Part shown: piece after piece, positions 1 to 61,153 of the stretch
Numbering within the stretch: the stretch's first letter is position 1
Layout of the letters: every line of letters begins with the position of its first letter
Assembly: GCA_032718475.1 (NCBI GenBank)
Contig: JAUCBJ010006486.1
Span: forward strand, 1-61,153
DNA from: Nemertoderma westbladi
Lineage: Eukaryota; Animalia; Xenacoelomorpha
Direction of reading: 5' to 3'
Length of the DNA stretch: 61,153 nucleotides
Made by a program: the position numbers and the translations under genes
The notes under the pieces: model-generated
Seen by the model: only the letters and a program-made list of their open reading frames with translations
What the model was told of the DNA's origin: nothing
Databases searched by the model: none

Positions 1-480
1 AGCTGTAACCCACTCATGGGCGAGCTCTAACTCACTCACGACCGAGCTGTAACTCACCTGTAACCGAGGTGTAACTCACTTGTGACCGAGCTGTAACTCA
101 CCTGTAACCGAGGTGTAACTCACTTGTGACCGAGCTGTAACTCACCTGTAACCGAGGTGTAACTCACTTGTGACCGAGCTGTAACTCACTTGTGACACAG
201 CTGTAACCCACTCATGACCAAGCTGTATCAAGCAAGCGTGACCAAGCAAGCGACCGAGCTGGTACTTACGTGTGACCGAGCTGTTACTAACTTGTGACCG
301 AGCTGTAACTCACTTGTGACCGAGATGTAACATACTTGTGACCGAGCTGTAACTCAATTGTAACCAAGCTGTAACTCACTTGTGACCAAGCTGTAAACCA
401 ATCGTGTCCAAGCTATAACAGACTCGTGACCGAGATGTAACCCACTTGTGGCCGAACCGTAACTCATCTTCTGACACAGT
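1..480. repeat. 22-bp minisatellite (consensus about GTGACCGAGCTGTAACTCACTT), truncated by window start
   Basis: GTAACTCAC recurs at 71, 93, 115 (period 22); alternating A/B units at about 40-180; degenerates toward 480. Confidence 0.93.
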
Positions 481-2139
481 TAACGTGATAACTCGATATA
501 AACCACTTCTAGTTCACTCATTACCAATTTGTAAATGGATGATGAGCCATAAATATTATTCTCACTGGGAAAATATGACAATCACATACCTCAGTAACAG
601 CGGAATCTGGGTAACTGCGTCCTGATCGACTATTTCCTCATGACTTAACTACACACCGTCGTCTTCCACATCGCTCAAAGACATTCCTAACGACATCTTC
701 TACTAATGTGAAAAATGGCCACGATATGGATGGTGCGATTTCGCAAAAGACACTTTTTTAAAACGATTATAAAAAACATTTACAGGCAAAATCGTAAATT
801 CGGGCTTCATGTGGTCATCGACAGTGAGTGGAACTAGTTGTGTTTCAAATTTCAACCAATATGATAGATTTGTAGAAAAATTGGGGGCTCCGTGTCATCT
901 GAAAATGACACTATATTACGGGTAATCAATGAGGATAGGTGCTTGTTTTGTACACTTTGTAAGAAAAGAAACTATATTTTAAGCGCCCGCCCACGAAAGT
1001 TAAACAAATGAATGGGTGCATGGTAATCCTTTATAAAGGAAGATCTGACTTTAAGACACCGTCATACAATGCTAAGCAGCACATGGTTTCCTCATGTGCT
1101 GAGCAACAAAATGATAATTCACATCTACCCACGCTTTCTTCCGAATGTTGATGCATATGGAGCATCTCATCTGCGGAACCTTGTGTCACCCGAATACTTC
1201 GCCTGTTGCCTACCATGATATTCTTATCAATCATGGACTTGGCAGAGCCAAGCGACGATCTTTGCTTCATGCTTTAGGAAGTATTTATTTACATAATTAT
1301 GTGGAAAGAAGAATAAGTTAATTTTATTTCTTTGCAGCATTTCTTCCCATAGGCCGTAACTTTTTTGTGCTTTCAGAGTTCCTCGGACTTCACTCATCAC
1401 ACCGCTGCGCTGATAAGTTAACATAATGAATGGTGTGTAGGCCCACCGCGTAGCAAAATACCAATAACAACATTCAATTTAAGGGGGGGGGGGGTGGGTA
1501 GCACCCTTAAATGTAACCTAACATTTTGGTGTCTCTGATCCCTAAAATTGGATGAAAATTATTTGTTGTGCTATTAAACATCGTCTGGACTATTAAGAAT
1601 ACCCAAACAAAATATTTTTAAAATTAACCCCAAAATGGCACTGTAATTGTACTACTGTACAGTAATTAAGATGACATATGACATGGGATGACGTTTGGGT
1701 GGATCCATGATATCTCCACCGAGGAAATAGAGTCATCGATCCGGAATAAACCGCGTGGAAAATTTCATGTTCCAGATCACGCTCATTGAAACCCGGTCTT
1801 AAATAAATTTTGACAATGAATGTCAACCAATTTGACAAGTGCTACAACTGTTTCCTGATTGGTTTATATTTCCTGTCTTCCCTGCAACTGTGAATATTAA
1901 ATGTGCGCAATCCCATTAACTATTATTGATAAAGCAAACATCAGAACTCGTCCCCAATATATGATTACTAGCTAAAGTCATTGGCCCATAGATTCATGAA
2001 GTTACCCAAACCAATAATGTATGATTAATATGTCCCTCCGTTATACTCTGCAAAGCCCTAAATTGGTTTCTACAATGTTAATTCCTGTGAGAAATAATTA
2101 TCATATATTTTGGATTTGGGCTTCCTTTTAAATGTCGTT

Positions 2140-2930
2140 TATTACGGTAACAAGTTCCAATCGTAAACCATTAGAAATACCTCGGCGTAACATTCCAATG
2201 TTAGTTAACGTTCACAAAGCACATCACTGCGACGATATGCAAGGGTCTTAAAGCCGTTCATTCCATTAGAAAATCCTATCTCCTGTCACTCCCTACAGCC
2301 ATAAAGCTCTTCAACCTTAAAGTAACCCCCATAATTACTTATGACATCCGAGGAAGTTGGCCCCATTTAACCGCAACTAACATGTCTACACTCGACAAAA
2401 TAAAATCAACCTACCTAAGAGGATGTTGTCTCTCCACAAAACATGTCTTTAACAGGCTCACACTCGCCTTATGCAAGGAAAACTACCTAGTAATCGATAT
2501 AGCCAACCACCTAAAGCTGCCCCCCTCTCCAGAATTCCAAATATATAGATCGTCTATTGACACAAAAACCAGCGAAATCCCACACATGTTCTGGAACGCG
2601 ATAGCTTTCTCTGACAGGAGTTGTTTCGGGACCAATAGGCCAACACGCCATGTCATAATTCAGTGTCCACGGCCTCCAACACCTAATCTGCGAGTCCAGC
2701 CACTTCCACCCACAGTTCAGAACCTCCCTGCATATGTAACCTTTGCGGACAATCAGCTAGTCTTTACCATCTATTGGAGTAATACATTCTTCCTCACCAA
2801 ATTGGCTTTATTTCCCCAGTACCAACAGACTGCACGCCGAAATGCTATCAACACCACCCAAGCAAAACTCTAATGGAACTTATACTTACACTTACATCTC
2901 TTACACTCTTACATTTTATTTAATTAATTA
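2140..2930 (+). pseudogene. Decayed non-LTR retrotransposon (LINE) RT 3' fragment
   Basis: KYLGVTF at 2175-2195 resembles the late RT motif (YKYLG); downstream KLFNLKVTPIITYDIRGSW resembles the LINE post-RT LF..V.P.L.YG..W block and runs into ORF 2382-2873; short CTTACA repeats follow. Frameshifted; clade not assignable by eye. Confidence 0.5.
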
Positions 2931-4653
2931 ATTTAAACATTATTAATCATGGTGAATTTTATTGGGTTTGGTAACAATTTTATTGCCTAATCAGGCGTCT
3001 AATGAAGTAAATCTGCAATTCTCAGATATTGCAATAGGCTGAGTGCTTACATACCGGTCAGGAAATCTGCCGAGTTTGTGATTGTAAACAGCATTTTATC
3101 AATCATTCCCTTTATGAATTTAATTAATTGTAGTGTCAAAAGACGTGCAAGACTCTCTGCTTACATTTGATATAAGCCATGTGTGAAATGATTGAGATTG
3201 AATGTGTATTTGCAACGATCGAAAATCTCTCTCCATAGAAACCAAGATAAAATATTATCAGAGCACTGCGTAATGACGTCAAATATGTAGCAGCGAATCA
3301 CAGCCGATTTTCAAAATTGATTTCCCATGCTTACTTAAACCCGCCATTTCGACAGTTTTCTCGTGTTTTTACAAAAAACACACCCCGACATTCGATTCAG
3401 GGCACCTTCTTACCCCTTATTCATTTGTTGCTACATAGCCCAACAATTTTTTTCGTGTTTTTAGAGTTTTTTTATTCAATTCATTTTTAAATAATTTTTC
3501 ATGATTGGTTACAGTAGAATGTTTTTCGCTAATTCGACTGTACTAGGTGAGATTGATGGATTTTCCCGTGTGATTACATACCTTTATGGGTAACAACTGT
3601 GCTGCAACTGTTTTGCCATTGTTGGGAAACTGTTGGGAATACGGCCACAATTCAAGTGTGAAAGAAGGATAAGGGATGAGAACATAAACTGGTCGCACCG
3701 AATATACAGTATGAAAAATCATCGAGGCACAAATCGAAGTAGCTTTATTGCAGTTAAGAGTACTCACAATCAATATAGAGAGATGTATACACGTACTGTT
3801 ATTATTATTTATTGGCTAGAAGACAACTCCCATTTAGATCCCTCCTCTGTCAATGATATATATTGTTTGCATATTACTTACAAGAAACAAATAAACGCGG
3901 CTCTAGAATGGTAATCTAGGATAGTAATTGGTTGGAATGCGCATGGGGAATACGCACGGAACGCTACTGGGCCCCCAGAATATTTTCGCCAATAGATTTT
4001 CGTCGATGATATATGATGTTTTCTAAACAGCTGTATACCGCTACAGATCCTGGCATTTTAAATCTAAAAAGAAGCGGTTCATGAAAACCCTTAAATTTTA
4101 TGATAATATATTACTGAAAGTTTCGGAAAAAGTAAGGATATCAAATCCAGAGCATTGCACTTTTAATTAAACTAATGTTTCGAATTTAGTTAAAGGAAAC
4201 AATTTTCAGCAGCAATAAATGCAAAAAATAACGCTGGTTGATTACGGAATGTCCCTAACGTCACTGGAGGGTAGATGAACAAGTGAAAAGATAACAAGTA
4301 AAAGAAGTAGGCCTAACGAGTAGGGATGAATAACAAATGGGGGATTGAGTGAATTGAGGGATTATGGTTGACTGCCATTTGCTTACAGTTATCGGGGAAT
4401 TGTGCGTGGTAGAAACAAGGCAGCCAGATGTTAATAATAAAACATTATATTATAAAACATTATTATATAACATTATTTATTATAATACAAAAACTCATTA
4501 TCTAACTAGTGTATTGGATATAATAACCCAAAAGGAAAACTGCAGTAGTGCAATAAAACATTAACTACTGGACTAATAGCCACAGTAACTATTAATAAAA
4601 ATTGCCTTCTCAACATGTTTTTCAGATGGTGGGCAGTTAATGTTAATTTTATG

Positions 4654-5249
4654 CAGGGCCGCATGATAAGCTGGTGGGAGGCCTGGTGGACCAAATACCA
4701 GTATAGTGAAGTAAATATGTCATTAAGACCACAACTTGCTAACTTTCTGAATTGCGGTTCGGATTCGGATTCGGTTCGGTTCGGTTCGGCCCGGACTTTG
4801 CCCTGCTTCGATTCGGCATCGGCCCCATAAAGTGCCTTCTGATGAACCCTAGTTTTGACTTACTCCTGATTACAGGATTTCCTTGCAATCCATTACTGGT
4901 AGGCCTAGGCCTATTTTATACAGATTTTTATACTACCGGTCCGGTGTGGTTAGGGAACAATTTTTATCAGTTTGAGATGATGTTTGAACTAGCATACACG
5001 ACAGGCCTACAGCACCAATAGAGATTACTAAACATAATGGACTAGGGACGCCCCTGGAGAGTCTCAATACAAGGGCACCAGCAGCAATGAATGGAATTTA
5101 ATGAAAACAATAAAGTTATCAAATGATTTGTTGCGGTACCAGTAATTTTAGTTAAATTCGGGGTTAAATATAATTATATTAAAATTTATGGCCGTATTGG
5201 TGGGTGGCCCGGGGCACGGGCCCCTTGCCCGCCCTTTAATCCGGCCCTG
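4654..5249. mobile_element. hAT-type non-autonomous DNA transposon (MITE), 596 bp
   Basis: Ends CAGGGCCG / CGGCCCTG; perfect 8-bp TSD ATTTTATG at 4646-4653 and 5250-5257; no transposase ORF. Confidence 0.88.
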
Positions 5250-6411
5250 ATTTTATGTATTTAATGAAAACAGTAATTTGGAAGAATAATAATTGAAAAG
5301 TTTTTAGAAAGTTTTGTGATCATTTTATTCACGCGAGTGTAGATAGATAAATTAAGAGACCATATTTTACTCCACTGTCGTTAGCAGTAAAATAATGTGG
5401 TTTAGAAAAACGTAGTTTGTGTATTGTACAATCTCTTTGCAGGTGGGCTCGTATAATAATAATGTTCATGAAAGGGTGAGACGTAAGTTACCTAAAATGT
5501 TAAGTGATTTTCTTTTTTCTATAATATTTTCATGACCTTTATTGAACAAACGGTGAAAGAAAAGTAACGAGAGGGTGCTTACATTACATAGGCCTATTAG
5601 CATTACGCTTGCTTTTTGCCCAATTGGGTTAACTTTGTTGTTCAATAAAATAAATGTTAAACTAAATTAACGGTGATAAATGTTTGCGGAATAGGATGCG
5701 AAAATAATAAATAATATTGTGAAAATGCTGATGTTTTAATTAACATTATTCTACCCATAATAATGATCTGGTTCACGGTAATGATCAGTAACATGTAGGC
5801 ATACTGCAGTTTATGTTTGTGCTAATTGGGGGGGGTGGGGAATACACAGCGCAATCAAAATTCATCACTGACCAAATGAATATCGACGCAAATACAACAA
5901 CCCACTAATTAAATAAAAAGTAAATAAAGGATGAAGTATAAGTAGCCAGAGATTAATATAATATAATTACAATTGGATTCATTATCATACGTACTAAACA
6001 TTGTACAATAATGCCTTAGACTAAAGCCGGTAGTCTATGCATATTTTACAATTTTTCGAGAATGCGAGTGGATGGGACGAATTCCTAAAATCGCCAATCG
6101 CAATTCGTTTCTCACTAAGTGAGGGAGGGAGTCTTGTACACTTGTGCGAAAAATTTATCATCTTGCAAAGTTGTGGAAATTTCCGAAATCTTACATAATA
6201 TTCGTACATAGTTTCTGGTTGAAATCTCTCTCACTCAGCCTGCACTGTTAACTTTTCCTCCCTAAACGTAAAATTTGCTTGTCTAGTTTGGTAAATTTTC
6301 AACTGTATTTGTCTCTAATAAGACATGACGAATGCTTTCAATATCGTGGAATTCAGCGAAGGAATAAGAAACAGTTATGTTGGAAAGAACAGAGAGGAAG
6401 CAAATGTCATT

Positions 6412-8715
6412 TATGATGAACGGGCGCAGGGATGGGAAAGTATGATGAACGGGCGCAGGGATGGGAAAGTATGATGAACGGGCGCAGGGATGGTAGAGTA
6501 TGATGAACGGGCGCAGGGATGGGAGAGTATGATGAACGGGCGCAGGGATGGGATAGTATGATGAACGGGCGCAGGGATGGGAAAGTATGATGAACGGGCG
6601 CAGGGATGGGAAAGTATGATGAACGGGCGCAGGGATGGAAAGTATGATGAACGGGCGCAGGGATGGGAAAGTATGATGAACGGGCGCAGGGATGGGAGAG
6701 TATGATGAACGGGCGCAGGGATGGGAGAGTATGATGAACGGGCGCAGGGATGGGAAAGTATGATGAACGGGCGCAGGGATGGGATAGTATGATGAACGGG
6801 CGCAGGTATGGGAGAGTATGATGAACGGGCGCAGGGATGGGAATGTATGATGAACGGGCGCAGGGATGGGAGAGTATGATGAACGGGCGCAGGGATGGGA
6901 GAGTATGATGAACGGGCGCAGGGATGGGAGAGTATGATGAACGGGCGCAGGGATGGGAGAGTATGATGAACGAGCGCAGGGATGGGATAGTATGATGAAC
7001 GGGCGCAGGGATGGGAGAGTATGATGAACGGGCGCAGGGATGGGAAAGTATGATGAACGGGCGCAGGGATGGGATAGTATGATGAACGGGCGCAGGGATG
7101 GGAGAGTATGATGAACGGGCGCAGGGATGGGAATGTATGATGAACGGGCGCAGGGATGGGAGAGTATGATGAACGGGCGCAGGGATGGGAGAGTATGATG
7201 AACGGGCGCAGGGATGGGATAGTATGATGAACGGGCGCAGGGATGGGAAAGTATGATGAACGGGCGCAGGGATGGGAAAGTATGATGAACGGGCGCAGGG
7301 ATGGGAGAGTATGATGAACGGGCGCAGGGATGGGAGAGTATGATGAACGGGCGCAGGGATGGGATAGTATAATGAACGGGCGCAGGGATGGGAAAGTATG
7401 ATGAATGGGCGCAGGGATGGGATAGTATGATGAACGGGCGCAGGGATGGGAGAGTATAATGAACGGGCGCAGGGATGGGAAAGTATGATGAACGGGCGCA
7501 GGGATGGGAGAGTATGATGAACGGGCGCAGGGATGGGAAAGTATGACGAACGGGCGCAGGTATGGGAGAGTATGATGAACGGGCGCAGGGATGGGATAGT
7601 ATGATGAGCGGGCGCAGGGATGGGAAAGTATGATGAACGGGCGCAGGGATGGGATAGTATGATGAACAGGGGCAGGGATGGGAGAGTATGATGAACGGGC
7701 GCAGGGATGGGAAAGTATGATGAACGGGCGCAGGGATGGGAGAGTATGATGAACGGGCGCAGGGATGGGAAAGTATGATGAACGGGCGCAGGGATGGGAA
7801 AGTATGATGAACGGGCGCAGGGATGGGAGAGTATGATGAACGGGCGCAGGGATGGGAGAGTATGATGAACGGCGCAGGGATGGGATAGTATGATGAACGG
7901 GCGCAGGGATGGGAAAGTATGATGAACGGGCGCAGGGATGGGAAAGTATGATGAACGGGCGCAGGGATGGGAGAGTATGATGAACGGGCGCAGGGATGGG
8001 AGAGTATGATGAACGGGCGCAGGGATGGAAAAGTATGATGAACGGGCGCAGGGATGGGAAAGTATGATGAATGGGCGCAGGGATGGGAGAGTATGATGAA
8101 CGGGCGCAGGGATGGGAAAGTATGATGAACGGGCGCAGGGATGGGAAAGTATGATGAACGGGCGCAGGGATGGGAAAGTATGATGAACGGGCGCAGGGAT
8201 GGGAAAGTATGATGAACGGGCTCAGGGATGGGATAGTATGATGAACGGGCGCAGGGATGGGAGAGTATGATGAACGGGCGCAGGGATGGGAGAGTATGAT
8301 GTACGGGCGCATGGATGGGATAGTTAGTATGATGAACGGGCGCAGGGATGGGAAAGTATGATGAACGGGCGCAGGGATGGGAAAGTATGATGAACGGGCG
8401 CAGGGATGGGAAAGTATGATGAACGGGCGCAGGGATGGGAAAGTATGATGAACGGGCGCAGGGATGGGAGAGTATGATGAACGGGCGCAGGGATGGGAAA
8501 GTATGATGAACGGGCGCAGGGATGGGAAAGTATGATGAACGGGCGCAGGGATGGGAAAGTATGATGAACGGGCGCAGGGATGGGAAAGTATGATGAACGG
8601 GCGCAGGGATGGGAAAGTATGATGAACGGGCGCAGGTATGGGAAAGTATGATGAACGGGCGCAGGGATGGGAAAGTATGATGAACGGGCGCAGGGATGGG
8701 AGAGTATGATGAACG
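6412..8715. repeat. 29-bp G-rich minisatellite TATGATGAACGGGCGCAGGGATGGGA(A/G/T)AG, about 79 copies
   Basis: Unit starts at 6412, 6441, 6470; variation is mostly at one position; explains the repetitive 837- and 633-aa ORFs. Confidence 0.98.
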
Positions 8716-9065
8716 AATTGGGATAGAATTACATACCAGGATCACAATTATCCAACTTCTTATTGGAATCGATATCCGCGCGTCGTTGGCGACCAAAAGT
8801 AATCGACATCGGAAGCGGAACCGGTGTGAAAGGTGTAACTGAATCCCCGATTAGAAAGACTCCCCAGTGATCTGGGAAGTCATTACAACCTGGTTGAAAT
8901 GACATCCGCCGGTTGATATGAATCCCTTCGAGGATATTAATAGGTTAAATAATGACCTGAACTCTTAATAAGGTGTCATTGTTCTGATTGTGATAACAGG
9001 GGGATAACATAACAAGGGACAAGGATAGAGGTATGTCGCAAAAAGGGTTTTCGCTTACTGGGACA

Positions 9066-9132
9066 AACCCCATACATACTTTAAATGTTATCGGCGATGG
9101 CAACTGTTTTTTTCCCGCAATTGCATATGCTG
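9066..9132 (+). pseudogene. OTU-like cysteine protease remnant, 5' part (interrupted by E1)
   Basis: Reads ...LNVIGDGNCFFPAIAYA; GDGNC at 9093-9107 matches the OTU catalytic-Cys motif GDGNC(L/F)FRA. Confidence 0.72.
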
Positions 9133-9682
9133 TGTGACGGGATCCGAGAGGATCCCGGTTTATCCGGTGTTGTTTCGTACGCGTCCCCGCCGTGTGAATT
9201 AAAGAAAAGACTTTGTCGTTCTTCCAGTGTTATTGATAATATGTATATGAGATAGACGGAGTAATGCAGTAATGATAGCACAGTATACCGGTAGTGATAT
9301 GGTAGTATATATTGGTGACGGCGGTGATGGTCTTAACTGTCACCGTTCTGCCTGACTGTACTGAGATGACTGAATGAGTATTGCATCGACCGGTAATATA
9401 TATTGCACGGGTTTGGCCGTTACAGTACTTAGTCGATGCTGTCCCCCCATTGGCTAATATCCCTGTTGGCACCCTTTGCCCCCCTCTGAAGTGCTTCCCT
9501 TCGCCCTTGCTGTTCTCTCTTGGTTAGGGGTTTGGCCCCTGACCCTCCATTGTGTGTTTCTCCTTCCCTTCCCACTTTATTGGGGTAACACGAGGTTGAT
9601 ATTGGTAATCAACCTCGTGCTCCCAATATTGCTTAATGGCTCACTCTATGGGTTTGTGTTAGCGGAATTGGATAAGCTAACA
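9133..9682 (-). repeat. E1 3' LTR (550 bp)
   Basis: Direct repeat of 16087-16636; two substitutions seen by eye. Confidence 0.97.
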
Positions 9683-9691
9683 CTCCCCCCC
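9683..9691 (-). other. E1 polypurine tract (GGGGGGGAG, sense)
   Basis: Purine run abutting the 3' LTR start TGTTAG; identical in E2 (47594-47602). Confidence 0.9.
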
Positions 9692-10202
9692 ATGCTATCT
9701 TCCCGGTAAGAAGATAGCATCCAACTAAAGTGCGCTACAATTCCGCTGGAACTCGATCTATTATCGGGTGTGGGGTGGGGTTATTTTCTTGGAGTCGGCT
9801 TTCCAGGCCGCTCCCTATGGGTATGATGTCACTACCCTCTGGCGTCTCGTGTCGGGCCGATCGTGCGCTTCTCTCACACAATTTTTGTTTCCCCAACACT
9901 CTCGCCACTCTAACTTCGCTCTCTAACTCAACTCGCTCTCTCCCCACTCTTACACTCTCCCCACACCTGAATCGCACTCTAACTTCTCGCCAACAGCTCT
10001 TCTCACTATCTCCTCTCTACTCTCTGCCACTCCCTAAGGCCCTAATCTCTAATGCTACCCCTGTGCTATCATACTATCTACCTTATCTAAGGTCTAACTT
10101 GCTAACTATCTAACTTCTCTAACTCTAACTAACTCCTAACTCTACTAAGTCTACTAACTCTTTTCTAACTCTGACTAAAATCCTCCAACTAACTCTATCT
10201 CT

Positions 10203-10810
10203 ATCTACGTGGCGCTAACGGTGCCCACAACCACAACCGGTACTACGTACCCTCTTACTAACTCTATCTCCATCTACGTGGCGCTAACGGTGCCCACAAC
10301 CACAACCGGTACTACGTACCCTCTTACTAACTCTACCTCCATCTACGTGGCGCTAACGGTGCCCACAACCACAACCGGTACTACGTACCCTCTTACTAAC
10401 TCTACCTCCATCTACGTGGCGCTAACGGTGCCCACAACCACTCTACTACTGCTTCTACTCTGCTGGCACCCTATGTGCCCGTCTCTACCACTCTACTCTA
10501 TCTACATCTCCACCTCCACTAATACCTCTATCTACGTGGCGCTTGCGGTGCCCACAACCACTCCCTGCTACTACTTTCTACGTGGCGCTTGTGGTGCCCA
10601 CAACCACTCTCTTGCTACTTTCTACGTGGCGCTTCCGGTGCCCACAACCACTCTCTGCGACTACTTTCTACGTGGCGCTTCCGGTGCCCACAACCACTCT
10701 CTTGCTACTACTTTCTACGTGGCGCTTCCGGTGCCCACAACCCCTCTCTTACTACTTTCTACGTGGCGCTAACGGTGCCCACAACCCCTCTACCACTGCT
10801 ACTTTCTACT
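10203..10810. repeat. E1 3' UTR repeats (69-bp units, then shorter units sharing CTACGTGGCGCT..CGGTGCCCACAACC)
   Basis: Core motif recurs about 10 times; related copies occur in E2. Confidence 0.9.
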
Positions 10811-11303
10811 AACTATTATTTTAATTATTTAATTATTTATTATTGTTTATTTAAATTAAATAATTATTTTTGTGGGAAGGGCGTCTCGCCCTCATTCCCA
10901 CCCCCCTCAGTCCAAAATATTGGACGACTAAATCTCCTAACTAGGGCGATTCTTCCAACAGGCACTCTCCCACTGCTGCTCTTGTAGGTCCTGTAGGATT
11001 CGCCGCACTCTCTTTGCCAATTCCATCTCACCAGGAATTGGTTCTCCCTCTTCTGCCACCCTGAAATCGGGTCTCTCCGCCGCCTTCTTAACTAGCTCAT
11101 CTCCTGGCATCAAAATGCCACCTCCCTCCTTGTTGTCTCCCGCCGGCAGAATGAATAGAAAGTGAAAGAACAGGCAAAACAGGAGGTACAACAGCAGTCC
11201 TACCCCTCTCCATCCTGCCTTCCTTCTCGACTTCCCCCTTGTCGGTATGCCTCCAAACCGGACCTGCGTCTCCTCCGGACACTCCCCCGGACACCCCTCC
11301 AGA

Positions 11304-13163
11304 CTATTGTCCTCCTGACACTTCACCAGACACTCCTCCGGAGTGTTGTCCCCCGGACACCCCGCCGTCCGCTCCGCTTCCGTCTCCATACCGATGCTTG
11401 CTGGGAAACCTACTCTCCTCTGCCCACTTTCTTACTGTCACCTCCCTATCTGGCTCTACTATCTCTCGTTTCTCCTCTACTTCCTCTGCGTCTTCGGTGC
11501 CTGGTATCATGCACCCAGATGTCTCTGTCACACTGCATGGGATGTTGGTTTTAACTGGGCCGCTAAGCGTCCATCCGAACGGCGTGAGGATCGCCGTCGG
11601 GTCCCGCTGCCTGTCTTCGCCGAAGACCGTCTTCCTTCTCTCATGGGCCGTCGGGCAGTCCATCCCTACTATAATGGACACCTTCCTAACGTCCACCTTT
11701 GGTATTGAGAAATCGATACCGTCCAGGAATCTATATTGTTTGACCTCAATGTTGGTTGGTCGCCTGGCGTTGATGTTTATCGATTCTATGACGTGGATGG
11801 GGTCGATCGTCGCCCCATAGTCATATCCCGGTGCAATCGCTGCTATCCTGCACCGCCCCGCCCTCGTTTCCAGGACCTCATCTTTACTCGAGACGGTAGT
11901 CACCGCCATTCTATTCGGCCTTGTCTTTAGCCCTATCTCTTCGGCCACCCAGTTCTCCACCAGCGTGAAGGCTGCTCCGCTGTCGACCAGCATTAACGTC
12001 GTTACTGATCGACCACCCTCTCCTGATATCTTTACTGGTACTACCCCGAGTAGTACTTTTCTCTTCTTCTCCTCTTCTGTCGTGCTTGTGGCCATTGCCT
12101 GGCCTCCAGTCTCGGACTCTCTAACTGCTGTTTCTCTACACTCTCCGGACCTGTGTCCTTCTACCACACATCGATGACATAGTCCGTTTGCGTCTGTGTA
12201 GGCTATACGATCTTGTTTGGGCAACGCTTGCCAGTGCTTACAACTCCTGGTCTTATGTGTTCCATCCCGATGTAATTGACATTCGAATCCTGGATTATAG
12301 CGTTCCCTGTATAGTCCCTCACGTATCGCGCCTAGGTTTATATGTACCGATTTAGTGTTTTGGTTGTCTGTATTCGGCCTACTGGGTATATTGGGATTAT
12401 GTTTATTTATGGTGTTATTTTCTTTCTGTCCCCGCCACGGTGTGGCCCTGCTACCAGCTAACTGTGGACTAGCAGTCCCCTGTGTGGCCGCATGTGGTAG
12501 TGATTGTCCTACTCTCGGGAGTGGATCTGCAGGATCGTGTTCGGGTTTATGGCTTGTCCCCAAACTATCCTCGCTATAGACTGGGTCTGTTATTAATTCG
12601 GCTTCATAGTTGAGGAAGCTCGACATTTCTTCTAGGCCCGGTTCCGCACCTTTCTTCTCACGTGTGGAGAAAGCGATTTTCCTCCACTTCCTTCGTAACC
12701 AGATCGGCAGTGCCTGCGCTATCGTGGTGATGTTGTTAGACGCGTTGAGTTCGTATGGTGCGTCTAGCGTCTTTAACACGATTAACGCCTTCTCGACCTT
12801 GTTTGCAAAGGTCCTTATGCTAACGGGATTGTCCTGTAGGCCATCCGATGTTATGCCTCTCAGGGTTTGCCGGATGATCTTGGCCGGGTGCCCGTATTCC
12901 CTATCTAGCGCCCGCCATGCTGTCGTGAAGCCGCCCTCGATGCCCTGGTATTGCCTCACGATGTCGTATGCTGGGCCTCCTGTATATACTTGCAGATATT
13001 TTAGGCACTCCGCCTGCGTCAAGTTCTTACTTAATATTTCGTTACTATACATGCGCCGAAACTGTAGATATTCTTCCGGCCTACTCCCATCGAATTTAAA
13101 TGGTTCCACAGGTGGTAACTCGATCCTAGTTTTTAACGCATCGATCAATGTGGCCATTCCCAT
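11304..13163 (-). CDS. BEL/Pao Gag core, zinc knuckles and aspartic protease (E1)
   Basis: DUF1759-like block (FKFDGS..EYLQF..LKYLQVYTGGPA..AWRALDREYG), knuckles CQLHRDGTHKTRSC and CHRCVVEGHRSGEC, protease LVDSGA, BEL motif AILTPFGWTLSGP. Confidence 0.9.
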   Translation of the reverse strand: MGMATLIDALKTRIELPPVEPFKFDGSRPEEYLQFRRMYSNEILSKNLTQAECLKYLQVYTGGPAYDIVRQYQGIEGGFTTAWRALDREYGHPAKIIRQTLRGITSDGLQDNPVSIRTFANKVEKALIVLKTLDAPYELNASNNITTIAQALPIWLRRKWRKIAFSTREKKGAEPGLEEMSSFLNYEAELITDPVYSEDSLGTSHKPEHDPADPLPRVGQSLPHAATQGTASPQLAGSRATPWRGQKENNTINKHNPNIPSRPNTDNQNTKSVHINLGAIREGLYRERYNPGFECQLHRDGTHKTRSCKHWQALPKQDRIAYTDANGLCHRCVVEGHRSGECRETAVRESETGGQAMATSTTEEEKKRKVLLGVVPVKISGEGGRSVTTLMLVDSGAAFTLVENWVAEEIGLKTRPNRMAVTTVSSKDEVLETRAGRCRIAAIAPGYDYGATIDPIHVIESININARRPTNIEVKQYRFLDGIDFSIPKVDVRKVSIIVGMDCPTAHERRKTVFGEDRQRDPTAILTPFGWTLSGPVKTNIPCSVTETSGCMIPGTEDAEEVEEKREIVEPDREVTVRKWAEESRFPSKHRYGDGSGADGGVSGGQHSGGVSGEVSGGQ

Positions 13164-13174
13164 CGCTTGCGCTT

Positions 13175-16024
13175 CTAATGGGTTCGATGGATGTTGTATA
13201 GACTCCCTATTGGGTGCGGTCCGTCCGTCCTATCTGTTGTTGACTTTGCTTGTTGCGTCGGATATATCATTGGGGGTAACGGCCCCCTCCATATTTCCGT
13301 GTCGCACGATCTGTTCTCGTCCAAGGGGTTCGATGTTCTCGCTCCTATTGGGGTATATTGTTGATATTGTGATGGGGGAATGTCACCCTGTCCCCCCCCC
13401 ACCGGTATGTTTGGTACTGGGGTTGATGTTAATATATTGGGGCCCATACATCTATCTGCAATAATTCCCCCCTCCCCTGGATATATGTTGTGTCCCTGGA
13501 AATTATAGTCATGCTGCTGTACCGGTACCGATATAGGCCTATCTCACTTCTTGCCTACCTACCGGTATGTACTCCGCGACTTCCGGGTTTAATCCCGTCG
13601 TCCGCGCTACCCTATCGCCTACTCTATCTCTCCCAGCATGGCCTATAATAGTATGTGCAGTAAGGCCTACAGTATGTCCTGCAGTCTGCATGTGCCCTTC
13701 CGAACCGAAGTTTATTCTTCGCGAATCTCGAATCTCCCCGCGACTACCGTACTCTCGATCGGCAGCTATATCACGTCGGGAAGTTTCCCTTCGATCCCCT
13801 ATCCTGCTCTCGTCTTCGTATCGGTACATCCTGTACCCCTCTCTTAGCGTGTCGGTGCGTTTCTCCGGGGCGACGGCAATCTCCCGAAGTCCGACCCCAC
13901 TGACTCCCTAATTCCCTCTCTACTATCGACGGCTCGCTATCCATCCTCGCTCTCCGGTTGCTCCTAGCAACGACTCTTCTACTATCTTCCCTTCTTCTCT
14001 CTTCGACCTCTCGGTTAAACTCTGCTAATCTTCTTCTATCTTCGACCTCTCTATTATACTCTACTAATCTTCTCCTATCTTCGACCTCTCTATTAAACTC
14101 TACTAATCTTCTCTCTTCTGACTGGGCTCGACGTTCCGTCGCCCGCCCTCTCGCGACGTCAACCTGTCTCTCTCTGCTCGATCGCACGCCGCTGGGGATA
14201 CTCGCAATCCCCCTATTACTCTCCGTCGCCGGGTGTTGCGGTTTACCTAATTCGGCCCGCGCATTATCCGCCGACGCCTGTGGGACACTCTCTGCCCCCC
14301 CTCTCTCGCTACTAATCTCTCGCGGTGGGGTGCCCGTAGCCCCCCCCCCCCACCCGCCACTTCTAACTTCACTATCTCTTACTACACTTCTGCGTCCCTC
14401 TTGTCGGACACTCTCTACCCCCTTTCTCTCGCCACTAATCTTCTGTGGTGGGGCGCCCGTAGCCCCCCCCCCCCACCCGCCACTTCTAACTTCAATATCT
14501 CTTACTTCGTCTCTACACCCCTCTCTAGTCGACACACTGTCTCTACTGCGGCCGGGTCTATTCACCCCCGCCTCTCTCTCTACTACTGCGTGGCCTACCA
14601 GGCCCACCTCGGGTTGGCTCAACCGCGCCACTTCCTGCCTACTAACTACGTGGCCTACCAGGCCGCCGTCGGGTTGGCGCAACCCCGCCACTTCCTGCCT
14701 ACTAACTACGTGGCCTACCAGGCCGCCGTCTGCCGGGCTATACACGTCTGACGCGTTCACATTAATAGCACCATTCCCAATATTATTTGTTAAATCAATT
14801 AAATTATTAGAATTTGAAATGGGATTATTATTTAAATTATTTAAGTTAGAATTATTATTATTTTCAAAATTTAAATTGCTATTCGAATTATTTGAATTAT
14901 TTTGATTATTCTGAATATTTGAATTAATATTATTATTTGAATTTAAACTTAAATTACTACTACCGGGTAAAATATTTCCTGTAATAAAGGGATTAGGGTT
15001 ATTTACTACGGTACTATTAATACCAACATTTCCTAACGTACTACTACTACCCCCCTCGCCCGTACGGTTGCTGTACGTACTGTAAGTGTACCGCACGCTC
15101 TGTTCTCTTGCCTCACGCTCTTCGCGTTCACTCTCTTGCTCCTTCCCTCTCCCCATTATCCGGCTCTAATTCTTTCACCCTTAATTTATATGCCAGGCGT
15201 TCACTCTCTCGCACCCGTCTTTCTTTTGCGGAGGATGTAGCAGACTTATCGGTTGCGACGGACTTCCGCCGCCCCTCCGTCCTACTAACTTTCCCCCGTT
15301 TTCCGGGGTCCTCGCTGACCGACGAGGCCGAATCCTCGGAGCTAACCTCGGATTCGCCCTCGTGCGGTCCCGCCCAACCCACTAACTTAACTTCCCTGGC
15401 ATCGACTAAGTATGGCCCTATGTACACTACACCAGGCCCCATACCCCTACGTTCCCATAGCCCAAACAGTTCGAAGGCAACCCCTCTCGCTCTCTCCTCG
15501 GCCAGTTCTCCCTGCCCAGAACGCACTAGGTAATCAAAGTATCTGTTCGACTCACCTAGTCGTCTCCTCAACTTCACCTGGTCTATCTCAGCCCCTCCTC
15601 TAGCTTCCTTCAGTTGTTCCCGGGTCGCGGCGTAGGCTCGTCGGAGCCGGACGACCCCGACGTCCTCGTCGTCGACATCTCCTCTCTCCCTCTGGGTTCG
15701 GCGTCGTACCGTCGGCTCCACCGTTGCCGTTCCGGTGGGCCGTCCGTCGCCCTCGGCCTGTGGCTGACCGGCGACATCGGTATATCGACCACCGTCGTGT
15801 GTCGACTCGTATCTCTCCTCCCCCGTCTCGCTCTCTCCTCTACTCGACTCGCTCTCTCGCTGTAGACGACCCCCCACATCTTGGTTCGCCGGGTTGCTCG
15901 TTATCGACGTGGTCGACGTAGCATCGACCGGCGTCGTGGGTCCGTATCGTCTCGCCGTGGCCTCGCGGATCGTTAGATCGTCGTCCGGGGTCCGCGGCGG
16001 TGTCGCTTCTCCTCCTCTACTCAT
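13175..16024 (-). pseudogene. E1 Gag N-terminal region, low complexity, broken into several frames
   Basis: ORFs 15128-16024, 13771-15156, 13539-13829 and 13175-13447 are collinear with the E2 ORFs; Asn-rich, Arg/Glu-rich and GGLVGHVV repeats. Confidence 0.8.
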
Positions 16025-16086
16025 CTTCGTCTTCTGTGTTCTGTCTGTGTCTGGCAGTTACAGTTCGGCAGGCCTAGAGTTAAGAC

Positions 16087-16636
16087 TGTGACGGGATCCG
16101 AGAGGATCCCGGTTTATCCGGTGTTGTTTCGTACGCGTCCCCGCCGTGTGAATGAAAGAAAAGAGTTTGTCGTTCTTCCAGTGTTATTGATAATATGTAT
16201 ATGAGATAGACGGAGTAATGCAGTAATGATAGCACAGTATACCGGTAGTGATATGGTAGTATATATTGGTGACGGCGGTGATGGTCTTAACTGTCACCGT
16301 TCTGCCTGACTGTACTGAGATGACTGAATGAGTATTGCATCGACCGGTAATATATATTGCACGGGTTTGGCCGTTACAGTACTTAGTCGATGCTGTCCCC
16401 CCATTGGCTAATATCCCTGTTGGCACCCTTTGCCCCCCTCTGAAGTGCTTCCCTTCGCCCTTGCTGTTCTCTCTTGGTTAGGGGTTTGGCCCCTGACCCT
16501 CCATTGTGTGTTTCTCCTTCCCTTCCCACTTTATTGGGGTAACACGAGGTTGATATTGGTAATCAACCTCGTGCTCCCAATATTGCTTAATGGCTCACTC
16601 TATGGGTTTGTGTTAGCGGAATTGGATAAGCTAACA
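16087..16636 (-). repeat. E1 5' LTR (550 bp)
   Basis: Sense TGTTAG...GTCACA; gag ATG at 16024 follows a 62-nt leader. Confidence 0.97.
16323..16356 (-). promoter_or_regulatory. Putative E1 LTR core promoter (TATA-like plus Inr-like TCATTCAGT)
   Basis: TATATA (16351-16356) about 25 nt upstream of TCATTCAGT (16331-16323); same arrangement in the diverged E2 LTR. Confidence 0.55.
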
Positions 16637-16641
16637 TGCTG

Positions 16642-16800
16642 TATGTGGCTGGGAAATACTTTATTCTACTTTTCGCAAGAAACTGAGATTATTCATGAAT
16701 TCCAAGCGCACTAACTTGGGTTGGACTGGTTCCTCTGATTACATCAAGTTACTATCGGGATTATTTGGACTCTATACATACTGTAAATCTAACTATTTAA
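16642..16800 (+). pseudogene. OTU-like cysteine protease remnant, 3' part
   Basis: Removing E1 and one TSD joins the frame into ...AYAVCGWEILYSTFRKKLRLFMNSKRTNLGWTGSSDYIKLLSGLF, consistent with the OTU helices after the Cys motif. Confidence 0.6.
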
Positions 16801-17354
16801 TTTTTTTTATTCACATACATACCCACAGTATCATATTATCGACCTCTTAGAACAATATCCAGCCATGTATACATTTTGTCAATCCGAGGAAAACGCGTTT
16901 AAGCAAAATCCTATATATATACAGTATATCCTACAAAATAATGTGATAAAATGAGCTAAGTCCATGGACATGGCTCATTGTTGTAAAATCCACCCTTGTT
17001 ATTGGACATGGCTCATTTCTCCGAAATTGTGATTTGGACATGCGTTTTACGACTTGCCACATCTGCTAGTTTGAATGTAGATATGGACTTGAGCCTTTTA
17101 TCATGGCAACTACTTTAGCAATTTTAACATACTGTATTGTGGACTGGACATGGCTGGTTATGATGGTTCTAAGGGGTCATCCATGTTGAAAGAATGTATC
17201 TGTAAAATAATTAGTTCAAAAATATGTGTGTTGGGAAATAGCTCAATATAGTAGGCCTAATACAAATATAAGATGAAGAAGAACAGTGTGATAAAAAAAT
17301 GAAATTACTATATTTTGAATACTAATAACACTGAAGAATAGTAGGCCTATAAGG

Positions 17355-20300
17355 GGATTCATTTAAACCCAGAGACGTCTTTGAATCCTACAGTAGGTTG
17401 TATTGAATCCCGTTGATCAACGGATTCATTTAAACCCAGAGACGTCTTTGAAACCTACAGTAGGTTGTATTGAATCCCGTTGATCAACGGATTCATTTAA
17501 ACCCAGAGACGTCTTTGAAACCTACAGTAGGTTGTATTGAATCCCGTTGATCAACGGATTCATTTAAACCCAGAGACGTCTTTGAAACCTACAGTAGGTT
17601 GCATTGAATCCCGTTGATCAACGGATTCATTTAAACCCTGAGACGTCTTTGAATCCTACAGTAGGTTGTATTGAATCCCGTTGATCAACGGATTCATTTA
17701 AACCCAGAGACGTCTTTGAAACCTACAGTAGGTTGTATTGAATCCCGTTGATCAACGGATTCATTTAAACCCAGAGACGTCTTTGAAACCTACAGTAGGT
17801 TGTATTGAATCCCGTTGATCAACGGATTCATTTAAACCCAGAGACGTCTTTGAATCCTACAGTAGGTTGTATTGAATCCCGTTGATCAACGGATTCATTT
17901 AAACCCAGAGACGTCTTTGAAACCTACAGTAGGTTGTATTGAATCCCGTTGATCAACGGATTCATTTAAACCCTGAGACGTCTTTGAATCCTACAGTAGG
18001 TTGTATTGAATCCCGTTGATCAACGGATTCATTTAAACCCAGAGACGTCTTTGAAACCTACAGTAGGTTGTATTGAATCCCGTTGATCAACGGATTCATT
18101 TAAACCCAGAGACGTCTTTGAAACCTACAGTAGGTTGGATTGAATCCCGTTGATCAACGGATTCATTTAAACCTAGAGACGTCTTTGAAACCTACAGTAG
18201 GTTGTATTGAATCCCGTTGATCAACGGATTCATTTAAACCCAGAGACGTCTTTGAAACCTACAGTAGGTTGTATTGAATCCCGTTGATCAAGGGATTCAT
18301 TTAAACCCAGAGATGTCTTTGAAACCTACAGTAGGTTGTATTGAATCCCGTTGATCAACGGATTCATTTAAACCCAGAGACGTCTTTGAAACCTACAGTA
18401 GGTTGTATTGAATCCCGTTGATCAACGGATTCATTTAAACCCAGAGACGTCTTTGAAACCTAGAGTAGGTTGTATTGAATCCCGTTGATCAAGGGATTCA
18501 TTTAAACCCAGAGACGTCTTTGAATCCTACAGTAGGTTGTATTGAATCCCGTTGATCAACGGATTCATTTAAACCCAGAGACGTCTTTGAAACCTACAGT
18601 AGGTTGTATTGAATCCCGTTGATCAAGGGATTCATTTAAACCCAGAGACGTCTTTGAAACCTACAGTAGGTTGTATTGAATCCCGTTGATCAACGGATTC
18701 ATTTAAACCCAGAGACGTCTTTGAAACCTACAGTAGGTTGTACTGAATCCCGTTGATCAAGGGATTCATTTAAACCCAGAGACGTCTTTGAAACCTACAA
18801 TAGGTTGTATTGAATCCCGTTGATCAACGGATTCATTTAAACCCAGAGACGTCTTTGAAACCTACAGTAGGTTGTATTGAATCCCGTTGATCAACGGATT
18901 CATTTAAACCCAGAGACGTCTTTGAAACCTACAGTAGGTTGTATTGAATCCCGTTGATCAACGGATTCATTTAAACCCAGAGACGTCTTTGAAACCTACA
19001 GTAGGTTGGATTGAATCCCGTTGATCAACGGATTCATTTAAACCCAGAGACGTCTTTGAAACCTACAGTAGGTTGTATTGAATCCCGTTGATCAACGGAT
19101 TCATTTAAACCCAGAGACGTCTTTGAAACCTACAGTAGGTTGGATTGAATCCCGTTGATCAACGGATTCATTTAAACCCAGAGACGTCTTTGAAACCTAC
19201 AGTAGGTTTTGTATTGAATCCCGTTGATCAACGGATTCATTTAAACCCAGAGACGTCTTTGAAACCTACAGTAGGTTGTATTGAATCCCGTTGATCAAGG
19301 GATTCATTTAAACCCAGAGACGTCTTTGAAACCTACAATAGGTTGTATTGAATCCCGTTGATCAACGGATTCATTTAAACCCAGAGACGTCTTTGAAACC
19401 TACAGTAGGTTGTATTGAATCCCGTTGATCAACGGATTCATTTAAACCCAGAGACTGCTTTGAAACCTAAAGTAGGTTGTATTGAATCCCGTTGATCAAC
19501 GGATTCATTTAAACCCAGAGACGTCTTTGAAACCTACAGTAGGTTGTATTGAATCCCGTTGATCAACGGATTCATTTAAACCCAGAGACGTCTTTGAAAC
19601 CTACAGTAGGTTGTATTGAATCCCGTTGATCAACGGATTCATTTAAACCCAGAGACGTCTTTGAAACCTACAGTAGGTTGTATTGAATCCCGTTGATCAA
19701 CGGATTCATTTAAACCCAGAGACGTCTTTGAAACCTACAGTAGGTTGTATTGAATCCCGTTGATCAACGGATTCATTTAAACCCAGAGACGTCTTTGAAA
19801 CCTACAGTAGGTTGGATTGAATCCCGTTGATCAACGGATTCATTTAAACCCAGAGACGTCTTTGAAACCTACAGTAGGTTGTATTGAATCCCGTTGATCA
19901 ACGGATTCATTTAAACCCAGAGACGTCTTTGAAACCTACAGTAGGTTGGATTGAATCCCGTTGATCAACGGATTCATTTAAACCCAGAGACGTCTTTGAA
20001 ACCTACAGTAGGTTGGATTGAATCCCGTTGATCAACGGATTCATTTAAACCCAGAGACGTCTTTGAAACCTACAGTAGGTTGTATTGAATCCCGTTGATC
20101 AACGGATTCATTTAAACCCAGAGACGTCTTTGAAACCTACAGTAGGTTGTATTGAATCCCGTTGATCAACGGATTCATTTAAACCCAGAGACGTCTTTGA
20201 AACCTACAGTAGGTTGTATTGAATCCCGTTGATCAACGGATTCATTTAAACCCAGAGACGTCTTTGAAACCTACAGTAGGTTGTATTGAATCCCGTTGAT

Positions 20301-23300
20301 CAACGGATTCATTTAAACCCAGAGACGTCTTTGAAACCTACAGTAGGTTGTATTGAATCCCGTTGATCAACGGATTCATTTAAACCCAGAGACGTGCTTT
20401 GAAACCTACAGTAGGTTGTATTGAATCCCGTTGATCAACGGATTCATTTAAACCCAGAGACGTCTTTGAAACCTACAGTAGGTTGTATTGAATCCCGTTG
20501 ATCAACGGATTCATTTAAACCCAGAGACGTCTTTGAAACCTACAGTAGGTTGTATTGAATCCCGTTGATCAACGGATTCATTTAAACCCAGAGACGTCTT
20601 TGAAACCTACAGTAGGTTGTATTGAATCCCGTTGATCAACGGATTCATTTAAACCCAGAGACGTCTTTGAAACCTACAGTAGGTTGTATTGAATCCCGTT
20701 GATCAATGGATTCATTTAAACCCAGAGACGTCTTTGAATCCTACAGTAGGTTGTATTGAATCCCGTTGATCAACGGATTCATTTAAACCCAGAGACGTCT
20801 TTGAAACCTACAGTAGGTTGTATTGAATCCCGTTGATCAACGGATTCATTTAAACCCAGAGACGTCTTTGAAACCTACAGTAGGTTGTATTGAATCCCGT
20901 TGATCAATGGATTCATTTAAACCCAGAGACGTCTTTGAATCCTACAGTAGGTTGTATTGAATCCCGTTGATCAACGGATTCATTTAAACCCAGAGACGTC
21001 TTTGAAACCTACAGTAGGTTGTATTGAATCCCGTTGATCAACGGATTCATTTAAACCCAGAGACGTCTTTGAAACCTACAGTAGGTTGTATTGAATCCCG
21101 TTGATCAACGGATTCATTTAAACCCAGAGACGTCTTTGAATCCTACAGTAGGTTGTATTGAATCCCGTTGATCAACGGATTCATTTAAACCCAGAGACGT
21201 CTTTGAAACCTACAGTAGGTTGTATTGAATCCCGTTGATCAACGGATTCATTTAAACCCAGAGACGTCTTTGAAACCTACAGTAGGTTGTATTGAATCCC
21301 GTTGATCAAGGGATTCATTTAAACCCAGAGACGTCTTTGAAACCTACAGTAGGTTGTATTGAATCCCGTTGATCAACGGATTCATTTAAACCCAGAGACG
21401 TCTTTGAAACCTACAGTAGGTTGTATTGAATCCCGTTGATCAAGGGATTCATTTAAACCCAGAGACGTCTTTGAATCCTACAGTAGGTTGTATTGAATCC
21501 CGTTGATCAACGGATTCATTTAAACCCAGAGACGTCTTTGAAACCTACAGTAGGTTGTATTGAATCCCGTTGATCAAGGGATTCATTTAAACCCAGAGAC
21601 GTCTTTGAAACCTACAGTAGGTTGTATTGAATCCCGTTGATCAACGGATTCATTTAAACCCAGAGACGTCTTTGAAACCTACAGTAGGTTGTATTGAATC
21701 CCGTTGATCAACGGATTCATTTAAACCCAGAGACGTCTTTGAAACCTACAGTAGGTTGTATTGAATCCCGTTGATCAACGGATTCATTTAAACCCAGAGA
21801 CGTCTTTGAAACCTACAGTAGGTTGTATTGAATCCCGTTGATCAACGGATTCATTTAAACCCAGAGACGTCTTTGAAACCTACAGTAGGTTGTATTGAAT
21901 CCCGTTGATCAACGGATTCATTTAAACCCAGAGACGTCTTTGAAACCTACAGTAGGTTGTATTGAATCCCGTTGATCAACGGATTCATTTAAACCCAGAG
22001 ACGTCTTTGAAACCTACAGTAGGTTGTATTGAATCCCGTTGATCAACGGATTCATTTAAACCCAGAGACGTCTTTGAAACCTACAGTAGGTTGTATTGAA
22101 TCCCGTTGATCAACGGATTCATTTAAACCCAGAGACGTCTTTGAAACCTACAGTAGGTTGTATTGAATCCCGTTGATCAACGGATTCATTTAAACCCAGA
22201 GACGTCTTTGAAACCTACAGTAGGTTGTATTGAATCCCGTTGATCAACGGATTCATTTAAACCCAGAGACGTCTTTGAAACCTACAGTAGGTTGTATTGA
22301 ATCCCGTTGATCAACGGATTCATTTAAACCCAGAGACGTCTTTGAAACCTACAGTAGGTTGTATTGAATCCCGTTGATCAACGGATTCATTTAAACCCAG
22401 AGACGTGCTTTGAAACCTACAGTAGGTTGTATTGAATCCCGTTGATCAACGGATTCATTTAAACCCAGAGACGTCTTTGAAACCTACAGTAGGTTGTATT
22501 GAATCCCGTTGATCAACGGATTCATTTAAACCCAGAGACGTCTTTGAAACCGACAGTAGGTTGTATTGAATCCCGTTGATCAACGGATTCATTTAAACCC
22601 AGAGACGTGCTTTGAAACCTACAGTAGGTTGTATTGAATCCCGTTGATCAACGGATTCATTTAAACCCAGAGACGTCTTTGAAACCTACAGTAGGTTGTA
22701 TTGAATCCCGTTGATCAACGGATTCATTTAAACCCAGAGACGTCTTTGAAACCTACAGTAGGTTGTATTGAATCCCGTTGATCAACGGATTCATTTAAAC
22801 CCAGAGACGTCTTTGAAACCTACAGTAGGTTGTATTGAATCCCGTTGATCAACGGATTCATTTAAACCCAGAGACGTCTTTGAAACCTACAGTAGGTTGT
22901 ATTGAATCCCGTTGATCAACGGATTCATTTAAACCCAGAGACGTCTTTGAAACCTACAGTAGGTTGTATTGAATCCCGTTGATCAAGGGATTCATTTAAA
23001 CCCAGAGACGTCTTTGAAACCTACAGTAGGTTGTATTGAATCCCGTTGATCAACGGATTCATTTAAACCCAGAGACGTCTTTGAAACCTACAGTAGGTTG
23101 TATTGAATCCCGTTGATCAACGGATTCATTTAAACCCAGAGACGTCTTTGAAACCTACAGTAGGTTGTATTGAATCCCGTTGATCAACGGATTCATTTAA
23201 ACCCAGAGACGTCTTTGAAACCTACAGTAGGTTGGATTGAATCCCGTTGATCAACGGATTCATTTAAACCCAGAGACGTCTTTGAAACCTACAGTAGGTT

Positions 23301-26300
23301 GTATTGAATCCCGTTGATCAACGGATTCATTTAAACCCAGAGACTGCTTTGAAACCTACAGTAGGTTGTATTGAATCCCGTTGATCAACGGATTCATTTA
23401 AACCCAGAGACGTCTTTGAAACCTACAGTAGGTTGTATTGAATCCCGTTGATCAACGGATTCATTTAAACCCAGAGACGTCTTTGAAACCTACAGTAGGT
23501 TGTATTGAATCCCGTTGATCAACGGATTCATTTAAACCCAGAGACGTCTTTGAAACCTACAGTAGGTTGTATTGAATCCCGTTGATCAACGGATTCATTT
23601 AAACCCAGAGACTGCTTTGAAACCTGCAGTAGGTTGTATTGAATCCCGTTGATCAACGGATTCATTTAAACCCAGAGACGTCTTTGAAACCTACAGTAGG
23701 TTGTATTGAATCCCGTTGATCAACGGATTCATTTAAACCCAGAGACGTCTTTGAAACCTACAGTAGGTTGTATTGAATCCCGTTGATCAACGGATTCATT
23801 TAAACCCAGAGACGTCTTTGAAACCTACAGTAGGTTGTATTGAATCCCGTTGATCAACGGATTCATTTAAACCCAGAGACGTCTTTGAAACCTACAGTAG
23901 GTTGTATTGAATCCCGTTGATCAACGGATTCATTTAAACCCAGAGACGTCTTTGAAACCTACAGTAGGTTGTATTGAATCCCGTTGATCAAGGGATTCAT
24001 TTAAACCCAGAGACGTCTTTGAAACCTACAGTAGGTTGTATTGAATCCCGTTGATCAACGGATTCATTTAAACCCAGAGACGTCTTTGAAACCTACAGTA
24101 GGTTGTATTGAATCCCGTTGATCAACGGATTCATTTAAACCCAGAGACGTCTTTGAAACCTACAGTAGGTTGTATTGAATCCCGTTGATCAACGGATTCA
24201 TTTAAACCCAGAGACGTCTTTGAAACCTACAGTAGGTTGGATTGAATCCCGTTGATCAACGGATTCATTTAAACCCAGAGACGTCTTTGAAACCTACAGT
24301 AGGTTGTATTGAATCCCGTTGATCAACGGATTCATTTAAACCCAGAGACGTCTTTGAAACCTACAGTAGGTTGGATTGAATCCCGTTGATCAACGGATTC
24401 ATTTAAACCCAGAGACGTCTTTGAAACCTACAGTAGGTTGTATTGAATCCCGTTGATCAACGGATTCATTTAAACCCAGAGACGTCTTTGAAACCTACAG
24501 TAGGTTGTATTGAATCCCGTTGATCAAGGGATTCATTTAAACCCAGAGACGTCTTTGAAACCTACAGTAGGTTGTATTGAATCCCGTTGATCAACGGATT
24601 CATTTAAACCCAGAGACGTCTTTGAAACCGACAGTAGGTTGTATTGAATCCCGTTGATCAACGGATTCATTTAAACCCAGAGACTGCTTTGAAACCTACA
24701 GTAGGTTGTATTGAATCCCGTTGATCAACGGATTCATTTAAACCCAGAGACGTCTTTGAAACCTACAGTAGGTTGTATTGAATCCCGTTGATCAACGGAT
24801 TCATTTAAACCCAGAGACGTCTTTGAAACCGACAGTAGGTTGTATTGAATCCCGTTGATCAACGGATTCATTTAAACCCAGAGACTGCTTTGAAACCTAC
24901 AGTAGGTTGTATTGAATCCCGTTGATCAACGGATTCATTTAAACCCAGAGACGTCTTTGAAACCTACAGTAGGTTGTATTGAATCCCGTTGATCAACGGA
25001 TTCATTTAAACCCAGAGACGTCTTTGAAACCTACAGTAGGTTGTATTGAATCCCGTTGATCAACGGATTCATTTAAACCCAGAGACGTCTTTGAAACCTA
25101 CAGTAGGTTGTATTGAATCCCGTTGATCAACGGATTCATTTAAACCCAGAGACGTCTTTGAAACCTACAGTAGGTTGTATTGAATCCCGTTGATCAACGG
25201 ATTCATTTAAACCCAGAGACGTCTTTGAAACCTACAGTAGGTTGTATTGAATCCCGTTGATCAACGGATTCATTTAAACCCAGAGACTGCTTTGAAACCT
25301 ACAGTAGGTTGTATTGAATCCCGTTGATCAACGGATTCATTTAAACCCAGAGACGTCTTTGAAACCTACAGTAGGTTGTATTGAATCCCGTTGATCAACG
25401 GATTCATTTAAACCCAGAGACGTCTTTGAAACCTACAGTAGGTTGTATTGAATCCCGTTGATCAACGGATTCATTTAAACCCAGAGACGTCTTTGAAACC
25501 TACAGTAGGTTGTATTGAATCCCGTTGATCAACGGATTCATTTAAACCCAGAGACGTGCTTTGAAACCTACAGTAGGTTGTATTGAATCCCGTTGATCAA
25601 CGGATTCATTTAAACCCAGAGACGTCTTTGAAACCTACAGTAGGTTGTATTGAATCCCGTTGATCAACGGATTCATTTAAACCCAGAGACGTCTTTGAAA
25701 CCTACAGTAGGTTGTATTGAATCCCGTTGATCAACGGATTCATTTAAACCCAGAGACGTCTTTGAAACCTACAGTAGGTTGTATTGAATCCCGTTGATCA
25801 ACGGATTCATTTAAACCCAGAGACGTCTTTGAAACCTACAGTAGGTTGTATTGAATCCCGTTGATCAACGGATTCATTTAAACCCAGAGACGTCTTTGAA
25901 ACCTACAGTAGGTTGGATTGAATCCCGTTGATCAACGGATTCATTTAAACCCAGAGACGTCTTTGAAACCTACAGTAGGTTGTATTGAATCCCGTTGATC
26001 AACGGATTCATTTAAACCCAGAGACGTCTTTGAAACCTACAGTAGGTTGGATTGAATCCCGTTGATCAACGGATTCATTTAAACCCAGAGACGTCTTTGA
26101 AACCTACAGTAGGTTGGATTGAATCCCGTTGATCAACGGATTCATTTAAACCCAGAGACGTCTTTGAAACCTACAGTAGGTTGTATTGAATCCCGTTGAT
26201 CAACGGATTCATTTAAACCCAGAGACGTCTTTGAAACCTACAGTAGGTTGTATTGAATCCCGTTGATCAACGGATTCATTTAAACCCAGAGACGTCTTTG

Positions 26301-29191
26301 AAACCTACAGTAGGTTGTATTGAATCCCGTTGATCAACGGATTCATTTAAACCCAGAGACGTCTTTGAAACCTACAGTAGGTTGTATTGAATCCCGTTGA
26401 TCAACGGATTCATTTAAACCCTGAGACGTCTTTGAAACCTACAGTAGGTTGTATTGAATCCCGTTGATCAACGGATTCATTTAAACCCAGAGACTGCTTT
26501 GAAACCTACAGTAGGTTGTATTGAATCCCGTTGATCAACGGATTCATTTAAACCCAGAGACGTCTTTGAAACCTACAGTAGGTTGTATTGAATCCCGTTG
26601 ATCAACGGATTCATTTAAACCCAGAGACGTCTTTGAAACCTACAGTAGGTTGTATTGAATCCCGTTGATCAACGGATTTATTTAAACCCAGAGACGTCTT
26701 TGAAAACTACAGTAGGTTGTATTGAATCCCGTTGATCAATGGATTCATTTAAACCCAGAGACGTCTTTGAATCCTACAGTAGGTTGTATTGAATCCCGTT
26801 GATCAACGGATTCATTTAAACCCAGAGACGTCTTTGAAACCTACAGTAGGTTGTATTGAATCCCGTTGATCAACGGATTCATTTAAACCCAGAGACGTCT
26901 TTGAAAACTACAGTAGGTTGTATTGAATCCCGTTGATCAATGGATTCATTTAAACCCAGAGACGTCTTTGAATCCTACAGTAGGTTGTATTGAATCCCGT
27001 TGATCAACGGATTCATTTAAACCCAGAGACGTCTTTGAAACCTACAGTAGGTTGTATTGAATCCCGTTGATCAAGGGATTCATTTAAACCCAGAGACGTC
27101 TTTGAAACCTACATTAGGTTGTATTGAATCCCGTTGATCAATGGATTCATTTAAACCCAGAGACGTCTTTGAATCCTACAGTAGGTTGTATTGAATCCCG
27201 TTGATCAACGGATTCATTTAAACCCAGAGACGTCTTTGAAACCTACAGTAGGTTGTATTGAATCCCGTTGATCAACGGATTCATTTAAACCCAGAGACGT
27301 CTTTGAAACCTACAGTAGGTTGTATTGAATCCCGTTGATCAAGGGATTCATTTAAACCCAGAGACGTCTTTGAAACCTACAGTAGGTTGTATTGAATCCC
27401 GTTGATCAACGGATTCATTTAAACCCAGAGACGTCTTTGAAACCTACAGTAGGTTGTATTGAATCCCGTTGATCAAGGGATTCATTTAAACCCAGAGACG
27501 TCTTTGAAACCTACAGTAGGTTGTATTGAATCCCGTTGATCAACGGATTCATTTAAACCCAGAGACGTCTTTGAAACCTACAGTAGGTTGTATTGAATCC
27601 CGTTGATCAAGGGATTCATTTAAACCCAGAGACGTCTTTGAAACCTACAATAGGTTGTATTGAATCCCGTTGATCAACGGATTCATTTAAACCCAGAGAC
27701 GTCTTTGAAACCTACAGTAGGTTGTATTGAATCCCGTTGATCAACGGATTCATTTAAACCCAGAGACGTCTTTGAAACCTACAGTAGGTTGTATTGAATC
27801 CCGTTGATCAACGGATTCATTTAAACCCAGAGACTGCTTTGAAACCTACAGTAGGTTGTATTGAATCCCGTTGATCAACGGATTCATTTAAACCCAGAGA
27901 CGTCTTTGAAACCTACAGTAGGTTGTATTGAATCCCGTTGATCAACGGATTCATTTAAACCCAGAGACGTCTTTGAAACCTACAGTAGGTTGTATTGAAT
28001 CCCGTTGATCAACGGATTCATTTAAACCCAGAGACGTCTTTGAAACCTACAGTAGGTTGTATTGAATCCCGTTGATCAACGGATTCATTTAAACCCAGAG
28101 ACGTCTTTGAAACCTACAGTAGGTTGTATTGAATCCCGTTGATCAACGGATTCATTTAAACCCAGAGACGTCTTTGAAACCTACAGTAGGTTGTATTGAA
28201 TCCCGTTGATCAACGGATTCATTTAAACCCAGAGACGTCTTTGAAACCTACAGTAGGTTGTATTGAATCCCGTTGATCAACGGATTTATTTAAACCCAGA
28301 TACGTCTTTGAAACCTACAGTAGGTTGTATTGAATCCCGTTGATCAACGGATTTATTTAAACCCAGAGACGTCTTTGAAACCTACAGTAGGTTGTATTGA
28401 ATCCCGTTGATCAACGGATTTATTTAAACCTAGAGACGTCTTTGAAACCTACAGTAGGTTGTATTGAATCCCGTTGATCAACGGATTTATTTAAACCCAG
28501 AGACGTCTTTGAAACCTACAGTAGGTTGTATTGAATCCCGTTGATCAACGGATTCATTTAAACCCAGAGACGTCTTTGAAACCGACAGTAGGTTGTATTG
28601 AATCGCGTTGATCTACGGATTCATTTAAACCCAGAGACGTCTTTGAAACCTACAGTAGGTTGTATTGAATCCTGTTGATCAACGGATTCATTTAAACCCA
28701 GAGACGTCTTTGAAACCTACAGTAGGTTGTATTGAATCCCGTTGATCAACGGATTCATTTAAACCCAGAGACGTCTTTGAAACCGACAGTAGGTTGTATT
28801 GAATCGCGTTGATCTACGGATTCATTTAAACCCAGAGACGTCTTTGAAACCTACAGTAGGTTGTATTGAATCCTGTTGATCAACGGATTCATTTAAACCC
28901 AGAGACGTCTTTGAAACCTACAGTAGGTTGTATTGAATCCCGTTGATCAAGGGATTCATTTAAACCCAGAGACGTCTTTGAAACCTACAGTAGGTTGTAT
29001 TGAATCCCGTTGATCTACGGATTCATTTAAACCCAGAGACGTCTTTGAAACCTACAGTAGGTTGTATTGAATCCCGTTGATCAACGGATTCATTTAAACC
29101 CAGAGACGTCTTTGAATCCTACAGTAGGTTGTATTGAATCCCGTTGATCAACGGATTCATTTAAACCCAGAGACGTCTTTGAAACCTACAG
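17355..29191. repeat. 67-bp satellite, block 1 (about 176 copies)
   Basis: Unit GGATTCATTTAAACCCAGAGACGTCTTTGAAACCTACAGTAGGTTGTATTGAATCCCGTTGATCAAC; starts at 17355, 17422, 17489; highly homogeneous. Confidence 0.99.
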
Positions 29192-29900
29192 AGTGATTCC
29201 ATTCAAATTCGACAAATATCGGTGGCACTCATTTTTTTAAAATGATTCGATCTTTACCAAACTTACAGGGTCTGACGATATTGCTATTATTAAGTTATGT
29301 TGAAAATTTCAGCAAATTTGGTTCATTAGAACCGAAGTTATGGCCATTTTAAATATCGTGTTTTTAATAAAATTCAATATTATCAAAAATAAAACTTAAT
29401 GTAACTTTGGTGTACATAGTCCCCAGGATTTTAAACACACATCAAATTATAATATATGAGTAGTACTGTTTGCTACTGAAAGCCCGAAGAACAACAATTT
29501 TTAAAACCAATTTTATTTTTTACTTTAATTTGGTCATATTTTATATTTTCCAATAATTTACCCCAATTTAATAGTTAATTTTATTCACTTCAGAATTAGA
29601 TAATTAACCAAGCATTGCGGCAACTTTATACATACCCTATTTATAAACCAGATTATATTTATTATAAACATCAATTATCAATATAAGCGTTTTTATAATT
29701 AATTTAATTTAGCAAAAATGTCAAAAAGTAGTTTTTTAAAAGTGCCTGTACAAATGAATTTTTAATTAATATTTGGTATGTAAGTTCATTGTAGATAAAT
29801 AAATCGATGTAGAAAGTGTGAATAGATAACGGGCTTTAGCGTTGATTTAATTTACATTCGAAGTTTCGTACCGGGCGGCATTTCTTCAAACAAACCGCCC
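29189..29900 (+). mobile_element. Possible single end of a Tc1/mariner-type element inserted at a TA in the satellite
   Basis: Satellite breaks at CCTA|CAGAGTGATTCCATTC, a Tc1/mariner-like TA-CAG start followed by AT-rich DNA; no matching right TIR found; end coordinate approximate. Confidence 0.4.
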
Positions 29901-30442
29901 ATTGATTGACAGCCAACTAGTAGCGCCTCTCTGCTGGAGATCGCTGCTCCAGCTCTGCTTTAGGCTTTTAGCGGCAGTCCAGTTAAAGTTAGACTTGGTT
30001 TCTCTGTTCAGAGTTCGGCTCCCAGCAACTTGATTCACTCGGATTAAACTTTCGGTTCTACTTAAATTCTCAAGTTCGTTATGTTAACATAGATTATGAT
30101 TTGGAAATACATAATTTTGTTACGTTTTTAACATAAATTTTAACTTTTAATATAATAAGTCTAATAAGATATAAATAATCCTCTTTCCCCACTATTATAA
30201 TTTATAGTGGAGGCCCAACCTGTCTTTGACTTTACAAAGATGTAAAATCTCGGGTAGTGGTAGGTAATGAAGCATCTAAGGAATTTGATTGTTTTCTTGG
30301 GGTTCGACAACATTTTTTGCTCGGTTGCCGGTGATACGACGACTTAAGACTTCAATATCTAGATGAATATTTTTCGAGGCAGCCGTCCTTGTTAAAACTA
30401 AAGCAGTTGAATAGTTACCTTTCGGGGGGTGTAAACGTTAAC

Positions 30443-31030
30443 CAGACACTGGTGCAGACATTGATGCAGACAGTGGTGCAGACAGTGGTGCAGAAACAGT
30501 GGTGCAGACACTGGTGCATACAGTGGTGCAGACCGTGGTGCAAACTGTGGTGCAGACAGTGGTGCAGACAGTGGTGCAAACACTGGTGCAGACAGTGGTG
30601 CAGATACTGGAGCAGACACTGGTGCAGGTGCAGACAATGGTGCAGACACCTGGTGCAGACACTGGTGCAGACAGTGGTGCAGACAGTGGTGCAAACTCTG
30701 GTGCAGACAGTGGTGCAAACACTGGTGCAGACAGTGGTGCAGACAGTGGTGCAGACAGTGGTGCAGACAGTGGTGCAAACACTGGTGCAGACAGTGGTGC
30801 AAACACTGGTGCAGGCAGTGGTGCAGACAGTGGCGCAGACAGTGGTGCAGAACGTGGTGCAGACAGTGGTGTAGACAGTGGTGCCGATAGTGGTGCAAAC
30901 ACTGGGCAGACAGTGGTGCAGATACTGGAGGAGACACTGGTACAGACAATGGTGCAGACACCTGGTGCAGACACTGGTGCAGACAATGGTGCAGACACCT
31001 GGTGCAGACACTGGTGTAAACCAGACATGG
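30443..31030. repeat. 12-bp minisatellite (CAGACAGTGGTG), about 48 copies
   Basis: Direct periodicity; source of the QTVV/GADS/CTTV pseudo-ORFs. Confidence 0.97.
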
Positions 31031-31495
31031 TACAGTCTAATTATATCGCCCAACGGTGCCTCATCGCATGTTTAAACTGTGAGTTAATAGTGACACGTTA
31101 ATCTAACCAAAACAATAAACGCCCAAGCCCAAGCCAATATTGCCCAAGCTACGACCAACCGAGCAAAAAATATTCTCAGCCATTACAGTGAATCAAAACT
31201 TAACGAATAAAATGTAAAGAAAGAATATCTAAAAAGGAGAATTATGGCAATGATTAGTCAAAATAAATGAACCTTACCTCCCATTGTGTCTCTATACCTA
31301 GAGCTTATACATACAGACCTGATACAGACAGGGTAGATCCAGGTGGTCCCAGCAAGGGGTTGGTCTTGGTCGTTAAAATTGGTCAATACCAATTACTTGG
31401 CCTAGAGAATATGATCCGCCCACTAAATAGTAAGTAAAGCGACCAGTCGCTTGCAAAATATTGCTAGTGTGTGTTATACATAAAAATGTACGAAC

Positions 31496-32885
31496 CAGGG
31501 GCGCCGGAAGCACGGGGGCAGCGGGGGCAGCTGCCCCCCCAGCCCGTATGACAGGGGGGCAAGGGGGGCATCAATGTGCCTTTCCAGAATTAACTCACAA
31601 CGGAAACGGCCCACACTATCTCACTATCTGACAATAAATTAATGTAAAATCGTTGCAAAAATGTTAAAGTTACATTAGCAGCCAGACCGGATATTACCAA
31701 TAATGCCCCCCACCCACCTCGGCCCAGTCCGTCCTCCCCCGTGCATGATATAAAATCAAGTTCACAGAAAGCCAGTCTATCTCTACCACAGCATAGTCTG
31801 TAAATATGGCCTTGTGACTTGGACAATGGAAGCAAGTGGAGACTAATTGACCACTTGTCAACCCTTTCCTTTCCTTTCCTCCTTCGGCGTACTCTTCAAC
31901 TCTCGATGTTGCCTTACTCATTGTTAAAATAATTTGTAGTGTTCTCGAATATTTATTACATAACTAGAGAGCCGCTTAACTACATGAACCAATATTGGAT
32001 ATTGAGTCCGTATTGGATCCTAGGGAATAAAGGTGAAACTTTTTCTCTCGATTTTGCGGTATATTCGAGCGAAAACGTAACAATTTAAGAATAAAATGTG
32101 TTATGTTGAGGCATTTTATTTACCGAGCGTTAGCGAGGTTAATACAGGGTCGAGAGAATATTTAAAAAAATATTCTACTTTTTTTCTTATGTAATAGGCC
32201 TACGTAATTTTATTCTTAAATTGGAACATTTTTGTTGTCTAATTCTTTAATAAAAGATGGATCAATAAGTTGTTACAATAACTATTTAAGTAGTGGCAAA
32301 AAAGTAGGCTTTTTTTGTCGAGCGTAGCGAGACTAATAAGAAAGCAAGAAAAAAAGGTTACTTTTTGCTCCACTTACGTCGTTTTATTTGTTGTAAGTCT
32401 TCTCTTACTTTTATCTGGGCCCATTTCAGCATAAATATCGTCCACCGAAGCTTCTTCCATAGCGAAATAACGGCATTAGTATACCCTGGGTAGGCTACCC
32501 ATACTGTCATAGTTTGACCAAATTTTTTCTTATAAAAAGGCTTTTATCATGAGGTTTTTTTTCTAGAACAAATATTTGACCTTCTTACAGTATGGTATTT
32601 TTTCCAAAAAATGTTCTAGAAAAAATTCTATAACCAAAATATTTATCAAAATTGATAACTAACACTCTTGTTCTATAACATGTTTACAACATATTTACAA
32701 CATTCATATTTACACACAACAACATATTTAAATGTTTACAATTCAAACTTGTTAATTAATAGGTATTATTAAATACATCCCATTTGAATTTTGTGTAACT
32801 TTTTTCTAATATTATTATCGTATTATAAAAAGTGCCCTTTTTTAGCAGCTGCCCCGGTCGCACAAATTTGCTTCCGGCGCCCCTG
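31496..32885. mobile_element. hAT-type non-autonomous DNA transposon, 1390 bp
   Basis: 17-bp perfect TIR CAGGGGCGCCGGAAGCA; 8-bp TSD GTACGAAC (31488-31495, 32886-32893). Confidence 0.95.
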
Positions 32886-32910
32886 GTACGAACAGTCGTA
32901 CATGTGTTAT

Positions 32911-35010
32911 ATCAACGGATTCATTTAAACCCAGAGACGTCTTTGAAACCTACAGTAGGTTGTATTGAATCCCGTTGATCAACGGATTCATTTAAACCCA
33001 GAGACGTCTTTGAAACCTACAGTAGGTTGTATTGAATCCCGTTGATCAACGGATTCATTTAAACCCAGAGACGTCTTTGAAACCTACAGTAGGTTGTATT
33101 GAATCCCGTTGATCAACGGATTCATTTAAACCCAGAGACGTCTTTGAAACCTACAGTAGGTTGTATTGAATCCCGTTGATCAACGGATTCATTTAAACCC
33201 AGAGACGTCTTTGAATCCTACAGTAGGTTGTATTGAATCCCGTTGATCAACGGATTCATTTAAACCCAGAGACGTCTTTGAAACCTACAGTAGGTTGTAT
33301 TGAATCCCGTTGATCAACGGATTCATTTAAACCCAGAGACGTCTTTGAAACCTACAGTAGGTTGTATTGAATCCCGTTGATCAACGGATTCATTTAAACC
33401 CAGAGACGTCTTTGAAACCTACAATAGGTTGTATTGAATCCCGTTGATCAACGGATTCATTTAAACCCAAAGACGTCTTTGAAACCTACAGTAGGTTGTA
33501 TTGAATCCCGTTGATCAAGGGATTCATTTAAACCCAGAGACGTCTTTGAAACCTACAGTAGGTTGTATTGAATCCCGTTGATCAACGGATTCATTTAAAC
33601 CCAGAGACGTCTTTGAAACCTACAGTAGGTTGTATTGAATCCCGTTGATCAACGGATTCATTTAAACCCAGAGACGTCTTTGAAACCTACAATAGGTTGT
33701 ATTGAATCCCGTTGATCAAGGGATTCATTTAAACCCAGAGACGTCTTTGAAACCTACAGTAGGTTGTTATGAGTCCCGTTGATCAACGGATTCATTTAAA
33801 CCCAGAGACGTCTTTGAAACCTACAGTAGGTTGTATTGAATCCCGTTGATCAGGGGATTCATTTAAACCCAGAGACGTCTTTGAAACCTACAGTAGGTTG
33901 TATTGAATCCCGTTGATCAAGGGATTCATTTAAACCCAGAGACGTCTTTGAAACCTACAGTAGGTTGTATTGAATCCCGTTGATCAAGGGATTCATTTAA
34001 ACCCAGAGACGTCTTTGAAACCTACAGTAGGTTGTATTGAATCCCGTTGATCAACGGATTCATTTAAACCCTGAGACGTCTTGGAAACCTACAGTAGGTT
34101 GTATTGAATCCCGTTGATCTACGGATTCATTTAAACCCAGAGACGTCTTTGAAACCTACAGTAGGTTGTATTGAATCCCGTTGATCTACGGATTCATTTA
34201 AACCCAGAGACGTCTTTGAAACCTACAGTAGGTTGTATTGAATCCCGTTGATCTACGGATTCATTTAAACCTAGAGACGTCTTTGAAACCTACAGTAGGT
34301 TGTATTGAATCCCGTTGATCAAGGGATTCATTTAAACCCAGAGACGTCTTTGAAACCTACAGTAGGTTGTATTGAATCCAGTTGATCAACGGATTCATTT
34401 AAACCCAGAGACGTCTTTGAAACCTACAGTAGGTTGTATTGAATCCCGTTGATCAAGGGATTCATTTAAACCCAGAGACGTCTTTGAAACCTACAGTAGG
34501 TTGGATTGAATCCCGTTGATCAACGGATTCATTTAAACCTAGAGACGTCTTTGAAACCTACAGTAGGTTGTATTGAATCCCGTTGATCAAGGGATTCATT
34601 TAAACCCAGAGACGTCTTTGAAACCTACAGTAGGTTGTATTGAATCCCGTTGATCAACGGATTCATTTAAACCCAGAGACGTCTTTGAAACCTACAGTAG
34701 GTTGTATTGAATCCCGTTGATCAAGGGATTCATTTAAACCCAGAGACGTCTTTGAAACCTACAGTAGGTTGCATTGAATCCCGTTGATCAACGGATTCAT
34801 TTAAACCCAGAGACGTCTTTGAAACCTACAGTAGGTTGTATTGAATCCCGTTGATCAACGGATTCATTTAAACCCAGAGACGTCTTTGAAACCTACAGTA
34901 GGTTGTATTGAATCCCGTTGATCAACGGATTCATTTAAACCCAGAGACGTCTTTGAAACCTACAGTAGGTTGTATTGAATCCCGTTGATCAACGGATTCA
35001 TTTAAACCTA
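32911..35010. repeat. 67-bp satellite, block 2 (about 31 copies), same orientation as block 1
   Basis: Same unit; more variant units; grades into degenerate GGATTCATT motifs at 35010-35140. Confidence 0.98.
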
Positions 35011-35300
35011 GGTTGAAATGAATGGGGATTCTTTTAAACCAAGGCTTAAATTATTTGGGAGTCATTTTATATGGGATTCATTACAAACTAGTACCCAATC
35101 TTCGAAGGACATTCATTTCAACCCGAATGAATGAATCCCCAATCAAGTGTGTACGCGCTTTCAGACCTTTAGAAGTTTAACCTGCCAATTTTAGTTGTCC
35201 TCTTGTTTATAAATCGACTTTAACCTATAACAATTATTTGGTGCACATGAAGTTACATTAGCCGAAGCCAGTCTATGCGCGATCATTCACCCACTGTTAA

Positions 35301-36596
35301 CCCTTTTAGTACTGAATTGGAAAATATCTTGTACCTCCAGAACCTGAATATATTTTATGAAATTATAAAAATATTTCTTAAACTTCAACAAATGTCACAG
35401 GCTTGCTTCCTTTCAAAATAATCTATGTTTCCCCAATTATGAGGTTGTTTTTACCGTAGATTTCATTTCCGAAGTCTGTTTTTCTGTACAGCCTATCCTT
35501 CCTTATGTGTCTGTTGTCTGTCTGTCTGTCTGTCTGTCTGTCAAATAGAAAAATTGTGTTTCAACTGAAATCTGAATCTCCTTTTGGGTAATCAATGCCG
35601 TGGAATTCGAATCTAACAATAACTTATTCATTCGATTAGCCGTTCTTCTGATATTGTCTGTCTGTCTGTCATGTTATTATGTCTGTCTGTCAAAATATTA
35701 CTATCTAATCAGTTTGTTATTACGAATTATTAACAGGATGGCGATCTCTTTCAGGTCTGTCTGCCATGGCCACTGTTAGACTGTTAGACGTACAGTCACT
35801 CAATATAGGCCCTAATAATTAATATAATCAGATAATCGTATTATATAATATAATAAATAGTATATATCAGTATATTCCAAATGGCACAAGTAGGCTGCCG
35901 GTAATAGGCTACACTTAATTTCACTAGGCCTATTACAGTATATATTATGAGAATAAATTCTACCGTAATTCTAATTCACTACGCACTACGTACCGGTAAT
36001 AATAATAATAATAATTAATTGATATAGGCCTATACCGGTAATAAATAATTATTATAAATTTATATGATAATTATAGGCCTAATAAAAAACAGCATACGTC
36101 ATACACATAAGTGCAGCAGTGCCGTAAATTGATTCACAAATGACTGACTGAATATACAATTACTAACAAATGGATGGATGGAACGTAGTAGCTTTAGTCA
36201 CCTACAGGATAATATTATGATGTGTTATCCAATCACAAACGAGATAACAAACCACTCCAGGGTTTAGGGCACGGTACCCCGTAATGTATAATGGATAGTA
36301 GTCAACAATCTACCTACAACCAATTCGCCCTGCCTCAACAAAGGCAGCAAAGTTGGAAGTAAAAGGCCTAGATTTGAATCTCCATAGAAGGCAAGGTAAA
36401 CCCATTAGCCAATCAAATGGCTGCAAAAAAATTTCAAAAATTATTGTCCTAAGGCACTGAATAGTGAATTGGAACACTTTCTAAGGCGCTGTTGGGTGGT
36501 GGATGGCCTGCTTATCAAGTGAGATGCCATGGTACAACAGTTGGGACATAGCGCAGGTGGTTATGGTACAACAGGTGGGACATAGTACTAAAAGGG
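35301..36596. mobile_element. piggyBac-type non-autonomous element, 1296 bp
   Basis: 13-bp TIR CCCTTTTAGTACT, TTAA duplicated on both sides; empty site ACTGTTAAGGGAG in the 5' LTR near 59618. Confidence 0.96.
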
Positions 36597-36905
36597 TTAA
36601 GGGAGACTGGATTCGGGTGCTTTGAAAGTTATTGCGGTGCAGACCTACTGTATTATTCGATTGATCGTTACTATATAATTTCTGACAATATTATTCACTT
36701 TCGGGGAGATATTAACAGTTCCTTTAGGACGTGGCGCTTTAAGTATATAAAACAGAGTTATGACTTATACTAAACACAACGAGATGGCCACTGAGTTTCG
36801 TAAATAGCGCATTCTTTAGGAGATGCTTTATTATCTGTCACACTACTTCACACGTCTTCACACTACTTCACACTGATCTGCCGACCGTCACTGAATTTGA
36901 TCATA

Positions 36906-37750
36906 TGTGGCTGGCCACGAGAAAAGGGACCTTATGTCGCAAAACCTGATTCTGAGATAATCGCGTTTAAAGTTTCCCTCTATTTTTGAACAAATTTAAT
37001 TGGATTATCAATTTCGAAATGTATAAAACGATGAGGGAAATTCAAATTGGTTCTGATATTCAATATACCTAGGAAATAACTAATTACAGGAAGCAATATA
37101 AGATGCTGCAGTATTGTATATAACACGGTCTTAGGGTTTTCATGTCTGAATTTAGGACTGTAATAAATTGTAATTGTACTACTGTAATACAGTATGTAGG
37201 TACTGTTGGCCTACAGTTATTTTTTAAATGCAATATGGCTGTCATTTTCTTAATTTATCTTCGTTAGTTCTTAAATTTTGTAATCCCAATAAAGAATTCA
37301 AAATACAAATAATTTTAAAAAATTGAAAAATTAATCTTTTTTAAAAAATTTTAAATTAAAAAATTTTTTTTGCATACATGTTTTTTTGAAAATGTTGCAA
37401 AAATTTTTTTCAAATAGTTCATGAACAATATTAATAGTTTCAAAGTGTTAAAGTTGTATAAAAAGCCGAATAACATTGAGCTGCCTAATTATATAGTAAG
37501 AATTGCTATGATTTATTAATATTTTCCATTTTTTTTTAATAATCGCTTATTATACAGTAACCGCTATTAATAAAAATTTTTTTGCTACCCGATTCACCTT
37601 CACATAAATCGCTATAACTTTTTTTTAGAAATAGATATTGAGACACCGTTTTTTTTGTTAAAATCTCTGGAAAATTCTGCATCTCATAGGCCTAATAACT
37701 CAAAATCGACCTCCGGTGACATAAGGTCCCTTTTCTCGTGGCCAGCCACA
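36906..37750. mobile_element. Non-autonomous TIR element, 845 bp, TA target, superfamily unassigned
   Basis: 33-bp perfect TIR TGTGGCTGGCCACGAGAAAAGGGACCTTATGTC; empty site GATCATATATAAGG in the 5' LTR near 59920 implies a TA duplication. Confidence 0.95.
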
Positions 37751-38432
37751 TATATAAGGAGGATAGCAACTGACACATGTAGGGATTATGAAATAGCATC
37801 TAATTCACACAAAATCACTATAATGTAAGTCGCAATTGCTACAGGTAACCGGTCCCTCTTACCTTCAGTAATCAAGAAGATTGGGGGTTTTATGATTATT
37901 TATCGGTATTCTCCAAATATAACAACATATCCATCAATATACAACAATTAATAACAGACAGTAAACAGAAGTAAAATAGTGCGGTGAACAATCAATATAT
38001 GTTACTTATGCAAGTCAGTTCAGCAGTTTGGGTTGATAATAGATTTACGTTCTTGAAATCAAAGCCATCTAATGTTTTGGCCAAAGTCTGAAACTTCTAC
38101 AGAAGCACAGAAGAATTCTAAGCCGGTGTTCTGAGGCTCAGAAAAGGTAAACAAAGACCGTAATGCATTGCGCGGGTTTCCGTAGGCCCTTGTCCAACAT
38201 AAAATGAAAATCGCTCTGATTGGCTGAGCAGAACAAAGAGGTTCCACGTTTACAGAAAATCAGCTGACAGATTTCGTCATCTGAGCTCCAGTCTTTTAGA
38301 GTATTAGGCGCATTGCGGCAAAAATGACTTGTTATGTCCGCTAAAGCTTTTATACCACTCCCAGAAAATTGGATTTAATTCTATAAAATATAAAAAATCA
38401 CAGTTTCAAAAATATAAAAATACTCTAAACAG

Positions 38433-40815
38433 TTAGTCCTTCTTACGTGAACAGCGTTTACGCAGTTTTTTGAGGCTAGCAAGAGTCCTTTTCTCTTTGG
38501 GGCGAGCCACTTTACTAGGAGGGCTATAACTCCTGGGTGAAGGGTGCAATACAATTGCATCGGAAGGTTTAGGGTTGCGGTCGGTGTATCCGCCGGTCGA
38601 GGTACCCGGTTGATCAATATCAACCTCAGTGGAACGAGGTCGAACAACCTTTAGAGCGCGTTTCAAGACAGCAGCTCTCACTGGTCCCTGACGGGTCGTT
38701 TGCACGAGAGCGGTAGGTGGACCGTGATTAGTGAGAAATTTCCTCGGTTTGATGGTTCTTTCCAACTTGCGTTCTCTGGCTTTATATTCATATGGTTGTC
38801 TATGAACTTCTTGTAACTCTGGATGCGAGTTTATGAACAAGTCACCACGTGATTTATCAATGGTAGAAACTTTAAACTGTATGTAAGATCTTCCGGTTTC
38901 ACCATATAATATTGAGTTAAATTGACATAATAAGGATGGTCTTTGATCCCATAAAATGAGTTCGGTAAAGGTCTAGCGCGTAGGTTGACCTCGTGTACCA
39001 TACGACGGACAAGATCCGCTCGATTGTCCGGAGGTTCAACGAGTATACCGTCGACACGAGCGACCTCGATTGGCGGACGTTGTAACATAGGAGCGTCAGC
39101 GATAAGATCTCGAGATCTTAGGTTGATATCAACCGGTTGGGGTTGTACCGTGGCGAAGAGTTTGTCTCCGAAATGGGGAACCATCGAGGGATGAATGATG
39201 GTTTTGGAATAGAGATCAGTCATAAAGATTTGAGCTTCTGGTTGGGCTAAAGCTGCTTCTTCTTTCTCATCCATTTCGATGTGTTTCTCCTCGAGCTGAT
39301 TTTCCTCCGCTTGTCGTTGGAAGCGTTCATCCAAAAACTCTTGTAGAAAGTAGGTTCGTCCAAGTTCGATATCTTCTTCGAGATTCTGGATTTCCCGATC
39401 GAACTGAGGTAAAGCTAATTCTTTTACCGCTTGGACTTGCTGCTGCAATTTACGTTTCTCCAAACAATCGTAAGTTCCTTTTCCGATCTTTTGCCGAATA
39501 GCGTCTAACGCGTTTCGTACTACGCTCTCCTCAACTTCGGTGACGGGTTGTATCGGGGTTAGACCGGGATGATTATACGGGTTAAACGGCGATATTAAAT
39601 GTCCGCGTCCCAATCCGGCTATGTAAGATGGGCGAATATCTAAAGAGCCCGCTACCGGAGTGCCACCGGACAGCCCATGACTTTCTTGAGACGCATCTTA
39701 ATGGACACTGGCCTTAAAGATGCGGATGATCTAGCAAATGTCATGGGTGATAGGGAGTTGTGGCGGTGCAATTTTGTTGACAAGCCGGCACAGCATTCTT
39801 AAAAATGCAGCTGCAATGCAGCATGCCGATCCTAGTAGTAGCCACCGATTAATTGTTCGGGTAACACGAGATCTTTGAACAGTGAGTACAGTTCAGGAGG
39901 ATCCGTTATACTATTAGGATCAAGAGTTTGAGGTCTCACTAGGGAATGAGGAGGTCTGACCGAGTATTCCGGAACTCTGATCATCGGTTTATTTAAGGAT
40001 CGTTTGAGTCGAGCCAGCGTAGGTGATACGTCGAACAAGTTTCGCTCAAAACTCCCATAAGTATAGCGAGTAAAACTGTGTTTAGCGCAACGTCTCCGCG
40101 GATGTTTATGTCTTTCCGTTTGTTGGTTGGGTCTAGGGCATTCATCGCAATAATACCAAAGACGCACGTCTTGTAGAGGAAACGCGGGTGATCTTTCTCC
40201 AGTTTTACAATACTCCTCCATCTGTTCGAAGCTATCCGGTACCACAGGTAGTGGTCGATCGGAGGTAAGATACATCTTAGTGAAATAGAGTCGTTTGAGT
40301 TCTATCATAGGGTCATGATGTATACCTTGAGGATATCGAGTTTCTAGGTTTTGTTGACTGGCAATATTGAGATATGTTTCTCTCAAGAATTCCAGATATT
40401 CGTTGAAGTCACTGCGTTTATCCGGCTCTTCAACGTCTTCTCTTTCGAGTTGGTTGCGAATAGAATTTTTGTGTTCGATTCTCAGTTTATCGTTCCGACT
40501 CCGCTGGGTATGATATTTAAATAGGATCATTTCCCTTTCGGTGTCTACATCGTCCGTATCGTGTAAATCGATAGGGTGACCAGTAGTTAAGAAGTCCATA
40601 TACGTACCATTACGATGCGTATAGCGAGCGGTGAATTTTCTATAGTCCAATTCACACGTGAGTTGTTCCTTTGACATTGGCGGTTCGATATAACGGCCAT
40701 CGTCCTCCGTAGTAGTTTGACTAGCGTCGCCGCGTATTAAACTATCAACAAACGCTTGCAATGGTAGGGTATATCGCTCCCTGATACAAAGATCATCTTC
40801 TATCAACTCAATCAT
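38433..40815 (-). pseudogene. Accessory ORF of E3 (unknown protein), split by a LINE insertion and a probable frameshift
   Basis: ORFs 39832-40815 and 38831-39613 fuse in frame (..EQLIGG|TPVAGSLDIRPSYIAGLGRGH..; 601 aa) when 39669-39847 is removed; 38433-38840 overlaps in another frame. Confidence 0.85.
39669..39840 (+). mobile_element. 5'-truncated RTE-type LINE 3' end, 172 bp
   Basis: 7-bp TSD GCCACCG (39662-39668, 39841-39847); encodes GQPMTFLRRILMDTGLKDADDLANVMGDRELWR..stop, matching the RTE C-terminal GRP..DTG..DR..WR pattern; TAGTAGTA tail. Confidence 0.88.
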
Positions 40816-41194
40816 AGCTGCTATATGAGTTTATCGATATTATAATTAATTATAATTAGGCTAGCGGTCGTCGCTGCCTCCCCCTCAATGCCCCCGGACA
40901 GCGCAAGCTCCTCAGCGCTAATATACTGTCGCCGCTGTGTTTCTCGCCAACGTAGTAGCTACACAACGACAACAATAACCAGCGCGAGTCACTCCACTGT
41001 CCGTCCCAAGGGCTCAGAATTACTTCAGGTTCTTGCTACAGAGGTAGGGCAACTTTCACAACTGCGACTCGCCACTGTAAACACACTTTAGTAGTAACAT
41101 TCACCTATAAACGCACAAATTCCACACAACTGTCACAAATTGTACACATTTGGGCCATTTGTCCGTTAGTCAAGTGCCTTCCAGAATGCCACGT

Positions 41195-41732
41195 TGTTAG
41201 CTTATCCAATTCCGCTAACACAAACCCATAGAGTGGGCCATAAAGCAATATTGGGAGCACGAGGTTGATTACCAATCAACCTCGTGTCAGCCCAGTAAAC
41301 GGGGACAATAGGCCCCAAAGGAGACACACACAATAGAGGTCAGGGGCCAAACCCCTAACCGAGAGAGAACACAGGGAGTGAAGGGAAACACTCCAAAGGG
41401 TGCCAACAGGGATATCAACCAATCAGAGGGGGGAAAGGCATCGATTGAGTAGCAATAAGGCCACCGTGCAATATAACCAGTAACCTGTAATCATATCATT
41501 CAGTTTACTCAGTTAGTTCAGTAGGGTGGAACGGTGACTTCTATCACCGTCCGCTACCGCCATCATACTTATCTACCGGTAACTGTGCCATACTATACTA
41601 TAGCCTATATATCAACTATATTATACCTTATACATATAACCGAACATCAGAACTCTTTTACCTTTCACACACGGCGGGGACGCGTAGATAGAAAACCCAA
41701 CGGATAAACCGGGATCCGTAGATCCCGTCACA
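41195..41732 (+). repeat. E2 5' LTR (538 bp)
   Basis: TGTTAG...GTCACA; one substitution seen versus the 3' LTR. Confidence 0.97.
41472..41504 (+). promoter_or_regulatory. Putative E2 LTR core promoter (TATAA plus TCATTCAGT)
   Basis: TATAA 41472-41476 and Inr-like 41496-41504; positionally conserved with E1. Confidence 0.55.
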
Positions 41733-41896
41733 GTGACAGAACTAGTTCCACCCAGCTGCCCTGAAAGTGACAGAATCAGATCCGCCCAGCTGCCCTGACA
41801 GAGATAGAATCTTAGCAGCTGCCCTAACAGTCTGACAGTGATAGAACTGGATCCAACCAACTGACAGACTGTGGCTGCCAGACACCAAAGACGACG

Positions 41897-44800
41897 ATGA
41901 GTCAAGAGAGAGGAACGACACCGCCGCGGACCCCGGACGACGATCTAACGATCCGCGAGGCCACGGCGAGACGATACGAACCCACGACGCCGGTCGATGC
42001 TACGCCGACCACGTCGACGCAGGTTGACGCCACGTCGACAACGAGCAACCCGGCGAACCAAGATGTGGGGGGTCGTCTACAACCGGAGAGCGAGTCGAGG
42101 GAAGGAGACGAGAAGGGAGGAGAAGAGGAAGACGAGTCGACGCGGAGCGAGGGTCGACGTACCGATGTCGCCGGCCAGCCACAGGCCGAGGACGACGAAC
42201 AGTCCACCGGAACGGCGACGGTGGGGCCGTCGGTACGACGTCGGACCCGGAGAGATGGAGGAGAGGTCGGCGACGAGGACGTCGGGGTTTCTGATCGACT
42301 TCGACGGGCCTACCTCGCGACCCGGGAGCAACTGAGAGAGGCCAAAGGAGGGGCGAAGATAGACGAGGTGAGACTGACAAAAGGACTAGGTGAGTCGAAC
42401 AGATACTTTGATCACCTAGTGTGTTCTGGGCAGAGAGAACTAGCCGAGGAGAGAGCGAGGGGGGTTACCAACGAACTGATTGAACTATGGGAATGTGGGG
42501 GTATGGAACCTAGCGTAGTGTACGTAGGGCCATACTTAGTCGATGCCCGGGGAGTAAAATTAGTGGGTTGGAAGAGACCTGAGGAGGGCGAATCCGAGGT
42601 TAAACCCGAGGATTCGGTCTCGTCGGTTGGAGGAAGTTCCGGGAGGCGGGGGAAAGTTGATAGGACGGAGGGGCGGCGGGAGTCCGTCGCAACCGATAAG
42701 TCTGCTACATCCTCCGCGAAAGAAAGAAGGGTGCTGAAAATAAATCTGACGTATGAATTAGCGATGGTGGCGACAGAGCAGAATGAGTTAGAGAGACAAT
42801 TGAGAGAGGAAACCGCATGGTTGGAGAGAGAAAGAGAGTGGGCAAGGGAGGATAGAGAGAGAGTCAAGGAGTGTAGAGAGCGGGAGATGAGAGTAGGGGA
42901 CGAGCCGGCGACGTGGCTTGAGATGGTTGCGAGAGATACCGAGTTGGCCGAGCAAAGTTTACGAGAGTGCATAGAGAGAGAGATAGAGGCAGAGCGTGAG
43001 CGGGATGATTTGCGTGCCCAGCTAAGGGGGCTTGCGCAATATCAAGCCAAACTAGACCAGCGCCGACTAGAACTGGCGCGGTTGGAACTATCAGAGAGTG
43101 AGACCCCAGTTATAAGCACCGAGCGAGAAAACCAGAACTGGTGTAGCCGTACGGGCGGGGGGGGGTAGTAGTAATACGTTAGAAGTAGTTAATATTAATA
43201 GTACCGTAGTAGATAACCCTAATCCCTTTATTGCAGCAAATAATATTTTACCTGGTAGTAGTAATTTAAATTTAAATTCAAATAATAACATTAATTCAAA
43301 TAATTCGAATATTAATTTAAATTTTGAAAATAATAATTTAATTGATTTAACAAATAATATTGGGAATGGTGCTATTAATATGAGCGTGTCGGACGTACAT
43401 AACCCGGCAGACGGTGGCCTGGTAGGCCACGTAGTTAGTAGGCAGGAGGTGGCAGGGTTGAGCCAACCCGACGGCGGCCTGGTAGGCCACGTAGTTGGTA
43501 GGCAGGACGTAGCGGGGTTGAGCCAACCCGAAGTGGGCCTGATGGGCCACGCAGTAGTAGAGAGAGAGGCGGGGGTGAATAGACCCAGCCGTAGTAGAGA
43601 CAGTGCGTCGACTAGAGAGGGGTGTAGAGACGAAGTAAGAGATAGTGAAGTTAGATGTGGCGAATGGGGGGGGGGCTACCGGCGCCCCACCACATAAGAT
43701 TAGTGGTGAGAGAGAGGGGGCAGAGAATGCCCCACAAGAGGGGTATAGAAGTGTAGTAAGAAATAGTGAAGTTAGAAGTGGCGGGTGGGGGGGGGGGCTA
43801 CGGGCACCCCACCGCGAGAGATTAGTAGAGAGAGAGGGGGGGCAGAGAGTGTCCCACAGCCGTCAGCGGATAATGCGCGGGCCGAATCAGGTAAACCGCA
43901 ACACCCGGCGACGGAGAGTAATAGGGGGATTGCGAGTATCCCCAGCGGCGTGCGATCGAGTAGAGAGAGGCAGGTTGACGTCGCGAGAGGGCAGACGAAG
44001 CGTCGAGCCCGATCAGAAGAGGGAAGAAGAACAGTGGAGTTTAACCGGGAGGTCGACGAGAGATCTCACGAGCCGGAATACTACACAGAAAAGAGAAGAA
44101 GAGAACATAGTAGAAGAAGTGTCGCCACGAACGATAGCAGTGCGAGGACGGATAACGGACCGTCGACAGTAGAGATGGAGTCAGGGAGCCAGTGGGGTCG
44201 AACTTCGGGAGATTGCCGTCGCCCCGGAGAAACGCACCGCACGCCAAGAGAGGGGTACAGGAGGTACCAATACAAAGTCGAGAACAGGAGAGGGGATCGA
44301 AGAGAAGCTTCCCGACGGGATATAGCTGCCGATCGAGAGTGCAGTAGTCGCGGGGAGATTAGAGATTCGCGAAGAATAAACTTCGGTTCGGAAGGGCACA
44401 TGCAGACTGCAGGACATACTGTAGGCCTTACTGCACACACTATTATAGGCCATGCTGGGAGAGATAGAGTAGGCGATGGGGTAGCGTGAACGACAGGATT
44501 AAACCCGGAAGTCGCGGAGTACATACCGGTAGGTAGGCGAGAGGTAGGTAGGCCTATATCGGTACAGCAGCATGACTATAATACACAGGGACATAACATA
44601 TATCCAGGGGAGGGGGGAGTTATTGGAGATAGACGTATGGGCCCCAATGTATTAACATCAACCCCAGTACCAAACATACCGGCCGGGGGGGGGACAGGGT
44701 GACATTCCCCCATCACAATATCGACAATATACCCCGATAGGAGCAAGAACATCGAACTCCCTGGACGAGAGCAGGTCGTGCGGACAGTCAATACCACACG

Positions 44801-45200
44801 CGGCCGTACAGGGGACTGCTAGTCCACAGTTAGCTGGGAGCAGGGCCACACCGTGGCAGGGACAGAAAGAAAATAACACCAAAAATAAACACAATCCCAA
44901 TATACCCAGTAGGCCGAGTCTAGACAACCAAAACATTAAATCGGTACATATAAACCTAAGCGCGATACGTGAAGGACTATACAGGAAACGCTATAATCCA
45001 GGATTCCAATGTCAATTACATCGGGACGGAACCCATAAGACCAGGAGTTGCAAGTACTGGCAAGCGTTGCCCAAACGAGATCGTGTAGCCTACACAGACG
45101 CAAACGGACTATGTCATCGATGTGTGGTAAAAGGACACAGATCCTGAGAGTGTTGGAAAGGGAGAGGATGTGAAAGGACTAAACCAGGGGCAGAGAAGCC
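41897..45200 (+). pseudogene. E2 gag remnant (N-terminal region plus zinc knuckles; core domain and protease deleted)
   Basis: ORF 41897-43168 is homologous to E1 15128-16024; later stops and frameshifts at G runs; jumps near 44780 over the E1 gag core; knuckle codons at 45009-45170. Confidence 0.85.
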
Positions 45201-45574
45201 CATTAGCAAACATAAGGGAGTCGGGAAAGTAGGAGGAGGCGTGTTGCATACACACGCAGGACGGACACAGTGCGAGGGGGCATTGCACGGGCAGACACCG
45301 CGTATACCGAGGGACGAGCGGGGGTCGTCGAGGGCTCTAATGCCAGCGCACATACGAAGGGGGAGGCCAGCAAAGATGGCACCGAAGAGAGTGTGGCGAA
45401 GAGTTAGAGGATGTATAGGAGGGCAGCGGGAGAGTGCCTACTGGAAGAAGGGGCACCTGAGAGTTTTTAGTCGTCCAAAGTTTTGGACTGAGGGGGGTGG
45501 GAATGAGGGCGAGACGCCCTTCCCACGCACAAAATATAAAATAATTATTTAATTAAAAATAATTAAATAATAGA

Positions 45575-47180
45575 GTAGGTAGAAGTTAGGTAGTTAGTTA
45601 GTTAGTTAGTTAGTAGGTACGTAGTACCTAGTTAGAGAGTTAGTAGGTACGTAGTACCTAGTTAGAGAGTCAGTTAGAGGGTACGTAAGTACCGTTAGTT
45701 AGTTAGTTAGTTAGTAGGAGGGTACGTGTAGTACCGTTAGTTAGAAGAGTTAGTAGGAGGGTACGTGTAGTACCGTTAGTAGAAGAGTTAGTAGGAGGGT
45801 ACGTGTAGTACCGTTAGTAGAAGAGTTAGTAGGAGGGTACGTGTAGTACCGTTAGTAGAAGAGTTAGTAGGAGGGTACGTGTAGTATCGTTAGTAGAAGA
45901 GTTAGTAGGAGGGTACGTGTAGTACCGTTAGTAGAAGAGTTAGTAGGAGGGTAAATGTAGTACCGTTAGTAGAAGAGTTAGTAGGAGGGTACGTGTAGTA
46001 CCGTTAGTAGAAGAGTTAGTAGGAGGGTACGTGTAGTACCATTAGTAGAAGAGAGTTAGAGGGTACGTAAGTACCGCAGAGGGTACGTAAGTACCGCTAG
46101 GTAGTTAGAGTTAGAGGGTACGTAAGTACAGCTAGTTAGAGTAAGAGTTAGAGGGTACGTAGTACCGTTAGAGAGTAGGAGTTAAGGGGTACGTAGTACC
46201 GTTAGAGAGTTAGTAAGAGTAAGAGGGTACGTTGTACCGCTAGCTAGTAGAGAGAGCTAGAGTAGTAAGAGGGTACGTAGTACCGCTAGTTAGGGGTGTT
46301 AGTAGTAGCAGTAGAGGGTTGTGGGCACCGTAAGTGCCACGTAGTTAGAGTTAGTAGGGAATGCGCTGAACTTAGTGGGGCACGGGCGTGATGATGTGTT
46401 TGATGTAAGAGCAGGGTATGTTAATTAGAGTTAGTGGGAGTTAGAGGTTAGTAAGAGGGTACGTAGTACCGGTTGTGGTTGTGGGCACCGTTAGCGCCAC
46501 GTAGATAGAGGTAGAGTTAGTAAGAGGGTACGTAGTACCGGTTGTGGTTGTGGGCACCGTTAGCGCCACGTAGAGAGTTAGTAGAGTTAGTTAGAGTTAG
46601 TAGTAGTTCACATAATAACGTACCCACTCTGCCGGCACTCAGAGCGTCACGTGTAGGCGATGAGACGTAAAGGGGATGTAGAGGAGTAGAGACGGGCACA
46701 TAGGGTGCCAGAGAGTAGAAGAGTAGAGACGGGCACATAGGGTGCCAGGTAGTAAGTTAGAGAGGTAGTAGTATAGTAGAGAGGGCACATAGGGTGCCAG
46801 GTAGTAGAGTAGAGCAGAGGGGGCACATAGGGTGCCAGGTAGTAGAGCTAGAGAGGTAGTTAAGTAGTAGAAGGGCACATAGGGTGCCAGATAGTAGAGT
46901 GGTTGTGGGCACCGCAAGCGCCACGTAGTTAGAAGAGTGGAGTAGAGTTAGTAGAGCTAGTTAGTAGAGTTAGCAGAGCTAGTGGAGTAGAGTTAGTAGA
47001 GCTAGTTAGCGGAGTTGGTAGACTCGGAGGAGTCAAGTAGAGCTAGTAGAAGTAGAAAGTTAGTAGGAGTTAGTTAGACTTAGTAGAGAGTTAGAGTCAG
47101 TAGAAAGTTAGAGGCTCTCAGTTAGAGCTAGAAGTAGTAAGAGTTAGTAGTTAGCAGAGTTAGTTAGATAGTTAGAGTTA
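45575..47180. repeat. E2 3' UTR C-poor tandem and low-complexity repeats (38-bp unit and others)
   Basis: GAGGGTACGTGTAGTACCGTTAGTAGAAGAGTTAGTAG repeated at about 45718-46050; GGGCACATAGGGTGCCAG about 5 times; GTTA-type filler. Confidence 0.92.
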
Positions 47181-47602
47181 GTAAGCAGTAGGTAGATAGT
47201 ATGATAGCACAGGGGTAGCATTAGAGATTAAAGCCTTAGGGAGTGACAGAGAGTAGAGAGTAATAGTGCGGAGTGCGAAGAGAGCGTGGGCGCAATTCAA
47301 GTGTGGGGGAGGAGAAATGAGAGGAAGAGTGTGGGACGAAGAGGTCCGGGGGTATGCGAGAGTTGGAGTAGAATGGTGAGAGTGTTGGGGAAACAAAAAT
47401 TGTGTGAGAGAAGCGCACGATCGGCCCGACACGAGACGCCAGAGGGTAGTGACATCATACCCATAGGGAGCGGCCTGGAAAGCCGACTCCGGAAAAAAAA
47501 TAGACCCACCCCACACCCGATAATAAGATCGGGATCCAGCGGAATTGTAGCGCACTTGAGTTGGATGCTATCTTCTCACCGGGAAGATAGCATGGGGGGG
47601 AG

Positions 47603-48140
47603 TGTTAGCTTATCCAATTCCGCTAACACAAACCCATAGAGTGGGCCATAAAGCAATATTGGGAGCACGAGGTTGATTACCAATCAACCTCGTGTCAGCC
47701 CAGTAAACGGGGACAATAGGCCCCAAAGGAGACACACACAATAGAGGTCAGGGGCCAAACCCCTAACCGAGAGAGAACACAGGGAGTGAAGGGAAACACT
47801 CCAAAGGGTGCCAACAGGGATATCAACCAATCAGAGGGGGAAAAGGCATCGATTGAGTAGCAATAAGGCCACCGTGCAATATAACCAGTAACCTGTAATC
47901 ATATCATTCAGTTTACTCAGTTAGTTCAGTAGGGTGGAACGGTGACTTCTATCACCGTCCGCTACCGCCATCATACTTATCTACCGGTAACTGTGCCATA
48001 CTATACTATAGCCTATATATCAACTATATTATACCTTATACATATAACCGAACATCAGAACTCTTTTACCTTTCACACACGGCGGGGACGCGTAGATAGA
48101 AAACCCAACGGATAAACCGGGATCCGTAGATCCCGTCACA
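47603..48140 (+). repeat. E2 3' LTR (538 bp)
   Basis: Direct repeat of 41195-41732. Confidence 0.97.
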
Positions 48141-49492
48141 CACGTTATTATTATTTATCCCTGGATACTAGCAGTGTGCTATTTATTCCGTATGCTATTC
48201 AATGGGGCAAGCTTTCTATTGTTCTTTTAACTCGCTTCTAATTCTAGTGTGGTTGTTGCTATGGTGACATTATGGAAAGCTAGCAGTAGAATTAGGGTAA
48301 TTCTCATGCATACAGATCTGGGATGCTATTTAATAGTAATTCTTTAATTGTCAATATTCCCCTTTATACATGATTTTATGAATTTTATCGGCTATTGACT
48401 AGATATTGGAGATTCTCGCACACTAATATACTTTATAGGGTGAATCTCCGCTCCCATGATCTATTAATTAATGGAATTTTGGGAATGTTATAAATTGTAT
48501 AAAATGACAATTTATCAAATTCATGAGAGGATATGAATTTAAATTTATTCCCGTAAATTTTATTATTTAATATTAAAATAGACACAATTTTATTCCAGAG
48601 CATGTCTGGGGACTAGGATCCTTAATTCTAGGAAATTTGTCCTTTTAAGAGTATCGGTAAGTGCTACGATATCGACTAGAATTTTTAAAGGATCTGAATT
48701 TTAACCGATTTTGGATTTCTAGATTTTCTTAGTTTACAAACTCCTTAGAGTTTATTTGTCTGCATTTACTCTATTATAGCATTTGTTTTAATAGATTTTG
48801 TAAATATTAAATAGTTATTATTTAAGATGGGCACCGATTTCTTCCAGAACTTGTCTGGGGACGTTAACCACTGATTCTAGAATTTTGTCTTTCAAGTATA
48901 TCGGTGGGTGCCGCGATATCTTAATCGACTAGAATTACAGATGGTCAGGGTTTAACAGATTTATTTTGCGTTTTACGCTACTGTTAAAGGGACATCACGC
49001 TACTATATGTATTATTCAATATACGGTATGAGAGCAATATTACAAGAAGCAATGTCAGTGAGAAGAGGCAAGTCGTTTCCAAGGTCTACCCAGAGCTTGG
49101 TTTAGCCGAGACACGAGGATCTGTACTTTGCATTCCTAATACTCTACTTACCAATAATACTTGAGTATAGTAGGAGCTTTATTGTACTTTAATAAGTATG
49201 GACATTTCATCTTACTGTAGTCACGTATTTATAATATGACACGGACAGTAAGGAAAGAGAAAAATAATTATTTTCTCGCGTTGCACTAAATATAATGTTA
49301 AGTAATTAAGTAATAAACACGAGTATATATTATATATTGCACTAATCTACTAAATAATCGCTAAAATAACATTCTACTAAATAAAATTAAAGAAAACGAT
49401 TATAATAAAATTACATAATAATACATACATAAATATAAAAATAATAAAAACAAATATAAAATAACATAGTCACACACCCACTCCGTATGCTA

Positions 49493-51338
49493 TTACGTTG
49501 GGGAGTCCCTAGATGTTTGTTGGATTAGGGAAGTGGTCGTGGGAAGAGTATCTTGCCTTCCATAGTTTCTGGATAGTTCTCTGTCTCTTTCCAGTAAACA
49601 TAAACGACCAACTGGGAGATTGAATTGCTGTGTTTCGAATACAATTCCAGGTTTCTTAAAGTTACGTCGCATGACGACGAGTTCTACCGATTGCACTAAA
49701 CCATCAATGGATATATGAGTCTCGATGATACGACCTGTCTGCCATCGCTTACGTGGAAGATCTGATTCCACAATAAGGACCATGTCTCCGGAGACGTCTG
49801 ACGTTTTCTTGCTGCGCAAACCACTTGGTTCGAAGTTGTAGCGTAGGCAGATAATGTTTTTCGAAATGGTCAGCGAAACGATGAGACAATAACTGCATAA
49901 GTTGCCAAGTTTGTCGGCAGTATTCGTCTCCGTCCGTGATTTCCGATTGTGGGAGCATGGCTACAGGTTTCTTCAGTAGGAAATGCGCGGGTGTTAGCGC
50001 TTCTAGGGAGTCGGGACTCGATGAGACTGGCATAAGCGGTCTCTCGTTAAGATAGGCGGCGATTTCTTCCATTAACGTCCGCAAAAGTTCGTCGGTGAGA
50101 TACACGCGGCACGGCACTATAAAGTGAAATGCGTTCTTCACGCTCCTTATTAATCTCTCCCAACTTCCTCCCCGCCAAGGGGCGTCGGCGGCGTTGAAGG
50201 TCCAGCTAGATGCTGTTACCCTTAGCTGATCGTCCACCTGTCTTTGGTTCCAATCTTTAACGTAAGCTTTGATCTCATTATTGGCGCCAATGAAGTTCGT
50301 TCCCTTATCAGATCTCATCGTGTTGCTAGTTCCAAAGCGAGCGATCTGTTGGTGTAAACTCAGTATGAAGCTGTTGGTAGATAGATCGTTCACCATATCT
50401 AGATGGATCGCTCTACAAGTCATACAGACAAAGATGACACACCATCGCTTGACTATAGTCCTAGCACGATATACTTCAATAGGGCCAAATAAATCCACAC
50501 CAGTATTAGTAAAGGGTGGTTCATAGAAGCTTACTCGTTCCCTAGGTAGTTCTGCCTCTCGCTGTGTTAAAGGCCTACTGAATGCTTTCCTACAGAGTAT
50601 ACAGTTCCTAAGAACTTGGTTCAGAGCTCTACGGGGTTTATGAAAATAATAGCGAGTTCGAATTTCGCTAAGAACTCGTTCTCTACCAGCATGGTAAAGC
50701 CTACTGTGAACATCTACAATCATCTTGATTTGTATTTCAAGATTTCTAATGAGTATGGGAAACTTAGTGTCAAAGGACAATGGAGCATTGGTTAATCTCC
50801 CTCCAACACGTATTAACCCATCTATCATTGTGCTAGAGAAACGATCCCTTAAGCACGTCTGTGGATTTCTCAACAACAGGAAATACTTATCGGAATCTTC
50901 ATGGCATTGCAAGAGTCTCAGTATCTGCTTATTGGTTTCTTCATGCTCTTGATAACTGATCTTCTCCTTCAGAAACCTATCCGACACTTTGTATTTGGGA
51001 AGATCTTTAATAACACGGACCTGCTCGGATGTCAGTGGAGCGGTATCACTAGTGATCTTCGTCCTGGAGTAGTGATGATGGAAGCATCGCTTCAAATACA
51101 CGACGGCCTTACAAAGCCGATTCCAGGAGCTATAGTGATTTATCGCTCTTTGCAGGAGAGGTGAGAGTCCCTGCGAGACGTCTGGTGTTCCAGATTTCCA
51201 GTCTCTTTCTCTGATTTCCACAACAGATTTATTTGTGGTGGGGGAGTTTAGATCCACAGCGTCGTCCCCGGAAATGTGTAGTACAGACAGATCTATCACG
51301 GGTTTAAATAACGAACGTATAAATAATGAGGAGGCCAT
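49493..51338 (-). pseudogene. pol: E3 pol: integrase and C-terminal domain (frameshifted at both ends)
   Basis: HHCC (HSRLYH..CILC), DDE core (GVDLFGP, SDKGTNF, GSWERLIR), LTPAHFL, and C-terminal PRKRWQTGRI..DGLVQSV in ORF 49493-49819. Confidence 0.95.
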
Positions 51339-52366
51339 TCATCCTCTTCTTTACTTAGGAAGTCGGGTCCACCTAACCAGTCTGGAGTATCTATCAGTTC
51401 TTGAGGAGTTGCTCCTCTGGAGGCGATGTCGGCTGGATTAATCGTCCCAGGGCAATGTCTCCATTGATCTACATTAGAGCGACTAAGTATAATGGCTACT
51501 CTGTTGGTAACGAAGACGCTGAACTGACAGACTTCATTGGTTATATACTCCAAAACGAGTAAAGCATCAGTCCAATAGACAGTTTTCTCCAGTGGATAGT
51601 CGATCTGTTCTGTTACATTCCGGCCGATGGCTGTAGCGTATAGAGCCGCTTTTAACTCCGCTCGAGGAACTCGTAGTTTGTTGTTTATCAAGGCCTTAGA
51701 GGTAACCAAGGCAACTTTGATTCCATCCGGAGTTTCAACCCTCAGGTAGGCTACTATACCTATTCCCATATCGCTGGCGTCTCCAAACACATGGAGTTGA
51801 TAGGAATACGTGGGGAGAACGTCACCAAAATATGAACGGGAAATCATAAAGTTCTCGATGGATGGTAGAGAATCTTCCCATTTAGTCCATTTCTTTAGTA
51901 GTTCTCCCTTAAGTGGATCATCCCACGAGTGGTTTTCAAGCCACATTTGTTGCACTAAGCTCCGAGCAACCAATATAACTGGGCTAATAAATCCCAATGG
52001 ATCGAAATAAGTGCTCAGGATACTTAGACAAATCTGTTTAGTTCTAACTGGATTATCTCGCTGTTTTAACTGGAAAAACAGGATATCTCTCTCCGTGTCC
52101 CATTTCAAACCAAGCGTCTTGGTTTCCGGAAGATCGTCCTTGATAAGGTCCAGATCTTTAACACCTCGGTCTTCTACCGGGATCGATTCCAGAAACTCAC
52201 GGGAGTTACTAGTGAATTTGGTTAGTCGAAATCCACCGCGTCGTAAACACTCTACCGTTCCCTTGGCAACATCAATGGCTTCTTCCACCAATGGGAGGAA
52301 CTTTAAATTGTCGTCCATGTATATATCCCGTTTGATGTTGTTGATAACCGCTTTAGAGAAGGCGTC
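51296..52366 (-). pseudogene. pol: E3 pol: RT C-terminal half and Pao-type RNase H
   Basis: YMDD at about 52310-52321, GGFRLTKF, LGLKWD, FDPLGFISP, HVFGDAS, PRAELKAA, WTDA, NPADIASRG; in frame with the upstream ORF across a premature TGA at 52367-52369. Confidence 0.95.
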
Positions 52367-54703
52367 TCAGTTGTCATAAGCAGTGGTACGCACTACTGAA
52401 CAAGCGTTCGAGGGGCTCGAGATGATCCCGAAAGCCTGGATGGTCATCCAGTACTCCACCGGTTTTTGGTTGAGGTCTCCTTCAGGCCACCACAGAAATC
52501 GTAGGCTGTCTCGATCCCTATCCAGCGCCTTGACTTGTAAGAACATGCCTTCTATATCCGAAGCGAAAGCGATAGAATATTGCCGTAATCTTAATAGTAT
52601 TCCCAACAAGGATTGGAGTAAGTTGGGTCCCGGCAACAATTCGGAGTTCAGGGATTGGCCCATGTAAAGGGCGGAGCCGTCGAACACTACCCGGACTTCG
52701 TTGGGTTTACCGGGTTTGGGAACGTAATGATGTGTTAGATAATACGTTCTCTCTGTGATGGGTGTTTCTTCCGGTACTCGCTCCGCGTATCCCTTATCGA
52801 TGAATTTCTTCAGCTGGGTCTTATACATTTCTTTAGCTGAAGCATTTGCCGTAAGATGCCGATGTAGTTGCACGATTCTCTGCTTGGCTCTTTCTTCCTC
52901 GACGGACAGGGCCTTGTCGTAAGAATTAGGCTCTACTGCTTCTTGAGTGAAGAATCGTACGGCGTGTTCATCGCGAATCTTATTGTTGTATCGATCTATC
53001 ACCTCGTTTAATTCGTCGATGTAGTCGGATTGTCCGCCATGATTGATGAGATGGCACAGGTTTACTTGGTTTCGCCAAGTCTCATTTTCGGTGAGGAGGT
53101 CTATTGTATTTTCCTCGTCGAATAATTGGCTAATGTCGTCATTATCTGAGGAGTATGGTGTTCCCTCAGTTGTGGTTTCTCCCTCACTGATTTCTTCTTC
53201 CCATTCACTCACCTGATGTATCTTTTCATTAGGTAGTCTTTCCATGAGTGTTCTACGGGAAGGTCCAGTGAAGTACCAACCTACTCTCGTTCTTCCCGCA
53301 TATGTTTGTAATGGTTGCGGTCGAGCAGGCCGTTTTTCTAATGTCTCAAGCGCCTCATGCGCATTTTGGCCGATCAATATCTGTACCCCTGCGTAGTCGG
53401 TGTTGAATCTAGGGATATCATGCTGCTGGGTAAAATGATCTTCATCCCAGTTATAAGGTTCCACTTGGCTGGTAGCAAAGTTCTTTATCGCCACCATTTT
53501 TACTGACCTTATGCTATGTTCTCCTAGTTCATCCTGGGGAGTGGACAACGCGCCTACATAATAATCTGTAGCTACTGTGGATTTCCAAACCTGCATAATT
53601 CCTGAAAGGTTCAACTTAGTTCGGAACTTGGGTTGTCCAGCAAAGATGTCTTCGGCTAGTTCTTTGTCGATGAATGTACCTGTGCTGCCGGAGTCAAGGA
53701 GGGCGTTTACTATAAAACTCTTACCTAACTCGTGGACTCTCAGCTGCACTACTGGGAATTCCCGAATTCCAACGTTGGAAGTTAGTGCTTTCCAAGATGG
53801 TTGTCGGTCCGGAATAGTCAGTTGCGCTTCGTTATCGGTTTCAGTCTCATACGTAAGCGCTCGATACACTGCGGTGTTTATCATATAACAGGATTCGTTT
53901 TCGTCGGAGAATTCGTCCGTGTAGAATCCTTCCATCTCAGAGCTGTGGTCAGTGTCGTTCACATCACTGAATTGGACATGTAGTTCGGACTCACTTACCT
54001 GACTCGTGCGGGTTCTTTCAAATTCTGTGTGCAGCAAGATATGATGTATCGCGCCGCACTTAGCACACCTCGCGTTGGAGTAACAGGTCCGCCGTTGGTG
54101 TCCTTGTCTGAGACAATTATAACACAACCGCTTATCCCACATGACATCACGTCTATCCTTTAGGGATTTCTTCAAGAATTCATCACATCCACTCAAACGA
54201 TGGGGCCCGTCGCACAATGCACATTTGGGTTTGATGTTACTTACTTTACCCTGTGTGGTGTTGTGCACACTTGTTCTTTCCTCGGGCTTTCTTCCATGCA
54301 TTATCTTAGGAGACGTGGGAGGAGTTGTTGTTACCTGTTCTCTCCTGTCACTGGTTCGGGACTTAGATTTACTTACGTCTTTGCGGATTTTGTTAACATA
54401 GTAAGATCTTTCGGTGTCTTTCCCGCTGTTCTCCTCGTGGGAGGTCTGGCTTTCGCCGTCGTCTGTATAACACACTAGTGTTACCTTTCTCCTAGAAATG
54501 GGTTTTTCACTCACCTTGTTTTCCGTTGTCTTCTCTCGGGACTGCTTTAGGAGCTGTAATCTTACCTCTACATTTAAGAATGACATGAGATCAGCCATGG
54601 TAGGGTCTCTTTGTTGCTGGTCCATCATATGGAGAACTCTTTTGTCCCAACGAGTACCTACTCCACCCTTTGGCAAAGTAGATGCTACGGCTCCAACAAC
54701 CAT
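52367..54703 (-). pseudogene. E3 gag zinc knuckles, protease and RT N-terminal half
   Basis: BEL triple knuckle (CALCDGPHRLSGC, CYNCLRQGHQRRTC, CAKCGAIHHILLH), LLDSGS, RVVFDGSA, GPNLL, SDIEGMFLQV. Confidence 0.95.
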
Positions 54704-57430
54704 GGAACTCTGATATTCATGAGACTTACCTAACCAATCTAGTTGTCTACAGATCTCCTGAATCTCATCGGAAAACTCTATAATCCCGCTGCTAAGAAAC
54801 TTTCGGGGGCTACTAATTTCGCATACAAATACCTAGCTATGTTAGTCCTATTACCATACCTGATGTTTAGTGTATCCCAAACTTGTCTTAATCCATCTGG
54901 ATGTCCAATAAACTTTAACGCCATCAACTTGGGAGGTCCTTCCAAACACTCGATGAGGAATCTAAGTTTCTCTCCGTTAGGTAGTACAGAGTTCTGTATG
55001 TTATCTTTATAATATTCATTAAAAGGTAACCATTTCATCTCATCTCCATTGAAATTGACTATCTCTCCCACCTTTACCGCTTGACGGGCTTCGGTTCTAG
55101 CCATTTGACGCGTAAAACTTTCTTGGGCCATCGTATTATTTAATATTGAGTTATTGGTATATAAATTTCTCGGATTATGATCAGGTCTATATGGAATATC
55201 ATTATCAACAGGTTTATAATTACCCTTAATAGGGTTTACTATAGGAGTTTCTACTTCACTAGCAGTATAGATGCGTGTAGGCTCCACACCTTGCGCATGA
55301 AATACTTCAGACCTAACAGGTTGACACATTGTTACAGGGGGTGGTGGTATACCCTTTTGTATATTTACTAATTTGTCACGTTCTAACGCGATACTCTGCT
55401 GCACTTCTTGCAACTCTAACCTACCCTCTCTTACTGTTCCCTTTAACTGCTGAACAGTCCCTTCCAACTCTCGGACCTGTTGGGAGGAACGTATTCGATG
55501 TTCCTCCAGCTGCCCGAGCACGAGATCCATCCCCCGCCGTCCCTCATCCACCCACTCTACCACCGAAGTGGGAGCCGCCAACATGGTAGCGGGTAGACGA
55601 GGGATGACGGGCGACAAATCGTTGATGTCTTGCTCGGCGTCCAGGACCGGGATTGATTCAGGGGCTGCTCTACTGGGCACAGGTAGTTTAGTACTGTACA
55701 AAGGGAATTTAGAGTTAGGTTCTGGAAGTACAGGAGTCTCTATCACAGAGGGAGTGGCTTCGAGAACAGGCCTAATTATTTCAGGCTCATCTACTATAGT
55801 AGGGAGTCTTTCTACTCTAATAATTTGGTCTGTAGGCTCAGGATTACTTAAATCTACACTAGCTAGTTGCCTTCTCACAGCTGGGGGCAAATTAGGCAAT
55901 TTCTGCCGGTGTAGCGCCCTTCTATGTCCGCTGGAACGAGATTTATTTCCTCTACCTTCAGGATCTGTTGTATCGCCTTCATCAGAGGATGTAAATCCCT
56001 GTCTCTTGGGAGTAGATCGACTTATCATCTGCATCTGAGTAGCTGTTCTCTGTTTATTTAAGTAGTCTTGCTTCACTTGAAGATTTTCCAACTCTAGTTG
56101 GGCTGTCTCTTCAGATGCCCTCTGTTCTGCTTCTACTACTGCCTCTGCCGCTTTTCTTTCAACTTCTGCCGCTGCTGCTGTCGCTTTTCTTTCAGCTTCT
56201 ACCGCTGCCGCTGCCACTTTTCTTTCAGCTTCTGCCGCTGCTGCTGCCGCTGCCTTTCTGTCTTCTATCTGTTCTTTTCTTTAGCTGCTCTTCTTGGACC
56301 CTAGCGATGAGAATGCTTTCATCAAATTTAGCCTGCTCCGCGGCTAACATTTCCGCATCTAATGAGTCTAACACAAATTTGGCTCCCTCACTATTAGGGT
56401 GAAGTCCAGCTAGCCGTCTCCTTAACTCTTTGTCACCTATAAATCGTTGATAGTCCGACAGATATATGTCAATAGCGTCCTTCTTCTGAGGTTTCTCTCA
56501 TGTAACTTCGCTTTCCACCTGAGAAAAGGTAGCGTCTGTTGATTCTCCGTGGGTCATGCGCTCGGTTAGCTGAGCTTTCCATTGTGTCGTTCCCTGGACT
56601 TTAAGACTCACCCGTTGGAACCAAGTTTTTACGGCCACTTGCAATGACGTGTCTTGGCTTCTCTTCGAAGCTTCTTCAAAGGCCGAAAGGATTAGTCTGA
56701 TCCGTAAGATTCGTTCTCGAACTTGATAAAGCAGCTCTCCCTGCTCTCGAGGTCCTTGTCTTTGTTGGAATAGGTGTTCTTCTAGTCGCTCTAAAGAACT
56801 GAAGAATCCCTGGACATATCCTGCTGCTGACCTCTTCCACACAGCTGGATCTCGAGTGTCTCTTAATACTCCCATCCTGTATAAGTCCTCCCAGGCAGCT
56901 TCCGATAAGTTAAACGGAAGTCCGGGTCCGGGGAAGTTCCATTGCGTCTTGACAATAGACTTCAGTTCCTCCATCGTGTATCCCGCATAACTGTCCTTAG
57001 TCGATCGCTTACCTCTCGCCCAATCAATTTGATGTTCTTCCACAGCGATCAACACTCTAGTGAGTACAGCTCCGGGAAGAATTAGAAGGGGATCTGGATA
57101 AACCGCTTCTGTCATCCTTGCTCCAATCTCGGGTATCAACTCTACAGTGTCTGAACTACTGGAGTTATCAGGCCGTTGAGAAATAAGTTCTCGGTTCCGG
57201 TGCTGCTGCTGTTTAACAGCTGCCTCTTGGTCCCGCTTGACTTGGGCCCTAGTGCATATAATAGACCTGTGCTTTACTAGCCTAGGGTCTGATATTACTA
57301 CTGTAGGGATGACCTTTCTTACAGTAGGAGGGGACTTGGACTTCGGTCTCAGATTTTCTATGCTCCTATCTGAGTCACAGACTGTTCTTTCTAGGAGACT
57401 ATCTGACAGTGTTTGTTTTGTGTCAGCCAT
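54704..57430 (-). pseudogene. gag: E3 gag N-terminal region and core (interrupted)
   Basis: ORF 54778-56217 has a DUF1759-like block (FNGDEMKWLPF..LIECLEGP..WDTLNIRYG) and AAAEAERK repeats; ORF 56498-57430 lies upstream on the same strand. Confidence 0.8.
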
Positions 57431-57566
57431 GATTTATATTGCAGTTGAATGCCTACTACTATAACGACAGTTAAAGTAAGTCTAGTAATTCAGTATCAAC
57501 TGTAAGCCAAGTAATTACTACCGATACCGTTACTCAGCGTAACGTGATATATATATAATATATTAA

Positions 57567-57914
57567 AATACCGGTATACTTATAGTATATATAAGAATTA
57601 TTACAGACTAGAATTAGTCACAGAATACCGGTATATAATTTCAGCCTAAATTTATATAAATAAATATAATAAGCCTACCGTAAATACCGGTATACAGCTA
57701 TGGTATATATAAGTATTATTATAGACTAGGATTAGTCACAGAATACCGGTATATAATTTCAGCCTAAATTTATATAAATATATATAATAAGCCTACCGTA
57801 AATACCGGTATACACCTATGGTATATATAAGTATTATTATAGACTAGGATTAGTCACAGAATACCGGTATATAATTTCAGCCTAAATTTATATAAATATA
57901 TATAATAAGCCTAC
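57567..57914. repeat. 118-bp tandem repeat (about 3 copies) in the E3 5' leader
   Basis: AGTCACAGAATACCGG at 57616, 57734, 57852. Confidence 0.93.
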
Positions 57915-59432
57915 TTCGAATACTGGTAATGTCAATTATTATATAATAACTGTATTTCTGAATTTTTAGGGTTACTTCCCTTTACTTATTACTGTTATTA
58001 AGCAGTAGTTCAACTGATATTAAGACCTAATGGATGTATAACAGGCCTAATATTTTATAAATCGGTTTAAGTTGATTTATAATATATTATGTACCCATAC
58101 AAGGGGTTTGACAATATTTGAAATAAATGTTATTATTTCTGGATAAGGAGTCACTACACAAAAGATGTTCGCTCTCAGTGAAGTGCTACTTGTTGCACAC
58201 TAAAACGAATAATTCTACTTTACTAAGTTACTTATCACTACAAATTACTTACAATTACGGTTTGAGATTACAATCTCTAAATAAACACCAAAAGTTACAC
58301 ATACAAATTTTAGGGTAATTTTACAAGAAATCTACTAACCAGTCTAACAAGGAGTTAGAATTTCTGGTTCTTACAAACGGACAGGATACTATGGTATTTG
58401 AAAATAATAAAGCAGTAGTAAGTAAATTGCGTTGTCCAGATAAGAAAATACCACCGTCTGACGACTTATAGTCTTAGCTCTATAAGTACTACGTTATGTA
58501 CCCGGAGTGTCCTTACCTAGAAGTTAATTACCGCAGCCAACCAGAGCTAATGTCCCTATTAACCACTTTACAACACAAATATACTACCTACACACTAATT
58601 ACTTTCGGAAAGCACTGTACTCTAAACCCTAAATTAGGTACAAATACTTATACAACAAATAACCAGCAGTTAAATATACTTGAACAGCCAAAAGAACCAC
58701 GGTATCTGCTGGAGTGACTGGAGCACAAAATCACCATTCTTTACCTACGCCAAGCAGCCCTGATGTAGTACCGGGGTTAATTTAACTATAATGGTATGTA
58801 TAACAAGCACAATTACTGTAGGAATAAACTTGGGGGTTGGTGGTTGCGAATACTCGCATAGACTCTGAATAATAAATATTACGCTACCCGTGCAGACTAT
58901 ACAAACAAAATACAGACCAAATGCTGGCAGACTACTGGCAAGCCTAAATAAACTACAGTATATGCAGACTCCGAAATGGTTAGTTAGTAGGCATTCTAAC
59001 CGAGTAGTACAACTTATTCTTTCAGGGGGATTTACCTTACAACACTGGATGCCCCCACCTTCCTAACTAGCACTTTATCGGACATACACTCTACATACAC
59101 TGCAATCGCTTCAGACCTAACAACAGCCAGACAACAATCCAGCCTACAAATTATTTGTACAATTTGAGCAGGCTTACACGCCGTCTGCTCAATATTACAC
59201 TTACAGATAAATAAAACTGACAGAAACAAGTAAAATCCCAATAAAAAACCAGGGTGGCCGTCCCTGATTAAATATCAAGACCTACTGGTATATAATTATC
59301 AAAATCGAGTAATACTGCTGTACCTGTAAGTAACGGTTCGGGTAGTTGGGCAGTGAGGCCTACAGCTTACCGTTCGACCAGTACCTTCGACTGTATTGCC
59401 TACGGTGCAATAAAAAAACTAAAATCTATTAT

Positions 59433-60582
59433 TGTTCGCGCTTTCAGACCTTTAGCAGTTTAACCTGCCAATTTTAGTTGTCCTCTTGTTTATAAATCGA
59501 CTTTAGCCTATAACAATTATTGAAGTGCAACATGAAGTAACATGTACATGTAACATGTAACTGTAACATGAACTTACATTAGCTGAAGCCAGTCTATGCG
59601 CGATCATTTACCCACTGTTAAGGGAGACTGGATTCGGGTGCTTTGAAAGTTATTGCGGTGCAGACCTACTGTATTATTCGATTGATCGTTACTATATAAT
59701 TTCTGACAATATTATTCACTTTCGGGGAGATATTAACAGTTCCTTTAGGACGTGGCGCTTTAAGTATATAAAACAGAGTTATGACTTATACTAAACACAA
59801 TGAGATGGCCACTGAGTTTCGTAAATAGCGCATTCTTTAGGAGATGCTTTATTATCTGTCACACTACTTCACACGACTTCACACTACTTCACACTGATCT
59901 GCCGACCGTCACTGAATTTGATCATATATAAGGAGGATAGCAACTGACACATGTAGGGATTATGAAATAGCATTTAATTCACACAAAATCACTATAATGT
60001 AAGTCGCAATTGCTACAGGTAACCGGTCCCTCTTACCTTCAGTAATCGAGAAGATTGGAGGTTTTATGATTATTTATCGGTATTCTCCAAATATAACAAC
60101 ATACATATCCATCAATATACAACAATTAATAACAGACAGTAAACAGAAATAAAATAGTGCGGTGAACAATCAATATATGTTACTTATGCAAGTAAGTTCA
60201 GCAGTTTGGGTTGATAATAGATTTACGTTCTTGTAATCAAAGCCATCTAATGTTTTGGCCAAAGTCTGAAACTTCTACAGAAGCACAGAAGAATTCTAAG
60301 CCGGTGTTCTGAGGCTCAGAAAAGGTAAACAAAGACCGTAATGCATTGCGCGGGTTTCCGTAGGCCCTTGTCCATCATAAAATGAAAATCGCTCTGATTG
60401 GCTGAGCAGAACAAAGAGGTTCCACGTTTACAGAAAATCAGCTGACAGATTTCGTCATCTGAGCTCCAGTCTTTTAGAGTATTAGGCGCATTGCGGCAAA
60501 AATGACTTGTTATGTCCGCTAAAGCACCTACACGGTACATTGCGGGGAAAAATGACTTGTTATGTCCGCAAAAGCTTTTACA
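59433..60582 (-). repeat. E3 5' LTR (1150 bp)
   Basis: Sense TGTAAA...CGAACA; short TAACATG expansion near 59530-59580 and a duplication of about 50 bp near 60490-60575 that are absent from the 3' LTR. Confidence 0.95.
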
Positions 60583-61153
60583 AAGGGAGTCTTTTTTCAG
60601 GGGGATTCAATAGAAACTAGCACACCGGAGTGATCGGGGAACTTATCCACAAAAAGGACGGCTTCCAGGGAGAACTTCACCCGACGGAAAGGAGTGACGG
60701 GATGATGCGGAAAACCAGCCAAAAACCCATTTACTCCAAGTATTTCCAAAAGTTTTTTAAGAATTGCGGTTTCGATGACAAGTCGTACGACATCGCGATT
60801 CTAGGAACAGTTTATGGATATGGCGCTATCGCATCGTGAAGCCTTCAGGGTTCTGGTTGGGATTTCAGCGATTTCCGACCGCGTTTTGGAAGATAGTACG
60901 CAGGGCAGCCTGGAGTTTCGGATAGAATGTCCCAATAAACCGATTCTGAGTTATCTGTTTGAGGTCAATGTGGATATACAGTACCATCGCTGGATGGCGT
61001 ACCAGATATGAACTGCGAAGATACCTTTCCAAAAACCGAAAACTTGCGCCTCGAAATAGGTTTCAGAATTATTTTCTCGGACCGGTTTATTCAACAATTT
61101 GGATTCGGAATATAATAAATTACGAACTACAGTACTGTATAATGGTTATGGGA

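Follow-up and report, generated by a model that had tools for sequence, protein, structure and literature searches.

We analyzed a 61,153-nucleotide stretch of the genome of Nemertoderma westbladi (assembly GCA_032718475.1, contig JAUCBJ010006486.1, positions 1 to 61,153, forward strand), hereafter referred to as the window, and examined two related LTR elements, designated E1 and E2, that it contains. E1 lies on the minus strand, its orientation being fixed by the polypurine tract GGGGGGGAG (9683..9691, minus strand), which abuts the 3' LTR (9133..9682, minus strand). The 5' LTR (16087..16636, minus strand) is 550 bp long and of the TG...CA type, with the termini TGTTAGC...CCCGTCACA, such that the sense 5' LTR ends in CCCGTCACA. 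All 550 of its 550 positions could be aligned to the 3' LTR, with two mismatches, at +16154 and +16165. The element is flanked by a 5-bp target-site duplication, TGCTG (16637..16641, with the second copy at 9128-9132). E2 is found on the plus strand. Its 5' LTR (41195..41732, plus strand, 538 bp) is 74% identical to the E1 LTR and has a single mismatch compared to its own 3' LTR (47603-48140, plus strand), the target-site duplication being CACGT, and its interior is 77–93% identical to that of E1, with deletions. The four LTRs of E1 and E2 were the only LTRs of this family detected in the window.

The main recognizable coding region of E1 is an ORF of 641 aa (11307..13229, minus strand), which encodes gag (DUF1759) and an aspartic protease of the BEL/Pao type. 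It is preceded in the interior by ORFs of 309 and 464 aa, neither of which had a Pfam match. Word-based protein searches with the gag-protease ORF returned no sequences, either at E 1e-5 (longer range) or at E 1e-3 (near range), and an exhaustive HMMER scan with a cutoff of E 1e-3 identified 2851 relatives, of which the best one showed approximately 31% identity. Pfam was applied to six long relatives. The five full-length ones (1741–1940 aa) all had the BEL/Pao architecture, with Peptidase_A17, Integrase_H2C2 and DUF5641 present in 5/5 and DUF1759 (E <=1e-5) in 4/5, and the sixth (1389 aa) contained DUF1759 and Peptidase_A17. We found no Ty3/gypsy-type gag-pol in E1; the long homologs of its gag-protease are BEL/Pao polyproteins. 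Three such polyproteins aligned to E1 across the gag-protease part alone (+ 11505-13199), and the same three did not align to E2 anywhere.

RT, RNase H, the Peptidase_A17 region, integrase and DUF5641 were all absent from E1 and from E2. Because it lacks RT, RNase H and integrase, E1 is non-autonomous. Judged from their sequences, both elements are deletion derivatives of the BEL/Pao type that would be mobilised in trans. As both have 5-bp target duplications, and LTRs that are 99.6–99.8% identical, copies carrying the PBSs described below transposed recently, which suggests that the system works, RT and RNase H probably being supplied in trans by a helper outside the window. The window itself contains one autonomous BEL/Pao element, E3, in which RT, the Peptidase_A17 region, integrase and DUF5641 are present. 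We considered E3 as a close relative or obvious helper of E1 and rejected it, since its LTR ends are different and no tblastn match between E1 and E3 was obtained at E 1e-3 or better.

We also looked for members of the family elsewhere. An exact pattern comprising two conserved U5 blocks detected 0 loci in metagenome contigs and 0 in viral contigs, and a protein-guided scan of the metagenome with an alignment of the 5' ORF gave 191 pattern matches, 0 of which were confirmed. The element was present in five DNA sequencing runs and in none of the runs recorded as RNA. It belongs to a very abundant repeat family, as 1547 contigs from DNA run X1 alone mapped to 691 nt.

PBS–LTR complementarity in E1 and E2

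The PBS position of E1, directly after the terminal CA of the 5' LTR, is occupied by the sense 9-mer GTCTTAACT (16078..16086, minus strand). It pairs at 9/9 positions with AGTTAAGAC (16284..16292, minus strand), which corresponds to nt 345-353 of the E1 LTR and has its 3' LTR copy at + 9330-9338. We refer to the helix that the two would form as H1, with AGTTAAGAC, the proposed 3' end of a self-primer, as its 5' strand and GTCTTAACT as its 3' strand. Between the first 80 nt of the E1 leader and the 550-nt LTR, AGTTAAGAC is the sole exact complement of at least 8 nt. A first-pass annotation of this DNA had noted that the 9-mer following the 5' LTR is perfectly complementary to an LTR segment located in the loop of a CGGTGA/TCACCG stem, and everything it stated about the sequence itself holds. 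Its estimate of about 0.2% for a chance 9-mer match in 550 bp is arithmetically right (542/262144 = 0.21%, at uniform composition), and 200,000 composition-keeping shuffles of the LTR gave 0.32% (P 0.0032).

At the sequence level, the comparison with E2 is the decisive evidence for this pairing. We aligned the R-U5-leader regions of E1 and E2, which represent two independent family members (n=2), with MAFFT. In this alignment, the LTR and PBS 9-mers of E1 fall on E2 TTCTATCAC (41539..41547, plus strand) and GTGACAGAA (41733..41741, plus strand), respectively, and these pair with each other at 8/9 positions, with a single A-C mismatch at the boundary PBS of E2. The possibility, raised together with the original observation, that the pairing is kept in other copies is thus borne out in E2, where homologous columns pair using different letters: five of the nine H1 pairs are changed on both sides and compensated. 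The sequences flanking the 9-mers are conserved in both elements (CGGTGAC...C in the LTR and CACA...CTAG at the boundary). Within the E2 LTR, TTCTATCAC is the sole match with no more than one mismatch for the E2 PBS, and the arithmetic probability of at least 8/9 matches at a site fixed beforehand is 28/262144, or approximately 1e-4.

Two additional helices join the leader to LTR sequences located 5' of the 9-mer. In E1, the 5' strand of helix H2, GGCAG (16302..16306, minus strand), pairs with CTGCC in the leader (16067..16071, minus strand), and the 5' strand of helix H3, CAGTACAGT (16309..16317, minus strand), pairs with ACTGTAACTG in the leader (16055..16064, minus strand) with one bulge. 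In E2, the 5' strand of H2 is GGGTGGAAC (41524..41532, plus strand), which is complementary at 9/9 positions to GTTCCACCC in the leader (41745-41753); these two strands are the sole exact complement of at least 8 nt in this element. Two H2 pairs are changed on both sides between E1 and E2. We then counted 18 named pairs on the E1/E2 alignment, with six slid structures and 500 shuffles as controls. Of the named-pair cells, 88.9% were paired, compared to 27.8–36.1% in the six slid controls, and 0/500 shuffles reached this value. Double-changed pairs numbered seven (five in H1 and two in H2), compared to 0–1 in the slid controls, with seven reached by 4/500 shuffles.

The position of H1 relative to the LTR end can likewise be read directly from both elements. 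H1 is exactly 9 bp in each, the next possible pairs being C-A and C-C, and in both E1 and E2 it ends where the last LTR base meets the first internal base. This boundary register is the one that the 3' end of a primer needs. Moreover, the two pairings are not interchangeable. The E1 PBS had no partner with two or fewer mismatches in the E2 LTR, and the E2 PBS had none at the homologous LTR site of E1; the 9-mers therefore constitute subfamily-specific addresses placed between conserved flanks.

The E2 leader contains four tandem PBS-like units (41733..41880, plus strand), with starts at 41733, 41767, 41801 and 41838. Units 1 and 2 start with GTGACAGAA (8/9 matches to the LTR 9-mer), unit 3 with GAGATAGAA (8/9), and unit 4, which adjoins the part of the leader common to E1, with GTGATAGAA (9/9). 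When aligned with the reverse complement of the predicted 5' fragment of the element RNA, units 1, 2 and 4 of E2, as well as the single unit of E1, scored better than 500/500 shuffles, and the score of unit 3 was reached by 32/500.

Sequencing reads assembled into contigs were also inspected at these sites. Across the contigs of four DNA runs, no variant letter had a share of 3% or more at either 9-mer, which is a weak test, the contigs being short (~70–150 nt), unable to link the two 9-mer sites, and clipped where other PBS types begin. Many run contigs share the GT at the boundary and diverge immediately after it; their loose ends lie at + 16085 and show an agreement of 0.49–0.63. A separate observation from three of the DNA runs was a 27-letter replacement between + 16095 and + 16079.

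RNA folding, predicted transcript start and tRNA priming

A putative core promoter was identified by its motifs in the E1 LTR (16322..16356, minus strand). It consists of TATATATT (16349-16356) and an initiator-like TCAGTC (16322-16327), whose A, at + 16325, is 31 nt from the TATA. In E2, the TATA is at 41472-41477 and the initiator A at 41502. The TATA and the initiator-like TCAGTY are conserved in the two elements, 30–31 nt apart. The start predicted from these motifs would lie 33–37 nt upstream of the 9-mer. Counted from it, the 9-mer would span RNA nt 34-42 and the PBS RNA nt 240-248 in E1, the corresponding values for E2 being 38-46 and 232-240. The first-pass annotation had also suggested that the primer segment is internal, unlike that of Tf1, which is terminal. 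This part of the claim stands as a prediction, to which both the TATA/TCAGT spacing and the covarying helices on the 5' side of the 9-mer point.

Unguided folding of E1 and E2 with RNAalifold yielded H3, H2, H1 (8/9 pairs), an inner CCGCC/GGCGG helix and a hairpin in U5; the outer helix H3 appeared as CAGU in the consensus, and 10/37 consensus pairs showed double changes. The U5 hairpin, GGGATCC-TCTC-GGATCCC in E1 (16093..16110, minus strand), resembles a U5-IR stem-loop and is located 6 nt upstream of the PBS. It was present in all folds, with 7 bp in E1 and 6 bp in E2, and showed no covariation, its 7 pairs being invariant across E1 and E2. In the single-sequence minimum-energy folds, the two outer helices were present and H1 was replaced by local alternatives in both elements; forcing H1 carried a penalty of 2.1 (E1) and 8.3 (E2) kcal/mol. 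Thus, folding of the R-U5-leader region, which had been proposed as a check on the pairing, agrees with it in the consensus structure, which has H1, and not in either of the single-sequence minimum-energy folds, from which H1 is missing. When the predicted 5' fragment was paired with 45 nt of PBS and leader, the energies were -33.1 (E1) and -33.2 (E2) kcal/mol, compared to means of -14.1 and -17.9 kcal/mol for shuffled leaders, and the observed values were reached by 0/300 and 1/300 shuffles, respectively.

An alternative to H1 in E1 is the local hairpin CGGTGA-12 nt-TCACCG (16276..16299, minus strand), in which the arms CGGTGA (+ 16294-16299) and TCACCG (+ 16276-16281) enclose a loop of 12 nt that contains AGTTAAGAC. 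It had been suggested that this loop presents the primer; such an arrangement would fit E1 alone. In the E2 version of the stem, the loop has 6 nt and 4/9 primer nucleotides are in the 3' arm, and the hairpin and the PBS helix are therefore mutually exclusive. The CGGTGA/TCACCG stem is invariant in E1 and E2 and thus shows no covariation, and the RNAalifold consensus picked H1 instead of this hairpin.

We also examined the possibility of priming by tRNA. In both E1 and E2, the 50 nt before and the 50 nt after the LTR end contain no TGG, the complement of the tRNA 3' end, and a tRNA 3' end therefore cannot be the primer. By this TGG test, neither element contains the tRNA-complementary 18-nt PBS of BEL/Pao elements. 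The window contains 0 tRNA genes and had no Rfam match at the gathering score, and none was found on + 15950-16650 at E values up to 1. In E3, which is unrelated to E1 and E2, TGG is located about 2–3 nt after the LTR. A self-complementary PBS was considered for E3 as well and rejected: its sole complement of at least 10 nt sits 36 nt into the leader, off the boundary, and TGG is present.

A self-priming model and its alternatives

The covariation with E2, the boundary register and the lack of TGG all agree with the first-pass reading of the LTR-internal segment as a would-be self-primer that pairs with the PBS position. We propose, with a probability of roughly 0.6, that E1 and E2 are non-autonomous elements of the BEL/Pao type whose PBS pairs with their own LTR and whose reverse transcription is likely primed, independently of tRNA, by their own RNA. 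The pairing, its covariation, its boundary register, the lack of TGG and the recent transposition of both elements can be seen directly in the sequences, and the scheme that follows, from where transcription begins to how and by which enzyme the RNA is cut and how the primer is copied back, is inferred. Transcription would begin at the TCAGT initiator ~30 nt past the TATA box, and the first 42–46 nt of the RNA would fold back on the PBS and leader via H1, H2 and H3, with the 9-mer held by the PBS in H1, H2 lying 6–9 nt upstream of H1, H3 farther upstream, and the U5 hairpin beside the PBS. Cleavage on the 3' side of the 9-mer, which by analogy with Tf1 would be carried out by the RNase H of the reverse transcriptase of the helper element, would expose a 3'-OH that is base-paired to the nucleotide immediately following the LTR. 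The expected primer would be an element RNA of ~42 nt that ends in AGUUAAGAC and is joined to DNA starting at the last LTR base.

On extension of this primer, the new strand would run through U5 and then R as far as the cut. RNA nt 1-42 would be restored from the R at the 3' end once the first strand transfer has taken place, and an internal primer should therefore, under the standard scheme of LTR replication, lose nothing. The retained primer would be copied back into the PBS during plus-strand synthesis, and we propose that the two 9-mer sites change together because the primer is copied into the new PBS in this way. Likewise, the leader may resemble the reverse complement of the RNA 5' end, and be duplicated in E2, because copying reads farther into the primer. 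A broader version of the model, which is possible but which we regard as doubtful, is that a BEL/Pao lineage swapped tRNA for an internal 9-nt address, cut free ~40 nt into the RNA and recopied in each cycle, so that every subfamily would have a matched address pair of its own, with the leader as the footprint of RT reading on into the retained primer. This would account for the complementarity over three helices and for the four tandem PBS units of E2.

Several other explanations of the pairing can be envisaged. Chance complementarity could be invoked for E1 considered by itself, as a single 9-mer match in 550 bp arises in ~0.2–0.3% of trials and many LTR elements are presumably read; however, the same columns of E2 pair using other letters, for which the probability at a fixed site is the ~1e-4 given above, and H2 adds to this, making coincidence extremely improbable. 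The leader units resemble the predicted 5' fragment in reverse-complement orientation throughout their length and are duplicated in E2, which would also be expected if the leader were a functionless historical footprint, that is, an old reverse-complement copy of R left by a replication accident. Such a passive relic should decay independently at its two sites, whereas seven double-changed pairs are still paired and the flanks of the 9-mers are conserved; in addition, this explanation presupposes that the element RNA once primed here. We consider it very unlikely. A primer joined across a splice junction was rejected as well, since the complement forms one uninterrupted stretch of the LTR and the helices are separated by gaps of 6–9 nt, which could not accommodate an intron. 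An R-to-leader structure with some other role, such as packaging, dimerisation or control of gag translation, would leave priming to another molecule, for example, an internal tRNA fragment. R-U5-leader domains occur in retroviruses and Ty elements, and a closed domain of this kind, made up of H2, H3 and the inner helix, is present in every fold of E1 and E2. However, a helix serving such a role would not need to stop precisely where the LTR ends, as H1 does in E1 as well as in E2. The PBS 9-mers also differ at 6/9 positions, so that two host primers would be needed, with the LTR tracking each of them, and there is neither a TGG nor, on + 15950-16650 at E up to 1, a tRNA-like Rfam match. These features render a structure without a self-priming role rather unlikely.

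The remaining alternative retains self-priming and moves the primer to the RNA terminus, as in Tf1: the transcript would begin with the 9-mer itself, whose first base is + 16292 in E1, so that RNA nt 1-9 would serve as the primer. Known self-primers are 5'-terminal in the available portions of the published accounts (PMC7175516, PMC4600332), and in E1 the A of a CAGT core is also the first base of the 9-mer. Under this scheme, the strands of H2 and H3 that lie upstream would belong to U3 and, being found at the 3' end of the RNA only, would circularise the genome by pairing with the 5' leader. E2, however, has no CAGT at the homologous base (GAC followed by TTCT), and no TATA is found ~30 nt before the 9-mer; the TATA that both elements conserve is 64–67 nt upstream, followed after 30–31 nt by an equally conserved TCAGT. 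A terminal primer therefore appears quite unlikely, and an internal one, as proposed above, would be in better agreement with the motifs of both elements.

Relation to known elements

To our knowledge, experimental proof of self-primed reverse transcription exists for Tf1-type elements of fission yeast alone, in which the primer is the 5' end of the RNA. The self-primer of Tf1 is reportedly not removed. The elements Tf1 and Tf2 (Schizosaccharomyces pombe) and Tj1 (S. japonicus), all members of the Tf1/sushi group of Ty3/gypsy, are similar to E1 and E2 in that they have no tRNA-type PBS and that their PBS, immediately behind the 5' LTR, is complementary to the RNA of their own LTR. According to the available portions of the reports on Tf1, its PBS base-pairs with the initial 11 nt of the RNA, which RNase H releases by cutting between nt 11 and 12; self-priming also needs a U5 stem-loop (PMC7175516, PMC4600332). 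This stem-loop is next to the PBS, as the U5 hairpin is in E1 and E2, and a cut in the duplex is needed to form the 3' end of the primer (PMC7175516, PMC4600332). Compared to the first 11 nt used by Tf1, the candidate primer segment of E1 and E2 has 9 nt, which makes for a short duplex, is predicted at nt 34-42 or 38-46, and has two further helices on its 5' side. The lineages are also different: Tf1 is a Ty3/gypsy element, and E1 and E2 are of the BEL/Pao type and have no RT or RNase H of their own.

Predictions of self-priming also cover the Tf1/sushi group, Tcn1 of plants and the copia TAR lineage (PMC6317226). The plant Tcn1 clade (Ty3/gypsy) and the TAR lineage (Ty1/copia, including Houba and Osr-1) were, like E1 and E2, recognized by complementarity between PBS and LTR together with the lack of a tRNA match (PMC6317226). 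They belong to other superfamilies and kingdoms, and the available portion of that work describes neither an internal primer position nor a covarying multi-helix interaction for them (PMC6317226).

Canonical BEL/Pao elements share with E1 the DUF1759 gag, the aspartic protease, TG...CA LTRs, a 5-bp target-site duplication and a polypurine tract at the 3' LTR. In the ICTV profile of Belpaoviridae, to the extent available, reverse transcription is primed by host tRNA via an 18-nt PBS complementary to tRNA-Arg or tRNA-Gly (PMC8742986). In contrast to this tRNA PBS of canonical members (PMC8742986), that of E1 and E2 is self-complementary and has no TGG. In the literature, at the level of titles and abstract openings, we found no proposal of self-priming for BEL/Pao elements. 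With regard to their non-autonomous nature, E1 and E2 are similar to LARD/TRIM-like elements, in which the LTRs, PBS position, polypurine tract and target-site duplication are likewise intact and RT and integrase are missing. However, the TRIMs reported from bivalves, in the portion of the study available, are smaller than 1 kb (PMC6934838), whereas E1 keeps gag, protease and the two ORFs without Pfam matches.

If the proposed mechanism is true, BEL/Pao elements of animals would be the third LTR superfamily in which self-priming arose or to which it spread. An internal primer would require the enzyme to recognize and cut a site ~42 nt from the start of a structured RNA, as opposed to measuring a distance from the cap, and the matched pairs of 9-mers would represent a natural system of subfamily-specific primer addresses. 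LTR annotation pipelines that require a tRNA PBS would miss or misjudge such families.

Leader organization and LTR termini of E1 and E2

The leaders of the two related BEL/Pao-type elements differed in the number of PBS-like units, with a single unit in the non-autonomous element E1 and four in E2. The E2 leader (41733-41880) consisted of these four units, each of approximately 34 nt and arranged in tandem, and among them only the innermost unit (41838) was a perfect complement of the E2 LTR 9-mer, the LTR segment proposed to serve as a self-primer.

The four LTRs of E1 and E2 were identical over their first 26 nt (16611-16636 and 9657-9682 in E1, 41195-41220 and 47603-47628 in E2), a stretch that makes up an inverted repeat of 7 bp, TGTTAGC-12 nt-GCTAACA. 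The same 26 nt had the deepest coverage of the E1/E2 family by contigs from DNA runs. A separate conserved inverted repeat, GATGCTATCTTC ... GAAGATAGCATC, was located directly 5' of the polypurine tract (PPT) in both elements (9692-9722 in E1 and 47563-47593 in E2).

Internal regions of E1 and E2

In E1, gag was preceded by two ORFs, 309 and 464 aa long (13774-16057, minus strand), the first of which starts 62 nt past the LTR and encodes many charged residues. Both were also present in E2 (41828-44800, plus strand), with 82-84% DNA identity, and a Pfam search with the two E1 ORFs gave no match. In E1 and E2, the 3' non-coding part, from the protease to the PPT, was filled by tandem repeats (10188-10809 in E1 and 45651-46900 in E2), with periods of 69, 44/90 and 38 across the two elements.

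E3 and arrays elsewhere in the window

E2 is nested in E3, a large autonomous BEL/Pao element (36596-60525, minus strand) with DUF1759, Peptidase_A17, Integrase_H2C2 and DUF5641 domains (49496-56280). Its LTR copies were found at about 59617-60525 and 36596-38347, the latter split by an 842-bp insert (36907-37748). TGG, the usual start of a tRNA-type PBS, occurred 2–3 nt past the E3 LTR.

Long ORFs spanned a 29-bp tandem array (6412-8715, 79 copies, 95% match) and had Pfam hits to Ste5/DUF5845 with no significant stretches; both these ORFs and their hits look like repeat artefacts. A 67-bp satellite started approximately 700 bp beyond the E1 5' LTR and formed two blocks, at 17355-29191 (176.6 copies) and 32911-35008 (31.3 copies), with a 97–98% match across them and a 12-bp array in between (30443-31016).

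Follow-up and report, generated by a model that had tools for sequence, protein, structure and literature searches.

The window analysed here, a stretch of 61,153 nt from Nemertoderma westbladi (contig JAUCBJ010006486.1), contains a long terminal repeat (LTR) retrotransposon, E3, with an interrupted open frame in the env position, between pol and the 3′ LTR. This arrangement raises three linked questions: whether the frame is a gene of E3 at all, whether the E3 family maintains it, and whether its product is an envelope protein or a different kind of accessory factor.

Architecture and classification of E3

By its domain content E3 is a BEL/Pao (Belpaoviridae) retrotransposon on the minus strand, and it is filed there because its gag-pol carries DUF1759, Peptidase_A17, Integrase_H2C2 and DUF5641 in order. 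It possesses what defines the Belpaoviridae, namely LTRs, a gag, a pol arranged PR-RT-RH-INT and domains specific to BEL/Pao, and the relatives of its integrase have a Pfam set identical to its own. The framework of the element is as follows.

59617..60582, minus strand: 5′ LTR of E3, from comparison of the LTR pair
49493..57430, minus strand: BEL/Pao gag-pol in six pieces (DUF1759, zinc knuckles, protease, RT with YMDD, Peptidase_A17, integrase, DUF5641)
40816..49492, minus strand: 1.7-kb spacer between pol and the third gene, with candidate splice acceptors, split by the E2 element
38355..38362, minus strand: short polypurine tract on the 5′ side of the 3′ LTR, from the sequence
36596..38354, minus strand: 3′ LTR of E3, interrupted by an inverted-repeat element of about 0.85 kb (about 36905-37750)

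The two LTRs agree at 98.2% over 603 nt and at 99.4% over 311 nt. E2 lies inside the spacer at 41195-48140 with a 5-bp target duplication; once E2, an RTE fragment described below and the inverted-repeat element are subtracted, E3 has a net span of about 16.0 kb. The copy in the window is dead, in gag-pol and accessory gene alike.

Several further features of the element were recorded. The 0.85-kb inverted-repeat element at 36905-37750 is non-coding, has terminal inverted repeats of about 35 bp and sits at a TA run. The gag (54778-57430) bears an N-terminal extension of about 780 aa ahead of DUF1759, with an alanine/glutamate-rich repeat, and is disrupted twice, through a stop at 56498 and a change of frame near 56280. 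A 311-aa frame at 56498-57433 was considered as an ORF0 and rejected, being an in-frame continuation past one stop into gag. The 5′ leader (57434-59615) is AT-rich, 2.2 kb long and contains a 118-bp tandem repeat in three copies, and the 5′ LTR has an internal duplication of about 44 bp near its start, which appears as a joint in sequencing run X3. The outer junctions (36590-36600 and 60578-60590) yield a perfect target duplication of 5 bp only when each LTR end is set one base short of the usual TG...CA. The primer-binding site of Belpaoviridae is 18 nt long and corresponds to host tRNA-Arg or tRNA-Gly; in E3 a TGG follows the 5′ LTR end after one intervening base, and U5 and leader can pair around the primer site (59580-59630) in a folding run made without a shuffle control. 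The BEL/Pao superfamilies are BEL, Tas, Pao, Sinbad, Suzu, Dan and Flow.

The window also contains other repeats. E1 (9133-16636) and E2 (41195-48140) are related LTR elements whose LTR pairs agree at 99.6% and 99.8%. Domains of a BEL/Pao gag and protease are present in E1, tandem repeats occupy the place of pol in both, and neither gave a tblastn match to the RT, RNase H or integrase of E3. They are likely young gag-protease elements without autonomy, using pol supplied in trans. A partly palindromic 67-bp satellite fills 17355-29191 (177 copies) and 32911-35008 (31 copies) at 97-98% identity, and a 29-bp array lies at 6412-8715.

Reading frame of the third gene

A sense gene between pol and the polypurine tract is real and belongs to E3. 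It begins at an ATG at 40815 and ends at a stop at 38433 on the minus strand, the sense strand of E3, and comprises the following parts.

39848..40815, minus strand: 5′ piece of the gene, 322 aa from the ATG at 40815, hydrophilic, containing a Cys/His cluster
39662..39847, plus strand: 3′ fragment of a presumed RTE-type non-LTR element, with a short (TAG)n tail and a 7-bp target duplication, forming the first break of the gene
38851..39661, minus strand: middle piece, about 270 aa, from its open frame and codon usage
38846..38850, minus strand: second break, a frame change, where other copies have additional DNA
38433..38845, minus strand: basic C-terminal tail, about 136 aa, with KKLRKR near the end and the stop at 38433, from its net positive charge

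One frame thus runs from 40815 into the inserted fragment, the next is open between the fragment and a stop at 38831, and a third is open from 38972 to 38433. The probability of such open frames by chance is 5.7e-9 for the 5′ piece, 2.6e-7 for the middle piece and 1.5e-3 for the tail, and codon usage resembles that of gag-pol with z values over shuffles of 5.5, 5.5 and 2.3, respectively. Both GC content and codon usage of the gene look native to E3.

We provisionally take the inserted fragment to be of RTE type on the strength of a C-terminal motif and the name given by an earlier reader. Its 7-bp target duplication occurs at 39662 and 39841, 179 nt apart. A first-pass annotation of the window had held that removal of this insertion restores a 601-aa frame; the arithmetic is right, the duplication flanks the fragment and the empty site exists in other copies. 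It had also placed the gene about 1.7 kb from pol, E2 excluded, and its end just before the polypurine tract, and both placements agree with our measurements: the gap to the pol stop is 1,726 nt, and the gene's own stop lies about 70-80 nt ahead of the purine tract and the 3′ LTR. Its estimate of about 730 aa with the frameshifted tail stood as regards the gene and probably fell short as regards full length, for which about 730 aa is likely a minimum, as other copies have extra DNA at the second break.

The start codon lies 1.7 kb and 21 ATGs beyond the pol stop, from which we infer a spliced or separate transcript. Candidate splice acceptors occur at 40818/40821, 41036 and 49377; the one near 40820, suggested earlier, is weak, and the pyrimidine tracts at 41036 and 49377 are better.

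Conservation of the gene across E3 copies

Six of seven sequencing runs contain part of the stretch, none of them on record as RNA, and four were aligned to 38000-41700. Matching contig records over this interval, whose depth is not a copy number, reach 38,420 in X1, 27,060 in X2 and 13,342 in X3, with all 30 bins covered. Identities in these three sets, which come from two studies, spread over 80-100%, from under 90% to over 99%. A further run under another organism label, X5, has 92 matching records; its RNA nature is only guessed, so it has no bearing on expression. E3 therefore has many diverged copies and the accessory gene is family-wide, whereas absence from other copies had been set beforehand as an outcome that would count against it.

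These copies also clarify the two breaks. Contigs that skip exactly the 179 nt of the RTE fragment were found in X1 (n = 1) and X3 (n = 2), and this empty-site joint indicates that not every family member has the insertion. Records of other copies end at 38845 or begin at 38851 at the second break, with 42 or 28 unaligned letters (X1, X2 and X5). Because they leave the alignment here, the window copy probably misses a stretch, and an intact protein would likely exceed 730 aa; the frame change would probably reflect this missing stretch rather than a simple slip. Internally deleted variants, with skips of 494-706 nt, also occur among the copies. Coverage in other copies is unbroken from the spacer through the purine tract into the LTR.

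Probable selection on the accessory gene

To score the differences among copies, we used the 40 best-supported of 791 variants; 31 fell in the gene, and two in a two-frame overlap were dropped, leaving 29. The sample is small, chosen by support and drawn from contigs pooled over mixed subfamilies. Within it, 16 of 29 differences are silent (p 0.0025), where the substitution spectrum of the run itself predicts 28.7%; just three fall at second codon positions (p 0.005), and all 15 third-position differences are silent. The other five frames give 3, 9, 10, 13 and 5 silent changes of 29, the value of 13 belonging to an antisense frame. By piece, the silent share is 8/16 in the 5′ piece, 3/4 in the middle piece and 5/9 in the tail, which with its low codon-usage z is the weakest part for coding signal.

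The signal is concentrated in segregating sites (minor share above 5%), with 11 silent differences of 16 (p 0.001, omega about 0.18). The near-fixed ones behave almost neutrally (5/13 silent, p 0.31, omega about 0.64), as would be expected if the window copy has decayed since insertion. A neutral dN/dS had been named in advance as evidence against the gene; the listed differences give an excess of silent changes instead. The accessory gene is thus probably under selection, on evidence from these substitution patterns that is good, not final.

Protein anatomy and predicted structure

The reconstructed protein of about 734 aa contains nine cysteines, four of them in or near one cluster, two N-glycosylation sequons and a single RxRR site at residue 269. 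It is hydrophilic throughout, with GRAVY values of -0.93, -0.43 and -1.08 for the 5′ piece, middle piece and tail and best 19-residue hydropathies of 0.61, 0.71 and 0.12. Simple hydropathy finds no signal peptide at the acidic N-terminus (best 11-residue value 1.39), ahead of which a spliced upstream exon is possible. Nor is there a transmembrane segment in the letters present (maximum 0.71), the window copy probably missing a stretch near the C-terminus, or any fusion-peptide-like stretch.

Two parts of the protein stand out.

40078..40149, minus strand: C-x2-C-x11-H-x4-C cluster with one further His and basic surroundings, from a pattern compared with shuffles
39248..39544, minus strand: predicted bundle of three helices with a long acidic helix after it, model residues 40-138, from pLDDT

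The cluster, at protein residues 223-243, is a predicted zinc site. A loose CCHC/CCHH pattern, picked after the cluster had been seen, arises in 0.4% of 20,000 shuffles, and the cluster has no Pfam match. In the middle-piece model, which is helical and not beta-rich, residues 40-138 have pLDDT blocks of 69-89 with one block of 55, and the remainder is of low confidence. For the 5′ piece, which has a predicted beta/alpha region, single-sequence AlphaFold modelling reached a pLDDT of just 32.

The anatomy given by the first-pass annotation is largely borne out. The hydrophilic character without signal peptide or membrane segment, the Cys/His cluster (with the spacing given above) and the basic C-terminus, net positive with KKLRKR near its end, are all found. 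Its acidic coiled-coil-like stretch becomes, in the model, the three-helix bundle and the long acidic helix after it.

Searches for relatives

None of the three pieces matched Pfam, including any transposable-element (TE) domain, and the best PHROGs value was E 0.0085, over a helix. Two pieces searched against PDB sequences gave no match (best E 1.2), nor did two pieces against IMG/VR or one against JGI metagenomes. With the 5′ piece only, a 5.8-billion protein set returned 0 of 1,179 longer and 0 of 448 near-length candidates, and 1.84 billion representatives returned no hits. Atlas gave best values of 0.77 and 0.88, below the lead threshold, and included DUF8039 at 0.86.

At the structural level, Foldseek comparison of the middle-piece model with PDB and BFVD gave nothing at E <= 0.001, and a VIA fold search with the same piece peaked at Z 8.9 among generic three-helix bundles; blank searches with such a predicted model do not establish a new fold. 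No likeness to viral fusogens emerged from Pfam or PDB sequences, or from the fold search on the partly confident middle-piece model, and Pfam and PDB searches found no likeness to CERV or Rev. A known env or TE protein, the match specified beforehand as counting against an accessory gene, therefore appeared in neither the sequence nor the fold searches.

As a control, the E3 integrase found 354 relatives, the best 120 at 31-45% identity. Since even the integrase relatives are this distant, the E3 lineage is unsampled and a fast-evolving accessory gene would be missed, so the orphan status of the gene would count as weak evidence. The accessory protein probably represents a new protein family.

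Of 575 metagenome loci carrying a related integrase we also surveyed the best 80, none of which matched the accessory gene (best E 0.97). Nineteen of these 80 extend at least 1.5 kb downstream of the integrase; seven of the 19 have gag within 0.75-1.2 kb of it, five more have an LTR-like repeat beginning 0.4-0.83 kb past the integrase match, and a sense ORF of at least 300 aa other than gag is seen in none of the 19, which indicates that the gene is not general among E3's distant kin. Seven long ORFs downstream of related integrases were considered as a third-gene family and rejected as gag of circularly permuted assemblies. Loci L001, L027, L033, L040, L052, L059 and L075 are integrase-LTR-gag permutations of this sort (collapsed repeats or circles) that mimic a long third gene. 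A duplicated or captured BEL/Pao gag was likewise rejected as the origin of the gene itself: it lacks the DUF1759 capsid domain and the triple zinc knuckles of such a Gag, hhalign against a seven-sequence gag alignment gave 0.3-0.4% probability, and the best hmmsearch E was 0.024, over a low-complexity helix.

Proposed role and alternative explanations

Taken as a whole, the gene very probably encodes an accessory protein that is soluble and that selection on the element maintains. What that protein does is a more tentative matter. By analogy with retroviral Rev and with CERV of Cer1, it may well be a nuclear RNA-binding regulator of splicing or export, a reading that we prefer while holding it somewhat short of probable. 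The gene would be expressed from a spliced subgenomic RNA, and it is such splicing of a third gene that would make export of the unspliced RNA necessary. The CCHC-type cluster and the basic stretches might then bind zinc and RNA, the helical bundle could serve self-association or act as a scaffold, the basic tail would drive nuclear import, and the protein as a whole would help unspliced genomic RNA to leave the nucleus. The stronger version, in which this complex BEL/Pao element has evolved, independently of Rev and CERV, a large nuclear regulator of a new class, binding zinc and exporting or protecting the element's RNA, is doubtful, though it deserves mention; if true, it would help to explain the very high abundance of a 16-kb element in its host.

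A product directed against host silencing is unlikely but fits the anatomy (zinc cluster, basic tail, no membrane segment) equally well. Plant VANC proteins and viral silencing suppressors are examples of counter-silencing; in this reading a VANC-like or suppressor-like factor would bind E3 DNA or small RNAs and blunt host repression, in keeping with the abundance and diversity of the family. However, no known suppressor was matched, a p21 row (Z 7.4, rank 26) lies within the generic helical background, and evasion factors are often fast-evolving, whereas the segregating sites of the E3 gene are mostly silent. A shade less probable is capture of a host or viral gene that does something else and has diverged beyond recognition; its product might be an enzyme, a cofactor of chaperones or a structural protein associated with particles. 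The GDSL esterase and DEDDy exonuclease ORF3s of bdelloid LTR elements provide a precedent (PMC5408684), BAG domains are among the top fold rows of the bundle (Z 8.0-8.9), and the predicted beta/alpha region of the 5′ piece could belong to such a protein. Yet the BAG rows do not rise above unrelated bundles, Pfam, PHROGs, PDB and the representative set are silent, and the native-looking base composition and codon usage speak for E3 itself.

The position of the gene speaks for a highly divergent env or cell-to-cell spread protein, and BEL/Pao elements have more than once taken up unrelated envs (bioRxiv 2021.11.23.469668). Such a protein would have its signal peptide in a spliced exon, its anchor in the missing stretch and its basic tail in the cytoplasm, and both the RxRR site and the placement of the second-break gap, about 136 aa from the C-terminus, suit it. 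The strong hydrophilicity of every piece, the few cysteines and sequons, the lack of a fusion-peptide-like stretch, the helical rather than beta-rich model and the blank viral fold searches make it improbable all the same. The non-env status applies to the letters present, and the missing stretch could in principle hold a transmembrane segment. Least probable of all, and largely refuted, is a passenger: E3 would then merely carry a neutral frame, or what remains of a different element nested in it. Insertions lie within insertions across the window and the near-fixed differences are near neutral, but the silent excess at segregating sites, the continuous coverage of other copies from spacer to LTR and the absence of any TE domain contradict it; the flanks show no inverted repeat longer than 8 nt, and their only direct match, 13 nt long, is between AT-rich spacers.

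We accordingly return to an accessory nuclear regulator as the preferred reading. The earlier proposal of a non-env cargo, acting in nucleic-acid binding or against silencing, is upheld as to a family-wide gene that looks non-env in the letters present, while the functions it named, a link to the unusual priming among them, are still putative. The E3 gene is a concrete candidate for the handling of RNA export or host silencing by an LTR element. The weight of this result is limited in that other LTR families are known to carry cargo that is not env, protein databases do not sample the E3 lineage and the roles are only putative.

Comparison with known systems

One BEL/Pao third gene is the env of roo. 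The ICTV profile of the family lists gag, pol and env only, with element lengths of 4.2-10 kb (PMC8742986), against which E3 measures about 16 kb net. In PMC8742986, bioRxiv 2021.11.23.469668 and PMC3118150, the third genes described for BEL/Pao are env-like, and the second of these sources traces more than one env acquisition from unrelated origins, including phlebovirus-like Gc and herpes gB-like proteins. Like Tas, the nematode Atlas/Cer-type elements and roo, E3 follows the order LTR-gag-pol-third gene-polypurine tract-LTR, with the third gene in sense and BEL/Pao pol domains. Unlike their env-like glycoproteins, its third product has, in the letters present, no signal peptide, membrane segment or cysteine-rich ectodomain. 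Searches confined to open-licence text turned up no description of a BEL/Pao third gene other than env-like ones.

The closest functional analogies come from Ty3/gypsy elements. CERV of the C. elegans element Cer1 is an accessory protein of 517 aa that resides in the nucleus and has a putative zinc loop rich in cysteine, a helical domain and a candidate NLS, and export of unspliced genomic RNA needs it (PMC10309623). The E3 protein is likewise probably soluble, with a cysteine-containing putative zinc site, predicted helices and a basic NLS-like motif, a likeness that serves as a working analogy only. CERV differs in its Ty3/gypsy family and in an N-terminal leucine-repeat region common to Gag, and no sequence or fold link between it and the E3 protein was found; with Rev/CERV-type export factors in general, the E3 protein shares anatomy only.

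Other LTR elements carry non-env genes in the same place. The ORF3s of bdelloid Ty3/gypsy elements, once classed as env, encode GDSL esterase, DEDDy exonuclease and coiled-coil proteins (PMC5408684), plant LTR elements have additional ORFs, many of them antisense (PMC7264820), and sORF2 is a non-env extra gene of Ty3/gypsy elements (bioRxiv 2025.03.14.642691). E3 resembles the bdelloid and plant elements in having a family-specific non-env gene between pol and the 3′ LTR. They belong to Ty3/gypsy or copia and the bdelloid cargos are recognisable enzymes, whereas the E3 gene is BEL/Pao, sense and unrecognised. A probably selected non-env gene of about 730 aa or more extends to BEL/Pao what CERV, the bdelloid ORF3s and sORF2 show for Ty3/gypsy, and the generalisation that retrotransposons evolve accessory regulators of their own would now reach this family as well.

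Follow-up and report, generated by a model that had tools for sequence, protein, structure and literature searches.

The 9 nt directly after the 5' LTR of two sister LTR elements, E1 and E2, pair with a 9-mer at LTR position 345 of the same element; 9/9 bases are complementary in E1 and 8/9 in E2. In both elements, the own RNA, cleaved at this 9-mer, probably primes the minus strand by a Tf1-type mechanism instead of a host tRNA, with the post-LTR 9-mer as the primer-binding site (PBS). The pairing at offset 0 from the LTR, the five compensatory pairs between E1 and E2 and the lack of TGG, with which a tRNA-type PBS starts, make self-priming the best reading. Both elements are located in a window of 61,153 nt, the whole stretch of DNA analysed. 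A third BEL/Pao element of the window, E3, has an unrelated LTR and is an independent case, with a predicted 11/11 pairing.

The elements and their pairing sites

The features of E1 and E2 that are needed for the pairing are as follows.

41195–48140, + strand: element E2, delimited by an LTR pair, a target duplication and a polypurine tract
41195–41732, + strand: 5' LTR of E2 (538 bp, TG...CA ends), 99.8% identical to 47603–48140
47603–48140, + strand: 3' LTR of E2, with terminal ...GTCACA and the target duplication directly after it
47594–47602, + strand: polypurine tract of E2, GGGGGGGAG, adjoining the 3' LTR
41539–41547, + strand: LTR 9-mer of E2, TTCTATCAC, the predicted self-primer, homologous to the E1 site; it occurs again in the 3' LTR, at 47947–47955
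41733–41741, + strand: predicted PBS of E2, GTGACAGAA, 8/9 complementary; it adjoins the LTR end without a gap and counts as unit 1 of the leader repeat
9133–16636, − strand: element E1, delimited by an LTR pair, a target duplication and a polypurine tract
16087–16636, − strand: 5' LTR of E1 (550 bp), 99.6% identical to 9133–9682
16284–16292, − strand: LTR 9-mer of E1, AGTTAAGAC, located after the same AACGGTGAC as in E2
16078–16086, − strand: predicted PBS of E1, GTCTTAACT, directly after the 5' LTR, 9/9 complementary to 16284–16292
11304–13229, − strand: gag-protease ORF of E1 (641 aa), with DUF1759 (BEL/Pao gag, E 4e-11) and Asp_protease_2

E1 and E2 are recently inserted, non-autonomous BEL/Pao LTR retrotransposons. 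The structural marks of BEL/Pao elements, namely LTRs, a target duplication of 4–6 bp and a polypurine tract, are found in both. The target duplication is the 5-bp CACGT in E2 (41190–41194 and 48141–48145) and CAGCA in E1 (16637–16641 and 9128–9132). The polypurine tract of E1, at 9683–9691 on the − strand, is identical to that of E2. As expected of non-autonomous elements, the LTRs, the PBS and the polypurine tract are present, and RT, RNase H and integrase are absent: none of these enzymes gave a Pfam match among the 26 sense ORFs of at least 60 aa in E1 and E2 together. The only one of the 26 with any Pfam match was the E1 gag-protease; E1 also has long ORFs without a known family. E2 is nested within E3.

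The E1/E2 family is abundant in DNA sequencing runs. Contigs of one run presumed to be RNA, X6, which comes from another organism, covered only the U3 region of the E2 LTR. An exact 31-nt LTR pattern gave 0 matches in the viral contig and metagenome contig collections, and no relatives of the E1 gag-protease were found in the viral contig collection.

In E2, AACGGTGAC at 41530–41538 is followed directly by TTCTATCAC. The 5' LTR ends with ...GTCACA at 41732, and GTGACAGAA comes next, with one central A.C mismatch against TTCTATCAC. These positions, and those in the leader, are all as the first-pass annotation had described them. Its statement that E2 differs from E1 in the 9-mer at the homologous LTR position was also confirmed, since TTCTATCAC and AGTTAAGAC follow the shared AACGGTGAC. 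The E1 pairing extends to 10/11 with one mismatch. In all three elements, the 3' base of the primer stretch is opposite the first post-LTR base, and in E2 the 3' end of TTCTATCAC is predicted to serve as the primer 3'-OH.

E3 is the coding element of the three, and its LTRs are unrelated to those of E1 and E2.

59433–60525, − strand: 5' LTR of E3 (1093 bp), a direct repeat with 35150–38347; the LTR ends were aligned
60214–60224, − strand: LTR 11-mer of E3, AAATCTATTAT, also in the 3' copy at 38036–38046
59422–59432, − strand: predicted PBS of E3, ATAATAGATTT, 11/11 complementary to 60214–60224, at offset 0 from the LTR
49496–57433, − strand: coding region of E3 (gag, protease-RT region, integrase), with DUF1759, Peptidase_A17 (E 1.6e-36), Integrase_H2C2 and DUF5641

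The BEL/Pao domain set (DUF1759, Peptidase_A17 and the DUF5641 integrase) is complete in E3; E1 has DUF1759 and the protease. The nearest protein atlas clusters of E3 are animal Pao peptidase/RT proteins, and no relatives of its Pol were found in the viral contig and metagenome contig collections. No matching pair of target duplications was found at the aligned LTR ends. E3 was also considered as the autonomous partner of E1 and E2. This was rejected, because its gag-protease is only 24–28% identical to that of E1 and the LTRs are unrelated.

The complementarity might be a by-product of chance or shared ancestry, without function. The runs are indeed short. E2 alone fails the perfect-match test, with a longest perfect run of 5 nt that was equalled in 0.48 of the shuffles. 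In addition, the motif recurs often in the window with at most one mismatch, at 26 sites against an expected 16.45. Against this stand three independent cases at offset 0. For E1, 6 of 5000 dinucleotide shuffles of the LTR gave a perfect complement of 9 nt at offset 0 (P 0.0012); for E3, 13 of 5000 gave one of 11 nt (P 0.0026). In E2, the sole LTR site with at most one mismatch to the complement of the post-LTR 9-mer is the E1-homologous position; the P value of the 8/9 match is ~6e-5 for this fixed site and 0.03 for a site anywhere in the LTR. Controls with the 3' LTR flanks, with the sense strand instead of the complement, and with the post-LTR sequence of one element against the LTR of another gave 6 nt at most. 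The compensatory double changes and the invariance of both 9-mers in an abundant family, described below, also argue against chance. This explanation is very improbable.

TGG, by which alone a tRNA-type PBS was judged, does not occur within the first 14 nt after the LTRs of E1, E2 and E3. No tRNA genes were found in the window. A primer formed at a splice junction, with the complement of the PBS split over a GT/GC...AG intron in the LTR, gave 0 matches in the three elements.

Matched divergence of the two sites and the RNA folds

When E1 and E2 are aligned, five of the nine pairs are changed on both sides, three are invariant, and one is broken in E2. If the partner is slid by 1 to 3 columns, 0–1 pairs are changed on both sides. 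Both 9-mers are hot spots of divergence between conserved flanks. The joint replacement of both sites with retention of complementarity, as proposed in the first-pass annotation, is thus borne out by 5/9 compensatory pairs. Its further proposal, that this replacement is a sign of selection on the pairing, goes beyond this: selection is not established, because the covariation count comes from two sequences only (E1 and E2) and re-copying might suffice. According to the Tf1 model, the PBS could also be re-copied from the primer under self-priming, so that matched changes could arise without selection on each site. It should be noted that the A.C mismatch is fixed in the E2 family, with no T at 41737 at a share of 2% or more, which is contrary to simple re-copying of the PBS from the primer.

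Genome copies were compared using short contigs of the sequencing runs; among the pieces listed, none spans both 9-mers. In runs X1, X2 and X5, neither E2 9-mer has a variant letter at a share of 2% or more, whereas the neighbouring stretches vary among genome copies. The E2 consensus is therefore complementary, and the outcome named beforehand as speaking against the proposal, a consensus that lacks complementarity, did not occur. Contigs of other subfamilies match E2 up to 41741, the end of the PBS 9-mer, and then diverge.

Four further features lie in the E2 LTR around the pairing.

41710–41727, + strand: U5 hairpin (CGGGATC / GATCCCG), separated from the PBS by 5 nt; both E1 and E2 form it in their MFE and centroid folds
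41557–41677, + strand: long-range helix of CCGCC (41557–41561) with GGCGG (41673–41677), within the loop closed by primer and PBS, in both folds
41685–41693, + strand: TAGATAGAA within U5, which competes for the E2 9-mer in the E2 MFE fold (duplex −20.5 kcal/mol)
41470–41522, + strand: TATA-like AATATAA and three TCAGT motifs (41500, 41509 and 41518), read directly in the E2 LTR

The U5 hairpin has its E1 homologue at 16092–16111 on the − strand, and none of its 7 pairs differs between the two elements. Lin and Levin reportedly described, in 1998, a hairpin in U5 next to the PBS of Tf1, a position like that in E1 and E2. The 5/5 pairs of the CCGCC/GGCGG helix are also invariant, so covariation is silent either way on this helix.

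The helix between the E1 9-mer and the PBS is present in the MFE and centroid folds, and the LTR/post-LTR helix of E3 closes both folds of that element. In the E2 MFE fold, the 5' site pairs with the U5 stretch at 41685–41693, not with the PBS, a point against self-priming. This stretch was considered as a conserved alternative partner and was rejected: substitutions and indels are found at 41686–41699 among genome copies, and the site is absent from E1. The duplex energy is −10.9 kcal/mol for the E1 pair and −6.3 kcal/mol for the LTR-adjacent pair of E2. The weakness of the latter, compared with −10.6 kcal/mol for an unused 9/9 copy in the leader, speaks against self-priming.

The arrangement of the TATA-like and TCAGT motifs is kept in E1, with TATATAT at 16350–16356 and TCAGT at 16323–16327 and 16314–16318. 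The TCAGT motifs are possible initiators, and the TATA-like sequence is a possible promoter. Judging from these motifs, a transcript start 17–37 nt upstream of the E2 9-mer is possible. Because the motifs upstream are conserved, the 9-mer may not be the 5' end of the RNA, unlike in Tf1.

These observations bear on another interpretation, in which the pairing between LTR and leader is a long-range RNA structure, for packaging, dimerisation, translation control or PBS masking, and a host RNA is the primer. Retroviral leaders form helices between U5 and the leader around the PBS, which is a precedent for such a structure. The 5' site of E2 has several alternative partners, and the preference of the MFE fold for the U5 site resembles an RNA switch. 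The possible transcript start upstream of the 9-mer fits this interpretation as well, and the ICTV profile calls the family tRNA-primed. It would, however, need a different host primer for each of the three elements, and every one of these primers would have to share its sequence with part of the LTR of its element; none of the three post-LTR sequences begins with TGG. In addition, the pairing starts exactly at the first post-LTR base in all three elements, which fits priming and not a generic structure. We consider a purely structural role, with a host primer, to be unlikely.

In the self-priming mechanism proposed here, the LTR 9-mer would fold back onto the post-LTR 9-mer and close a loop of ~185 nt, which would hold the conserved CCGCC/GGCGG helix and the conserved U5 hairpin. 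Cleavage of the RNA would fall directly on the 3' side of the 9-mer (after 41547 in E2 and after 16284 in E1). Unlike Tf1, E1 and E2 lack RT and RNase H, so an autonomous partner would presumably supply the RNase H for this cleavage in trans. The new 3'-OH would then be extended through U5 and R, giving the LTR end at 41732. The plus strand could copy the primer, and a change in the LTR 9-mer would in this way be passed to the PBS. Such copying would explain the rapid matched divergence between the subfamilies.

PBS-like copies in the E2 leader

The PBS-like sequence is repeated in the leader of E2.

41732–41846, + strand: leader tandem repeat of four units, each beginning with A and a PBS-like 9-mer (41733, 41767, 41801 and 41838), from TRF and unit alignment

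After the PBS itself, the copies are GTGACAGAA at 41767–41775, GAGATAGAA at 41801–41809 and GTGATAGAA at 41838–41846, the last being a 9/9 complement. TRF gave one 34-bp tandem repeat at 41732–41809, with 2.3 copies and 84% matches; the copy at 41838 can be aligned with these units as a more diverged fourth one. Because the four units form one tandem repeat, the copies do not count as separate events. The leader sequence that comes after unit 4 is homologous to the leader of E1.

The first-pass annotation had suggested that the extra copies are alternative priming sites or scars of re-priming. Some features are consistent with this. Conservation is higher in the 9-mers than elsewhere in the units: among the four units the 9-mers differ at 7/54 compared positions, and the remainder differs at 47/129, in comparisons that are not independent of each other. 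As at an LTR end, ACA stands directly before units 3 and 4, and the duplex of unit 4 with TTCTATCAC, 9/9, has the energy of −10.6 kcal/mol mentioned above. On the other hand, at least eight further tandem repeat arrays lie inside E2, and one contig each of X5 and X2 has one unit fewer, a variation in unit number among genome copies such as slippage gives. The 3' LTR of E2 ends at the equivalent of 41732, which means that the cDNA of the last cycle would have been primed at unit 1 (8/9), not at the 9/9 copy. No LTR ends shifted to 41766, 41800 or 41837 were seen among the contig matches listed. Since unit 4 is the homologue of the single PBS of E1, it may simply be the oldest unit.

As a result, the suggestion was not upheld. 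Most probably, the extra copies arose by ordinary tandem duplication of a 34-bp unit with the PBS in it, and a role of these copies in priming, present or past, seems quite improbable.

Comparison with known systems and meaning

In Tf1, the pairing comprises 11 nt, which are the first 11 nt of the transcript. The pairing in E1 and E2 is shorter, 9 nt (8/9 in E2), and the primer stretch may lie 17–37 nt downstream of the transcript start, not at the start itself. E1 and E2 share with Tf1/Tf2 of Schizosaccharomyces pombe, Tj1 of S. japonicus and the Tf1/sushi group a PBS that is not tRNA-like and matches the own LTR. The Tf1/sushi group consists of Ty3/gypsy chromoviruses, whereas the proteins of E1 and E3 are BEL/Pao, so our elements are not members of it.

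Self-priming is an established mechanism in Tf1 and has been proposed in Tj1, Tcn1 and TAR elements (PMC4600332, PMC6317226). The Tf1-type PBS is described as located directly after the 5' LTR, not tRNA-like and complementary to the own LTR transcript (PMC4600332). Self-primers were predicted in Tcn1-clade chromoviruses and in TAR Ty1/copia elements of plants by LTR complementarity of at least 10 bp, located 0–5 bp after the 5' LTR (PMC6317226). In that account, self-priming was likewise deduced from sequence alone, in other superfamilies and hosts than those of E1–E3. The 10-bp threshold is reached by E3 alone (11); the pairings of E1 (9) and E2 (8/9) are below it, and this shortness also counts against self-priming.

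With canonical BEL/Pao elements (Tas, Pao, BEL), E1 and E3 have in common the DUF1759 gag, and E3 also the Pao-type Pol and the DUF5641 integrase. The LTR lengths of 0.2–1.2 kb and the polypurine tract of ~10 nt given by ICTV are as found here. The ICTV profile of Belpaoviridae describes priming by a host tRNA, with an 18-nt PBS that pairs with the 3' end of tRNA-Arg or tRNA-Gly. In contrast to this tRNA-type PBS, GTCTTAACT, GTGACAGAA and ATAATAGATTT of E1–E3 have no TGG and match the own LTR.

Derivatives of the LARD/TRIM type resemble E1 and E2 in having LTRs, a PBS and a polypurine tract without RT or integrase, near-identical LTRs and target duplications. E1 differs from them in that it still encodes a gag-protease and long ORFs, and the cis signals kept in E1 and E2 would include the self-primer/PBS pair.

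Our search of openly accessible literature found no description of self-priming in BEL/Pao in the titles and passages covered. The signature of self-priming is now seen in three BEL/Pao elements of two distant families within one window. If the mechanism is as proposed, self-priming would extend to a third superfamily of LTR retrotransposons. One might go further and suppose that a branch of animal BEL/Pao elements swapped tRNA priming for self-priming with an internal primer. The pair would then be re-copied in every cycle and drift fast as a subfamily "address" kept by non-autonomous riders, and the arrays of PBS copies in the leader would be additional landing or decoy sites by which priming is tuned. 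We regard this extended scenario as speculative and rather unlikely.

The finding has practical consequences as well. Annotation pipelines in which LTR elements are validated through a tRNA-type PBS will overlook such elements or rank them lower, and the primer/PBS pair is a compact marker for the typing of subfamilies. Host defences aimed at the tRNA-type PBS would presumably not see elements of this kind. The BEL/Pao case also bears on whether self-priming is ancestral or has arisen repeatedly.

LTR elements and repeats of the window

By self-comparison and Tandem Repeats Finder, the window is repeat-rich eukaryotic DNA with three LTR elements: E1 and E2, which are sisters, and E3, which is unrelated to them.

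Elements, open reading frames and tandem repeats
16087-16636, minus: E1 5' LTR
9133-9682, minus: E1 3' LTR
41195-41732, plus: E2 5' LTR
47603-48140, plus: E2 3' LTR
59433-60525, minus: E3 5' LTR (1.09-kb LTRs)
35150-38347, minus: E3 3' LTR, interrupted by two insertions (35301-36595 and 36907-37748)
49496-57433, minus: E3 ORFs; Pfam matches DUF1759, Peptidase_A17 (E 1.6e-36), Integrase_H2C2 and DUF5641
41828-43168, plus: shared ORF upstream of gag, E2
15128-16057 and 13771-15165, minus: shared ORFs upstream of gag, E1
17355-29191: first array of a 67-bp satellite (176.6 copies, 97-98% matches)
32911-35008: second array of this satellite (31.3 copies, 97-98% matches)
6412-8715: 29-bp minisatellite (79 copies, 95% matches), just upstream of the E1 3' end
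1-475: 22/44/66-bp repeat

The paired LTRs are 99.6% identical over 550 bp in E1 and 99.8% identical over 538 bp in E2. The LTRs of the two elements share approximately 76% identity in self-comparison, a TGTTAGC start and a GTCACA end. Perfect 5-bp target duplications surround E1 (CAGCA) and E2 (CACGT), and GGGGGGGAG is found immediately upstream of the 3' LTR in both. The target duplications, the LTR ends and the LTR identity mean that E1 and E2 are true, recent insertions made by an integrase.

Two matches were obtained for the 641-aa ORF of E1 (11304-13229, minus): DUF1759, which is the Gag family of BEL/Pao, and an aspartic protease. This ORF is the only one of the 26 sense-strand ORFs of at least 60 aa in E1 and E2 with a Pfam match; no match to reverse transcriptase, RNase H or integrase was found among them. 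Because gag-protease occurs without these enzymes, E1 and E2 are non-autonomous BEL/Pao derivatives that need mobilisation in trans. Self-comparison showed that parts of E1 are missing from E2. E1 and E2 also have in common long ORFs of 309-464 aa ahead of gag, which contain acidic and Asn-rich stretches and belong to no Pfam family. Many internal tandem repeats are present in both elements, for example at 45651-46076 (38 bp x 11) and 10188-10441 (69 bp x 3.7).

E2 sits nested within E3 (minus strand), a coding BEL/Pao element with gag, a Pao Pol region and integrase, and the closest atlas clusters to the E3 proteins are animal Pao-type proteins. E3 was rejected as the partner of E1 and E2, since the gag-protease identity is only 24-28% and the LTRs show no similarity. 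A matching target duplication was looked for at the E3 ends and none was seen. A 36-bp perfect inverted repeat (36903-36938 / 37718-37753) bounds an insertion of approximately 850 bp in the E3 3' LTR, which by its sequence resembles a small terminal-inverted-repeat (MITE-like) transposon. Between the E3 integrase and 3' LTR, three ORFs (179, 288 and 332 aa; 38436-40830, minus) without a Pfam match occupy the position of the env-like gene in some BEL/Pao elements. A diverged partial duplicate of the first ~45 nt of the E3 LTR lies directly upstream of the 5' LTR (60545-60590, minus). The second satellite array adjoins the E3 3' LTR, and the ~3.7 kb between the two arrays contains a 12-bp repeat (30443-31016).

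Pairing between the LTR and the post-LTR sequence

The E2 LTR has TTCTATCAC (41539-41547) directly after AACGGTGAC (41530-41538). The first nine post-LTR bases, GTGACAGAA (41733-41741), are complementary to TTCTATCAC at eight of nine positions, the mismatch being a central A·C. In E1, AGTTAAGAC (16284-16292, minus) comes after the same AACGGTGAC, and the first nine post-LTR bases, GTCTTAACT (16078-16086, minus), are complementary to AGTTAAGAC at all nine positions. The LTR site begins at LTR position 345 in both elements. The motif positions of the first-pass annotation were all exact on re-reading of the sequence. In E3, whose LTR sequence is unrelated to that of E1 and E2, the first 11 post-LTR bases, ATAATAGATTT (59422-59432, minus), are complementary at 11 of 11 positions to AAATCTATTAT in the LTR (60214-60224), and this 11-mer recurs in the 3' LTR copy at 38036-38046.

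The post-LTR sequence was kept fixed and the LTR was dinucleotide-shuffled 5000 times. A 9-nt perfect complement at offset 0 was obtained for E1 in 6 of the 5000 shuffles, and 11 nt was attained for E3 in 13 of 5000. Owing to its mismatch, E2 taken by itself does not pass the perfect-match test: the longest run is 5 nt, equalled by 0.48 of the shuffles. Its homologous site is the sole LTR match with at most one mismatch (P ~6e-5 at the fixed site, 0.03 anywhere in the LTR). The negative controls, namely the 3'-LTR flanks, sense instead of complement, and post-LTR sequences against the LTRs of the other elements, reached no more than 6 nt. These controls and the three offset-0 cases speak against chance complementarity, which is excluded for practical purposes. 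The E3 case shows that the self-complementary LTR/post-LTR feature occurs in more than one BEL/Pao family of this genome.

It had also been proposed that both sites were replaced jointly between E1 and E2. In the alignment of the 9-bp helix, three pairs are invariant, five of the nine are changed on both sides and one is broken in E2. When the 3' partner was slid by 1 to 3 columns, 0-1 double-changed pairs remained, and paired cells fell from 97.6% in the real structure to 31-45%. The two 9-mers are islands of divergence amid conserved flanks (E1 versus E2 identity, 4/9 and 3/9). Joint replacement with pairing kept is thus upheld for a sample of two sequences only; covariation is supported on this thin sampling and reinforced by E3.

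The E2 leader, genome copies and predicted folds

A 34-bp repeat is found in the E2 leader at 41732-41809 (2.3 copies, 84% matches; Tandem Repeats Finder). Four leader units could be aligned, each starting with A and a 9-mer resembling the primer-binding site (PBS), that is, the complementary bases directly after the 5' LTR. Unit 4 (41838, 9/9) precedes leader sequence homologous to the single-unit leader of E1; it is therefore the homologue of the E1 leader position, and units 1-3 are extra in E2. The unit count is one lower in one contig of sequencing run X5 (34-nt skip) and one of run X2. Comparison between units gave differences at 7 of 54 positions in the 9-mers and at 47 of 129 in the remainder (Fisher P 0.0013, which is overstated, the six comparisons not being independent). 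This is only a hint that the leader 9-mers may have been kept. The E2 3' LTR stops at the equivalent of 41732, with the target duplication next, and therefore, whatever the priming model, the cDNA that gave E2 was begun from the weaker 8/9 site of unit 1. The extra copies had been taken for alternative priming sites or re-priming scars; that idea is not supported, the copies being units of a 34-bp tandem repeat of varying number, with a 3' LTR end matching unit 1 and no sign seen that units 2-4 are in use.

The E2 LTR and leader were compared with contigs from four runs: three DNA runs bearing the same organism label, and one from a different organism. The E2 family is present in great abundance and comprises many subfamilies (2063 contigs on 801 bases in run X1). 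At a threshold of 2%, there were no variant letters in 41536-41587 or 41733-41741; neighbouring sites do carry variants, such as T>G at 41535 with a share of some two thirds of the depth. The E2-type pair is therefore fixed within its subfamily, mismatch included. Across the PBS, the depth in run X1 drops from ~48,000 at 41728-41736 to ~13,000 at 41737-45. Many contigs cease to fit at 41732-41736, which is the behaviour expected of 3' LTRs, of solo LTRs and of subfamilies whose PBS differs. Other contigs hold the PBS up to 41741 and then a different leader (loose ends of three contigs each in X1 and X2), and X2 also contains joints from 41741 to a different leader. None of the longest pieces listed spans both 9-mers.

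The minimum-free-energy (MFE) and centroid folds of E1 (z = -3.6) contain the 9-bp primer/PBS helix, an inner long-range helix pairing CCGCC with GGCGG, and an 8-bp hairpin, CGGGATCC / GGATCCCG, 5 nt upstream of the PBS. The last two recur in E2 with every pair invariant, and so these two helices neither support nor contradict the structure. In E3, the primer/PBS helix closes the MFE and centroid folds of an 815-nt stretch. In the MFE fold of E2, the 5' site pairs not with the PBS but with a U5 stretch containing TAGATAGAA (41685-41693; duplex, -20.5 kcal/mol), and a penalty of 6-11 kcal/mol applies if the 9-mer is made to pair with any of the PBS copies. This predicted fold does count against a simple self-priming picture for E2. 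The competing pairing, which beats the PBS in the MFE fold, spans 41537-41556 with 41665-41696. The U5 stretch was rejected as a conserved partner of the 9-mer, since genome copies differ in it (substitutions and indels, 41686-41699) and E1 lacks it.

Duplex energies of the pairings (kcal/mol)
E1: -10.9
E3: -8.5
E2, unit 1: -6.3
E2, unit 2: -6.4
E2, unit 3: -7.9
E2, unit 4: -10.6

Priming of reverse transcription

In all three elements the geometry suits priming, the final base of the LTR stretch being paired with the first post-LTR base. Self-priming of the Tf1 type is considered, with moderate confidence, the most economical reading of the E1, E2 and E3 pairings. The LTR 9-11-mer would fold back onto the post-LTR sequence, the RNA would be cleaved immediately 3' of this stretch, and the freed 3'-OH of the primer would be extended. 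For E1 and E2, the cutting enzyme would presumably be supplied by an autonomous partner.

A TATA-like box is followed ~30 nt later by a series of TCAGT motifs, 9 nt apart, in an arrangement conserved between E1 and E2, which we take to be a candidate promoter/initiator.

TATA-like box and TCAGT cluster
41470-41522, plus: E2
16314-16356, minus: E1

This arrangement suggests that the transcript may start 17-37 nt upstream of the 9-mer, so that the predicted primer of E1 and E2, unlike that of Tf1, may come from within the transcript and not from its 5' end. The primer/PBS pairing is also shorter in E1 and E2 than in Tf1. Tf1 is described as priming itself with a 5' segment of its own mRNA, and the same has been proposed for Tj1 (PMC4600332); for the Tcn1 and TAR lineages of plants, self-priming is a prediction (PMC6317226). 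E1, E2 and E3 would work like the Tf1/sushi group, yet they are not members of it.

The helix might instead be structural or regulatory, with a host RNA as the real primer. This seems unlikely: three different host RNAs would be needed, each matching exactly part of the LTR of the element concerned, and none of the three post-LTR sequences has the TGG start of a host tRNA site. A splice-junction primer was rejected, as no split matches were found. If the PBS were simply re-copied from the primer, the fixed A·C mismatch of E2 would not be predicted; biased repair of a T/G heteroduplex towards G:C would explain it, which is speculation.

The ICTV profile of Belpaoviridae gives a PBS of 18 nt, complementary to tRNA-Arg or tRNA-Gly, and host-tRNA-primed replication, and terms replication poorly understood. 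E1, E2 and E3 would depart from this described mode. In the full-text literature, a scope outside which subscription journals and Repbase lie, the portions covered contained no report of self-priming in BEL/Pao. Self-priming in the BEL/Pao superfamily would be an extension of a known mechanism, here kept also by non-autonomous derivatives.

Follow-up and report, generated by a model that had tools for sequence, protein, structure and literature searches.

Self-priming is known in other superfamilies of LTR retrotransposons and, as far as we searched, is new to BEL/Pao. In Tf1 the RNA's initial 11 bases pair with the primer-binding site (PBS) and RNase H cleaves between bases 11 and 12, as described in passages of PMC7175516; the mechanism of Tf1 and Tf2 is also treated in passages of PMC5341516. 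Self-priming has been predicted in the Tcn1 chromoviruses and in the TAR (Houba/Osr-1) lineage of Ty1/copia, using the rule that a complement to the LTR of at least 10 bp begins 0-5 nt past the LTR (passages of PMC6317226). The search described in those passages covered the LTR DNA itself, without a splice junction. BEL/Pao elements are generally described as tRNA-primed, just as the initial annotation of the DNA studied here had stated. The ICTV profile of the Belpaoviridae gives an 18-nt PBS for tRNA-Arg or tRNA-Gly, a genome of 4.2-10 kb and LTRs of 0.2-1.2 kb, and calls BEL/Pao replication poorly understood (PMC8742986). Three BEL/Pao surveys make no mention of PBS or tRNA in their main text (PMC3118150, PMC554778, PMC6238403), and BEL self-priming does not appear in the passages seen of PMC5443660, PMC8220671, PMC13524379 and PMC3601003 (the self-priming passage of the last is not among them). 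The initial annotation knew of no report of BEL/Pao self-priming, and across titles, abstract openings and opened passages we likewise found no report of it or of a splice-made primer; subscription journals, Repbase Reports and supplements lay outside this scope.

Here we analyse a stretch of 61,153 nucleotides from Nemertoderma westbladi (contig JAUCBJ010006486.1), which we call the window. Self-BLAST with tandem repeats masked finds three LTR elements in it, E1, E2 and E3 (Table 1). E3 resembles Tf1 and Tf2 of Schizosaccharomyces pombe in having an 11-nt, LTR-derived complement right after the LTR and no tRNA site. However, Tf1 and Tf2 belong to Ty3/gypsy (Tf1/sushi group) and E3 to BEL/Pao. 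The Tf1 primer consists of the RNA's first 11 nt, whereas the candidate in E3 lies 781 nt from the LTR end and is predicted from sequence. Unlike Tf1, the relatives of E3 would need splicing to form a primer. The rule used for Tcn1 and TAR also picks out E3, which has 11 bp at offset 0, but those are plant and fungal lineages of other superfamilies.

Table 1. Coordinates of the elements and of the features bearing on priming in the window
Feature	Position	Strand	Evidence or remark
E1, gag/protease-only element	9133..16636	-	550-nt LTRs, perfect 5-nt target-site duplication (TSD)
E2, E1 relative nested in E3	41195..48140	+	perfect 5-nt TSD
E3 3' LTR	35150..38354	-	interrupted by two DNA-transposon-like insertions, ~36905-37750 and 35301-36595, with terminal inverted repeats
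3' LTR copy of candidate primer segment, identical	38036..38046	-	sequence
E3 polypurine tract (PPT) GGGAGTGG	38355..38362	-	sequence
E3 gag-pol	49493..57433	-	several broken frames; DUF1759 Gag, CCHC knuckle, protease, RT, RNase H (Peptidase_A17), integrase, DUF5641
E3 leader	between 5' LTR and gag-pol	-	2 kb
E3 primer-binding position, 11 nt, no TGG	59422..59432	-	sequence
E3 5' LTR	59433..60582	-	1150 nt, TG..CA, ~58-nt duplication at LTR start; contig depth steps at both ends
Stretch after last acceptor-like site, 75 nt from LTR end; pairs leader +7..+15, two G.U	59492..59507	-	rival primer site or U5-leader stem
Intron-like stretch GTAAGT..TATAG, 70 nt, length varies among copies	59508..59577	-	deletion joints 59521 to 59566-59576 in aligned contigs
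Predicted Inr-like (59947), TATA-like (59930) and AATAAA (59853) motifs	59848..59947	-	motif scan; all downstream of candidate primer segment
Predicted 5'-splice-site-like GTAAGA; joined to 59507 gives best junction pairing	60031..60036	-	sequence
Candidate 3' end of the self-primer: LTR segment that is the exact complement of the primer-binding position	60214..60224	-	shuffle test and duplex energy
Predicted 5'-splice-site-like GTAAAT, beginning 2 nt before candidate primer segment	60221..60226	-	sequence
6-nt extension pairing with leader +14..+19 beyond 2x2 loop	60227..60232	-	duplex prediction

We decided membership in BEL/Pao (Belpaoviridae) on the relationship of pol, and treated the tRNA PBS and genome size as descriptive traits. 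The minus strand of E3 carries CCHC, LLDSG, RT (ASDIEGMF, YMDD), RNase H and integrase motifs in the order PR-RT-RH-IN, the catalytic labels being those we take these motifs to have. Pfam finds Peptidase_A17 (E 1.6e-36), DUF1759, Integrase_H2C2 and DUF5641 in E3, and PF05380 is listed for 79 of 80 homologs of E3; we take Peptidase_A17, DUF1759 and DUF5641 to be BEL/Pao markers. The assignment made in the initial annotation holds, since domain order, Pao-type Pfam families, TG..CA LTRs, PPT and a short TSD (4/5) all agree. Pfam finds no chromodomain in E3 and Pao-type domains instead, which places it outside the Tf1/sushi chromovirus lineage of Ty3/gypsy. In domain content and order, LTR length and PPT, E3 is like the Belpaoviridae of the profile. 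It is unlike them in having no tRNA PBS and in its length of ~16.3 kb once nested insertions are subtracted, which exceeds their genome range. The 18-nt tRNA-Arg/Gly site was not found in E3, and a TGG-type site is missing also in 27 of the 30 relatives scored below.

[quoted passage not shown] Across this position the depth of contigs from DNA runs aligned to the window falls from ~900,000 to 3,000. At the other end the LTR starts at 60582, with single-copy depth in the aligned contigs from 60583 outward. In three DNA runs of one organism, contigs cover the E3 LTR at hundreds to thousands of times the depth of the flank. The E3 family is clearly repetitive, with summed contig depth giving no copy number. 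The 3' LTR begins with TA, unlike the 5' LTR, and the target-site duplication agrees at 4 of 5 positions. Between the two LTRs the last 189 nt hold 8 differences plus gaps and the remaining 914 nt hold 9; the 3' tip may thus derive from another copy.

The rest of the window has several features of its own. The insertion at 35301-36595 in the 3' LTR is flanked on each side by TTAA, has inverted ends of 13 nt and is piggyBac-like, and the LTR piece beyond it diverges more from the 5' LTR than the remainder does. The one at 36905-37750 is non-coding, has 36-nt inverted ends and lies within an AT-run. The long 3' region of E3 contains the nested E2 and, on the minus strand at 38433-40830, three frames of 179-332 aa without a Pfam match, possibly an extra gene that would partly account for the ~16 kb of the element. 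A 67-bp satellite (17355-29191, ~177 copies, and 32911-35008, ~31 copies, 97-98% match) stops ~140 nt short of the 3' end of E3. A 29-bp tandem array at 6412-8715 (79 copies) is open in three minus-strand frames; its Pfam matches were rejected as repeat artefacts, no stretch passing.

Turning to the primer itself, on the plus strand 59422-59432 reads AAATCTATTAT, and 60214-60224 and 38036-38046 read ATAATAGATTT. We confirm the exact 11-nt complement between the first stretch and the other two that the initial annotation reported, as well as its start at the first base past the LTR (11 bp, no contiguous extension) and the absence of TGG, which first occurs at +53. When the 1150-nt LTR is shuffled with its dinucleotides kept, 2 of 2000 shuffles reach a run of 11. 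Unrelated starts at the following 180 positions of the leader give runs of at most 9, and when 32 other leaders are set against the E3 LTR none reaches 11 (maximum 9). With its extension, the duplex has an energy of -14.4 kcal/mol and is the best unspliced one for a 22-nt leader (2/300 shuffled leaders). For a 35-nt leader it is second in the LTR, and the best energy there is matched by 19 of 60 shuffles, which is not significant. The global fold of LTR plus leader is ordinary (z -0.39), and the helix is missing from its minimum free energy structure. In two DNA runs, no alternative letter has a share of at least 28% in either 11-mer among the rows listed, where about one would be expected in 22 positions and the PBS lies near the edge of the aligned region. 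Similarity among E3 copies in the aligned contigs breaks at 60212/60213, directly after the candidate segment.

It could be argued that the AT-rich 11-mer matches the LTR by chance, or that it survives in a decaying copy from an inverted duplication made long ago. Nine of its 11 pairs are A-U, the pol of E3 is broken, and its start letters and distance differ from those of its clade. We nevertheless give this very little credence given the rarity of such a run in composition-keeping shuffles, its start exactly at +1, and a clade-wide prior of 24 positives among the 27 related families without a TGG site.

That prior comes from a survey of related families. For the query, 21 of the 80 homologs of E3 were aligned with its RT-C/RNase H piece. 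Of 469 confirmed metagenome loci the best 80 were taken and gave 57 families, of which 30 could be scored; in the other 27 (including L019, L054, L055, L062, L070 and L075) the contig was short or had no LTR end or leader. The score is the longest Watson-Crick run starting 0-5 nt past the LTR, measured against the LTR either unspliced or across a predicted GT-AG joint. A second LTR fixed the LTR end in 10 families (class A) and in 20 it was picked by eye (class B); the LTR end of L009 is uncertain. The donor pattern was widened after the loci had been inspected, and the complement was visible when class-B ends were chosen, which leaves the 10 class-A families as the only near-blind ones. A separate pattern scan of contigs gave 7 prokaryotic matches limited to 18-22 nt, which we took as chance and dropped.

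The family comparison proposed in the initial annotation came out in favour of self-complementarity. A self-complement of 10-15 nt is present in 24 of the 30 families (8 of 10 in class A, 16 of 20 in class B), whereas leaders set against the LTR of another family reach at least 10 nt in only 13 of 1056 pairs. Three families have a TGG-type site and score 4-6, and three have neither. These three misses are L059, whose LTR end is uncertain, L016, with 193 nt of its LTR covered, and L040. L040 has a 10-nt match by eye (180-220) that requires a 37-nt intron, below the 50-nt minimum, and was counted as a miss; this suggests that its host may have very short introns. In all 24 positives the paired site begins with GT and pairing starts 0-5 nt past the LTR end. 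The run is exactly 11 in 12 of them (L051 has a perfect 12) and the offset is 0 in 20, which makes 11 bp at offset 0, the form seen in E3, the commonest. Except in L003, where it is contiguous, the complement forms only over a predicted splice junction within the LTR (23 of the 24). From the downstream exon 4-10 nt take part in the pairing, and the acceptor is 66-168 nt short of the LTR end, the distance for L021 being measured to the end of the available sequence. E3 departs from this pattern: its match is contiguous, starts with AT instead of GT and sits 781 nt away from the LTR end, where theirs sits less than 200 nt away. E3, E1 and L003 show that the contiguous form coexists with the predicted splice type.

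A tree was among the checks that the initial annotation had called for. In a quick tree of 71 rows, E3 falls within a group of 55 rows that holds all the self-type families (SH-aLRT 89), L040 being labelled self-type there although scored as a miss. This group is mostly aquatic and includes one TGG family, L025; the other side of the split holds insect-labelled proteins and two TGG families. The TGG-type site of L025 (2611-2635) follows a 5-nt spacer, and its neighbour in the tree is the self-type L021. With L025 inside the self-type group, more than one switch in the mode of priming may have occurred. E3 has a long branch in the quick tree and no close relative, and no relative of it was found in the viral contigs scanned.

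Since E3 and most of its relatives have a self-match and no tRNA site, the group likely starts copying with its own RNA. At the level of the clade, we regard tRNA-independent self-priming in BEL/Pao as a well supported prediction. This part of the original inference stands with 24 of 30 families behind it. The part concerning E3 is less secure, because its 11-mer is off the clade pattern and 23 of the 24 positives need a splice junction that the initial annotation did not mention. We lean towards the view that in the relatives, a large aquatic BEL/Pao branch, the host spliceosome builds the RT primer. A fragment from within a tRNA (a half-molecule) might instead prime E3, its LTR match being incidental, and such priming exists in some Ty1/copia lineages (passages of PMC6317226). 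This is most improbable, as a different fragment would be needed for each of ~25 unrelated leaders, each of which also matches its own LTR.

E1 and E2 were said to have the same geometry as E3 with unrelated sequences, and this is only partly borne out. In E1 the leader at 16078-16086 pairs with the LTR at 16284-16292 over 9 bp, inside a longer interrupted duplex, and 4 of 2000 shuffles reach such a run. At the boundary of E2 there is no perfect run, the best being 5 (966/2000 shuffles); by eye, 41733-41741 in the leader pairs at 8 of 9 positions with 41539-41547 in the LTR, at a site homologous to that of E1. A second helix in E2, from 41745-41753, is perfect over 9 bp. The paired site of both elements starts with GT, and both stay below the 10 bp of the published rule (9 bp in E1). 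Each has an interrupted duplex of ~-31 kcal/mol between the presumed R region and the leader, made of differing letters (2/60 shuffles for E1 and 0/60 for E2). However, their LTRs are 74% identical, so the window holds two independent lineages, not the three on which the original argument drew. A splice-like extension of the E1 match was dropped since it would require a non-GT-AG joint. E1 encodes Gag and protease, and neither element has pol homology; they would be copied in trans by an element such as E3. The E2 leader repeats the primer-position unit several times (41733-41860), the first copy being off by one base and a later one a perfect 9-nt complement. GC-rich hairpins end the LTRs of E1 and E2 before the primer position (16087-16110; 41710-41732), and neither AATAAA nor ATTAAA was found downstream of the paired segment in either element.

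In E1 and E2 the pairing extends well past the primer position, which is one argument that it is structural or regulatory, with a role in translation, splicing or packaging, and that priming relies on something else, such as a separate small RNA from the LTR that acts in trans or some host RNA. Sequence by itself cannot demonstrate priming, and fungal GalEa elements have a conserved non-tRNA hairpin at the same position (passages of PMC5445492). The partner of that site is downstream and conserved in sequence, and in those passages its authors found no LTR complement, whereas the partner in E3 is its own LTR. We find this reading improbable. The pairing keeps to the 0-5 nt past the LTR end that a primer requires in all 24 positives, it is missing in the three families with a TGG site, and one host RNA cannot fit all families because their leaders differ.

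The splice junctions of the relatives suggest another reading of E3. A donor at 60036 or 60226 would be joined to the acceptor at 59507, the junction would pair with the leader from +7 onward, and the 11-mer would be the start of an intron, a decoy or remnant. Besides the junction that nearly all positive relatives require, several observations fit. The acceptor-like 59507, 75 nt from the LTR end, lies in their range, the six best junctions in E3 all use it, and joining 60036 to it gives 13 contiguous pairs at offset 6 (15/300 shuffles). The last ~75 nt of the LTR are the deep, shared part in the aligned contigs and the stretch before them varies in length. A second organism (three contigs, agreement 0.7, no cover at 60106-60306) keeps four leader letters, then diverges, with GT at +7. 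On the other hand, significance is modest in this shuffle test and in a second one (9/300), 4 of the 13 pairs are G.U, and the best Watson-Crick junction run is 6 versus 10-15 in the relatives, none of which (0/24 in each case) has an offset of 6 or a GA start. A perfect spliced complement was sought in E3, E1 and E2 and not found, and E3 has no perfect run of at least 10 nt across a GT-AG joint at a site starting with GT. The perfect 11-mer, a 1-in-1000 match, would also be unexplained unless it had a second role. We therefore hold a spliced primer in E3 to be doubtful. If primers are spliced, strong-stop DNA would never cross the LTR introns, which would be recopied from the unspliced 3' LTR and so survive. 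Splicing is more efficient for cap-proximal introns than for a donor that closes a multi-kb exon. It is also conceivable, though unlikely, that a spliceosome-built primer is combined with a switch in E3, in which the unspliced start of the LTR intron would cover the primer site and splicing would swap in the priming junction.

By one route or the other, LTR segment or junction, E3 probably primes itself. That the primer is specifically the LTR segment at 60214-60224, paired to the 11 nt after the 5' LTR, seems to us evenly poised between right and wrong, and it is the reading we prefer. Transcription would start upstream of 60224, the unspliced RNA would fold back so that the segment pairs with +1..+11, and RT/RNase H would cut the segment at its 3' end to yield the primer, by analogy with Tf1. 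With the cut at that end, DNA synthesis would begin precisely where the LTR ends. A strong-stop product no longer than 781 nt would then transfer via R sequence located between position 60213 and a putative poly(A) site close to 59853. Counting against this primer are its AT start, its 781-nt distance, the TATA- and Inr-like motifs downstream, which could place the transcript start downstream of the segment, and its overlap with a donor-like site (60226), at position 3 of which it starts. Downstream of the segment there is also an intron-like stretch, which splicing would remove from the LTR.

Across the clade the pattern is strong; for the broken E3 copy the LTR segment is a candidate primer. 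Because a splice junction and a cleavage base follow from each leader, RNA data can test the idea directly. If it is true, self-priming arose in a third superfamily of LTR elements and dominates a large branch of BEL/Pao, and these elements would escape both control by tRNA fragments and annotation based on the PBS.
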